From positions 19,064,223 through 19,128,222 of the forward strand of contig NC_069003.1 in NCBI RefSeq assembly GCF_001194135.2: a stretch of 64,000 nucleotides of DNA, written 5' to 3'. Position numbers and translations under genes: made by a program. Positions 1-64,000 of the stretch are shown here, one piece after another. This DNA comes from Octopus bimaculoides. Lineage: Eukaryota. The number at the start of each line of letters is the position of its first letter. The stretch's first letter is position 1. The notes under the pieces are model-generated. The model worked only from the letters and a program-made list of their open reading frames with translations, was not told the DNA's origin and did not search any database.

Positions 1-1166
1 TGAGCTTGAAAGTATTTGCTGTAGGTGTCTGGGATTTTTTTTTTTTTTTTGTTCCTTAATTCTTTGGTCTTGACTTGATGTAGCTAAGAGGTTGTTTGAA
101 AAATTATTGTTTTAATTTAAATATTAGAAAGCATAACTGTGAGAGAAATATAACTATGTTAGTACATTCTTTCTATGTTTTTGTTGTGTGAAAAAAAGTG
201 GTGGAGAGTCTTCCAACAGACTGTTTCACAGTTTGTTAATTGCTCTTCAGAGATATATGCCCTGTTTCCTTCCTTAATTATTCACTCATTTGTCTAATCC
301 ATGCTTAGCATGGATTAGACAAACTTATATTATTGAGGCAGTGCTTTTCCGTTTTGACAGCCAAATGCCCTTCCTGTTGCTAACCCTTACCTGTTTTTCA
401 AGTAAAGCATCTCATATTCTTCACATCTTCAAAAGTACAGAGCCAACAGATCTGTTGACATGAAATCATTGCTGGTTTCACTGATTGTGCTTCATATTAA
501 GCACTCAGGATGTAAACATTGGCACACCCACATAACAGGCCCCTTTCTCCTACATTCACTCACAAGTCATTGGTGGACCCAGGGCTGTACCTTAAACCCC
601 ATGCCTGTGAAGTGAACTTCTTAATCAAAGCAGTCATACATTCTACAATTTATTTTATTTCTTTTATTTTTTAATTTTTATTTGTTTCGGTTATTAAATT
701 GTGGCCATTTCTGAGCCACCACCTTGGAGAATTATTTATTTTTATTTTAAACCTAGTACTTATTCTATCAGTCTCTTTTGCCAAACCATTAAGTTACAGG
801 GATGTAAACAGACCAACAGTGGTTCGGGACAAATACGCATGCACGACAGGTTTCTTTCAGTTTCTGTCTACCAAATCTGCTCACAAGACTTTGGTCAGCT
901 TGAGGATATATATAGTAGAAGACATTTGCCCAAGGTGCTATTTGGGAAGCACTTCCCTGAGAACTACATTAAAGCTATGCCCCACCACTTGCACATTAAT
1001 TTCACGAGCAGGCTGTCCTGTTGATCATATTAACTGGGACACTTGTCAGCATAACCAATAGAGAGCCAAGATATCTTTATAAGAAATCAGTATTATGTCA
1101 GTTGTTTCTTTCTTTATTTTTATTGCTCTCTGTTTTGTATTTTTATTATTATTTTTCCTCCCTCAG

Positions 1167-1289
1167 CTACTGCAGAAAGTTGTTCCATATCCAATACCTG
1201 TGCCCAGATATGTGAGAAATACTCCGTTGGCTTCAAATGCAGTTGTAACCCTGGGACTAAACTTGCCAATGATGGTGTCTCTTGCATAG
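1167..1289 (+). CDS. LRP1: LRP1-like exon A, EGF: [40 protein letters not shown]
   Basis: cctcag|CT...ATAG|gtatgt, 123 nt, phase 1-1, 6-Cys EGF. Confidence 0.93.
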   Translation, partial: LLQKVVPYPIPVPRYVRNTPLASNAVVTLGLNLPMMVSLA

Positions 1290-4200
1290 GTATGTGAAAT
1301 AAATTCCGTTTTTTAAATACTGTCTTCATTTTAAAGCATTGCCTTTTTTTGTTGTCCATCCACCAACACCCCATTCTCCCACTGTTAACTGTAATTACTT
1401 GGCTGCCTTCACTTGTAAGCAAATATGACCCTTGTAGCTTGTATAATGCTTTTGATAATTGGTTAAATTACCTATTTAGCCACAAGTAAACCTTTCTTGG
1501 CCCTCTCACACTTGATCCAGAGCAACAGCAAAAGATGTGACAGCTGGAGAGAGAGAGACACACACACACAGACACACAGAAAGTAGGAAGCAGCAGCACT
1601 TGGCTGCTACACATTTTCAACTGAGCAGGCAGGAGAAATGTGAAATGATGTACCTTGCTCAAGAACACACTGTGCTGCTCAGTCCGGGAGCCGATTACCC
1701 TATCCCAATGGTTCTCAACCAGGGTCCCTATAAGATTTTGTTATCTGCAATAAATTGGTTATACTTCTACAATGCACAAAATATTTTAACAATTTTTTAA
1801 TACAATTCCTAATAATATTTGATTATAAAAAATATGAATTTTTAAACATCAAATGGCTTTGAAGACCCATCTGAGTAAAATAGGAATCAAAGGAGGTCCA
1901 CGGTTGAGAAACACTGCCCTTGAAAAACACTTGGCCGTTTGATAAGGGCAAATGAAAAACTGAAATGCTGAAAATCATTCTGCTGGATAATTCTTCCTCC
2001 TCCCTTGTAACTGTTGCATTTGTTGTTGCTATCAAGTTGAATTCCTCCCTCTCCACTATTATCTAATGAATTGAGGCCCTCCACCAACCTTAGTTGCTCC
2101 AAATTTAGACATCCTAATTGGCTCCAGTTTCTACCATCATATCACAAGTCAGGCTCTCCACAACCAAGTTTCCCCACACATTGATAATCCTTTTAGGGTC
2201 CCCACTGCTGCTATCATTTAATAACAGTGAGTCTCAAACTTATTTTGTCAAGGAACTCTTTATATGATTTTCAAGAACTAGAACTCACACCTGCATAATA
2301 GTCACACACATCCCAGCCACCTTAGTTTTAATAAGACATTAGATTTGGCAAAAGTTGTTTTAAGGAGAGAATTTATTCAGATTTTAAAAACAACAATGTA
2401 TAATGATTTTTTATGTCATTTTATGGTATAAAATAAATCTTGATTAAAAGTCCCTTGTAGGACCCCAAAATATTTTCATGGAACCCACTTTGAGAAACAC
2501 TGATCAGAAGTGCTCAGGAAATCTTCCAGTTATACTTGCCTGACATGGAAACATTATCTTCAGTGAGTTCCATTAAATGGATTAAAAGACACCAAATTGA
2601 CATATGCCAACATGAAATCAGTGTCTTCAGTACCCTTATCACCCTCCACCTCCATCACCTATTTCCATTGACAGCTTCATTTTGACTTCTTATTTCAATT
2701 TCAGATGTAAATGAATGTCAACTGTATGGCTATTGTCCACAACTCTGCACCAACTTTTACGGTGGTTATAACTGTTCGTGTGAGAAAAACTTTGTTCCAA
2801 CGTATGAAAACCACCGGTTTGAATGCAAAGCCAATGGTAAGAGTTTATTGCATGATCCTTTAACATTCAGATAACTCTGTCAAATGTAATTCTTATTTAA
2901 TCTCTTTGTTTTCAGTTGATCATATATTATCTTATCGCCTCAATATTTCAATCATGTGATTGTTTATCTTTAGAGTGACATGATAGGGTAGGTGTGAGAA
3001 CCAGATCTCACTTGTTTGAATATAGAACAGGTAGAATATTTGGGCCGGATATGGCCAGTTTGAATGCTGAAGGGTTAAGCTTTTTAATAACCAACCTGTC
3101 CAAGACTGCTCTGGATCTATGGATAAAGTAATCTAATTTAAAACCTTAACAAAGTTATTTTACCAAATTCTTCATTATTTTCAAAATGAATTGCAACAAA
3201 GACACTGTGTATTTCTTCAGAAATACAGTAACAAAATGCTGATAGTCTGTGTGATCTGTAACTCATCTGAGATCACTCCTGGTTCTATTACATAAAATTT
3301 CAAGTTAATTTATGTTCAAAACCCCAGCTTAATAATGACAAAGTAATCTTACTAAATTCTTCGTGATTTTCAAAATTAATTGAAACAAGGGCAGTGTGTT
3401 TTAATAGAAATATGGTAACAATAGGATTAACTCTTTTTATAACCGTATTTTTTGATGTGTTTGTTAATTAACTTTGAAAGTAATCTTGAAAGTAAAACAT
3501 TTAATTATGCACTTTTACATTGTTTAAATCCCATGAAGTTTCCTTTTTATTGTTTGGGGCAAGGGTCAATAAAATAAGTACCCATTAAGTACAGAAGATA
3601 ATTATAAGATTACGGTGTTTTTTTTTCTATTTTATCCATTCACCCTTAATGAAGAAATATTTTTTTAAGTCATAGCCAGTGCTGTTGATACATGAAAGGC
3701 ATCCATGCCAGTGAAATGTTAACAGCACCCATGCCGGTGACACATGAACAGTATCCATTCTGGTGACACATTAAAGGCACCCATTCTGGTGACATGCAAA
3801 AGACACCCAGTACACTCTGTGGAGTGGTTAGCATTAGAAAGGAATTTCAGGCATAGAAACCAAGCCAAAACAGACTGCAGCTCTCTGGCTTACCAGTCCC
3901 AGTCAAACCATCTAACCCATGCCAGCATGGAAAATAGGCAGTAAATGATGATGATGATATATATTTACACCATACAGTTTGATCACCCTCCAGTCATCAT
4001 TAGTCATCTTTTCCCTGTATATGTACAAAGTACCTGACAAGGTTTGACCTAGGAATTATAAGCATTTTTCTCAACCAAAGATAACAAGCACTCTTATCCT
4101 ACTAGGTTACACCTTTTAACAGGAGGTTGAAAAAGAGAACACTCACAAGGGAGTATGACCTGGTGACATGTACCATGCTTTTGGTAAGTGTTTCAGGAGT

Positions 4201-7200
4201 GCTGGTCCCACATGAAAAGTACTGATGATGGAACCACATGAAAAGCACCCAGTACACTCTGTAAAATAGTTGGTGTTAGGAAGGGCATCCAGCTGTAGAA
4301 ATCAAGCCAAAACAAACTATGAAACCTGGTGTGGCCCCTGACCTTACCAGTTCCTGTCAAGCCATTCAATACATGCCAGCATGGAAAATGGATGTAAAAT
4401 GCTAATAATGATGTGTCTATATAGTTGTGAGTAGACATAGACACCTTCTCAACCCTCCCATCCTTGACTCAGCAGAACATTAAAAACGTGACAACTGGAG
4501 TGTGAGATGGAATGGGTTGCACCAGTACTCAGCTGGTATTCATTTTCAGTTGAGTATACTGGTACTGTGTGAAATGAAGTGTTTTACTCAAGGACACAGC
4601 ACGCTGCCCAGGATAGGGATTGAACCTACAATTTTATGATTGTAGGCTGCATGCATTCACAAAGAAGAGGATAATAGACTGAATAAAATTATTTAAATGT
4701 ATCATAAACTTTTAGTAACAGTCAGATATTATAGCAATCAGGAATAACACAATAAGTAGGTGATAATTAGAGATTAAACCAAATGAAATGTGGAAGACAC
4801 TTGGACAAGACACCATGCAGTGACATTAAACCCAAAACCACATGTTTAGGAAGCATACCTCTTTACAATTCAGCTATGTCTGTGTCTGTTGCTTAATAAC
4901 ATTTTCTTCTAACACAATCTTACTTGGTAACAATTCAAAATAGCCTTCAAATATGAAAACAAAAATCCTCCAGGTGATCTTATCTGTAACAATGTAATGA
5001 TTACCTTAATCTGATTTTTAATTTAATTCCTTCTCTTGTCCTTGTAGGCGAAGATGCTTTCTTATTGATAGCTGAAGAGAACACCCTTCATGTCAGTAGC
5101 CCATCGAGGGACATTGAGAAACTCAGAGTTTGGACAGTCAGTAACTGCTTTTAACTTTTATTTCTTTCCATTTTTTTTTAATGTATTCATTGTTCAGTTT
5201 TTCTTAAAAACATTTTGACCTTCTTGTTTCCAGCATTTTGGTGGCCATGTAATTAAGGGTATTCGGCTCATGATTGTAAGGCCAGGAGTTTGATAGGCCA
5301 AAGCACATAGTGTCCTTCAGCAAGACACTGTATTTAACATGGCTCCAGTTCACTCAGATGGCAAAAATGAGTTGTACTTGTAATTCAAAGGGCCATCCTT
5401 GTCACGTTCTATGTCATGCTGATTCTCTCTGAGAACCATGTATCTATGGAGTGCTCAGCCACTTGTACATTAATTTCACAAGCAAACTGTTCCATTGATT
5501 TGAGCAACTAGAAACCTTATCATCATAACTGACAAAGAATTTGTCTCTTTGAAGTTCCTGTCAGTAAGATTGATGAATTCTTTAGAGCAGCATTTGCCAA
5601 CAAAGATTCCTCAAGATGTTGTTGGAGGTTCTGTAAAATAATAGAAAGAAATAGATACAGTGTATGTAATTGAAACAGCATTAAATTAGAAGTCTTCAGT
5701 GTACTGTACTTAAGGTATATACACCATTAAAAGGCATGATGCTTGACATTTGTCTGAGAGAAAATCTCTTCAAAGACATGTTGTGTTACAAACCCTATAT
5801 ATATATGTGTGTGTGCATACACACACACATAAATATTGGAGCAAGGCAAACATCATTTCAACAGTGACCCCTAAGAACACCAGATGCATTTTGGTCTTTT
5901 CAGGCCTTGTTATTCATGTATACCTGTTTGTCACATGTCTGAATGAAGTTTGTTTCCTCTGATCTACAAGGAACAGATAAATAATTATACATTCACTGAT
6001 GTTGCAAAAAGTTTGCTGGACTTTATAAACTTGGTGAATGCAATTAAAACAAAATTAAATTAAAATAACCATCTGCAAAAAATTTCAAGAAATGAACAAG
6101 GAAAGCAAAAGGAAAGTCCCTTCAGCTAAATGGGTGGAGTATTTGAAAGATGGGGAGGGGTGGTTTTCTACTGGGTATTGCAGAGTTAAAGTTTGATAGA
6201 AAGGCAAGCACAGATGCCTTGCTATAGTGAAGATACATGGCTACCCTGTATTATATAAAGGTAGGTGGGAATACACAATGGATTTCTGTGAAATTTCTAA
6301 CTACTAGTTGCAGCTAAGTTATGAGTCAATTATTGTTCACGTTTGTGCTTTTTTATTTTTTATTCAGGAGAGAAAGGCAGTACTAAGGACCTCTTACAGA
6401 GCCTTCAATGCTAGTAAGAAGGGAGGATAGGTGCAGGCTGTGTGGTAAGAAGCTTGCTTCCCAACAACATGGTTGCGGGTTTAGTCCCCACTGCATGACA
6501 CTTTGGGCAAGTGTCTTCTACTATAGCCTTGGGCCGACTAAATCCTTGTGAGTGGATTTGGTAGACAAATTGAAAGAAGCCTATTGTGTGTGTGTGTCTT
6601 TGTGTCTGTATTTGTCCCCTACCACTGCTTGACAACCAGTGTTGGTGTTTACATTCCTGTAACTTAGCAGTTCAGCAGTTCTGTAAAGGCCCACTTTTGC
6701 TTTTTATTCCATTTATCCATGCATATCATATATATTGTATGATATCTTATATATGAAAATATCCTCATATATCCTTCCTCTCTCATTTTCATCACTGACA
6801 ATGTTTATGCAAGTAAAATTTAAACAGATCCCAACACAAATAACTCTCTAAAACTAGTCCCCCCCCCCCAATCTTTTTTGTATCCTGGACCAGGTGATAT
6901 GCATGTACAAAACTCAATAAAGTGCATTATATGTAATTTAGTTATTCCATATATATCTATCTGTTGGTGCACCATGATATCTCCATCCCCACTGCCTTCT
7001 CACTAGTATTCGAGGCTCTGTAAAAGGTCCTTAATACTGCTCAAAGAACAAATGTGAACAGTAATTGACTCATAATGTACCTGCAACTAATAAAGCAGTT
7101 GTTGTTGTTTGTATTTTACACCTGTTTTTCAATGCTGGCATGGGTTAGATGTGTGCATATTCTTCAGACATTGCTTCACAACTGGAAAAGACTTCCTGGC

Positions 7201-10200
7201 TCTAACTTTTACCTGTTTTACAATTAATGGATGTTTTTTTTTAATTATTTTTATTACATCTTTCAAAGCACTGAGCTAGTGACTGGTTTGTTGACAAGGA
7301 ATGTGAAAACAAATATCACTGTTTAAGTCAGCATATAATGTAAATATATGCACACATATATATTATCAGTCTGTACGTTAGGTATAAAAGCACACTCAGT
7401 ATAAGAAATAAAGTAGGCATATTTTTTTATATTCACGTGATCACGTGACCGACCAGATTATCAGATGTTGTTCCACATCGTTGGTCACAATGTGCTTTGC
7501 ATCATTTTAGTTGTCAATGCCACCCAACTGGCTAGGCAAGCAGGCCAACATTCTTCCCAAAAGGAAAGAATCATGTGGTTTCAAGTTCAGTCTATGGTAT
7601 GACACCTACTGTAAGCCTTTAACCAACCAATGTCTTGTAGGTGAATTTGATAGATGGAAACTGCATGGAAGCCCATTATATATATATATTTATTATGTGT
7701 GTGTACATATAAATTTGTGTGTATTTGTTTGTCTCTCCCTCCCCCACTGCTTGACAACCAGACTTATAAATAGATATTAGGGTTTATTTGTTTGACTAAA
7801 CTCTTCAAGAAAGTACCCCAGCATGGCCACAGTTCAATGACTGAAACTAATAAAAAGAAAGATACACATGCATACCTAGACACAAATAAACTTCATAAAT
7901 CACATTATAATTTGTCAAATAAATACCCAAATAAATAAACCAACATTTTCTGTCAAATGGATGAACGTCATGGCTTGTTTCATTTTCTGTTTCTGTTTTT
8001 CCCTTCAAAAACTTTGACAAATTCCATTCAATCGAATATTTACACTGAAACTATTCTGCTTATTCTTATATTTGTTTATTTTCCAGCACAAAAAAGGAGA
8101 GAAAATTTCCAGTATTCAACTCGACATCGATGCAAATGTCGTTTTCATGTTGCTGAATGGCCAGATTACGAAAATGAGTCTTCCTGTTGTTAACATCCAG
8201 AAAAGAGATACTCACCAGTTAAACGCACATGTGAGTTTGCTGCTCAATAAATGTCTAACGATATCAATTAACTCCTAAACTCATATTTGACATCATAAAG
8301 CACCAGTCAGAGACAGCAAAGAGTGAAGCCAACAGACTCTATGGCATGACTAAGTCCTTTAGCATTTAGACTACTTTGTCGAATGTGATGTTTATTTATT
8401 CACATTGTTTTGAGTTAACCCTTTAGCATTTACAGTATTTTGTCAAATGAAATTGTTTTTTTATTCACATTATTTTGAATTAATCATGATGATATTGTAG
8501 GATTTGTGTGAGAGGCCAGATCTGGCCAGTTTGAACATAAAACAGATGGAATACTTTGGCTGGATATGGCCGGTTTAAATGCTAAAAGGATAATCTTGCC
8601 CAAGAAAAGGCTATCAAATAGTTGTTTGTTACTTTATTAATTTTTTTACATGTAGACTTATTTTGTCAGTAGATGTTGAAATAACAATAATTTGCAATTA
8701 TCATCATTGTTTAAACATCCATGTTCTAAGCTGGCTTAGGTTGGATGGTTTGACAAAATCTGATAGGTCCGGGACTGCTTTGTGCTCTAGTGTCTTGTTC
8801 TGATGCCCTTCCTAACACCAACAACTTTCAAGCAGGTACCAACTGCGTTTTTGTGCTACCAGAACTAGTGAGGTCACCATACAGCTTGCAAGACTATGAA
8901 CTAGAAGGGCTTTATACTAGGAAATGAAAGGTTGAAGTACAAGAGAAGAGGTCACATTTTCAATAAAAGCAGGAATATATATTGGTATTGTATTATATCA
9001 CTATGTTGCAGTAATATATCAAATCGCATCCTGAAAATTTCCACTTTCGCTATCAAAATACTGTTCCTCATTGGACAAAAATTCAAAATCCTCTATATAT
9101 TCATCCAAATACAACTCAGTGTTATTTTCTTTTTTTTTTCCTTCTTTCTTTTATATTTTGCAAGTTTTTAGTATAAATCCTTCTAAGTTGTAACTGTTGC
9201 TTGTTGAAGCCATATCAGTAGCTACAAAAACAAAATGGATTTCCATTTCAAATGTTAAAAAGAAAAGAAAATGTTTTTAGCATTTATAATCTTATTTAGA
9301 CTGAAATTGCTTTATCTCGCATTTGAAAGAGTTTGATGATGATGTTTATTATCTAGTTTGTGAAATGACATCATTGTGTAAGCCTCATAGACTGGATCTA
9401 GCTGGTTTGAACATAGAACAGAATATTTGGAAATAATTGGTTTAAATCCTAAAGGATTAAACTACATATCTAGAAATTGGTACTTTTTATGTCAAAAAGA
9501 GTCTATTTATATGCTCTATAAAATTAGTGTGTTATAGAGGGCACTAGCAATACAGACAAAACATTAAATATCTAACGGTGGCAAAAATAATGAAATATCT
9601 TAGTCTTTCACCCTTTATTACACATTCCTCTCATCATTCATGCTTCTCACTCTGTGAAGAGACCAGTGAACAGACACACCTCATACTCTCACAGTGAGAG
9701 GGCGCTTTAATGTATGTCTCATTCTTTCTCTTATTCGCTCTCTCTTTCTCTCTCACATACTAGGATGTTAAACCTGTTACCTTGAAATTCTACAGACCAG
9801 TTGAACCAGTTGATCTTGCCATAGACTGGGTTGATAAACACATCTACTGGACTGACCATGCTGTTCGAGGGATCCGCATGGCTGATTATAATGGTACCTA
9901 CATGCATACCTTTACCAGAAGCAGATACTTGAGTCCTTATGCCATTGCTGTTGATCCAATACACAAGTAAGTCACCCATTTCTGATTTTTTTTTTTTCTA
10001 ATGGTTAATTATTTATTTATTTTAGATTAACTTGATGGACGGCTTTCTATTTTTCTTTCTTCTTGCTTTTAGGAAAATATTTTGGACTAACCATGACCAT
10101 TTTCCTCAGATTGAAAGTTGTGACTTGGATGGACATAATCGTAAAGTTTTGGTTTACAAGAATATTAAGCGGCCTTCAGGTCTGGCTTTAGACATTCCCA

Positions 10201-13200
10201 ACCGCCGACTCTACTGGGCTGACATAGCAACTAAGACAATTGGAACCGTGGACATTGATGGTAATGATCAACAGCAAGTTGCTAAATTCATTCAAGGTAA
10301 AATGACCGTTTTTTTTTTTTGTGGGTGGGGGTGTATTATCCTGTCTTTATTTTATGTTATTAAATTGGTGTTTGGGACAGAAATGAACTTAGTTTTAGAA
10401 ATGATTAAATAAGATTACTTTAAAATGAGAGGTTTTTGCACCCCAGAATTACAGGTGGTTGTCTCAAGTGGATTGGTATCAAAAAAGTTAAATTAAATAA
10501 AATAATTGAGTGTTATCAGGTAAGTTATAATGAGTTTATCAAATAAAGGCTTTCTTTGGAGAATGCTATTGCATTTAAGGTTGCATTGAGTAAGTAGGGT
10601 TTGGCTCAATGTTATCCTAAACCCTTTAAATTTCTTTCTGGTCAAGATGTATTATGACTCACTTCTTTCATATTACATTTTGTAAACAATTTAGTCATCA
10701 TTATTTTAACAGATTTCCAGTGAATCTCCAACTGGTTCACTGCATTTAAAATGATTAAAAATAACACAGTAACATTGGTACCAATCCAGTAGAACAATTA
10801 CCATCAGGTATTTTTGTTCAAAAGTACCAGTTGTATCAGTTTTGTCATCATCACTGCTAGCTCTCTGCCATCATCACTGCCATATGCCAGCTCCCTGGAC
10901 CTCCCTCTGTGGTCATCATGTCTTCGCAATCTCAGAAGGTCTCCAAATGCCATGTGCATTATCCCTTCCAAACCCAACAAGAAAAAAAAAAGTTGCAGTC
11001 TTGTACATTTACTTAGTGATTCATTCATCTTTATTATGACAAGTAGAGTGAAGAATATATTTCGCTAATGAGATCAGAACAAGTTTGAAACATTTACAGT
11101 TAGTAATATCAGTGTTTGCCAGGAAATTAGAGACATTTAACAGCTTATCAAATATTTTGGATTTAATTTTTACTTCATGTTATTTTTAATTAATTTTTGT
11201 TTTGTTTTTATTAATGCTCCAAGAGAAATATAACTTTTGTTGCTGACAGTTATGCAAGGACTTACTCTTCCTCGTACCATATACAAACATATATATGTAT
11301 ATATATCTATATATATATATATNNNNNNNNNNNNNNNNNNNNNNNNNNNNNNNNNNNNNNNNNNNNNNNNNNNNNNNNNNNNNNNNNNNNNNNNNNNNNN
11401 NNNNNNNNNNNNNNNNNNNNNNNNNNNNNNNNNNNNNNNNNNNNNNNNNNNNNNNNNNNNNNNNNNNNNNNNNNNNNNNNNNNNNNNNNNNNNNNNNNNN
11501 NNNNNNNNNNNNNNNNNNNNNNNNNNNNNNNNNNNNNNNNNNNNNNNNNNNNNNNNNNNNNNNNNNNNNNNNNNNNNNNNNNNNNNNNNNNNNNNNNNNN
11601 NNNNNNNNNNNNNNNNNNNNNNNNNNNNNNNNNNNNNNNNNNNNNNNNNNNNNNNNNNNNNNNNNNNNNNNNNNNNNNNNNNNNNNNNNNNNNNNNNNNN
11701 NNNNNNNNNNNNNNNNNNNNNNNNNNNNNNNNNNNNNNNNNNNNNNNNNNNNNNNNNNNNNNNNNNNNNNNNNNNNNNNNNNNNNNNNNNNNNNNNNNNN
11801 NNNNNNNNNNNNNNNNNNNNNNNNNNNNNNNNNNNNNNNNNNNNNNNNNNNNNNNNNNNNNNNNNNNNNNNNNNNNNNNNNNNNNNNNNNNNNNNNNNNN
11901 NNNNNNNNNNNNNNNNNNNNNNNNNNNNNNNNNNNNNNNNATATATATATAGGCATGGCTGTGTGATAAGAAGCTTGCTTCCCAACCACATGGCTTCTGG
12001 TTCAGTCCCACTGTGTGGCACCTTGGGCAAGTGTCTTCTACAATAGCCTCGGGCCGACCAAAGCCTTGTGAGTGGATTTGGTAGACAGAAACTGAAAGAA
12101 GCCCATCATATACATCTATAATATAAACTCTGTTCTGTCTGTGTGTGTGTAAAAGATTATAATGGCTGTATTTTTCAACTGATTTTCTCCAAACTGGGAA
12201 CATACATTACTTATGCTTGAGGGATGGTTTTAGACATAAAATTCCACACATAATGAGTAATGGGGTCCCTGGGGGCAGAAAACACCCATTCCTGGGTAAC
12301 ATGGAGAAGAGAGGTATCTCTTTGTGAAGTAACCTTCAGGAATTGTCTCCCTTATATCCATTGGTCNNNNNNNNNNTATATATATATATATATATATATG
12401 TATCCGTTTATATCTTATCTGTCTAACTAGCTAGCTCTCTCTCTTCCCCTCTCCCTATATCTCAATCACTCTCTATTGTTTCCATATTCATTTTTCAGAT
12501 GCTATTGTTTTCATTTTAAGTTCAATTGCTATTGTTTTCACTCTAAGTTTTCAATCACTATTTACAGACAGCGACAAATTACTGACAGAAAGAAGTTCAC
12601 AATTACTGATGAAAGTAATTTCATACATAATTTACTGACAAAAGTAACTTCTTAAATTTCACTTCAATCCATATGCTTTGTTAAATTTGCCTACAAATTT
12701 CTCATTTACTTTTGGAACATTTTGTGTTTTTTTGTTGTTGACGGAATTACTGATCACTTAAATCCGCACACTTTGTTAATTTCCCTAAAAAAATTTTATT
12801 TACTCTTACAACGGTTTTGTGTTTTTCTGTTGTTAACAGCATTTTTCTGGTTCCTTCAATACTGGCTCTTTGGTTCTCTGACAAATTTCACTTCAACCCG
12901 TACAATTCTTTATTTTTTCATAAAAATTTCTTATTTACTTTCTCCTGTCGTATTAAGAAATATAATTTCCATTACCCAGTTATTTTCATTGTTTACTATC
13001 TTCTGCACCCATGTATTGCTATATACATATATAACCATACCTAGAAGGAAAGTGTCAAATTTGTCTACAATGTCGAGGTCAGCCAAACAAATGTCTCTGT
13101 CCAAGGAAAGAGAGACAGCTGCAGAAAGAGAAGCATACCAAGAAATGAACAGACTGTGCACACCAAAATCAGCCTTTCATTGTTTATAATCTGTACCTGT

Positions 13201-16200
13201 TTTTTTGGTTACGAAATAAGCTACACAAAACGTGTTTTTGAATTATGTGTATTTACTTTATATTCATATATGAATTGAAAACTTTCTTTTAACATTTCAG
13301 TTAATGTCTATGTTCCACTTTTAATTCCAGTTGCTGGTGGACCTTACAAACTTGATGTATTCGAAAATCACATTTATGTTGTGATGAGTAAGAATCTAAA
13401 TGTCATAAAAATGGACAAGTTTTCAACAGGCAACCCAAAGACTGTTCTACGTAAAGACATGATGTTTATTGGAGATATTAAAGTTGTCCAACAATTCAAA
13501 CAAAGAGTTGGTGAGTTATAGTTATTATTGGTGTTGTTATTGATGTTTTTGTTGTTTCACCCCAGGTCAGAGTTGATTGGTGCAGACCCATGACCAAAGC
13601 CATTTCAGCTGTCACATCACCAATACTTCATATTGTTCTAAGACCATGGCAAAGTTTTTCCCAAGAATGTTTTCTGCAGGAAGAACATATAGCTCAGTGC
13701 TGGTTACCAGGTTAAGTTACCTGCACATATCTATAAAATCTGCATCAACGTATCTTGTCTGACCCATCCAACCATAGAAAAGAAAATCAATCAGTGTGGT
13801 ATGTTACCTGGTTACTCTAGCAGACTCACTCACAAGTGATAACTGATCCTTGTTAATAATCTGAAGTAGATTGATAATGGAATTAATTTGTAATTTAAAT
13901 GAGTCTACTTTGAGCCAATGGGTCTCTGAGACCAAAACTTATTCAGGTTTCTGAGGTGTTTTGAGGCAACGGGAAATTTAAGATTCCTCTCCAGTTATGA
14001 CACTAATTCATTGCAGGGTTCACCATCTTCCCATCTACCACTGCTATTCATTTTCTGCTGTGTGGACTGGAGCAATAAAGTGACAAGAAATGTCTTACTC
14101 AAGGACATGGTGTGTTATCTAATTCAAAAATTGAACCAATGATCTGATGATTCATGAGCTCAACATGCTAACCACATGATTGAGTGCCTTCACTTGTAAT
14201 TTACTACTACTACTACAACTAATAATAATAATAATAACAATAATGGACTCTCCTGTCGAAGATGACGTATGAGTGTTCAGCTCTTGCCAAACGACCTGCA
14301 CAAATGATTTGTTTATAGTGATTAAATGTATGTGTTGTACATTAGCTCACTCCTTCCATCAAATTGATGGTGCCCAAACAGGTGCATGGTGTCAGGTGTC
14401 AAAAGTGATCACAGAGCAACGTGAAATGAAGTGTTTTGCTCTGCGATGCACCAACTAATCTAGGAAATGAAACAGTGATCTCGCAATCATGTGTGCAACA
14501 CCCTAACTACTAGGCGATGCGTCCTCATAATAATAATAATCCTTTTTACTAAAGGTACAAGGCCTGAAATTTGTGGGGAGGGGTAAATCAAATACATTGA
14601 CCTCAGTACTCAACTGGTACTTATTTTATCCACCCAGAAAGGATGAAAGGCAAAGTCACCCATGGCAGAATTTGAACTCAGAATATGAAGACAGACAAAA
14701 TACTGCTAAGCATTTTGCCCAGTGTGCTAACGATTCTGCCAGTTCGCTGCCTTCAATAATAATGATAATAATAATTAAAAAATTATAGAGACTGGTTTCT
14801 AAATTTGTTCTTGTTTGTTTTATTTTGTTTTTCCCATTCTTCAATCAATGTTAATTATGATTTTTTTAAATTTGGTTTTAGTGAAATCCAAATGCAAGAA
14901 AAACACTTGTAAAAAATACGAAATGTGTGTCACAAATCCTGATGAGTCGACAGCTTGCATCTGTGCCGATTCACATCTATCAAGGAATGGTATCTGTTTC
15001 CGAAAGCCCATCTCGAGCTGTATGTTTGATGCCGATTGCTTTAATAATGGCACATGTGATGAGAATTTCAAATGTATGTAAGTAGGATCATACAAATTTT
15101 TCCGCTGACTGTTCTCAACTGAAAAATTTTGCAATTTATGCATTGTGTTTTTTTTTATTGCTTTTGTAGTTTGCTTTTTTTTTTTTTAAGGGATTTTTAA
15201 GGGCTGCAAGGGATTTTAGTCATGCGATTATTAACCCTTATTCAGTTTAATCCTTTTTTTATGTGTTCTCTGTGTATTGAAATGCATTGGTATCGATATA
15301 ATGGAACACAACTGGACATGCTGGTTTACACTGGAAAACCTAAACACAAGCGCGTGCACACACACATAACTGGTTTCTAGCACTGCTGCAGAAGACATTT
15401 GTCCAGTGTCACACTGTTGAATCAAATCTGGAACCAAATAGTTAACCCTGTTATATACAGTACCTTTATAGACAGAAAAGTGAGAATTGACCAGACAGAC
15501 TGATTTCCATCCTGTGTTGGGATTTTGTCGCTGGTTCAGTACACCCTTTGACTTTCCACAGAGACACAGCTTTTCAACCCATTACTGTTAAGAAATTATA
15601 TAAATCAAATAGATTAATTTGCATAGATAATGGATTCTTTACAGCTGGTTTCATTTATAAACATTTAAAGATGGGTTTTGAATGAAATCCTTATACAGGA
15701 TCAAAACTAATCCAGCACAGCTGATTACTGTTTTTGTCTATCCACAAAGATATTGTATATAGAGACTTGATGCTTACAATGTATGTACCTATATTTACAG
15801 AAATTTTCTCTAAAATTATCTTATGTTTTTTACAAGTGGGTACCTGTAGAAACTGGAGTGGATATTATTCCATTTTATGATAAATTATTGAGGCAGGTTG
15901 TATTGGAAAGGAGCAATTGAAATAAAATACAGGTTCCACTGTATCCATTAAAAACAATATACACACACAGGGAGAGAGAGAGAGAGTTTATACACAGGCA
16001 ATCAAACTCAATCTGCAGCCATCTAAATGGTTTGTTCATTTCCATTAGCTGCTATTGTGCTTTCACTATGTCTGTATTTCTGGAAGTTCTGGTATTTAGT
16101 TAGCTGAGCCTGTAATGCATTCTTTAAGTCTGCATTTCTCATTTCCATGAAATATACACATAGTGAGAGAAGTACCATAACAGTTAATTGCCTCTAATGT

Positions 16201-19200
16201 ACATGTCAAGAGGATGGACAAACAGAAAGATGGTAACACACTATATTATATATTAATAGAGTTTATAAAACAAATTCAGAAAGATAGAAAAAAAAAATAG
16301 TAGAAGACCTTAAAAAAGTAAAATATCTGAAGAGACAGATTTAAGATTAATGGACAGAATGTGTTGCTGTATTTAGTTACATCAATTTTTGTCCTAAGTT
16401 CAAATTTCATCAAAGTCAACTTGGCTTTCTTTCCATTCACTTTGGGTCAGTAAATATCAGTGAAGTGCTGGGATTTAGACTTAAATCAGCCATTCCCTCT
16501 TTCTCTCCTCTGTTCTACCACCAAAATTTAAATTGTACCAATGTTTGAAAAAAATCATTATTAATTGCCCTCAGAAAAAAAACAGGTAAGTAATGGTGGT
16601 GGAGAGGGTTAGTAGAATGCCACTTGGACACAAGCCTTGGGCTTGAACAACTCTGGTTGGATCACCATGACAAAGATGGGCTTGAACAAAAGCCAAAACC
16701 ACTGTGATTCCAGGATACAACGTTGATGGTGGGTCCAAAAATTGCATCCTTCAGTTGTATAAAGAATTCTTTTTTGTTTTTGTAATTACATCCAAACTGT
16801 GTGGCATTTCATTTATATTTTTGCATTACTTTCTCTCCAGATGTAATCCTTCATACAATGGGAGCCACTGTCAGAATTATCGTTGCAAAAATGCCTGTTA
16901 TAATGGTAAATGTATTGACCCAATGAGCAGTAATGAGGAACCAACTTGCAGGTAACACCTTTGTTTTCACACACACACACACACAAACTCTTTCTCCCTC
17001 TCTCTCTCTCCTATTTGTTAGTCTCTCTCTCATCAGAGCTGTTGTGAGACTGCAGCTACCAGCTCAAAAACTGCCCAAGAAACACTGTGTGACATAATGG
17101 TGCCTCTGCAGCTCCATCCAGTGAGACATGTTAGCTACACATGGTCAGTAGACCTGTTAGAAATAGCAACCAAATCTCCTGCTAATCACAGCAGTTGGTC
17201 ATGTTGTGACATCATTGATCGTAGACCTTCATGTGTCGGAACCCCACTTAATGAGAACACTAAATCACAAAATGGATGATTATGACCTTTTACATTTATG
17301 AATTCTTACTAAAAACATTCATTACAATGTTTTAGTAAGAATTCATAAATGGAAAAGGTCATAATTTTCCACTTTGTGATTTAGTGTTCTCATTAAGTGG
17401 GGTTGTGATACATGAAGGTCTACAATTAATGATGTGGCAGCATGACCAACTGCCCTCTTTTGCATATCAGATGAATTATTTTCCATTTTAAAGACAATAG
17501 ATGTGATTAGAGGGAGATTTGGTTGCTATTTCTAACAGGTTTACTGACCAGTGTTTTACTTCTGATTTCCATGCTAGCATGGGTTGGATGGGTTTTTTTT
17601 TTATCTGAAGCAGTGGTTTACAGCCAGATATCCTTCCTGTTGCCAACTGTTTTAGTTTCTCCTTAGGACATGCTGGAGCATGGCATGTCTCTATTTCTTC
17701 TCACTCTGGAATGTACATTCAATATGAATAAGTATATTTCTACATTCATAACACTTGTTGATCTTCTTTAGTCCCAGATCAGCTCTGATTAAGCAGACCT
17801 ATGATCAAAGATATTCCAGCCATGACCATCCCACCTTATACTTTTTCAAGGAGAAACATCCAGCATCACCTGTTATTTTAATAGATGAAGGAAACTTTGA
17901 TGTTATTTCTATCAAGTTGCATGATCATGTTAGAAGCTTCACCATCAACATCATCATGATTTAACATCCACATTCCATGCTGGCCATGAGTTGGACACTT
18001 TGACAGGAACTGACGGGTCCAAGAACTGCATCATGCCCCAATGTCTACTTCAGCATGGTTTCTGTAATTGGATGCATTTCCTAATGCCAACCACTTTACA
18101 GAATGTAATGGGTGTTTTTCTCTTGCTACCAGGACTATTGTGGTTGCCATGTAGCTTGCAAGACTACAACCCCTAAAAGGTAGGGAGTCATTTTTATGCT
18201 AGGAGATGAGGAGTTAAGCTATGAGTGTGTGGGGCAGAGCAAGCTCTTTCAGAAGAGCTGTTTCATTACATTTATTATAGGGGAGAGCAAATGAAGGGAC
18301 GTAGTTGATGTCTTTTTCATTAGCTTGACTCTTATTAATATTTAACTCTTTACCTTTCAATCTGGCCATATTCAGTCCAAATATTCAACTGATCAGATCT
18401 GATCTCTCACACCTATCCTACAATGTCATTCAAAAAATATACAAACATACTGTTGAAATCTTGAAGTGACAAGATAAATTCAAAACAATGTGAATAAATA
18501 AGCAATACATTTGAGGAAGAAATCTGAATGCTAAAGGAATGATTAAAACTTTTATATTACCAGTTGTCTGCCTGGGTACTCTGGGGCCCGCTGTGAACAT
18601 TACATTTGCACAAATTATTGCCTCAATGGTGGTACTTGTATTCCCAACAATAATGAAAGAAGATGCAAGTAAGTACTTTAAATTTTCATTTTTTCATTTT
18701 TATAACTGTTTTCAGTCTTTTTATGATGACGACCAAGCTGAAGCACTGATTTGATTACTATTGAATCCCAGTCTTTATATTTGTCAATTTCTATTTACCA
18801 ACTGATTAAGTCCACCTTGGCATAAATGTGATGCAATTCAAACTCTAACTAAATACCACAAGGTGTATTTTCATTTCTGAATGTTCTAATTAAACGACCT
18901 TGCTGATTTTTTTTTTTTTTTTTTTTTTTTGTGATTTTACATCCATTTTTGCATACTAGCATGGGTTAGATGAATATATAAATATATATCTATATAAATA
19001 AAATTCTGTCTGTCCATCTAGGAGCCATGTATCTCAGTCTATATTTGATCTACATAGACTTATACCTTTTTGGCATCAGGGTGATCCCAGGGTTGAAAAT
19101 CTGACCTTCATTTGGTTCTTGAACATCCAGCATTGGGATCTTATGTAAGAGCAATTGGGCTGCTATATCTAGCAGGTAAAGCAACTTTGAGAGGTTTCAA

Positions 19201-19568
19201 ATGGTTTACAAGAGTTACTTCACTTAGCTATAATAATAAACACAACATTGTGTCAAAAACTTACCCAAATTTTTTTAATTTAATACCAAAACTTTGTGAC
19301 AGTTACCTCCGTTACCTACAATAATAAATGCAACATTCTGTCTGTCAACCAAGAATGTTGTTCATCCTGCTGCTTTACAGTGATCTCCAAATGTCACAGT
19401 GATACAAGATTCTCCAAATGTGATACTCTGTGATATAAATCTGAGATGGTAGGAGGATACCAATAAATGTTTTATTATTATTGCACTTTTCAATTTTGGG
19501 ACGAAGGTCCAATTAGCTCTCCGCAAACACTAGCTTAAAAACCCACACAGAGTGCAGCTTTTAAGCTA

Positions 19569-19605
<37 letters not shown>

Positions 19606-21468
19606 AGATTGTATGATTGTGTACAGAATATATTAATTAATGAAATTGAAATTTTAGTTTGATTTTCACATTTTATTATTTACAATTTTTACAATCTTGC
19701 AATATTGTAATAATAGAATATTATATATATATTGTGATAAAACTAGGTCTTTCTTGCGTTACACAATTATCAGGTTTATAGAGTATTAATAGTGACAGTC
19801 ATGTTCTACAATTGACAACTGTGAATAACAGTTGTTAATTGTGGAACAGTGATGGAGGACAAACACAGGCACAATGGCCTTTTTCCAGTTTCCATCTACC
19901 AAATCCACTCGCAAAGCTTTAGATGGTTCAAGGCTATAGCAGAAGACACTTACCCAAGGTGCAGTGGAACTGAACCTGGAACCATGTGGTGTATGGTTTG
20001 GAAGCAAGCTTCTTATCACACAGCGACACCTGTGCCTATATAAAAAAAATAATAATCTTAAAAAATACTTTGTACCTTTGCATCCTTTTTTCCTCTCTTA
20101 TTGACCCATTTCATTTTCAGTTGCCATCCTGACTATAACGGTAGCCGATGTGAGAACTTACGTAACAACGACTGGTGTGCCAAGTATTGTTTAAATAAAG
20201 GTGCCTGTGAAAAGGATAGATTTAATAATACTGTTTGTCGATGTCAAGAAGGATTTACAGGTAACTTGCCCCTACTTCTCTCTCTCTCTTTCTGTCCATA
20301 TTGTTATAAAATGCGAGTCTGGTGGTGAGGGAGGTAAACATTTTGATATTTGTACTTCATTTCTTTAACCTTTTAATGAGCCATATTTGGCTCAATTATT
20401 CTCTCTGTTTTATGTTCAAACCAGCCAGATCTGGACCCTCACATTTACCCTATACATTTATCATTCTAAAAATAGACAATCCCATCATCAAAAATTTGAA
20501 GCTATGAGATAATGCATGATTAATTCAAAGCAATATGAATAAATAAGAAGTACATTTGACAGACTAACCTGAATGCTGAAGGGTTAAAACTTTGAACAAT
20601 ATTTTTGGGAGGCACAAATAACCTATTGTTGAAAACTTTTTCCTTAGGCCATCGCTGTGAACAGTGTGAGTCCATCCACTGTCAGCCTCTTGAAACATGT
20701 GAAAAAGACTCGAATGGTAAATTCACTTGTGTAGAAGTGATAGACAAACCTTTACGTGAAGACTGCAATAAGCGTTGTCCAAATGCTATTGCCTGTTCTG
20801 TTGTCCATAAGAAGCTGATTTGCCACTGTCCAAATGGTCCCTGCAAACAGTTACCCTGTAACAAAATTACTTGTCCAAGCAAAGGTAAAAGTTATTTTTA
20901 TTTTATTAAAAAAAATTTTTGATGGGAGTTTTTTTTATTTGAATTATTCTTGTTTAAAATGTTTAATTTACTGAACTGAGTGTGTGTGTGTGGGGGGGGG
21001 GCTTAGTCCACCTTATTCTGTAGGGAGCATAAGGGCCAGTTTCCCAGTTTCTCTGTTGTATATATTCCTTCCTGGATGGGATACTGGTCTGTTGCAGGAT
21101 TATCCATTTTTACCAGCTGAGCGGAATGGAACAGTCTGAAATGAAATCTTTTGCTCCAGAACACAATGCATTGCCCAGTCCAGGAATCAAAACCACAATC
21201 TTACGATTATGAGTCCAACACCTCAAACCATTAAACCACGTGCCTCCATGTGTGTGTGTGTATAATATACATGTTTTTGGTGTAGAATTTTACCTTTTAT
21301 TTAAGCTTTGCTGGTTTTTGTGAGCCTTTTCAATTAATATTGAGGGTATATAATTGTACAAATATAAACTTTAGCAGCATCTTTTGAGTAAATGATGCAT
21401 TGAAGGTAACAGACATAGGATTTAGTTTTAGCTTCATATACATGCACATGTATACACATGCAAATATG

Positions 21469-21507
<39 letters not shown>

Positions 21508-24500
21508 GTATACAAATCTTTGTTTTATGTCCACTTTTCCTTGTTGGTTGGAGAAGTGCTTCTATGTAACAATGGGTGGGGCAACTACACTTTGAAACTT
21601 TATAAATGATAAATACTCAGTTTTATACTTAATTTACTTGTGACAAATTGTATTGAAAGGGTTTAATTGAATATAATAAATATTCTTCTTTACTGGCACT
21701 CCAGTCAATCTGATCAACGAAACAGCCTGTTAATGAAATTAACTTGCAAGTGGTTGAGCACTCTACTGATATGCGTACCTTTAACATAGTTCTCAGGGAG
21801 ATTTAGATGTGTCATGGCTGACCCTTTTGAATTACAACTACACCTCATTTTTCCAACTGAATGAACTGGAGCAACATGAAATAAAGTGTCTTGCTCAAAG
21901 GATACAATGCACCACCAGGAATCGAACTCACGACCTTATAATCATGAGCCAAACACCCAAACCACTAAGTCACATGTCTTCAAATTGTTCCTTATCATTT
22001 AATAAATAATAAAATTCATCTTCTAGTATAAAGCCATCTCCCTCTCTGCTACAGCTTCATTCATTTGAAGGGAATCTTAGTGTTGCATGTTGTGTGGTGA
22101 CATGAAAAAGCAGCTAGTATATGCTGTAAAGTGGTTGGCATTAGGAAGGGCATCCAGACATAGAAATAATGTCAAATCAGACACTGGAGCATCATGCAGT
22201 CCTTAGAGGATTTGTCAGATCTTGTCAAATCCCATAGCGGGATTGAACCCCAAATCTAATCTTAAGCAACTATTCAAACGTAGAATTTATAACAATATCT
22301 CTATCAATGTATTTTCTACTGTAGTTTCAAGTTGATCAATGTCTTGAGACTGGAACTGGGTCAGCTGAAATTATGTGGAAGCCCATTGTATATGACAAAA
22401 ATACAGAAAACACCAGTTTCATGGGACTTGCCAGGCACCTGATTCTGTGTTCCTTAACTGCAAAATCTAACTTAGCAGTTTGATATGTTAAGAGATCAAT
22501 AAAATATGTATGAAATTGAAGAGAGTTCTGGATCTTTTGTTTGATATAATTCACTAAGACCCTTGAGGGCATCACTCCAGTATGGCCACAGTCCAATGAC
22601 TAAAATCAGTAAAAAGATTCTATAAAAATAATGTTTGGGTTTTCCAAGAATTTGGCAGTTTTATTAATAATGATCTGTTTTTATCTTGTGTTTCAGCTTA
22701 TTGTGTTGTTGAAAATGGTGAGCCTCACTGTAAATGTAAACAAGGTTTTACTGGCCCTAACTGCGAACAGTCTTTGTGCAAGGCTTGTTTGAATGGAGGT
22801 CGTTGTGATACAGGTAAGATGCTGTATATGTGAAGACTGTTGTGACACAAGATGTGTATGACCAGAAATCATTGTGACAGTTAGATTCAAGGGACACTAC
22901 TGAAACTGCATTAAATCAAAATTGCCATCTGTGTATCATACTAAATGTATATACATCTTAGAAAGGCAAGATACTGTCATTTTTGTCTGAGATAAAATCT
23001 CTTTATAGATGAGTTAAAAGCACAATATATCTTAAAGCAAGACAAACATTGTGGCAGTGACTCATAAAAACATTGTGTTCCCTTCTCTTGATATTACATG
23101 GTTGTTAACAAATGTTACTGTCATATAAGCAGTTGTGTGTGTGTGTGTGTGTGTGTCATGCCATTTTGTGAGCTTTCGCAAGTTCACAAGATTTCCATTA
23201 CAAGAGTGACGAGTGAGTAACTGTATAACAAATTCAGAATAAATATAACTTTTTTTTCCTAATGCACCGGTTTAGCAGTTTTCTCACCAATATATACATC
23301 TTCGAAAATATACCTGACCATGAGGAAGTATTACCTTGTCTGGAAACAGGAAGGGCATCCAGCCATAGGAAATTTGCCTTAATAGGGCTCTGTTTGACTG
23401 TTGCAAGCATGGAAAAGTGGTAATAAGGAGGAGAATGATTCCTTGTTATGTCCATAGTCAAACCTCTCGATTGCTGTTGCTGCTCTCATGTTCACTTTTC
23501 ATCCTTTAATCTTCTAACGAAAACAAAATGTTGTTGTTTTAGCATTACTTTTTTTCTTTTTTCATTTAGACTTTTGCTTTTTTGAATTCAATATTTATTG
23601 TAATTTTCATGTTAAATTTACTTGATTTTTTTTTTTTTTGCTGCTAGGTTTTAATGGTGTCCCTACGTGCATTTGTGATGAATACCACACAGGAGCCAGT
23701 TGTGAAAGCTGTGTCTGTAAAAACGGTGGTAATTGTACAGTGACTGAGAGAGGAACCATATTATGCAAGTGAGCAACAATGTTTGATGTTTAACCCGAGG
23801 CCAGCTCTGACCACTATCCTCTTGTTGAAGCAATCCTAATGGCATTCCAGCCATAACCATCCTGTCTTTCATTCTCATTCAGACTAGTTGATATTCCTGC
23901 CCTGACCAACCCAACTTTCACTCGTTCATAAGGCGATTCCAGTCAAGCCTGTCTCATCTGTCAATTTTGAACCTTGCCCTACATTAACTGATTTGTGAAT
24001 GGATTTGGTAGACAGCAGTTGGCAGAAACTCCTCATATTCATATTTATATGCTAGCGCAACATAATAGCACCTGTGCTGGTGCATGTAAAAATCACCCAT
24101 CATACTCTGTGAAGTGATTGGCATTAGGAAGGGCATCCAGCCGTAGAATTCAAGCTAAATCAGACTGGAAACTGCTTGTCAGCTCTGGTCAAACCATCCG
24201 ATCCATGCCAACATGGAAAATGAACATTAAATGGTGATAATGATATGTGTATGTTTGTGTACACTGCTGTCTTCACATTATATGATAGTTGTAAATGAGC
24301 ATCATCATTATACAAGTGACACTGCTTCCAACCATCTGTGGAAAATGCATCCAGCCATGGGTAAATATTACCTTAGTTGGAAACATGTGAGGGATGGTGA
24401 TAGGAAAGGTATCAATAAATTCCATCTGACTCATGCAAGCGTGGAAAAGTGGACATTAAATAATGATGGTGATGATGATGATGATAATATTTCCTTTTTC

Positions 24501-27500
24501 ATTGTTTAACCCTAAATCCTGCTTGATTGTACTAACAAACACATTCTAACCATGACCTTTCACTCAGACATAATGTATCTATGACTACATTATCCAATTA
24601 ATCATTGTTAGTTAACCACACAATTGCCCTGATCAAGCAGCAGGCCTATGATCAAAAGGTTTTTTAACCATGACCATCCTGCCCTCTTATATTTTGGGAT
24701 ATGCCAGTGCTGGTGCCACATGAAAAGCACCCAATCCATGCTGTAAAGTGAAGGGCATCCAGCCATAAAAACCATGCCAAAACAGAGCCTAGTGCTTTCT
24801 TTTGGCTTGCCAATGTGGAAGACGTGTTAAATGATGATGATGATGTTTCTATGGACCAGGTCCTTCTTTTTCTTAACCCTTTTGTTACCACATTCTTGTT
24901 GAAATGTCATAACTTTTTTTTTTTGATAAATTTAGTAAAATAACTTTGTCAGTATTAGCTTGTTTGGAATGTAAATTAATGTGAGATTTGGATGGCAAAA
25001 GGTTTTGATTTAGATCAGTTTAAAATAGGACGTTTGTATCACAGAACCACTCTGTTCTCCATCTAAGATGGGTTAAAATAGACAGCAGAGTGTGATCTAT
25101 CCAATTTATAGTTGCATGAAAATAGACACAAGAATGGAACATTGATATAAACAAAAAAAAAGTTAACTGTTCATTAATTAGTGTTTGTTAAGATGTTTTG
25201 TTTATTTATTTTTATTTGTCTTTTTGTCTTTTCATCAAGTTGTCCTCATCTTTATACGGGCAAGTTTTGTGAAAGGTGGCGTTGCCGAAATTACTGCCTG
25301 AATGCTGGCAAGTGTGTCAACTGCCACGTAAACAACAGTATCCCAACATGTGAGAGTTGCAGGTAAAGTCTTTCAGTGTCTTTTCTAACTACAGGAAAAA
25401 TTTTCTTAAATCTGTTATTTTAACAGTTATGTTTGTGAAGGCCCATGGCCTTGTGGTTAGAGTATTCACATGGTGGCTGTTATTTCACTTCCTGGACTTA
25501 GCAGTACATGATGTTCTTGAACAAGATGTTCCATCTCGTTGCTCCAGTCCACTTGGCTAAAAATTAGCACCAGTCCAATGCTGATGTATTCATTTTTCCC
25601 TCTAGTTGTCCCCTTCTTGATATTTCACTGGGTCAAATGTTGGAGATTTGAGAGGCTTGACTGTGTCCACCCACAACTACACAAGAACCAGTGATAGCAA
25701 GGTACTGAGTACACTCATTCTCACTTGCTTGTGATGGTTATGGGCCTTTTTTTTTTTTTTTGCTTGCTCTGATGACTGTTATATGTTTCGTCAAGCTAGG
25801 TTTGTTGCGATAGCAGTTGTATCCATTCTAAGTAATGTGTCTCAACTATTTTCTAATTGCTTTATGTTCAAACTGGCCAAAATTTGGCTTCTCACATTTA
25901 CCTTATAAAAGCATTCTAAAGATAAACAGTCATTTAAATCTTGGGGCTGCAAGTCACTGATGGTGAATTAAAAACTATGTAAATAAATAAGCATGACATT
26001 TGACAGAATAATCTGAATGCTAAAGGATTAAACCAGCCACATCACACCCAAATATTTTACCTGTTTTGTTTAAACCAGATCTTACCTCTCACACCTACCC
26101 TACAATGTCATTCTAAAAATAAACAATCACATCATCAAAATCTAAACAGCTACAAGATAATGCATAATCAATTGAAAACAATGTGAATAAATAGCATTAC
26201 ATTTGACAGTAATCTGAATGCTAAAGGGTTAAACTAACAGATATTATGTGTTATAAATAATGTATTCTTAAGATAACATTTTACAGCTGTTATGTTAAAA
26301 GTTATTCCCGATATGTGCCTCAATGTTATTAGTTCCCTGTAAAATTAATTATATTTCTTCAAACAAAGTAGTGAAGTGGTGGAAAGATTGACACAAAACA
26401 CTAATATACCTTGTGGTATTTAATTGCTTCCTTTCTTCATACGTTCTTCATAATGCTCTGTTGCTAATTCTCTCACCTTAACTACAAATATTTGTAGCTT
26501 TGTGCAAGAAATTACCTATCCTTCCCACTGTTGATATTGATAGCACCTTCTTATTTACTCTGCCAGTATCTTCTAAGTTATACCTAACGAACCCTTGCTT
26601 TCTTTTACAGTTGTGGTGATGACTTCTCAGGTTATCGCTGTCAAAAACAAGTGACAAAACAGCCCTATACTTCCAACTGTAAGTATTCACTTCCACTTGT
26701 CAACCTTGTGTATATTTATATTTATTGTGTCAGTTCTGAGTTCAAGTTATGTGTATCTCTGTTACTCAGAGATTCACATAATCATTCTGCATACATACGA
26801 GAAATCAGGATTATTCAAGGTTTGAGTTCCATGCAATTAGCATGTATCAAACTGGTAACACCCAACATATCTATATAAATGAATTAGATGAGCATTAAGG
26901 ATAAATTACTTTTACAGTCAGATGTTGTTCCTTGTATTTTAATAGAGGGAACCTTTCAATCCTTCTCAACCTTTTCCCTTTCTTGGTTGCAAGAGTTTGA
27001 AGAAGGGAATTTTTCAAGCTAACCATGCCTCCACTTATTCTTAAACACACATCTTTGTGTTAGCCTCTCTGTGTGTAAGGCTTTATTAAAAGACTGCTTA
27101 TAATTTTATGTTTTGGCAAGAAGAAACACTAGACTTAAATTGCTTGACAAATGGAAATGGGGAATTTCAAGTAGCATCAAAAGGAACCTACAACTTCAAA
27201 TAAAATACGTATACACCCACACTCATGCACGCACAGATATATTTTATTGTAGAGATTCATAAGAGTCAAGGTACATCAACTTGTAGGCTGCCAGAAATGG
27301 CTAGTTACAATAACATAGAGCTCACATTGAAATAAACAACATTGAATACATCAAGTGCTGATAGGATACTGTAGATATGTAAGTACCAAATTCAATTTCA
27401 GCCATAGATCCGATTCAAGGGTGAGTCCTTGATGTGTGTGGCTATAAAAAGTAAATGCAAATGGTGTTTAAAATTTACGATAGTTATTTTGATAGAATTT

Positions 27501-29989
27501 CATTTATTTAATGCAATTGTAAAAGATTACATCATAATATACAATCCACCATTGTCAGGTAAAATTTTAAACTTCAACCTGACATAGCCAACATTTATTG
27601 GGCTTGTAAAACTTAAATGCATCACTAGTCCAACAAATATTGGTTGATGTTTAAATTCTTACCTGTTGAAAATTTTACCTGATATATTATCATGTAATCA
27701 TTTATGACTGCATTGAATAAATAAAATTCTACTGAAATAACTTGTAAATTTAAAACACCATTTGTGTATACCCTGTGTGTGTGTGTGTGTGTGCATGCAT
27801 GTGTGCATGTATATATGTATATCACTTTACTCTGTATATTGAGCACATTTTCCTTTCACTTGTAAAATCAAATCAAATGTGTATTTTTGTGTGTGTGTGT
27901 GTATAATATAGTTTACAGTTACAATAAAGGCAGGATCAGCAAAAAATATATTCAGTCATATAATATACACAATACTACTAGTTTCACACTTTACACTGCA
28001 TTAAATTGATAGATTTATGTATCGGTACACACGTGGGTATATGTTAAAAATTTCTGGTGTAGATTTGTTAGAGCATTGGACAGAATAACCTCCAAATAGC
28101 TGTTCCAATTCTTTACTCTTTGATTTCAAATCTCACTGGGGTCAACTTTGCACTCTGCATTTCATCCTTTTGGGATTGACAAAGTTAAGTACCAGTCAAA
28201 TACTAAAGTCAGTGGTATCAAGTAACCCCTCCTTTCAAATTTCAGGCTTTCTACTTCTGTTACTAAAAATAATTCTTCCTCAATCTGAATATCATATCTT
28301 AAAATGTTTTTGTTTTTGTCCTCTGTTTTCCAGTTAAAACCATTTCTTTCATCATCATACCGCTGTCCATAGCGTTAATTATTCTGATTGGTTTGACAAT
28401 ACTCTTCTTCAATCGACGACGAGCCACGTAAGTAAAACATTCCATTCTATTCCATTATTATCAATCACAGAATCAGTAGGGCATTGGCAGGCAAAATGTC
28501 TTACAGTATTTCTTCTAGATCAAGTTCTGAGTTTAAACTCCTGTCAAGGTCAACTTTGCCTTTTATCCTTTCAGGGCTGATGAAATAAAATGCCAGTCAA
28601 ATACTAGTAGCAGGGAGGGGATGAAGTTGGCTAAACTCCTTCCTACCTCTCCATCTTTAAATTTCCTGGTCTTGTACCTTATTTAGAACCAGTACCCAAC
28701 AATTGGTTTTTTTGTATTTATGTTGTTTCACTCTCAGAAGTCATGGTGAAACATTGATCCTTTCATGATTATATTTCTAAAGATATAAATTTATTGTTTG
28801 TTATTTTGTATGAATTTTGAAAATAATTAAGAATTTTACTGGGATTTTTGGTCAAATAATTAACTTTGTCATTGCAAAGCTGGTGTTTGGGACATAAGTA
28901 AACAAAAGGTTCTTCTTACATAAATTAATGAAACTAAGTTTTATATTTAACCTTTTCATTATCATATTATGTTGAAAGACAATGCGTTTGTCTCAATTAT
29001 TTTTTTTTATTTAAATAATAAAGAATTTAGTAAAATAACTTATTTAAGCTAGTGTTTGGAACACAGCTAATGAAAAAGTTCTTACATTTAAAGCGTCATA
29101 TAAATTTTTAATCGAAATATAAACATTTTATTAAAAACTGGTAGTTTTGTAATAATTTTTAAATAATTAAGAAAAGAGAGGTAGTAAGTTGAAATCTCTC
29201 TCTTCTGGTTACAACACAAATGATATAGGTACCATGAGGTAATTTGGGCCCTCACTTAACATTTACAAAAATCCTTGTAATTTGAGAAAAGATTAGCTAC
29301 TTTCAGCACTAGACCAGCTCATCTGATCAAAAAACCAAATGAAAATACTTGTTTCTTATATATTGTTTTCACTCAAGTAACATTAATCTCTCTTTACAGG
29401 TCACAACAGTTCAAACATATACGCATTCAAGAAAATGCTAATGAGATTAACAATCCTCTCTATATTCCGGAGACGGACGAACAGGAACTTCACGAACCCA
29501 CCGACGCTCACCAGGTTTGGCTATTGGTTTTCTTGTGTGTGTGATAGAGAGAGGTGGGGAGAGATACCATTTTTATGTATGTATCTCTATCCACTGACTT
29601 AGCATGTGTGTGTGAAAGAGAGAGAAAGTGGAAACTGAAACCCTTTCAATTATGAAGACCAGCCACAATTGGCTTATATTGTGCATTATAAGCTAATTGC
29701 TTAGTGAGGTCTTGCTATTGGGAGTTACCTTTTCAGCAATACCACAAAATAAGGATCAGGTTATGTAATTGTCCTGTGAATAGCTCAACCAGTATAATGG
29801 TCAGTGTGGTCAAGTGCTGTAGCACTTGGTAAATACCAAGTGTTGTATGTCATAACACCTTCTTCGAGGTTTCTAAACATTGGCCTCAAATAAGGATCAG
29901 ACAGATCTGTTTGAGTACAGACTTGCATTTTATGGTTGCATTCCCTTCCTATTGCCAATCACATTACAGCCTCCCTCTTCTCTCTCTCT

Positions 29990-30037
<48 letters not shown>

Positions 30038-33000
30038 AGAGTAATATAACACAAGGATGGAGGATATCAGGCTTTAACAGTAGATCACAATATTTGTTTC
30101 TCCACTGCACACCAGCTTTAAGTTGCTGAGTTTATATTCAAAGACCATTATAGAAGAACATTCTTTCTAAATATTATACAGCAACAAACATGTGTGGATG
30201 CTTCATCAGGGTAGTATATGATTAATTCCTGTTGGATTCTTCTGGATATTCTGGATAAACAATATATATTTCATTCAACCAATCAAGGAGTATACCCCAC
30301 TGTAACTCTTATAACTCTTATGATGTTATTTGTGGTAGCCAAATAACATCATAAGAGCTCTTTCTTACATGCACATTACAAGGTTTTCACCTGATTTATA
30401 CCACACATAACTACAATTGCTGTATAGTTTAGTTAATACCAGAACAGTCTTGTGTGTACATATTTAGTGAAACCTAGAAACTGTGGAAACTAGTGATATT
30501 CTGATCCCCATGTTCACCCCTTGATGAATCCCCTAACTTTATTGCCTATCTCCCTCTCCAACTACCATTTTCTCCATTATCTGTCAAAACTAAATTCTTG
30601 CTACCTGACACCCACACTACACTTTGTGTAGTAACAACACCACTAGCAACCAATTCTTTCTCTCTGCTCCCTTTACCACACACTCAAATCTACAACTAAA
30701 ATTGGTAATTGGCCATGTGTCTCCTCTTTCTCTCTGTTTGTCCATTTTCTTGATGTATGCATCAATGAACAATGACCTGCTTACTTATATCACAGTATTT
30801 CATTAAAACAATGATAGGTCATTTAATTAGTAAGTAGAATACTAAGTAGAAATGTATATTATAAGTTTCACTAAGTATGTATAAATTGTGTATGTGTGCG
30901 TGTGTATATATATACATAGAGAGAGAGAATAAATTTTATAATTATAATTAAGTATAATTACAATAGAGGACTCATAATATGCCTACTTGCTGGAGAGAGA
31001 ACCTAAATCCTCAAGTAAACCACTGAATTACACTGAAATATACAACAGCCCAACAGAAATCGGGCTAGTGAGTAAAGATTCCTCAGAATCATCACAGACC
31101 AAAGCTGTAGAATGAAGAATTGGATATATTTATATCATGATTTCAAATTCTGGCTAAAGCCTTGACTCTCCTCAGTAAATATTGCCATATGAGAGAAATG
31201 AACTCACCTCATTGAAGTCTGTGTCACTACTGAACTGTCCTGTGCAAATTCCTAATGACTTCATTGTATAATATATATATATAGGGAGTAAATATTCAAA
31301 TGAATATCAATAAAGATATCTTTTTTATTATTATTATTATCAGCAGTAAATTTATATATTATTATTTAAATTTACTGCTAATAATAATAATAATAATATC
31401 TTTATGGATATTCATTTGAATATTTACTTCCTGTGTGTGTGTGTATATATTGTATTCTTATTTTATTTATCAAAGGAGGATATATATTTTTATTCAATTA
31501 ATGCCATTAAATAGTCAGTTGTAATTGATTAATTATAAAACTGGTGATTTTCCCCTGTGGACCCAATAAGATATGTGTGTGTGTGATTTAATAAATGCAG
31601 GTTTAAATGTAAGCTACTTTGTTTCATATTTTCACAGTACGTTGATCAGACAAGCTTGCAAGGCTTGCTGTGTACTATCCTGCCATATATATTTAGCACA
31701 TTGGTGGGTATTTTTTACTTCCTGAGGCAGGGAATGTCAGTAAACATGTAATCAGTTGTTTAATTGATCCCATGAATTTTTTTATAAATGTTAGTGTGTG
31801 TGTATATATATGTTGTTTTATGTGTACAGAAGTATGTGTTGTGGTAGTTGTTTACTTTACCTCCAAATCAGACCTGATGAAAATTATTCCCATCCAGCTG
31901 TGGCCATCCATACATGCCTTATTTCAAGATGGTGTTGGGAGTGATTTGGAGGAGTTTTGGCTGTTGTTTCTAGCAGTGACCATATTAAAATTCTCTTACT
32001 GACTTTGTGTGTGTGTTTTTATCAGACCAGCAAGGCCTTCTTTTTTCTCCTTCCCCTCCTCTAGTCTTTAGCTCTCCAGGTAGATTATGGAACTTAAAAT
32101 TTTAACTATCAAAATAATAATTGGTAGAGCATTGGACCAATCAATTTACAACATTTGATTCTGTCCTTTTATGTCCTCCATTCAATTCCAAGCCAAGTCC
32201 ATTCACTTTCATTGTTGCCCTTCTGATATCAGTAAAATTTGTGCAGTAGTGATCAATGTAACTATAACCTAGAAGGGAATGTCCCAGCATGGCCACACAC
32301 AGTATACTGACTGAAACTAGTAGAATATAAAAGAATTATTAAACGGTTCTCTACCCCCACTTTGTTTTTTTCTTTTGATGTTTTCCTATAAAGTAGGAAT
32401 AATAATAATAATAATAATGATAATTCATTTTGTGCATCCCCTGCCCACTGCACATCCTTTATGGCTGTCTTCCACCTGTTTTTCACCTACATTAACTGCC
32501 GCTGTACATACACCTGTACAATGTTTGGTCTAATTGATTCTATTTCCAGATGTTTAACCAACACCGAAGATAGTCAGGCTTCCAGGTAAACTCTTCCGAG
32601 CCCCACCATCACCATCATTATCACCACCACCATCACCCTACTCCCTCCAACTTTATTAGAGAGTATGCAATGATTGTTAGATGTAACAAACACCACCACC
32701 ACCACCACCACCTCATTGTAAACTCAAAAATCTCCCCCTTTTCTCCCATCACCCCATCTGTCTCTATCACTTCACTTCTCTCTCCCCCTCTTTCTCTCTC
32801 TCTCTCTCTCTCTTTCTGCTTTTGAAAAAGTAAAATATTTGTTGTCCTTGAAAACTCTTCTACACTTTTGCATGTTTCTGGCTGTTTACTTACAAATGAC
32901 ATTCTTTGTTCTTGGATGTATGTATGTACGTCCTTATGTATTTATGTATGTGTGTGAAAGGGTGGCAGTGGCTATATAACTTCTGAGACCTTCTAAGATG

Positions 33001-35711
33001 GTGTATGTGTGTGTGTGTAATAAACAATTAACTTATGAACTTATAAGATGCAGTGGGCTCATAGTCGAGTGGGCTAAGTAACACCTTACAGCTTCGTCGG
33101 AGCCTGAAAAGAGATGGTGCTCAATACATAGAGTTGATAATAAAGATTGGCAGAGTCATTAAATTGTCTTACAAAATATCTTGTATTTTTTCGTGCTCTT
33201 TATATTCTGGTTTCAAATCCTCTTGAGATCAACTTAGCCTTTCATCCTTCCATGGTCAATAAAATAAAGTGCCAGTCAAGTACTGGGATCAGTGTTATCA
33301 AGTCACCCACTCTCCTAAATTTCAGACCCTTGTTCCTAAACTGTTGAAAATCTATTTCTTCTGCTCTGTTTGTGTGTATGTGTGACAGTAAGGGTATCTG
33401 GCTGTAAAATAATATCCTAGTAATATGTATTCCTCTAACTCATGCTAACATGGAAAAACAGATGTAAAATAATTGTATTTACATCTAATTTTCAAACAAC
33501 TTACTTGTGGAAATGCTGTCAACCGAAAACTCTACTTACCAGCTGCCATTCAAGAGAGAATGCCACCCCACCCCAACTCACTGATGTGAGGCTCCACCTA
33601 CTGGATTGACTGGCTGGTATTTGATTTTTAAGTCTATTTTGGGATTATCACTATCATTCCAATTTGTGGAGTCGTGCAGGTCTGACTTTCCATATAAGCA
33701 AACAAATACCGCCTTTACACTCACACATAACCTCTCCATCCAGATTTCATCATCTCTTTTCGGCCATTCCCAGTGGTTGTGTCTCTTGACTGTTGACTAG
33801 ATTTCTTTTGAGATATGTGCCTTGGGTGTATATGCGCGTGTGTTTATGTCTGTGTGTTTGTAAAAACAAGTCACCTCAGTTATAGTTTTTTAGTTAGGTA
33901 AATTCTTCAAACATAGCAATGCTTAAATTTAAAAGGCTTATACCACCAACACTTGCTACTGCCAGGAATGCCCCCCTCCACCTCTACTGCACTCTCACAC
34001 ACACACACACACATACACAGAGTTCTGCCAAAACTAAAGTAGTCCTTACCTTATAAATGCAAAGATTTATAGTTTGTTTTTTGTTTTTTCTTTTGTACTT
34101 CTGCTAAACTAAAAATCAACCACATAGGCTGTAGACTTCCTTTAAAGGTAAAAAAAATTGAGAGTTCATTTATGTGATTTTCACCTGCACTGTTAGTCTT
34201 CAAGTAGGCTGCTTCTATGATTCCCAAACTGTCTAGTAGTATTATTAGCAGTAGTGTTAGTCGGTGTTGTTATTGTTGTTGTTACAAGTTTCTTTTTTTT
34301 TTTTCTCTTTTTTTTTCTTCGTTGAACGTGGTGCAGCACCTGGTCGTGTCAACTCCTACCACACCATCCAACCCATGCCAGCATGGAAAACGGATACTAA
34401 ATGTTGATGATGACAATGATGATGATTCTGTTTGGTTAATTAGTTAATTGGTAAATATTCAGGATTTAAAAACTGAACTCCTGTTTTCAATCCTTGCTTA
34501 TTAACCGCATAAATCATTTAATCGTTCAGCCATCAACTGCTGTATTAATAAAATTGCTTTAGCCATCAATGTCTCATCTTCACAAATCCATCCTTCTCTC
34601 TGATCATTATGCTACATATAGCCACACCTCATGCTTAATTCAGAAATATGTAAATCATCCTTAAGTAATATGTTTAATTACAGTTGTTGATGTTTTTCTA
34701 CTCTTTTCTTTGACAAATAAACCTGATTTAACCTTTAGCACACTGTATTTTCTCTAGAGTTGTTTCCCTAGCCACTGCTGTGTTACTACAGGGGAGAAAA
34801 CTCATACAGTGAGGTGATGCATGTACAGTGTGCTAAAGGTTAAAGAAACTAGAGACTTTGTCAGAAAACTGAAGCTGAATTCAAGACAAAAATAATTGAT
34901 ATATGACTGTTTTAGATTGTAGTGTGTATATGAGTACACTATACACACACATGCACACAGGTGAGGATCCCAATCATTTGGGTTCAATCCTACTGCATGG
35001 CACCTTGGACTTTAGCTCTGAGCTACCTAAAAGCACTTGTGGGTAGATTTGGTAGGTAGAAACGTTAGCACGCTGGGCGAAATGCTTAGCGGTATTTCGT
35101 CTGCCGTTATGTTCTGAGTTCAAATTCCACCAAGGCCGACTTTGCCTTTCATCCTTTCAGGGTCGATAAATTAAATACCAGTTACGCACTGGGGTTGATG
35201 TAATCGACTTAATCCCATTGTCTGTCCTTGTTTGTCCCCTCTATGTTTAGCTCCTTGTGGGCAGTAAAGAAATAAGAAACTGAAAGAAGCCCATTATGTA
35301 TGTTTCTTTACATTTGCCTTCTCAGAAAATCAGGGGACTGTAGCCAGAGTTTTACTGTTATCACCCTGTCCAGGACACGTGAAACAGGAGGGACATCCAC
35401 CTGTGAAACAATATATATCTAACCCATGCTCGTATGGAAAAAGCTGATATAAAAATGAGCAAGTGAGTATGAATACATATCTGTACCGTGATTTCTTGGT
35501 GATCTCAGTGATCTATCTTTTGTTTACCCAACTAAAGAAAAAGTCAGCTGAAGATCACTATGTCCAAAAACCTGGACACCAGCATGAAAGCACACTGATA
35601 TGGGGGTAACAGATAAGCAGTATCCTACAAGACATCACAAGTACACAGTCATTACACCATATGTATGTGTATATCTATGTACATATATGTAGATATACAT
35701 GTGTGTGTGTA

Positions 35712-35765
<54 letters not shown>

Positions 35766-35781
35766 CATACACACACATGCA

Positions 35782-35814
<33 letters not shown>

Positions 35815-36039
35815 GTAAAATACAGAGTACATGTAATACACATTAGAGATGCCCATAAAAGGACATCTAACCTGGCTGCTCCTTCTAGTGGGTTAGATGT
35901 CCTTTTATGGGCATCTCTAATGTGTATTAAATATACACTGTATTTTACATGAATAATATATAGTCTGTTGACTAATTTTCTTCTCGCTACACCACTGGTA
36001 GTAAATTAAATTTCTTAATTTTTTTGCTACCCTAAGACT

Positions 36040-36070
<31 letters not shown>

Positions 36071-37135
36071 AGGGATTCTCTCATTGTGAACCACAGATGA
36101 GAATTCAGTAAAATAAAGCGGTAACCATGTTCTTTGGTCACGAATGTGTCTCTCGAGGCTATCTGGTGCCTTGTAAACCTTTTAGCAAAGGGAACAAGTT
36201 GAGGACTCAGTTTGCTTGAGTTCTTTTTTTTTTGTGTGTGTGTGTGTTTTCTTGAGTGGACAACAAGGCCTGCTTTGCTTTGCGCCACAAAAGCACAACG
36301 ACAGGTAAAGTTTCCATTTAGAGGAGCAGTGCCTTCATACTTGCACAAAGTTGGTCCCAATGTTGGAGTTGACTTTGCTGAAATCTTTGAACGGAGGAGA
36401 AACAGGAATGGTACCAGGTCCTGCATTCTGATGCTTTGTTTTCTCAGGAAGAAAAGGGAATGTTGCATCTCTTCAGATTGTCTTTTAGTTTGTCTCTGAA
36501 TCGCAAGAGTGGCCTTCTAACTGATATTCCTGCTTTTATATATCTTATTAATATTCTTAAATCTCAGATATTTTTACTTTTATTTTATGTATTTATATAT
36601 ATGTATAGGGCAAATGGGACTCCTTAGCCGTAGTGATGATGGTCTTCTTAGATGGTGTGCATCTACTTTCTCATAGGGCAGTCTGGGTTTTGTTGTTTTT
36701 GAGCAACTAGACTAGGAGAAGGCCACTCTGATCTCAAATCTACAATTGATTTAGCATGTGACACACCTGTACAGGTAAATGCTTTTTTGATGGAGAGTGT
36801 GTGCATTGTGCTGCACGAGCAATGACCACTATAAACAATAGATATATAAGCAAAACTAAGATGTATAATTGTTTTCTACGATATTCTCCATTTTAGAACA
36901 CTTTAACCCACAAGTCTATATATACACCAAATTGATGTCCAAGCAAATTTTTACATATATTGTTTTCCATGTCTCTACATCAGCATTTCTCAATCAGGGT
37001 TCCATGAGAAAGAGTGATATAAGCTAATGCTAATTTCATGATTGTAATATTACTATACATGCACAACATATTATTGGTTATTGTAATATAGACATCATCC
37101 TATCTAACCTATTATATTATCAAAAAATATAACAA

Positions 37136-37172
<37 letters not shown>

Positions 37173-37827
37173 ACATAAACTATGATGAAAATATGAGAAT
37201 GATATAGTATATAATTTTTCTTGTGCAGGGGTTCCTTGAGACATGTAGTTTATTTTAAGGATTACGCAAAGGTAAAAAGGTTGAGAAACACTGCTCTACA
37301 TGATCTATATGTAGTCTTCAGGGCTGTGGAAAACTTGTCTATTTTCTAAACAGTGTTTCTTGACTGTTTATATGTATGTACGTTTATTTATCTGTGGAAT
37401 GTTGAGTATATACATACACCAAGATACCTCTATGTTCTTCGAAAGCAAGCAGATAACTTTATGTGGATGCTCTGATATTTAACATTGATCAATCATGTCA
37501 CAGATTGACCCCCTCTATCCCTCCCTCTCTCTTAACTTTGATGCAAGTTATAAGACATTCTTAGAGATAACCCTCAATATCTATGGCAAGTCTTTCTCAT
37601 ACTCACACTCCTTGTTTGTTCCTTGTTTCCATTCTCCGCTGCCAACTCTTGTCTCATAATCTCAAATTTTCACTTCAGTCTCATTTTTCAGCATGTCATC
37701 TCTCTCCTATCCATTCCCCATCAATCTGACTGCTATTCATATTAGCCAGCTTGTCACCTCATTTCTTTCATCTACCATCTGGCCCCTTTCATCTGTAATG
37801 AAAATTAACACTACCTATCTATCTCTC

Positions 37828-37901
<74 letters not shown>

Positions 37902-40900
37902 GTCTTATTTCTATATCTTCTTCCTCTGTACAAAATGTCACAGTTCTAAAAATCACTAACTCAAAACCTCATATTTGTTATATTACAAAATCTAGTGAAA
38001 TAAATAATTATATAAACTTTGCATAATTATTGTAACTAACTGCATTTGTAATCATTAAATCTTCGTCTTTCAGGTAAGTAAAGTGTGTGTGGAAGGGGTT
38101 ACTTTGACATTTCTATTTTGTGTATTTTCTTTACAGCTGCAGAACCCACCATGAATAATAACTTTGACAGATTTTATCTGTTGGATTTTTTTTTTTTTTT
38201 TTTATAAATTGATATGTAGACACACATGTGTGTTTGTGTGTATGATGTATGTTGTGTTGACCATACACACACACACATACACAGAACTACACAGTTTTGT
38301 GTGCCTGTGTGTATGTACATTTATGTACACATGTTTGTATAAATGTATATTTGTATTGTATATGTATATATATGTATGCATATGTCTATTTGGATGTATA
38401 TGCATAAATATATGTATCTACATATATATGTATCTGCATATATATGTATCTGCATTTATTTGCATGCATATGTATGTACAGGGGTTAGACTAAATAATGG
38501 AAACACCTTGTTAAATTGTGGTTTTATTTAATACAGAGTTGGTTCACCTTTGGTACCAAATTATTGACTTGTAAAGGTTCTGAACAGTTGTTAGGGATAA
38601 TCAAGATCCAGTGATACTTGGGGCTAGTACAAGTGGTCTACTTAATGCTGACATCTTTGTACTAATTATTGAATAATATTAGCTATGTGAATCTACACAT
38701 TATCATCGTGAAAGTTTGTTCTACCAGTGTGCTAAGCGTTTAATGTCTAGCACACTGATTTATCCCTAGAATAGTTTCCCCTGCCACTACATTATTTTTG
38801 AGGGAACACTAGACATGAACACCTACTGTTTTAAAACTGTTATAGCTTTCATTGTATTGTGCATATAGACTTGACTCTTTTGTATATTAATGAAATGCAT
38901 TAGTACTTTCCTTAAATCAGCCAGCCATGGATAATAGTATCCACTCGGTACATCATTCTCAAGATAACTGTAAACACAGTTTATGTCCTCCTCATCACCT
39001 CAAATAATTTTACCATGCTATCTTCCTGAGTAAATCCTTTAAAATCATCATCTGAGTTAGAATCAAACAAGATTTCTTTGAGAAAAGCTTCAAATGCAGG
39101 AGCAGCCATTTTCGTTCAGTAAAAAATCCAAAAAACTAAGTTACCTCATGGTTAGGATATAAACAATGAAAATGGCATCAGAAAATGGAGCCTCAAGTAC
39201 TGGAAATAAAGGTAACATTGTGTTTATTTAAGCACCCTTATCATGGCAACAAAATGTGCCTGCAGCTACAGGAGAGAAAACTCATGGGTGACAAGAGTGT
39301 GAAGAAGGTTAAAAAACAATGTTTGTACCATAGCATGGACATGATCAGAAAAAATACTTGTATAATCCTTGCCATTAACTCTGCCATGTAGAACAATTAA
39401 AGGATCAGAGAGTCTCATGATATGACTGCCCAAATCATCTCAAAGCCATCTCAATGCTTTATCTTGAAGCAGGGGAGAAAAGGGTGAATGATGATTTTAA
39501 AAAATTACATTGAGACATTGACCACATCAGGTAATCCAGACCAGAGGTTCTCAACTACGGTCTGCATGAGATTTTGTTGTTAAAATTTATCTACAATAAA
39601 TTGGTTATACAGTACTTCTACAGTACACTAAATATTTTAACAATTTTTTTTTATTCAATTCCTAATAATATTTAATTATAAAAATATGATTTTTTTAAAC
39701 ATTGAATTGCTATAAAGTTCATCCAAGTAAAATAGGAATCAAAGGGGTTCATAGGGCAAACAGTGATTAAGAAACATTGGTCTAGATCTATATTTTTCAA
39801 TTTATCCAGAGGGACAGAAGGGGCTTAGCAATTGCAGCCCTCACATGGTAGCCAACTTTATGGAGATCATGAATGTATTTAGTTGACAGAATTGGCATGG
39901 TTTTGCTTTAGCTCTGCTCTCACTTATACCACCATAGTTCAATGGTTTTCAGACACAATATGGTTCTTTATTATTCAGTCAGTTTTTGTGAGCTTTGCAT
40001 TCCATCCAGAAGGGAACAGTAAAAGGCCTAACAGTATGATAGTTTTCCCGTTCCATGGCCACATGTGGTTACACCTCCAGCAGCAACTTGGTGTGTTCAG
40101 CTCTGCTGCTCATCAGGCTGAGAAAAGTAAACTGTCACGGTATTGGTCACTCTCTGACAGGTTTATGGTCGAGCCTGTGGCAGTGGAGTTCTTGGCCCCC
40201 ATATCCCTGCTCACCACTATCAGGGCAGAGAAGGCTGTCCACAAGTACAAACCCCATGAGTCAGAATAGCTGTTCCAGCACATCTCCTTCACCATCCTCT
40301 AGGGTAACGCCTTTTCCAATTTGTCTGCTGGGACCATGGGGCAGTCTGAATTTCAAGAACTTGTACCTTCCACTCCTTAATGTAAAGTTACTCCATATAT
40401 ATGTGTATTTCTATCATAGAAATCCAGAATTATGCTTGTTGGAGTTGTCGTTACCTTGGAATGCCATTAAGATTCTAGAGACTGTGGCCTTCAAAACATT
40501 AAACAATTCTACAGTTTTAGTGACTGAAGCTCCAACCATCCATTTTCTAACAATCTGTCTTCTTTGGAAATCAGATAGGACCTGCATTTTAATTTATTTG
40601 AATGTTAATGTCTGTAATAAAAAAAAAAGGAAAAGAAAACCAGAGGGCTATATCATAAAATATAAGGCATAAACACAATGCATAAGAACACATATATACA
40701 AATTAGAAAAGTTTTGGATATATTATTACATTGCTGATAGAAAAACAAAATAGTTCAATAAAAAGTGGTGTTTTCATTACTTTGTCCAAACACTGTATGT
40801 ATGTGTGTATATGTGTATGAATATACATCCACATAAACACACTTCTTTTATCCACAAGCAAGAAGCATTTTCAGCCCTTGCACAGAATATTATCTATTTA

Positions 40901-43191
40901 TACAAAACTGGTGATTCCTGTTAATCGTTACTCAGAGTTTCTTACATGATGTGTTTCTTCAAGTTTAGCATGAATAGCAAAGAAGTGAATCACTACCTTT
41001 GCATAAATATAAATAATAATAGTAGTCGTAGTCGTCGTCGTCCATGGGTGGAATTTTTAAATATTTTAATGCATTGTTCTGCATGTTTCCATAAATCACA
41101 CATTTCTTACAATCGTAGTTTGTATTCATGGGATGGTTATTGTACAGTCCGTAGTGGCCATGGACATCAGGTGGATCATAGTTCATGTATTCATTTACTC
41201 AGATGAACTGAAGGTTGTTCATCCAATTTTCACCAACAAAAAGGCTGATTGGGGTATATGGGCATTTGTGTGTGTATTTGATAGGGAGGAGTGTGTGGTG
41301 ATGTTAGACTTGTTTCATTATTTGTGTATGCAGATGTCAGGGGTGGATAGAATAGTCCATTCGTTTGACTTTAGTCACAGTAGGTGCCTCCTCAGTGAAT
41401 TCAGATGTAGTAGTGTCAGGAAGTGCAGCTATTCTGTGGTTGAAGTTCATCGTCTGAGTTGACAAATGATGTTCTTCTCTTAAAGTGTCCTTTTAATTAA
41501 TTTTGAATAGGGAAATAATGGCATAGAACCAACTGGTCTATAATAAAAAATGCTACACCATTGCACGTGTGCAACTTATGCCTAGAGGAAACCCTGGAGA
41601 TCATAACATCCAGTGAAAACATAATTAGTAGACACTCCAAAGTAATTATATCATGTAAACATAAAAGTAAGGCATCATTTCTAGAATTCAAAAAGAACAT
41701 TTTGAAACAGTAAAACACTAAATATCATTAGCATCTAATGGAACAAGAGAAGAGCATATAAACCAATTAAACAAAATAACCATTATTTCCCTATGCTATA
41801 TGCTATATCATTGTACCACCAAAAGTAATTAAAAAGACACTTTAACCCTTTCATTACTGTATTTATTTTGAGATGTTCTGTGTTTCTTTCAATTATAACA
41901 AAGAATTTAGTAAAATAACTTAGTTATCATTAAGCTAGTGTTAGGAGCATTAATAGTGACTAAGGTTTGGTGGAAGATTTTGATTTAAAACTTATGAGAG
42001 CAAGATATTTGTACTCAGAGCTAGAACCGAATTGGTAACGAAAGGATTAAGGGGAAAACATCATTTGTCAACTCAGACAATGAACTTCAACCACAGAATA
42101 GCTGCACTTCCTGACACTACTACATCTGAATTCACTGAGGAAGCATCTGCTGTGACTAAAGTCAAACAAATGAACTATTCTATCCACCCCTGACATCTGC
42201 ATACACAAATAATCAAACAAGTCTAACATCACCACACACTCCTCCCTACCAAATACACACACAAATGCTCACATACCCCAATCAACCTTTTCATTGGTGA
42301 AAATTGGATGAACAACCTTCAGTTATACATTTGTTGCTTCCAACATTAATGCCATATCACCTAAGGAAATGAATACATGAACTATGATCCACCCAATGTC
42401 CATGGCTACTACAAACTGTACTGTAACCATCCCATGAATACAGACTATGATTGAAAGAAACGTGTGATTTGTGGAAATGTGTAGAGCGATGCATTAAAAT
42501 ATTTATAAGTTCCATCCATGGATTATTATTATTACTATATTTATCCTACATTATATCAGCACAGCTCAATGCAACCCTATGAAACTGAAATTGCAAGTTG
42601 ATAGTCATTAGACTGCAGCTGACATAATAAAATAGCTTTTGTATGCCTACTCAAAAATGTTTTCCATAAACACACAGATGTGTACATTTATTCATATATA
42701 GATATAGATATATGTATATATATATCAATGCATAAAAAATGTGTACAATAATTAAGATTTGGGGAGTGAAATTTTAAAACTCTTTAATATGATTATCATC
42801 ATCATTTAGGATAGTGGATTAAGAGAATCATTGAAGCATTGGAAGGAAATGCTTTCCATTATTAATTTCAGATTTTTATGGTGTGAGAGTAAATCTCAGA
42901 TTTGAGGTCAACTTTACCAATTGGGATTGATAAAATAAGTACCAGTCAAGTGCTAGATATCAGTGGTATCAACTAACACCTTTCCCCTTAAAAAATTGCT
43001 AGCCTTTTGTGCCAAAATTTGAAAACATCATTGTTATTATTTTTCTTTTCTAGTCGGCTTATGATGGAGCCTTCGACACATTCCCACATGACAGCACGAC
43101 AACCCATAAAGAAAGTGAACGTCACCAATTGTTACGAGAAGTCCGTTACTATGGAAATAGAGACACCCGGCCAAATGTATCATTTGCTTAA
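1167..43191 (+). CDS. LRP1: LRP1-like LDL receptor-related protein, 3' part (18 coding exons, 2555 nt, about 850 aa; 5' part lies upstream of the window)
   Basis: All exons below join with GT-AG boundaries and matching phases into one ORF: EGF-cbEGF-YWTD propeller-EGF array-TM-NPxY tail. Several EGFs between the last propeller and the TM match LRP1/LRP1B architecture rather than LRP2 or the vitellogenin receptor. Confidence 0.88.
1706..1916. mobile_element. hAT MITE, same family (another copy at 39542-39779)
   Basis: CAATGGTTCTCAACC...GGTTGAGAAACACTG, internal sequence shared with the 39542 copy, whose flanks ATCCAGAC/GTCTAGAT resemble the NTCTAGAN target. Confidence 0.7.
2705..2836 (+). CDS. 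LRP1: LRP1-like exon B, Ca-binding EGF: [44 protein letters not shown]
   Basis: tttcag|AT...AATG|gtaaga, 132 nt, phase 1-1, D-x-N-E-C and C-x-N-x2-G-G-Y-x-C consensus. Confidence 0.95.
5048..5136 (+). CDS. LRP1: LRP1-like exon C, propeller start: [30 protein letters not shown]
   Basis: ttgtag|GC...ACA|gtcagt, 89 nt, phase 1-0 fits both neighbours. Confidence 0.85.
6429..6680 (+). mobile_element. tRNA-derived SINE family A (other copies ~770-940 -, 11953-12115 +, 19845-20035 -, 45670-45975 -, 50690-50840 -, 62110-62300 +)
   Basis: A-box GGCTGTGTGGTAAG, B-box GGGTT(C/T)AGTCCC, conserved body gggcaagtgtcttctactatagcc...gaaagaagccc, microsatellite tail. Confidence 0.8.
8087..8230 (+). CDS. LRP1: LRP1-like exon D: [48 protein letters not shown]
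   Basis: ttccag|CAC...CAT|gtgagt, 144 nt, phase 0-0, degenerate blade plus KR at the position of the LRP1 processing loop. Confidence 0.88.
9764..9966 (+). CDS. LRP1: LRP1-like exon E, YWTD blades ([14 protein letters not shown]...AIAVDP)
   Basis: tactag|GAT...CAA|gtaagt, 203 nt, phase 0-2, canonical YWTD. Confidence 0.96.
10073..10296 (+). CDS. LRP1: LRP1-like exon F, YWTD blades (IFWTN...[17 protein letters not shown])
   Basis: ttttag|G...CAAG|gtaaaa, 224 nt, phase 2-1, preceded by a 106-nt intron. Confidence 0.96.
11323..11940. other. assembly gap of 618 N (others at 12367-12376 and 43720-43822), adjoining (TA)n
   Basis: N runs. Confidence 1.
13331..13510 (+). CDS. LRP1: LRP1-like exon G, last blade ([12 protein letters not shown]...[10 protein letters not shown])
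   Basis: ttccag|TT...GTTG|gtgagt, 180 nt, phase 1-1, matches the P-x2-I/L-D-V-F-E-x2-I-Y blade pattern. Confidence 0.94.
14882..15077 (+). CDS. LRP1: LRP1-like exon H, post-propeller EGF plus start of next EGF
   Basis: ttttag|TG...TGTAT|gtaagt, 196 nt, phase 1-2. Confidence 0.93.
16841..16951 (+). CDS. LRP1: LRP1-like exon I, EGF: [36 protein letters not shown]
   Basis: ctccag|A...CAG|gtaaca, 111 nt, phase 2-2. Confidence 0.93.
17137..17554. repeat. ~410-bp fold-back element
   Basis: Arms 17142-17319 and 17326-17550, 6-nt loop, ~48-nt bulge in the right arm. Confidence 0.9.
18989..19569 (+). mobile_element. non-autonomous Helitron
   Basis: A|TCTATATAAATAAAATTCTGTCTGTCC 5' end, CTAG|T 3' end, subterminal hairpin, no TSD. 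Confidence 0.65.
20121..20260 (+). CDS. LRP1: LRP1-like exon J, EGF: [29 protein letters not shown]...CRCQEGFT
   Basis: tttcag|T...ACAG|gtaact, 140 nt, phase 2-1. Confidence 0.94.
20365..20587. mobile_element. second TTAA MITE family (TTAACCCTTTAGCATT...AATGCTAAAGGGTTAA); copies at ~2857-3078, 8351-8593, 9270-9460, 18340-18540, 25850-26232 (two), 51234-51440
   Basis: Shared ~220-bp body with CCCTTTAGCATT-type termini bounded by TTAA. Confidence 0.75.
20648..20884 (+). CDS. LRP1: LRP1-like exon K, two atypical EGF-like modules plus start of a third
   Basis: ccttag|GC...AAAG|gtaaaa, 237 nt, phase 1-1, Cys-rich and open. Confidence 0.92.
22697..22813 (+). CDS. LRP1: LRP1-like exon L, EGF: [39 protein letters not shown]
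   Basis: tttcag|CT...ACAG|gtaaga, 117 nt, phase 1-1. Confidence 0.94.
23648..23768 (+). CDS. LRP1: LRP1-like exon M, EGF: [40 protein letters not shown]
   Basis: tgctag|GT...CAA|gtgagc, 121 nt, phase 1-2. Confidence 0.93.
25240..25362 (+). CDS. LRP1: LRP1-like exon N, EGF: [40 protein letters not shown]
   Basis: catcaag|T...CAG|gtaaag, 123 nt, phase 2-2, AAG acceptor after a long pyrimidine tract. Confidence 0.92.
26611..26678 (+). CDS. LRP1: LRP1-like exon O, end of last EGF and juxtamembrane: [22 protein letters not shown]
   Basis: ttacag|T...ACT|gtaagt, 68 nt, phase 2-1. Confidence 0.92.
28334..28427 (+). CDS. LRP1: LRP1-like exon P, transmembrane: [31 protein letters not shown]
   Basis: ttccag|TT...CAC|gtaagt, 94 nt, phase 1-2, about 23 hydrophobic residues followed by RRR stop-transfer. 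Confidence 0.94.
29400..29514 (+). CDS. LRP1: LRP1-like exon Q, cytoplasmic: [39 protein letters not shown]
   Basis: ttacag|G...CAG|gtttgg, 115 nt, phase 2-0. FKHIRI...EINNPLY parallels human LRP1 FQHQRM...EIGNPTY (recalled). Confidence 0.93.
31283..31432. repeat. ~150-bp AT-rich palindrome
   Basis: ggagtaaatattcaaatgaatatc / gatattcatttgaatatttacttcc outer arms, agcagtaaattta / taaatttactgct inner arms. Confidence 0.88.
32550..32585 (+). CDS. candidate 36-nt cassette exon ([11 protein letters not shown] in phase 2-2; stop-containing in phase 0)
   Basis: ctaat branch point, tctatttccag acceptor, CAG|gtaaac donor. Confidence 0.35.
35064..35280 (+). mobile_element. young tRNA-derived SINE family B nested inside a family A SINE
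   Basis: B-box GAGTTCAAATTCC, CpG-rich body, AGAAAC duplicated at 35058-35063 and 35275-35280. Confidence 0.75.
35813..35950. repeat. 138-bp hairpin with 39-bp perfect stem
   Basis: 35834-35872 is the exact reverse complement of 35891-35929; 18-nt loop; further 21 bp with 3 mismatches. Confidence 0.95.
36230..36470 (-). mobile_element. possible LINE C-terminal zinc-finger remnant
   Basis: [22 protein letters not shown] resembles the C..C...S..GL..H.R.H ends of RTE-like ORF2; no splice context. Confidence 0.35.
36981..37293. mobile_element. hAT (Charlie/Buster-type) MITE
   Basis: TIR CAGCATTTCTCAATC / GGTTGAGAAACACTG, perfect 8-bp TSD CTCTACAT on both sides. Confidence 0.85.
38032..38079 (+). 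promoter_or_regulatory. candidate recursive splice (ratchet) site: branch point, pyrimidine tract, CAG|GTAAGT
   Basis: gtaACTAACtgcatttgtaatcattaaatcttcgtctttCAG|GTAAGT, with no AG between branch point and CAG. Confidence 0.55.
39995..40340 (+). mobile_element. CRE-clade non-LTR retrotransposon remnant (C-terminal restriction-like endonuclease region)
   Basis: [12 protein letters not shown]...[17 protein letters not shown]...PVAVE...[13 protein letters not shown] matches the CRE pattern RPDG...AA..AE..K..KY..L...P.AVE...QR.S.A.QRGNA. Confidence 0.65.
41003..42544. repeat. 1.5-kb inverted duplication (arms about 500 bp, 258-bp spacer)
   Basis: 41003-41521 versus 41780-42544; ORF-track peptides 41133+ and 42262- are near-identical mirror images. 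Confidence 0.92.
41846..42046. mobile_element. piggyBac-type MITE with TTAA TSD (related copies ~24871-25077, ~28950-29150)
   Basis: TTAA-CCCTTTCATTAC...GTAACGAAAGGA-TTAA; empty site present in the paralogous arm at ~41480. Confidence 0.85.
43054..43191 (+). CDS. LRP1: LRP1-like terminal exon: [45 protein letters not shown]
   Basis: ttttcttttctag|TCG, phase 0 matches exon Q. ERHQLL acidic dileucine parallels LRP1 EKRELL. TAA at 43189-43191. Confidence 0.85.
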   Translation, partial: SAYDGAFDTFPHDSTTTHKESERHQLLREVRYYGNRDTRPNVSFA

Positions 43192-43447
43192 AACTATGAT
43201 TTTATTTTTTTGTTTATATATGTTTTCATATCCTTCATCATCTCGCCTCCTCCTCACACCCCTAATTATTACTGTGCAACTGATTATCAAACTTGAGAAA
43301 TGCCTCCAGTTCAACTTGGCATGGTGTGAAGTTACTCACAATCATCAGGATTGAATATTTTAATTGTATTATCAATTTTTTTTTTTTTTTCTTGTGATCA
43401 AAACAATTTTTTGTAATGGATATTTTGCTAGAGGGAAAGAAGAGAAA

Positions 43448-43453
43448 AATAAA
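43448..43453 (+). terminator. candidate polyadenylation signal AATAAA (second one at 43623-43628)
   Basis: Hexamers 260-430 nt after the stop codon. The region is very A-rich, so they could be chance matches. Confidence 0.3.
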
Positions 43454-43822
43454 TCAAACGAAAATGATGGACTCTAAGGAATTTTGTGGAAGCATTTTGG
43501 AAAGTTAGCAATGACAAAAGGAAGAAATGAAGGTTTGAGAAAGAAAGAAAGAATGAGAGAGAGAAAAAAAGGAAGAGAAGGAAAAAAAGAGAAAATCAAT
43601 GTGCTGATTTCCTTCTTTCTAAAATAAAAGATTAAAAAAATAAAAACATTATTATAATAATAATAATCTTTAATTAACCATTAAATAATTTTCAGAGGAA
43701 ACAACAAAAAAGAAGAAAANNNNNNNNNNNNNNNNNNNNNNNNNNNNNNNNNNNNNNNNNNNNNNNNNNNNNNNNNNNNNNNNNNNNNNNNNNNNNNNNN
43801 NNNNNNNNNNNNNNNNNNNNNN

Positions 43823-43854
<32 letters not shown>

Positions 43855-46512
43855 ATATGTATGTATTATATATATTATATATATATATTGTATATGTATG
43901 TATTATATATATTATATATGCATGTGTATTTAAGAAAAAAATACTTACAGGCTAAGATTGCTTGATGGGGAAAAATGCTATCATTTGCAAAGCATTCTAT
44001 GGTGTCACCATGGCTTTTGAACAGTTTGACTGTTTGTATTGTTTTCTTATGTATGTTGACACTCTACATTGAGTACTTGAATCTTTTGTTCAAACTATAT
44101 ATATATGCAGTGAGATGGGGTGTTTTTGTATGTATATACAATTGAGTTGAAGGTAGTGTTTTTATAAAAAAAAAGAAAAGTATAATATTCACTATAAAAA
44201 AGCAAAAGGCCCCAAACAGGAGAAAAGTCTAAGGTCTGAGTAGATGGAAATAGAGAGTCAGTTACTACAGTGTTTCACAATCAATAGCTCGTCAGACAGT
44301 GAAGAGTGAAAGGTAAGACTAAGGGGGAAAATTTATTGACCATGGGGTAGTGAATTAAGAAGGATGATTTTAATAGCTGAAACAGAGAGAAGAATGTAAG
44401 ATTTTAAAATATATAGTCATGCATATATATGAGGGATGATCTAAATTGGTCATGGGCAAACTGGCTCACGGGACCTTCTCAATGACATATCTAATGAAAA
44501 ATTATCCTGATTTTTTATTTTTTATTAGTGCAGCTTGTCTGATGATAAGCTGTCTCATGCAGCCCTTTTCTCAAAAAATGGTTGCCCTTGCCTGATAGAT
44601 ATATAAGGATATATAAATTATATATACATACTAGGAAAAATTTGCATATAAGCATAAATATATACATATATCTATCTAGGTACAAGCATAGTTGTGTAAT
44701 TAAGGAGTTTACTTTGTTTAACTGTTTTTCCATGATAGCATGTGTTGGACAGGGACTAACTTCTGATAGCCTTTTACAGTTGGATGTTGTTCTTGTCATC
44801 GAAGCTATTTTTCAAGGAAGAGCTTGGTTTTCTTTATTTTCACATCATTGGTTTTAGAAAGTGCAGAGCAGTCAGTTGTAATGCAAACATTGTATCACTG
44901 TTTTGCTCAAAGTTTTAAAATGTTAATTCACACACCTATGTATTTGCATGCACACACACACACGCTGTTCTATTCACAAGGCATTGGCCAGTGTGTGTAT
45001 GTAAAGGATAAATACTCCCTTTGGTCACAAATGACTATGGAATTGCATCTAGGCACAAATCAGGGCAAGGTTGTTTGTGGAAGATCAACAGTCACCCATG
45101 CATACCAATACCCTCTGTCATGTTATCAATGTTGTCCAAGGGAAAGGTAAAGACCAATACAGCTTGGCACCTGTGATGTTGCGACTCATTTCTACAGCTG
45201 AGTGAACTGGAGCAATGTGAAATAAAGTGTATTGCTCAAGAACACAACACACAACCCAGTCTAGGAATCGAACTCAGAACCTCATGACCGTAAGCTCAAT
45301 GCTCTAACGTCTGAGTTCTTCACTGGGTTGTGTGTGTAGGAAACAAAATTAATTTGAAAAGATTCAGAGTGATCATTGGCATGAATTTGGATTAGAGAAA
45401 TGAAAAAGGTGGTATACTAGGTACATGATAAATGAGAGTAATTAAACAAATGACTAACAAAAATTGCAGGTGACTCTCTATAAAAGTGGTTGATTAATCA
45501 ATCTCTTGAATTAAGATACCATTATAGAAAATAATACAAGTCTTCCCTGAAGACCAGACAGCTGTAAACATGTTTCTACTTTAGTGAACATCATCTTACC
45601 TGGACTCCCGCTAGACATAAGACAATCATATATACGTGTGTGTGTGTGTTTATGTATATACATATAACAACTCTACTCACACATTTGGTGGTCCAGGGCT
45701 GTACTAAATGACCCTTGTGCTAGAGGACAATGGGACTGAACCCAAAACCACCACTTAGTTGCAAAGCAAAGTTCTTAACCATTCAGCCATGCCTGTGCCT
45801 ATATCAATACACACACACACACACACACAAGTGAATATAAGAACCAGAAGATGGATGTAAAGGAGCCCACACTTCATTCTACGCACAATACTGTATTGTT
45901 TAAACATGCATGAAAAATATACAACAATGTAATATATATGAAGGACTTTAGTAGATAGAAACTGAAAGAACCCCATTATGTATATATATATATATATATA
46001 TATAAAACAACTTTCAGGAACAATAGTGATTTATTGAGGCAGAAGGTTGTGGATATCATCTACTCCATTCCTCAATTCATATTATCTACTCCATTCCTTA
46101 ACTATATGTGTGTGATTGTTAACAATTTACACTATGCTGTAAAAGGTGTTGCTACCATTTGTTGACATTTCTTGTCAGACAAGTCAACTGTTAACTCTGT
46201 GCTTTCAAATTCCAAAAGGATAAAAATAATAAAAGTCCTCATACTTGAAACACAGGTGAAGATTTATGATAGAAAGAGCAGCCAGCTTTAAAAAAAAATC
46301 CCACCCTAAACATCATTGGAAAAACAGGCATTAAACAAATGATAAAAGATATATACTTACTTGTTTCAGTCATTTCACTGTGTTCATGCTGGGGCATCAC
46401 TTCAAAGGCTTTACTTGAAGAAATTAATTCCAGTATTTATTTATATTTTTTTCCTAAAGTCTGGTTCTTATTCTGTTGTACTTGCTTGTCAAGGTGGTGG
46501 TAGGCATGTGTA

Positions 46513-47443
46513 TGAGGCTCAGTTGAAAAGTTCATAGGCTGACCAAGATTCTCTCATGAAATGTGACCGAATGAAGTTTATTTTTCAACATAGTCCCCTT
46601 TGTAGTCTGCACACTTCTTCCATCAGTGTTGCAGTGCTTGGATCCCATTGGTGAAGCGTTCATCCTGTTGGTCAAAAAAGTCATCAACAGCATATATGAT
46701 GTCATCATCACACTGTCACTGGTTCCTAGCCAAGTGTTTTTTTCATGTAGAACAAATGATAGTCAGATGGGGCCAAATCAGGAGAATAGGGACAGTGATC
46801 AACCAGTTCAAAGCCACAGTCACCCACAGCAGCCATTGAAACCAAGAACTTGTGTGCTGGAGCATTGCTCTGATGAAACAAGACCTCTTTCATCAGTTTT
46901 CCTGGGCGTTTGATCTTGATAGTCTCTGATAACTGCCTCAGCAAGTTGGTATAATATTCACCATTGATGGTGTGACTCTTTTGAAGATAGTCAATAAGCA
47001 CAATGCCTTTTGCATCCCAAAACAACTGTGGTCATCCCTTTCCCTGCAGATGAAATGACCTTTGCCTTCTTTGGAGGGGTGTTTCCACTGCATGGGTTGT
47101 CTTTCTGTCTCTGGCTTAAAGTGATGAACCCAGCATTCATTCCAAGTTAGGAAACCAGTTGGATCTACTTCAAGCAATGTCAGATTTTCCAGCAATCATG
47201 TCAGCATGAATGTCGTTGGGGGCTAAACCCTTTTTCTACAGGTACTTCATAATGCTGTGATGGGAAATTTTGTCCATTTTCAAGAAAAGTTACTAGTTAG
47301 CTTTGAAGTCCTTTTTAAACAGTCAGGTGTCAGTTTACCTGGAAAGAAAGAATGCAGTTATTAACAAGCAGTTGAAATTAATGCATGCAAGATTTCACAG
47401 CTTTACCATCACTCCTTCATATGAACTTTTCCACCCACCCACA
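46513..47443 (-). mobile_element. internally deleted, decayed mariner (D34D type)
   Basis: WVHH-F-KPET, MFWDAKG, HQSNAPAH, YSPDLAPSDYHLF motifs; degenerate TIRs sharing AAAAGTTCATA; TA at both ends. Confidence 0.92.
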
Positions 47444-49519
47444 TATATATACAAAGGGCTTCCACACAATTTCCATCTGCTAAATTCACTCTGAAGATAT
47501 TGATTGGTGAGCTCAAGGCTACAGTAGAAAGCAGCACATGCTCAAGGTGTCCTACAGTGAGACTGAACCCAAAGCCACAGTTGCAAAGTGAGCTTCCTCA
47601 CTACACAGCCATACCTCAGCTTTTATATAATAAGGAAGAGAGATGAGCAAAAATATGTAAATACTAATAATTTAGTGAAAATAATTAGTCTCTAAATTAA
47701 ATTTAGAAACTGATTCCTTTTACTTGAATATAGAAAATGATATTTTTTATACATGTGTACACATATATACATGATACCAATTCAAATTAGCTGGCCTTGA
47801 CTCCACCTACGTGAAGTAGTTCCTTATATTTAAAATTCTGGTACCACTTCTTAGTGTAACACAAGACGCATACACATACATGCACACACACGAGTATATA
47901 TATATATATATATAAGGGTAGTATAAACAATATTCAGGCCCTGCAATTAAAATAGACAATAAAGAATTATAATAAAACTACTAACAATAATGAAGGAGTC
48001 AGCAAGTAAGAGTTTAGGGTTTATACAACAGCAGATAAGGAGAAGGATTGATAGAATTTAAAGGTTTGGAAATTGACAGTGAAATAGTCAAAGACAAGAG
48101 ATAGATGTTTTTGATGCTGATATTATACAGAGAAACCAAAGAACTGCTAGATGAGGGAGGTGGGTGGGTGTTATCCTCTACCGCTTAACAACTGGTTTTT
48201 GTTTCTGTCCACTGTAACTCAGCAAGGAAAGAGAGCCTGTTATGAAGGAGAGGATATTGTGTTGAAAAATGGTTAAAGATCAATTGAGTTATGTGGTAAG
48301 AAGCTTGCTTCCCAACCACATGGTTCTGGGTTCAGTGATGCTTTGGACTAGGTAGTGTGTGTGTTGCTTGAAAACTGTATTTATGTCTCCATAATTTAGC
48401 AGTTCAGCAAAAGAGACCAATAGAATAATTACCAGGCTTTAAAAATAAAAGGAAAACAAGTATTAGGATAAATTCATTCAACTAAAATTCCTCAAGGCCG
48501 TGCCCCAGCATGGCCAGTCTAAAGACTGAAACAAGTAAAAGACAGATGTTTCTATGGGTATGTATAAAATAAGGTGTGATTGCTGTTTGGTGGAGAAAAT
48601 GAGAAGATATAAGCTGATAGTGTAGGGTTAGTTTGTTAAGGATGAAAAATAGGAATGGAACTTTTCAGTGAATGTTATTCGTTGTTTTTCCCTTCAAAAA
48701 TATTATCTTCCAATAATTGTGTGTATATATATATACACACACACACACACACATGTTTAGATATAAATATATAAGCATATGTCTGTGTGTATGTATATTT
48801 ATATATACAAATGTACAAGATATGCCAAAGGTAAGCAGAGTTAGCGGTTGTAGTAACTGACTAAGGGATACAGATGTATATATGTAATATATAAATGCTT
48901 GTGCATGTATAATATATGTATGCAATTATATGTAATATGTTTAAGTTTGAATGTATATACATACACACAACACTCAGTCTCACATTTTAAAATCATTCCT
49001 TTCATGGTTATATATATAAAAAAAAGAAAAACTTACAGGGGTGTTGCATATTTTAATTAAGTCTCCATGAACTGCTTAATTGGAACTAGCGTAAAAAAAA
49101 AAAGATATAGATCAGTTTAATATACACCTATAACTCAAATGGTACAGCCTCGTCTCACACACACACACACACACACATACAGAGACTGACACGTCAGTTT
49201 CTTGCTGAGTATTGCATTAAGGGTACATATGTCTGCGGAGTACTCAGCGACTTAGACATTCATTCAATGAGCAGGTAATTCAGTTTATTAAACTGCTGGA
49301 TCCTCATTATTGAACAACTGAGACCCACCACCACAATACTTACATACATACATACGTATATATATATAAAATAACAAGAATTTGCAAGTATAATAGAAAA
49401 AATGTAAATATATATTTTTTAAAATTCACTGACACAAGTGTTTTTTTTCTTTTTGTTTTCATTTTATTTTTTCATTGCTTTGAGTATTTTTGTTGGAGTA
49501 GTTTGTTTTATCTTTTGTA

Positions 49520-50345
49520 TTCTTATTATTAAGACAGCAATCTGGCAGTGTCAAGTGCCACCAAGATCGACTTAGCCTTCCTTTTGGTGTTGGTGATGGT
49601 GGTGGAGTGTCAATAAAATAAAGTGCCAGGGAAGTACTGGGACTGGTGGTATCAACTAACCCCCACCTCTCAAAATTGTTGGCTTTGTGCCTAAATCAGA
49701 AACAATTATTATTATTGATAATAATAAGCAGGGTGGAGAGCTGGCAGAACCATTAACACACCATGCAAAATACTCAGTGGCATTTCATCTGTCTTTATGT
49801 TCTGAGTTCAAATTCTGCCACAGTTGATTTTGTCTTCCATCCTTTTGAGGTTGATAAAATAAATACCAGGCAAGCACTGGAGTTGATGTAATCAACTTAC
49901 CCCATTCCTCGAAATTGCTGGCATTGTGCCAAAATTTGAAACCATTACTACTGTTAATAAAAATGCTGATAATAATTCAGTTATGTGAAGGAGAGAGACT
50001 TCTCTCTCCTTCATTCTGAGATCAAATCCCACCAAGGTCAATTTTGTCTTTCATCTTTTTGGGGTCAATGAAATAAGTGGAATATTGGGGTTGATGTAAT
50101 CGACAAGCCCCCCCTCACCCCAAATTTCAAGCCTAATATTGTTATTAAGGCAGCAAGCTGGCAGTCATTTGAGCCTCAGGTAGAATAACTCACAGTATTT
50201 GTTTGAGCTCTTTACATTCCAAGTTCAAATCTCACCATAGTTACCTTTGTCTTTCATCACTCTGAGGTTGATAAAGTAAAGAACCAATCAAATACTGGGG
50301 TTGATTTAATCCACTAATCCTACTCCCACTTTTACCTAATTCAAA
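49520..50345 (+). mobile_element. second head-to-tail cluster of about 5 SINE family B copies
   Basis: Same unit and ATT-rich junctions. Confidence 0.75.
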
Positions 50346-51721
50346 AACAATTAAGCCAAGTGGATTGGCAAAATCATGAGAGCATCAGATTGACTTAAAG
50401 TATTTATTCTAGATCTTTACCTTTCACCCTTCCTAGCAATTCTTGGGGTCAATTCATTTCCTTTTCCCTGGTCTTGTATCTATCTTTCTATCTTTTACTT
50501 GCTTCATTGGGCTGCTGCCATTCTGGGGCACCACCATAAAGGGTTTTAGTCGAACAAATCGACTTCCAGACTTATTTTCAGTCTGGTGCTTATTCTGTTG
50601 GTCCCTTTTGCCAAACTGCTTGTGTTCCAAGTTACACTGGGACACAAACAAACACCACTTGTCAAGTGATAGAAGGGAGCACGCTAAGACACATACACAC
50701 ATGTATGCAATGAGATTCCACACAGTTTCCGTCTTCTAAATCAACTCACAAGGCACTGATTGGCCTGGGGTTATAGGAGAGGACAATGCCCAAAGTACTT
50801 GGCAGTGGGATTGAACCTTAACCACACAGCTATGCCTGCATAGATTTTCCTCTTTTTTTTTCTTTATCTTATTTTGGTCTTGTTTGTTCCATAAAGAATT
50901 TTACTGTTTCACACTCCGTGACATGTTTAATTGTCAAAGAAATTTTAAAACCAACAGATTGAAAATTGGATTATGGAATAAAAAAGAAAAAATTTTGTTT
51001 CCCCTCAATCCTTTCCACTTTCAATCCCCACATCCTTTACAAACATCCAAGAATTTAAAAAAATAAACTCAGTAGATGAATTATAAAATAAAGCTTAAAA
51101 TAGGAAATAATTAACTCAATAAATTAATCCTGAGTATTTCAAGAACAAAGTGGGGATGGGGCAGAAAAGGTTGTTTATACTCGTTTAAATGCTTTCACAA
51201 AATTACAAAATGTTACATGAAAATTGGAGATGATTTAAATCTTTAGCATTTAAACTGGCCATATCAGACCCAAATATTCTACCCGTTTTAGGTTCAAAGT
51301 AGCCAGATCCAACCTCTTGCATCTACCCTGCAATGACAATATTGAAATCTAGAAGCAGTGAGATAATACATGATTAATTCAAAACAATGTGAATAAATAA
51401 GGACTACATTTGACAGAATGATCTGAATGCTAAAGGGTTACATTCAAAAGAAAAACTTGATGGTGGGGATCACAAGCTTTAGTGAAATTTCTTTATAATT
51501 CTAATTGAAACGGAATAGACATGGCTGTGTGGTTAAGAAGGTTGATTTGAAACCATGTGGTTATGAGTTCAACCCCATGCTGTGGGATTGAAACTGCAAC
51601 CATTGCTTTTGAACAAGTATTTTATACTGCAGTTAATTTTGAATGACTGACGAATTGACTTGTGAGTGGAATTTGGTACATGGAAACCTGTTATGTATGT
51701 GTGGGGGTGTGTCTGGACTGG

Positions 51722-51965
51722 CTTGTGCGGGTGGCACAAAAAAGACACCATTTCGAGCGTGGCCGTTTTCGTGCGGGTGACACGTAAAAGCACCCACTAC
51801 ACTCTCTGAGTGGTTGGCGTTAGGAAGGGCATCCAGCTGTAGAAACTCTGCCAAATCGGACTGGAGCCTGGTGTTGCCATCCGGTTTCACCAGTCCTCAG
51901 TCAAATCGTCCAACCCATGCTAGCATGGAAAGCGGACGTTAAACGATGATGATGATGATGATGAT
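51722..51965 (+). mobile_element. young RTE-tail repeat (truncated LINE or SINE 3' end)
   Basis: gtggttggcgttaggaagggcatccagctgtagaaac...ccaacccatgctagcatggaaagcggacgttaaacgatgatgat, CpGs intact. Confidence 0.85.
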
Positions 51966-52559
51966 ATATATGCATGCATGCATATATGTAAGTGTTCATA
52001 TGTGTGTGTATTGGGTTGTGTCCCTTTATATCTAGAGGTAACTTAGCCATTTGATTCACAGAGGTCAATAAAACAAGTACTGGAAGGTGGGTATTGATAT
52101 GATCAGTTAAGACCTTTGACATTTACACTCCAGCATAGTCCAGAGATAGAAGCCAGCAGTAAAAAATATATGAAATAAGAAATAATCTGTCTTTATAAAC
52201 CCTACCAAAAAAAAAGGAAGTCAGGAGGGGGAGTTTCTGGATCATGGAGGATGGTGATCCTTCATGAGTCATATAGATTCATAGGGTTGGTTTCCCAGTT
52301 TATGTGGTGTATGTATTCTGCCCCTGGGTGGGACAACATTCCATCACAGGATTACTCCTTTTTGCCAGCTGATTGAACTATGGAGGACTGGATTAAAGTA
52401 TCCTTCTTGTTGGTGCTGCAACAGCCAATCGTCACTGATGTAAATAAATTCATTTGTACCAAATATTTGCACATCACTTCCTCCTGCTCTTTCCTTCACC
52501 AAATTCCATTGACAAATTGTGAAACCTCCATATACCAGAAATCACCTTCTCACTGCACA

Positions 52560-52985
52560 CATACACACCTCTGCAAGCCAAAAAGGAGACCTCTGTGCAA
52601 TCACTTAGTCTGTTAGAAACAGTAACCAAACTTGCCTCAAATCACACATGCAAGCTAATGAGGGAACCTCTATACAGTTGCTCAACCTGCAAGAAACAGT
52701 AGCCAAATCTCATTCAAATTACACCCCACAGATATACACTTCCATACAGGCCAACAAGGGGTCCTCTTCACAGTCACTTAAAGCCCTAAAAATAGTAGCC
52801 AAATCTCTTCACTGGCATATGCACCCATACAAGCTGAGGGGACCTCTACTTGCTAAAAATAGCCAAATTTCCCTCAAACCACACTTCACTGATATACCCA
52901 TAGCAGCCAAAGAGGAGACCTCTACACAGTCACTCAATATGCTAAAAATAGTATCCAAATCATACCCTGCCATCTTAAAAGAAAT
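52560..52985 (+). repeat. degenerate tandem array, about 5 units of ~80-90 bp
   Basis: Recurrent caagcc...gacctct...cagtcact...aaatagtagccaaatctc. Confidence 0.75.
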
Positions 52986-52989
52986 GAGG

Positions 52990-53710
52990 GATGTGTAATG
53001 TCAGTGTGCATACACAACAGAGTGTAAGCGTCCTGAGAGAACAGTTGGGCATAAGAAGCATTAAATGTGGTGTGCAAGAGATACAACTGTGCTGGTATGG
53101 TGTTCCGTATGGATGAAGACAGCTGCGTGAGGAGGTGCCACTCCCTAACTGTGGAAGAGGAAGACATGGGATGAGGTGGTGAAGCATGACCTTCGAACAT
53201 TGGGTCTCACAGAGGCAATGACAGGAGACCAAGACCTTTGGAGATATGCTGTGAGGAGAAGACCTGGCAACTAAAGTGACATCGCAGCCACACATGTCCG
53301 GCCCAGTTAAGAGTACCCCTGATGCTTGAGAAGACCTGTTGAGTCAAATAAAATCAATATCATAACTGTAGCCAGTGCCCCCAACTGGCTCCTGTGCCAG
53401 TGGCACATAAAAAGCAGCATCCAAACATGGCTGATGCCAGTACCCCCTGACTGGCCCCTGTGCCGGTAGCACGTATAAAGGACTATCCGAACGTGATCGA
53501 TACCAGGTCCGCCTGATTGGCTTCTGTGCCGGTGGCACGTAAAAAGCACCCACTACACTCTTGGAGTGGTTGGTATTGGGAAGGGCATCCAGCTGTAGAA
53601 ACATTGCCAGATCAGATTGGAGCCTGGTACAGCCACTGGCTGTCCAGACCTCGGTCAAACCGTCCAACCCATGCCAGCATGGAAAATGGATGTTAAACAA
53701 TGATGATGAT
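52990..53710 (+). mobile_element. RTE-clade LINE 3' end (ORF2 C-terminus, 3' UTR with three internal repeats, (GAT)n tail)
   Basis: Translates to LREQLGIRSI...LCWYG...RMDEDSCVRRC...RKTWDEVVKHDLRTLGLTEAMTGDQDLWRYAV, the RTE ORF2 C-terminal pattern. Confidence 0.88.
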
Positions 53711-54120
53711 TGAATAATAACAGTAAGATATACAAAATGTCTAAATAAAAGATGAAATGGTTACTGCTTGATAAGGTCTCATCTGGCACCAAATAGCATG
53801 TGCACACACACTCTCTCCCACCCACTTCTCTTCAGTTCTCAAATATAGTTATTTTGTTTGAATGCCCTCTACCAATGACAGCACCTTTGCCATGAATTTG
53901 GTGCAATTTCTAATTAACAAAAATCAGCAACTGTTTTTCTTGCATGCACATGAATATACACATACATTTTATTTTTGTTGGGTCAGTCTCTTGCTACTCT
54001 GAGTTTTACCTGTGAGTCTGCCTGAAAATCCTATGTACTCACAGGTGAGCAACAGACTGACTCAACCAAAATAAATATCATTAATCTATACTATAGCATC
54101 GAGTACACTTTTTCCTAGCA

Positions 54121-54170
<50 letters not shown>

Positions 54171-55106
54171 ATGTATGTATAATGTTTTGCAAGGGCAAGG
54201 TTGATAGTAACTTTGAAGTTTCACCAATGACCCTTTGACAGACTAATGAAGCCAATCACCACTGCAATTTCAAAGTTACTGTCAACCTTTTCCATGTAAA
54301 ATAAATTTTGTACTCTGGTAAAATTACTTATCAAGTACTCTTTAAGTTAACATTTGATTTTTTTTTTTCTAACATGATTTTTTTTATAAAACATAAGCAT
54401 CAATATACATATATATTTATATTGCATATATACACATATATATATATATATACATACATTATTGTATTGATTAAACTTTTGAAAGTTGTTATACACCACT
54501 AATCACAATGCACTTCCTCACATTGTAGCTTTCAAATAATGCCACTCCACTGGCTAGGTGGCCAGGCCAACATTTCCCCTGAATGGCACGCCAGTCTTTT
54601 GCAGGGTTACCTGTTTACAGCTGAATGGGATGTAAAATGAAGTGTTTTGCTCAATACCACAACACACTGCCCAACTTGGAATCAAAGCCATGATCTTGCG
54701 ATTATAAGTGCAACACCCTAACCATTAAGCCATGCACCTTCACGCATACATATATACATATATATCTATATACACACATGTGTATTAAAATAAAAGACAA
54801 AAATCTCAAAAGCTTCATTTAGAAACAGAATTACTTCTTCAAACCTCAATCTTGCCATATTTATTGTCCATTATATTCACTTCTAAAAAATGTTATCGAG
54901 TTTCCGTTCAAACTTTTGGAAATTATTATCAAAATATATTTAAAAAAGAAAATATTCTAATCAAGACTAAAATTTAAACAGTTTTATTATATCTTCTGTT
55001 ATTTTTGTACATCATTTCCTGGTCTTTCTCTTTCTCTCTTCACTCAAAATTCCAAACAACACCTTCTCCCTACCCACTGTAAATATTTTTTCTGAACACA
55101 GTTTAC

Positions 55107-55212
55107 CCGTCAGCACCTGACTTCACTATCATGGCTATATCATTATTAGATGTTTGAGGTAGTGAACAGGTAGTTAACCTAAGAAATCCAGTTGTTTGGA
55201 CAGTGGACTTCA
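55107..55212 (-). CDS. candidate second coding exon of the minus-strand gene: VKSTVQTTGFLRLTTCSLPQTSNNDIAMIVKS(GAD)
   Basis: Strong acceptor ttttattcttctccatatttcgaaacag; open only in the phase-1 frame that the upstream exon requires; donor at 55117 (gtgctg) or 55107 (gtaaac). Confidence 0.5.
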
Positions 55213-55399
55213 CTGTTTCGAAATATGGAGAAGAATAAAATAAAATACATAAAAGAATCTGATATTTGCATTTTTCTTAGATGTTTTCACTGTTGTACAA
55301 TTTAGAGATTGTTCACTTCCAAACATAGCCACATTCATTATTGAATGAACACAACCACATTCATTCACTGCTAAACATAAACACATCTATTCACTTTGA

Positions 55400-55690
55400 A
55401 ATAGCTATATGTGTTCAGCAAGTGAGCATAGCCAAAATTGTTCGTTACTGAGAATTGCTATGCGTGTTTGCTGCTCAACATAACCAAGTTTGTTCACTAC
55501 TGAGCATTAATACATGTGTTCACTGCTCGGCACAGCCAGAATTCATTCACTATGTGTGTTCATAGTTCAACATACCCAAAATTTATTTACTACAAAACAT
55601 GTTCACTGTTCAGCACTATCATATTTGTTTGCTACTGAGCATTGCTACATGTGTCCACAGCTCAGCATAGCCAAATTTTTTCCTTGACTG
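55400..55690 (+). repeat. degenerate minisatellite, ~50-55-bp unit
   Basis: Recurrent catagccaaa.ttgttcactactgagcatt...atgtgttcactgctcag. Confidence 0.7.
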
Positions 55691-56199
55691 AACACAGTTT
55701 TATTTTTCCAAGAATGTTTATAAGTTTGCTGTGTACAGTTGTAATAGTAGTTGTTTCTCCCTGTAAAAGGTGACTGTAGTGAAGCAATGTTACCCTATGG
55801 TGAACAACTGTCATAATCTATTAACATACATTGTTTACTGTTGTACACTGACTAAGATGGCAGTCTGTCATCAATTGCACAACAAATAATAAATTAATAA
55901 TCTAGGAATAAACAAATGACTGTGATTCCTCTGCCATATGTAATTAGCTTTTGAAGTACATCATTATGAAACATGGTGTATAAATCCTACATGGCCACCA
56001 TGCCTGACACAAGTTGACTGAAGAAGGGAAATGACATTAAATTATCAGTACAACAAACATTATTATGCAATCCAGCCTCATATTTTCTTCCATAATTATC
56101 AAAAGAAACTTGCACATTGTTATTTAGCTACCATAAATTATATGGTAAAACATACTTGAAAGCAGTGTGTGTATTTGTAGATGCGTGTGTGTGTGTATA

Positions 56200-57469
56200 C
56201 AGGGGTTGGATAAAATAATGGAAACACCTTAAAATTTCAAACAAATTTTTTTTGATATTGGGTAGAACTGCCTTTGGCAGTAATTACAGCTTGAAAATCT
56301 ACAAGGTATGGGCTCGTACAAAGTTTGAATTGTTTCCAAAGGAATTTTTGTCCATTCTTCAGCTAAAACAGTCTCCAGTTCTTGTCGTGATGATGATGGA
56401 GGATATCGACTCCTTGCTTGTTTTTCTAAAATGCACCATAAATGTTCAATAATATTGAGATCTGGAGACTGTGGTGACCAGATAAGATGTTCAACTTCAC
56501 TAGAATGTTCTTCATGCCATTCAGTAACAACTTCAGCTGTGTGAATTGGTGCATTATCATCCAGAAAGATTGTATTTCCCTCTGGAAACAGTTCCGCAAC
56601 TGTTGGATGAATTTGATCAGATAAAATGCTTAAATAGTGACTATTTAATTCTTCCATGAAGGGAAACCATTGGGCCAGCAGATTTCCAAGATATAGCCCC
56701 CCAGATCATCACAGATCCTCTTCCATGTTTAACAATTAATTGGAAGAAGGCAGTCTGGGTCAAATGCTTCTTTTGGCTGTCTCCACACGTATACTCGGCC
56801 AGTGGTCAGAAATATGGTAAAGGATGACTCGTCCAAGAAAATAACATTCTTCCACTGCTCTAGGGACAATTCTGTAGGTTTTTACTCCACTCTAAACGCT
56901 TTGCAATGTTTGTTTTTGAAAGTAGTGGTTTTCTGATTGCAGCCCTCCTGTGAAATCTGGCTTTGTGCAGCTCCTGGCAAACAGTTTTTGTGGAAACTGG
57001 ATTCTTGAGGTGGTCATTAAGCTCTGCAGTAATTGGGAGCTATGCTTTTGTGATCCTTTCTAACAATTCGCATAAGAGTCTGACAGTCGGTATCTGAAAG
57101 TTTTGGTTTTCTTCCGGAGTTTTGTTTTGACAAGGAGGTTTTTCCCTCTTTCTCAAAGGCCGTCATTACTTTCAAGATAGTACTTCCTGATACACCAAAC
57201 ATTTTGGCAGTTTTCATTACGCTAGCGCCTGCCATACAAGCACCAATAATTTAGCCTCTTTGAAAGTCTGACAGATCTGTTATTTTAATGAATTTTAATT
57301 ACCTTTTCCTGATGATATCTGAAAAGAAACCACTTTAGCAAAACATATTAAGCAATACTAACAATAAATAAAAAAACATAAAAATAAACAAGCTTTTGAC
57401 GGTTTTATAGATATTTCAAAATTATGATGCTATGATGTTAGGTGTTTCCATTATTTTGTCCAACCCCTG
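56200..57469 (-). mobile_element. complete Tc1-family DNA transposon with disrupted transposase, DD36E spacing
   Basis: 30-bp TIRs CAGGGGTTGGA(T/C)AAAATAATGGAAACACCT with 1 mismatch, TA on both sides. HTH with GRKPK (57017-57235), VIFLDESSF (~56770-56800), DDNAPIH...SPDLNIIE (56229-56657). Confidence 0.95.
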
Positions 57470-57617
57470 TATGTATATATATATATATTTATATATATAA
57501 TGATTTTCTTAAATTAAAAACTATTGATTACATTAAAAAAATCTTTACAAAAACTGACACAAAAAAGTTTTTGTATACGGTATGTGTATACATGCATGAA
57601 TATATATGAGACAGTAC

Positions 57618-57726
57618 CTTTGGAAGGTTTCCTATACCTTAGCACCTGGCTGAATAAGTCTTTGTGAAGCTTGTTCAAGGGATCATCCTTATTTTGGAGC
57701 AAGGGACTTGTCTCTTCCAGGTCCAT
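57618..57726 (-). CDS. candidate first coding exon of an unidentified minus-strand gene: MDLEETSPLLQNKDDPLNKLHKDLFSQVLRYRKPSK
   Basis: Acceptor tatcttcttag|AATT precedes the ATG; donor AAG|gtactg; 109 nt, phase 1; ETSPLL acidic dileucine motif. Confidence 0.55.
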
Positions 57727-57828
57727 AATTCTAAGAAGATACACAGTTCTAGGTTTCAGGAGATCTTGAAAATAATCAAGAATTTGGGAGGGTCTTTTTT
57801 ATATTAATTTGGTACATTAAGCAAATAT

Positions 57829-57989
57829 ATGGATCAGTTTGCGTTCTGGCGGGAACGGTTCGAAGAAGTTGCCGATTCGAATAATGATCAGTCGTGTGAT
57901 GACAAGGTTGATGTTTTCCGCTACGCTCGCGCTTGTTTATATTTAAATGAGAAGAATGGCGATAGCAGTTTTGTATCTAATGGCGATAG
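57829..57989 (+). CDS. candidate first coding exon of an unidentified plus-strand gene: MDQFAFWRERFEEVADSNNDQSCDDKVDVFRYARACLYLNEKNGDSSFVSNGD
   Basis: ATG-started, non-repetitive 53-codon frame, 13 CpG in 161 nt, ends AG|gtagtt (phase 2). Too short for the ORF track. Confidence 0.5.
57829..57989. promoter_or_regulatory. CpG-rich patch, probable unmethylated 5' or promoter-proximal region shared by two divergent genes
   Basis: 13 CpG in 161 bp against strongly CpG-depleted flanks. Confidence 0.45.
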
Positions 57990-58742
57990 GTAGTTTCACT
58001 ACATATATATACACACACACATACATACATACATATATGTATGTATTTACATATATATAAATATACATATATTCATGTATATACATATATGCCTATACAT
58101 ATATATATATATTAATAGTTATCGCCAAGCCAACATGGCAGTCCCAATGTCTATATATATATATATATATATATATACATACATACATCATATATATATA
58201 TATATATATATGAGTGGTTGGTGTTAGGAAGGGCATCCTGCTGTAAAAGTTCTGCTAAAAGTCTGCCTGACTGGCTCCTGTCAAACTTTCCTCCCCATGC
58301 CAGCATGGAAGGTGGATGTTAAACAATGATGATGATGATATATATGGATATATATATATACTCTGGTTGAAGTAAGAACTAGCGATACCACGAGTAGAAG
58401 AAAAGCTAACCAGGAGATTAATCTCACTGTAAACATCAACCATCAATATCAGAACAATTTACTCCCTGCTTTGGATTTAATGAAGGGTTTGTTGCAAAAT
58501 TCTGAGAACATTACCGAATATAACCAGCACCTGAATGAGGTTGAACTGTTACTATAGCAACCAAGAGGAGGACACCAACCACAATGTATCAGAGCATCAA
58601 CAATGACAAAATGCCTTGTGATATTTCATTTCATTACATTCTGAGTTCAGCTCTCATGGAGATTATCTTTATCTTGATGAAAATAAGAAGTACTAAGTAG
58701 AGGGCCTTCTACATGTTAGAAATTATTATTATTATTATTATT

Positions 58743-60990
58743 AAGAAGCAGTGAGTTGGCAGAATCGTTAGCAAGCCAGAGAAAATGTTTTTCAGCATTT
58801 TCTTCCTGTTTTACATTCTCAGTTCAAATTTCACTGACGATTTTGCCTTTCATTCCTTTTGGGGTCAATGAAATAAATACCAGTTGAACATTGGAGTCAA
58901 CTAACCTCCTCCCTAAAATTTCAGATCCTGGACCTTTAGGAAAAAGGATTATTATTATTATCATTATTATTATTATCATTATTATTATTATTAATATTAT
59001 TATTATTATTATTTAAGATAGTGATCTGACAGAACTGTTAGCATGCTAGACAAAATGCTTAGTGGCATTTTGCCTGTCTTTAAATCTGAGTTCAAATACT
59101 ACCAAAGTCAACTTTGCCTTTCATCCTTTCAAGGTCGATAGAATAAGTACTGATTGATCATCAGGGTTGATGTAATCGACATACACCCCTGCCCTGAAAT
59201 TGCTGGCTTTGTGCCTAAATCAGAAATAATAATGATTATAATAATGATTTCTCATTTAGGCAAAAGTTCAGCAATTTTGCAGGGAAGGGATTGGTTAATA
59301 CTAGCCTCAGTACTTAACTCAGAGTTAATTTTTATTGACCCCAGAGGAATGAAAGGCAAAGTTGATCTCTTTTCATCATTTCACAGTCAATAAGATAAAG
59401 TAGCAGTCAAGTACTGGGTTTTATGGTACTGACTTACCCCTCCCAACAAAGTTTCAGCCCTTGTGCCCATTTTAGAAATAATAAAAAATAATACTAATGT
59501 GATTATTATTATTATTATTATTATTAAGGCTGCAGAAAGTGGTGAGCTGGCAGGATTGTAAGCATGCCTGACAAAATGCTTGGTAGCATTTCGTCTGTCT
59601 TTATATTTTGAGTTTAAATTCTGCCAAGGTCAACTTGCCTTTCCTCTTTTTTGGGAGTCAATAAAATAAGTACCAGTTGAGCATTTGGGTCAATGTAACT
59701 GATTAGCACACTCCCTTAAAATTTCAGGCCTTGTGCCTATAGTAGAAAGAATTATTATTGAGGTAGTAAGATGGCAGAATTGTTAGCACATTGGACAAAA
59801 TGCTTAGCAGTATCTCTTCTGGCTTTTTATATTCAGAGTTCAAATTCCTCCAAGGTTACATTTGCCTTTCGTCTTTTTGGGGTCAATTAAGTTAAGTACA
59901 AGTTGAGTACTCGGTCTCACTCTCTCCCCTCAAATTTGCTGGCTTTATGCCAAAATTAGAAAAATTATTTTCCATAAACTTTTGTCTTCAGAACTTTTAA
60001 AATATTGATAAAAAATTTTTTTTAAATGCCGATCATGAGTATGGGCAGGGTTGGGGGTGATGTTTGGAAGAATTTCATTTCTTGTAGGGATTATGGGATT
60101 TTAGAAACCAAAATGGAGAAAATTTTTTTTTTTTTTTTTTCTTAACTATTGATTTAACTAAAACTTTTTATCTTTTTCTGTCAGCATTTTCTTTTCTGTT
60201 GATAATGAATATTTTGTGATATTCAGGTACATTTCAAAATATAAAGAATGTAGTTAAATAAAATTAAAAAGAAAAACGTCTGAAATCTGGAATAAGAGGG
60301 AAAAAATTTTCTTTACAACAAATATTTCACAAAATAAAATTTTCAAAAACTTCAAAATAAAAAGAAACAATATATATATATATATATCTGTATATACATG
60401 TCTATTTTTTAAGTGTTGAAATTTTATGTTTCTATTATTCACAAAGTCTAAGGAAATAAGCTGATAGAATTGCTAGTGCACCAGACTAAATTTTTAGCAG
60501 CATTTTTTCTGACTCCTTTCTTCTAAGTTATAATTCCACCAAGGTCGACTTTGCCTATCATGCTTTTGAAGTCAATTATTATTTAAGGTAATGAGCTGGC
60601 AGAATCATTAGGGTAAAATGCTTAGCAGCATTTCATCTGTCCTTATGTTCTAAGTTCAATTCTGCCAAGGTTGACTTTGCCTTTCACACATTCTGTATCA
60701 ATAAAATAAGTACCAGTTGAGCACTGGGGTCGACTAAACCCCTCCTTTGAAATTGCTGGCTTGGTGCCAAAATTTGAAACCATTATTATTATTATTATTA
60801 TCATCATCATCATCATCATTACTCAAAATGTTTGGCAGCATTCATCTGTCTATGTTCTGAGTTCAAATTCCACCAGGGTTGATTTTGCCTTTCATCTTTT
60901 TGGGGTTGATAAAATAAGTACCAGTTGAGTACTGGAGTCGATGTAATCAACTATCCCCCAAAATTGCTGCCCTTGTGGCAAAATTTAAAA
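58743..60990 (+). mobile_element. cluster of about 8 SINE family B copies, mostly head-to-tail through (ATT)n tails
   Basis: Repeated gagctggcagaat...gagttcaaattc...ctttcatcctt...aagtaccag units separated by attattatt runs. Confidence 0.85.
60185..60226 (+). CDS. candidate exon 2 of the plus-strand gene: (S)IFFSVDNEYFVIF
   Basis: Long T tract plus ctgtcag acceptor, CAG|gtacat donor, 42 nt, phase 2-2, open. Confidence 0.4.
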
Positions 60991-62419
60991 CTGTTGTTAT
61001 TATCATTACTGCTTTTTGACAGTTGAGCAATGAGGTCAAGGTTATCAAATTGCTCCTTCCGCAAAAATTTCCAGCCTTCTGCCTATTATAGGAAGTATTA
61101 TTTACATAGCCTTGCAAAGCATATGGCATTGATTTCACTAGTGCTGGTTCCATGACAAAAAGCACCCAGTACATGCTGTAAAGTGGTTGGCGTTAGGAAG
61201 TGTATCCAGTCATAGAAATCATACCAAGACAGATATCAGATCTTTCTGCAGTCCTCAAACCATTGGACCATGTCAGACCATACAACCCATGCAACATGGA
61301 AGGCAGACATTAAAAGATTATGACACTGGAGATCAAGTGGTTGGTTGCTAATGCTTCTCAGCCATATGGCTAAGATCAATATCAAGAGGTTGGTTGCTAT
61401 TCCACATCAGTCAGCTCCAATAGACCTTAACTATAATCAAGCTGTTTCAGCCATGACCATGCAGTCTTTTATCCAGAACACATATGATGTGCCTTTGCTA
61501 AAGACTCACACATTCAAGGGGTATCCATTGGTCAGTACTGGCCCTCCATCTTATGAATGTGCCATCCTAGACATAACTCTTCTTGAGGAAGACTGACAGT
61601 TGTCCATCCATGCAAATCTCCCCTTTCCATACCATTAAACGTGATCAATTCAAATAATGTCAATAAATAAGCATTACACTTGACAGACTAATCTGATTGT
61701 TAAAGGTTAGTATTAACCAAGAGAAAGACTACCAACTTAAGCTGATACAGCTTGGTACTAGCATTATCATAGGTATTTCTGTTGGAACACAAACAACCAG
61801 AACAAGCACTGCAACATATTTCACTGGAGACCTTTTAATAATTACGCCAATCCATCAACATGGATTGGTACTTTTGCTTATCAAAAGGATAAACAGTAAA
61901 GTTGACATCAGCAGGATTTGAACTCAGAATGCAGAAAGTCAGGAAAAATACTAGGAGGTATTCATTCAATACAACACTCTTAACAGCTCTATCTATTTAC
62001 CTTCTTCAGCCAAACTCCCCCAACATATACATGTATACATTCTTTTACACAAATGGACAGAAAGATCCATATTAGAAAAATATATAGGACAATGAGGCAT
62101 TACTGCAGACGTGTGTGCCCCATGGTTTCAGGTTCAGTCCCACTGCGTGGAACCTTGACAAGTGTCTTCTACTATAAGCTTTAGGCTAAATGAGTTTGAT
62201 AGATGGAAAGAGAGAGAGAGAGAGTGTGTGTGTGTGTGCGCATTTCTGTGTACTTGTTTCACATTTCTTAATGACTGGTGTTAGAGTTTGTTTTTCAGTA
62301 CTATATAACACAGCATTTTGGCAAAATGAACCTTAAAAAATAAGTACTAAGGGTCAATTTGTTTGACTGAGCCAAGGTGGTGCCCCAGCATGGTCACAGT
62401 CCAATGACTGAAACAAAGA

Positions 62420-62453
62420 ATATATATAGATATATATATATATATATATATAT

Positions 62454-62525
<72 letters not shown>
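62420..62525. repeat. (TA)n microsatellite (others at 19571-19602, 35717-35760, 37849-37896, 54123-54165; (CA)n at 29995-30034, 21470-21505)
   Basis: Seen directly. Confidence 0.95.
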
Positions 62526-62528
<3 letters not shown>

Positions 62529-63316
62529 AAAACATTAGATGTGTATATATTTGGACCCTTTTTTATGTGGATTATCTACCTACTGGGCAAGTAATAAATC
62601 TTATAGCTGCCTGTGCAACTCAGGCCTCCAAATATCTGTATTGTCTAAGAAATGAGGTCATGTTTAGAAGTTGTGTTATTGTACTGCAGCAAAGACTAAG
62701 AACCTGACTCTACTGAATTAAATGAAGTATATGTCAAACAAGATGTTAGAGCAGAAAATGAAGAAACATAAGTCAATAGAAGCCTGTGTTTAATCAAGTT
62801 GTAAAGACCAACATAATCAGTGTTTCCTAAACTAATCTCCTACCATTTTCTGACACTGAGGAATACTATAATGTTTAAAGACCACATATGTGTATCCCAA
62901 GCTAATCTCCTACCATTTTCTGGTACACATATGGGTGCCATAAAATCTTAACCCCAATACAGACTCACCTGAACCCTGACTAGGGACAGATGACAATATT
63001 TCAGTGCCTTGTTTCATTCAACTACACTTGTAGTAAATTCCTCCACCTTCATCACAGCATTTAGGACATGTGATAGAGTAAAAGAGTTAGTAACAGTGGT
63101 GGTCTATATGAAGGGGTCAACCCCTAGTTCAGGAGTAAGTATAAATTGTGATAAAAACTGAGAGTGAATATAGTGAAATCCCATAATTCATTATATTTAT
63201 CATCATCATCATCATTTAACATCCGCTTTCTATGCTAGCATTTGTATAACATGGAAATGATGCATAGAGTATACATATAGCTTTTTTTAATGGTTTGTAA
63301 ATCTATTTCACCACAG

Positions 63317-63391
63317 ATGTGCTGTCAAAGCATTACTCATTCCTCATTGTTACCTGAGCATCTATTTGGCAAGCATCCACTGCTCTTCAAT
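63317..63391 (+). CDS. possible exon 3 of the plus-strand gene: (R)CAVKALLIPHCYLSIYLASIHCSS
   Basis: atttcaccacag acceptor, open in phase 2-2, weak donor AAT|gtatgg. Confidence 0.25.
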
Positions 63392-63768
63392 GTATGGATG
63401 TTCTCATCATCGAATAAACAAATTTTAAGGAATAATTCACACCTTCACGACCAAAAGAAATGTCGCACTGTAAGAGATTATTTGTATCAAACACAATATT
63501 GAGATTATATGGATTTTATCATATTTCTGGGTAATTTGACATCAGGAAGATGTCACTGGCCCACAAAACGTCAAATCGTCCAACCCATGCCAGCACAGAA
63601 AGAGGAATGTTAAATGATGACGATTGAAATCCTTGATTGTATGTGTGAAACAGTTTGGCCAATTACAGCATAAGTGATAGCCAATAAGCAAGACTCCTGC
63701 ATTAATTTAGGCTACATCACATATATAAACTAAACCACAAAAGAAATGTTGCACACATACTAAATCGT

Positions 63769-64000
63769 CGTCGTCGTTTAACGTCCGCTTTCCATGCTAG
63801 CATGGGTTGGACGATTTGACTGAAGACTGGTGAAACCAGATGGCTACACCAGGCTCCAATCTGATTTGGCAGAGTTTCTACAGCTGGATGCCCTTCCTAA
63901 CGCCAACCACTCAGAGAGTGTAGTGGGTGCTTTTACGTGTCACCCGCACGAAGGCCAGTCAGGCGGTACTGGCAACGGCCACGCTCATCTCGCTCGAGAA
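63769..64000 (-). mobile_element. young RTE-tail repeat, near-identical to 51770-51945, runs off the window
   Basis: Reverse complement matches with only a handful of substitutions. Confidence 0.85.

What the first reader, a model, noticed from the sequence alone, without database searches (positions are those of the whole stretch)
38032..38079. Textbook recursive-splice (zero-length exon) site in the longest intron
Seen: ACTAAC branch point, AG-free pyrimidine tract, then CAG immediately followed by the perfect donor GTAAGT. It would divide the 13.5-kb intron 29515-43053 into about 8.6 and 5.0 kb. Established: this juxtaposed 3'ss/5'ss is the ratchet-point signature of Drosophila and long vertebrate introns. 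Inference: recursive splicing in a cephalopod, possibly acting as a switch between tail isoforms. I am not aware of described mollusc examples.
Basis: partly seen in the sequence, partly recalled or inferred. Interest (0 to 1): 0.72.

Follow-up and report, generated by a model that had tools for sequence, protein, structure and literature searches.

The report
Unproven recursive-splice-like motif in octopod intron
A sequence that looks like a 'recursive splice site' really does sit in the long last intron of an octopod LDL-receptor-related gene. Its acceptor half is ordinary, chance could plausibly produce it, and no RNA or cross-species data could be reached to show it is used.

Summary
The host intron is real. 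Two orthologous proteins, one from a Logan RNA contig and one an Argonauta hians LRP1B-like model, join the exon ending at 29514 directly to the terminal exon at 43054. The site would split the 13,539-nt intron into 8,559 and 4,980 nt.

"Textbook" overstates it. The donor half is perfect. The acceptor half scores 15th of 19 against this gene's own acceptors. About 18% of all CAGs on this strand score as well. Stronger acceptor-like motifs lie 63-69 nt downstream. No convincing downstream donor exists for the cryptic RS-exon that fly recursive splicing needs.

Sites at least this good are expected 0.06-0.24 times per 64 kb, or about 0.01-0.08 if the AG-free zone and a branch motif are also required. 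Two other perfect CAGGTAAGT 9-mers in introns of the same gene lack any acceptor.

Conservation and RNA evidence could not be tested. I rate chance or an unused cryptic site at about 0.6 and a working ratchet point at about 0.2. A tail-isoform switch has no support.

The parts
38035..38040 (+). ACTAAC branch-point-like motif (branch A at 38039, 34 nt upstream of the AG|GT junction)
   Evidence: Read directly. ACTAAC occurs 13 times on the + strand. Only 0.3% of CAGs on this strand combine a comparable acceptor, a 30-nt AG-free zone and a CTAAC.
37996..38071 (+). AG-free zone upstream of the candidate acceptor
   Evidence: The nearest upstream AG is at 37994-37995. Real acceptors of this gene have 22-97 nt. 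The local sequence is A/T-rich and G-poor, which partly explains the absence of AG.
38060..38070 (+). Short pyrimidine tract tcttcgtcttt (10 of 11 Y), with TT at -5 and -6
   Evidence: Over -20..-4, 12 of 17 bases are pyrimidines. The acceptor log-odds score is 0.72, against -4.0 to 9.3 (median about 4) for the 17 acceptors confirmed by orthologues (18 comparison sites with the 13566 decoy); the rank is 15th of 19.
38071..38079 (+). CAG|GTAAGT core: acceptor AG (38072-38073) abutting a consensus donor (38074-38079)
   Evidence: The donor 9-mer score is 8.77, the highest in the window. It is one of three CAGGTAAGT on the + strand.
29515..43053 (+). Host intron, 13,539 nt, the last intron of an LRP1B/LRP2-like gene
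   Evidence: tblastn of orthologue P0001 maps exon Q and the terminal exon. The tails of P0001 and P0078 join the two exons directly. Reading phases fit (phase 0 to phase 0).
29400..29514 (+). Exon Q (cytoplasmic tail, NPLY motif). It ends in CAG and has a weak donor, CAG|GTTTGG, at 29515
   Evidence: The donor score of 1.51 is among the weakest in the gene. Splicing to 38074 would regenerate CAG|GTAAGT.
43054..43191 (+). Terminal coding exon (45 codons plus TAA) with a strong acceptor, tttttcttttctag
   Evidence: Acceptor score 5.08, with 15 of 17 Y.
38117..38142 (+). Two stronger acceptor-like motifs 63-69 nt downstream (ttttctttacag|C at 38137; ctgcag|A at 38143)
   Evidence: Scores 5.8 and 4.1, against 0.72 for the candidate.
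38228..38233 (+). Best possible downstream donor for a cryptic RS-exon: cat|GTGTGT, 154 nt after the junction (weak). The only other is aaa|GTGTGT at +9
   Evidence: Scores 2.13 and 1.44; every other GT within 320 nt scores below 1.
37818..37897 (.). (TC)n(TA)n microsatellite bounding the unique ~290-nt island that holds the site
38312..38478 (.). TATG-rich low-complexity arrays bounding the island downstream, followed by a Tc1/mariner-like terminal repeat at 38468-38509

Best explanation
Most likely this is a fortuitous juxtaposition of an average acceptor-like sequence and a perfect donor-like 9-mer, deep in the T-rich last intron of an octopod LRP1B/LRP2-like gene.

On this reading the intron is normally removed in one step, from the weak donor at 29515 to the strong acceptor at 43053. 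The site at 38073/38074 is silent, or at most a sporadically used cryptic site whose products leave no trace in mRNA.

Shown here: the motif, the intron, the relative strengths of the sites, and the chance rates. Inferred: that the site is not used.
For: 1. The acceptor half is unremarkable. It scores 0.72 and ranks 15th of 19 against the gene's own acceptors. 17.6% of all CAGs on this strand score as well, 6.1% also have a 30-nt AG-free zone, and 2.4% also have a yTrAy motif.

2. Two other perfect CAGGTAAGT sites lie in other introns of the same gene (10517, 16583). They have no pyrimidine tract and cannot be ratchet points. Given three such 9-mers, the chance that at least one has an acceptor this good is about 0.44, or 0.17 with the AG-free zone and 0.07 with a branch motif (derived).

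3. The expected number of composite sites this good is 0.16-0.24 per 64 kb by Markov simulation and 0.06-0.12 by empirical coincidence. This matches the roughly 0.1 per 100 kb background on complementary strands in Shepard et al. 2009 (PMC2773006). A genome of gigabase size would therefore hold hundreds to thousands of such sites by chance.

4. A generic combined score puts two antisense sites at or above the candidate.

5. No good downstream donor for an RS-exon is present. Fly recursive splicing needs one (PMC8605326).

6. Stronger acceptor-like decoys lie 63-69 nt downstream. The top-scoring AG|GT on the strand (13566) is also a decoy according to the orthologues.

7. In flies only 6% of introns above 11.3 kb are recursive, and the mean recursive intron is 45 kb (10.1101/006163).
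Against: With every feature required (donor, acceptor, 30-nt AG-free zone, branch motif) the chance expectation per intron is only about 0.005-0.007, and it is lower still with an exact CTAAC.

No antisense site passes those joint thresholds.

TT at -5/-6, an intron above the fly minimum, segment sizes within the fly range, and an upstream exon ending in CAG next to a weak natural donor are all what a real ratchet point would show.

Shepard et al. found ratchet-point motifs enriched in sea urchin and insects, so a mollusc could use them too.
Confidence: 0.6

Rival explanations
1. This is a working zero-length-exon ratchet point. Exon Q's weak donor (CAG|GTTTGG) is first spliced to the acceptor at 38073, using the branch A at 38039. 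That removes 8,559 nt and regenerates a perfect donor, CAG|GTAAGT. The regenerated donor is then spliced to the terminal-exon acceptor at 43053, removing the remaining 4,980 nt. The mRNA is the same as after one-step splicing.
For: The core is perfect, with TT at -5/-6. The ACTAAC sits at a normal branch distance and is followed by a 76-nt AG-free zone.

This is the only site on either strand that passes the joint thresholds.

The intron (13.5 kb) is the longest in the window and lies above the fly minimum of 11,341 bp. Both segments fall within the fly range of 2.6-63.6 kb.

The site lies 63% of the way along the intron, which is roughly central.

The natural donor is weak and the upstream exon ends in CAG.

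Ratchet-point motifs are enriched in non-vertebrate deuterostome and insect long introns.
Against: Fly ratchet points have 3' splice sites stronger than ordinary ones (PMC6110457; 10.1101/006163). This one falls in the bottom third for its own gene.

There is no credible RS-exon donor 30-150 nt downstream.

There is no conservation or RNA evidence.

A 13.5-kb intron is at the extreme low end for flies, and far below the typical size for mouse or human recursive introns.

Acceptor-less twins of the 9-mer occur in the same gene.
Confidence: 0.2
2. The acceptor at 38073 opens a cryptic, non-productive 'poison' or decoy exon. One version would be 38074-38227, closed by cat|GTGTGT. Another would start at the stronger acceptors at 38137 or 38143. 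Occasional inclusion would give a truncated tail and a transcript prone to decay.
For: Several acceptor-like motifs cluster within 70 nt. Weak GTGTGT donors follow at +9 and +154. The read-in frame from exon Q stops after 26 codons. A 154-nt exon would shift the frame.
Against: Neither orthologous product contains such an insert. The candidate donors are weak. A perfect donor directly at the acceptor would normally out-compete them, which is the logic of recursive splicing.
Confidence: 0.1
3. The perfect 9-mer is one of several intronic U1 snRNP binding sites. They would be kept on the sense strand for a role other than splicing at that position, for example suppressing premature cleavage and polyadenylation in long A/T-rich introns. 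On this view the adjacent acceptor-like sequence is incidental.
For: Three CAGGTAAGT sites lie on the sense strand against 0.15-0.3 expected, and none lies on the antisense strand. None is at a mapped exon end. Two have no acceptor.
Against: The sample is three sites in one window. The GTAAGT hexamer itself is not enriched (15 sense, 13 antisense). No cephalopod data exist on such a mechanism; this rests on my general knowledge of vertebrate U1 telescripting.
Confidence: 0.07
4. The GTAAGT closes a normal coding exon that starts upstream, or the AG opens an alternative terminal exon that gives a second tail isoform.
For: None beyond the splice-site-like letters themselves.
Against: There is no AG in the 76 nt upstream. 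All three frames of 37996-38073 contain stop codons. The frame that would continue into the terminal exon has a stop five codons before the junction. No AATAAA or ATTAAA occurs in 38074-39200. Both orthologues have a single tail with no insert.
Confidence: 0.02

Closest known systems
Drosophila intronic ratchet points / zero-nucleotide exons (Ubx, kuz, osp, fz, luna; Hatton 1998, Burnette 2005, Duff 2015)
   Same: The consensus (Y)nNCAG|GTAAGT is matched at all core positions, with TT at -5/-6. The host intron is the longest in the window and longer than 11.3 kb. Both segments exceed 2.6 kb. The upstream exon ends so that a strong donor would be regenerated.
   Different: The pyrimidine tract is short and the acceptor is below average for its gene, whereas fly ratchet points are stronger than ordinary acceptors. 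No RS-exon donor is visible. Conservation and RNA intermediates are unknown. The host is a mollusc, in a genome far larger and more repeat-rich than that of the fly.
Vertebrate recursive sites with RS-exons (Sibley 2015; later human and mouse studies, PMC6110456, PMC8797253)
   Same: It has the juxtaposed AG|GT with a reconstituted 5' splice site, inside a long gene of the kind expressed in specialised tissues.
   Different: Vertebrate sites lie mostly in introns longer than 50-100 kb and depend on a defined RS-exon with its own donor. Here the intron is 13.5 kb and no such donor is evident.
Zero-length exon / pseudo-exon resplicing in rat alpha-tropomyosin (Grellscheid and Smith 2006, as summarised in PMC2773006)
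   Same: A 3' splice site is immediately followed by a 5' splice site inside an intron that is not exceptionally long.
   Different: That case was shown experimentally and is linked to suppression of a pseudo-exon. Nothing of the kind was shown here.
Ordinary cryptic or decoy splice-site motifs in long introns
   Same: The frequency is compatible with the background of about 0.1 per 100 kb. Similar or stronger acceptor-like decoys lie nearby, and acceptor-less donor 9-mers occur in the same gene.
   Different: The combination of a perfect 9-mer, an exact ACTAAC and a long AG-free zone is rarer than a typical decoy.

Membership tests
Intronic ratchet point (zero-nucleotide recursive splice site, Drosophila type) | AG|GT core with a strong donor (GTAAGT-like) directly after the acceptor AG | tested here: met
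   CAG|GTAAGT at 38071-38079. The donor score is the highest in the window.
Intronic ratchet point (zero-nucleotide recursive splice site, Drosophila type) | TT at positions -5 and -6 (196 of 197 fly ratchet points) | tested here: met
   ...gtcTTtcag|. The criterion comes from 10.1101/006163.
Intronic ratchet point (zero-nucleotide recursive splice site, Drosophila type) | Prominent pyrimidine tract, with a 3' splice site stronger than ordinary acceptors | tested here: not met
   The tract is 11 nt and 12 of 17 positions are Y. The score of 0.72 ranks 15th of 19 against this gene's acceptors. 17.6% of all CAGs on the strand do as well. The scoring matrix is an approximate generic one, not MaxEnt.
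Intronic ratchet point (zero-nucleotide recursive splice site, Drosophila type) | Located in an unusually long, constitutively removed intron, with segments of kilobase size | tested here: met
   The intron is 13,539 nt, the longest of the 16 mapped in the window. The segments are 8,559 and 4,980 nt. Two orthologues show the same exon join. This is the low end of the fly range of 11.3-133 kb.
Intronic ratchet point (zero-nucleotide recursive splice site, Drosophila type) | Cryptic RS-exon with its own downstream donor (about 50 nt in flies) | tested here: inconclusive
   Only weak GTGTGT donors are present, at +9 and +154 nt. Nothing scores above 2.2 within 320 nt. The requirement is known from flies and vertebrates only.
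Intronic ratchet point (zero-nucleotide recursive splice site, Drosophila type) | Sequence conservation of the core above flanking intron in related species | not testable with these tools
   No cephalopod genomic DNA could be reached. Exact-ORF look-ups failed. The Argonauta protein and the 87-aa genomic ORF were not returned by the permitted search. The metagenome scan found nothing.
Intronic ratchet point (zero-nucleotide recursive splice site, Drosophila type) | RNA intermediates: exon-to-ratchet-point junction reads, recursive lariats, saw-tooth coverage | not testable with these tools
   No read-level RNA data are available. The only transcript found (L001) is a mature mRNA of a distant relative.
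Cassette or alternative terminal exon boundary | An open reading frame continuous with flanking exons, an upstream acceptor for a donor-closed exon, or a poly(A) signal for a terminal exon | tested here: not met
   Stops occur in all frames of 37996-38073 and no AG occurs for 76 nt. No AATAAA or ATTAAA occurs within 1.1 kb downstream. The orthologues have no insert.
Copy of a repeated element carrying the motif | Other copies of the 37900-38200 segment | tested here: not met
   No other copy exists in the window. The only similarity is a 31-nt, 84% match to the 16583 9-mer region, E = 0.19. A genome-wide copy number could not be tested.

The most novel reading that the evidence does not exclude
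The site is a genuine, constitutively used zero-length-exon ratchet point. That would make it the first recursive splice site shown in a mollusc, or in any lophotrochozoan. It would work on an intron of only 13.5 kb with a modest pyrimidine tract and no obvious RS-exon. It would imply that recursive splicing predates the protostome split and follows looser rules in cephalopods than in flies.
Probability: 0.2. Interest if true: 0.55.

Novelty: new member of a known kind. Interest (0 to 1): 0.25.

Why it matters
Recursive splicing has been demonstrated in flies, mouse and human, and was examined in lungfish. Motif enrichment has been reported in other insects and in sea urchin.

The library held no paper on recursive splicing in a mollusc or cephalopod. 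Cephalopods combine very large, repeat-rich genomes with unusual RNA biology. A proven ratchet point there would extend the known phylogenetic range and allow a test of whether long-intron handling is ancestral.

A single motif match cannot carry that weight. Its practical value is as a concrete, primer-ready candidate, and as a prompt for a genome-wide sense-versus-antisense census of such motifs.

Tried and rejected
1. Searching the protein collection with the spliced tail found nothing. A 684-aa C-terminal query found only one orthologue, a Logan transcript, P0001. Proteins over about 1,200 aa do not appear among the hits.

2. The representative search found the Argonauta hians orthologue (P0078) and an 87-aa genomic ORF (P0079) that runs from the exon-Q equivalent into the intron. 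Neither was returned by the permitted homology search, so their DNA could not be fetched. P0079's contigs are at most 1,136 nt in any case.

3. Exact look-ups of window ORFs 40055-40672, 38164-38493 and 56229-56657 found nothing on record.

4. A scan of JGI metagenome contigs with the tail found no relative.

5. Repeat origin was rejected. 37900-38200 is unique within the window.

6. A structured or known RNA was rejected. There is no Rfam match anywhere in the window.

7. A normal exon or an alternative terminal exon was rejected.

8. Extra tail exons in the intron were considered. NPxY-coding open stretches at 37569, 51126 and 54027 occur at about the chance rate (my estimate, about two expected) and are absent from the orthologues.

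9. One literature search was badly constructed and uninformative.
Full report
**What is there**

The + strand reads gtaACTAACtgcatttgtaatcattaaatcttcgtctttCAG|GTAAGTaaag.
- ACTAAC lies at 38035-38040, with the branch A at 38039, 34 nt from the junction.
- The nearest upstream AG is at 37994-37995.
- CAG is at 38071-38073 and GTAAGT at 38074-38079.
- T is present at both -5 and -6.

The 'pyrimidine tract' is only the last 11 nt, tcttcgtcttt. Positions -20 to -12 are A-rich.

**The gene and the intron**

The window carries the 3' part of an LDL-receptor-related gene.
- The YWTD-propeller exons match human, mouse and other LRP2 best, at residues 4140-4269.
- EGF exons, a transmembrane exon (28334-28427) and a tail exon with NPLY (exon Q, 29400-29514) follow.
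- A 684-aa query found one orthologue in the word-indexed collection, P0001. It is encoded on a 2,517-nt Logan RNA contig, SRR27666078.
- tblastn of P0001 maps twelve collinear exons and ends with exon Q and an exon at 43054-43191.
- The exhaustive representative search added P0078, accession GAB1610066.1, 'LRP1B-like isoform X1' of Argonauta hians. It is 65% identical over the tail.

In both orthologues the exon-Q equivalent is followed directly by the terminal-exon equivalent:
- P0001: ...DAQK-PLHFDDTYDTF...
- P0078: ...ATHQ-SLASDGSFGPLDTF...
- Window: ...DAHQ|[10 protein letters not shown]...

The phases fit (phase 0 to phase 0). So the intron 29515-43053 (13,539 nt) is well supported. It has no coding exon inside it in two relatives. 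It is by far the longest of the 16 introns mapped in the window; the others range from about 0.1 to 6.9 kb. The candidate site would split it into 8,559 and 4,980 nt.

Exonic DNA identity to the Logan transcript is only 68-75%. That relative is therefore distant. Argonauta is closer.

**How good is the site?**

I scored splice sites with an approximate generic metazoan matrix, which is my own and not MaxEnt.

*Donor half.* It is perfect. The 9-mer scores 8.77, the best in the window.

*Acceptor half.*
- It scores 0.72, with 12 of 17 pyrimidines.
- The 17 acceptors confirmed by orthologues range from -4.0 to 9.3, with a median near 4. The candidate ranks 15th of 19 when the 13566 decoy is counted.
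- Of the 987 CAG trinucleotides on this strand, 17.6% have an upstream sequence scoring at least as well. 6.1% also lack AG for 30 nt. 2.4% also have a yTrAy motif.
- Two stronger acceptor-like motifs lie 63 and 69 nt downstream, scoring 5.8 and 4.1.

*RS-exon donor.* Current fly work holds that intronic recursive splicing needs a cryptic RS-exon of roughly 50 nt with its own donor (PMC8605326). Here the only candidates are aaa|GTGTGT at +9 and cat|GTGTGT at +154. Both are weak.

[quoted passage not shown] On that criterion the site fails.

*Criteria the site passes:*
- TT at -5/-6, as in 196 of 197 fly sites.
- An intron longer than 11,341 bp.
- Segments within the fly range of 2.6-63.6 kb.
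- An upstream exon ending in CAG, so that CAG|GTAAGT would be regenerated.

The natural donor of the intron, CAG|GTTTGG, is weak, scoring 1.51. This is suggestive but not diagnostic.

**Chance**

The 9-mer CAGGTAAGT is expected 0.15-0.3 times per strand per 64 kb under Markov orders 1-4. Expected numbers of composite sites at least as good as the candidate:

| Features required | Markov simulation, per 64 kb | Motif coincidence, per 64 kb |
|---|---|---|
| Donor and acceptor | 0.16-0.24 | 0.06 (GTAAGT) to 0.12 (GTRAGT) |
| Plus 30-nt AG-free zone | 0.06-0.08 | 0.02-0.04 |
| Plus yTrAy branch motif | about 0.03 | 0.008-0.016 |

- Per 13.5-kb intron, the simulated values are about 0.04, 0.015 and 0.006.
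- The thresholds were set at the candidate's own values, so these figures are optimistic.
- They agree with the published background of about 0.1 ratchet-point motifs per 100 kb on complementary strands. The sense-strand figures there are 2.2 in fly and 0.54 in sea urchin (PMC2773006).
- In a gigabase-scale genome that background means hundreds to thousands of chance sites.
- A generic summed score ranks the candidate second of 192 AG|GT on the sense strand, but two antisense sites equal or beat it.
- With joint thresholds on both halves, no antisense site passes.

**Decoys in the same gene**

CAGGTAAGT occurs three times on the sense strand (10517, 16583, 38071) and never on the antisense strand.
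- The other two lie in introns and are not at any exon end supported by the orthologues.
- They have purine-rich upstream sequence, so they cannot be acceptors.
- They are not copies of one repeat.

Whatever explains this small excess, it raises the local background for the rare half of the motif. Given three such 9-mers, at least one would have an acceptor this good with probability of about 0.44. The figure is 0.17 with the AG-free zone and 0.07 with a branch motif.

**Other readings tested**

*A normal exon closed by the GTAAGT.* This is excluded. No AG occurs for 76 nt upstream, and all three frames of 37996-38073 have stops.

*An alternative terminal exon opened by the AG.* This is unlikely. 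The read-in frame from exon Q gives 26 codons and a stop. No AATAAA or ATTAAA follows within 1.1 kb. Neither orthologue shows a second tail.

*A repeated element.* The 37,900-38,200 island is unique within the window. It sits between a (TC)n(TA)n microsatellite and TATG-rich arrays, and a Tc1/mariner-like terminal repeat lies 400 nt downstream.

*A known RNA family.* No Rfam family matches anywhere in the window.

**What could not be done**

The two decisive tests are conservation in orthologous introns and RNA intermediates. Both were out of reach.
- The collections with DNA access hold no cephalopod genomic contig that I could address.
- The only transcript found is a mature mRNA.

**Verdict**

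The functional claim remains a hypothesis.

| Reading | Probability |
|---|---|
| Chance or unused cryptic motif | about 0.6 |
| Working ratchet point | about 0.2 |
| Cryptic-exon boundary | about 0.1 |
| Intronic U1 site with an incidental acceptor | about 0.07 |
| Ordinary exon or terminal-exon boundary | about 0.02 |

The 'tail-isoform switch' has no support. No paper in the searchable library describes recursive splicing in molluscs or cephalopods. If shown, this would be a first for the phylum, but it would still be a new member of a known kind.

Noticed in passing
window 10517-10525, 16583-16591, 38071-38079 (+): The perfect U1-complementary 9-mer CAGGTAAGT occurs three times on the sense strand and never on the antisense strand, against 0.15-0.3 expected per strand. 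None lies at an exon end supported by orthologues. The gene's real GTAAGT donors are preceded by CAA, TAT or CAC instead.
   Followed up: partly
window 41041-41483 and 42047-42522: A 476-nt inverted repeat (85% identity, arms about 560 nt apart) lies inside the same terminal intron. It is probably a foldback or long-TIR transposon. In the pre-mRNA it could form a long hairpin about 0.5-2 kb upstream of the terminal acceptor.
   Followed up: partly
window 42921-43044 (also 33183-33340, 35052-35231, 14553-14740, 28490-28597, 49609-49945, 58755-61003): A SINE-like repeat family has many copies in the window. One copy ends within about 10 nt of the terminal exon, so it contributes the ACTAAC at 42972 and part of the sequence upstream of that exon's acceptor.
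   Followed up: partly
window 29515-29520: The natural donor of the 13.5-kb intron is weak (CAG|GTTTGG, mismatched to U1 at +3, +4 and +6). Its acceptor at 43053 is strong.
   Followed up: yes
window 56192-57480 (-), 46726-47195 (-), 38468-38509: Two Tc1/mariner-type transposon remnants are present (DDE_3 and Transposase_1 domain hits). The first has terminal repeats. A solo terminal-repeat-like sequence of the same family lies 400 nt downstream of the candidate site.
   Followed up: partly
window 13566: This is the best-scoring AG|GT on the sense strand (acceptor score 7.07), 56 nt after the donor at 13511. It is not an exon start in either orthologue, so it is a strong acceptor-like decoy.
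   Followed up: yes
window 38117-38142: Two acceptor-like motifs stronger than the candidate's lie 63-69 nt downstream of it (ttttctttacag|C and ctgcag|A).
   Followed up: yes
window 54003-54071: A short open stretch encodes ...LPENPMYSQ with an AG upstream and cacag|GTGAGC downstream, reminiscent of an LRP-tail NPxY micro-exon about 11 kb past the stop codon. The number of NPxY hits is at chance level and the orthologues end at the 43189 stop, so this is probably fortuitous.
   Followed up: partly
window ~11300-12000 and ~43720-43830: Runs of N (731 in all) mark assembly gaps. One lies inside the intron between the propeller exons at 10073-10306 and 13301-13510. One lies about 0.5 kb past the stop codon.
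   Followed up: no
P0079 (87-aa ORF on Logan contigs of at most 1,136 nt): A genomic ORF from a decapodiform-like relative reads through the exon-Q equivalent (…NPLYMPEMDESDIPESSDAQK) into the intron (VFTFFF…). This shows the exon boundary is in the same place in that lineage. The DNA could not be fetched.
   Followed up: partly
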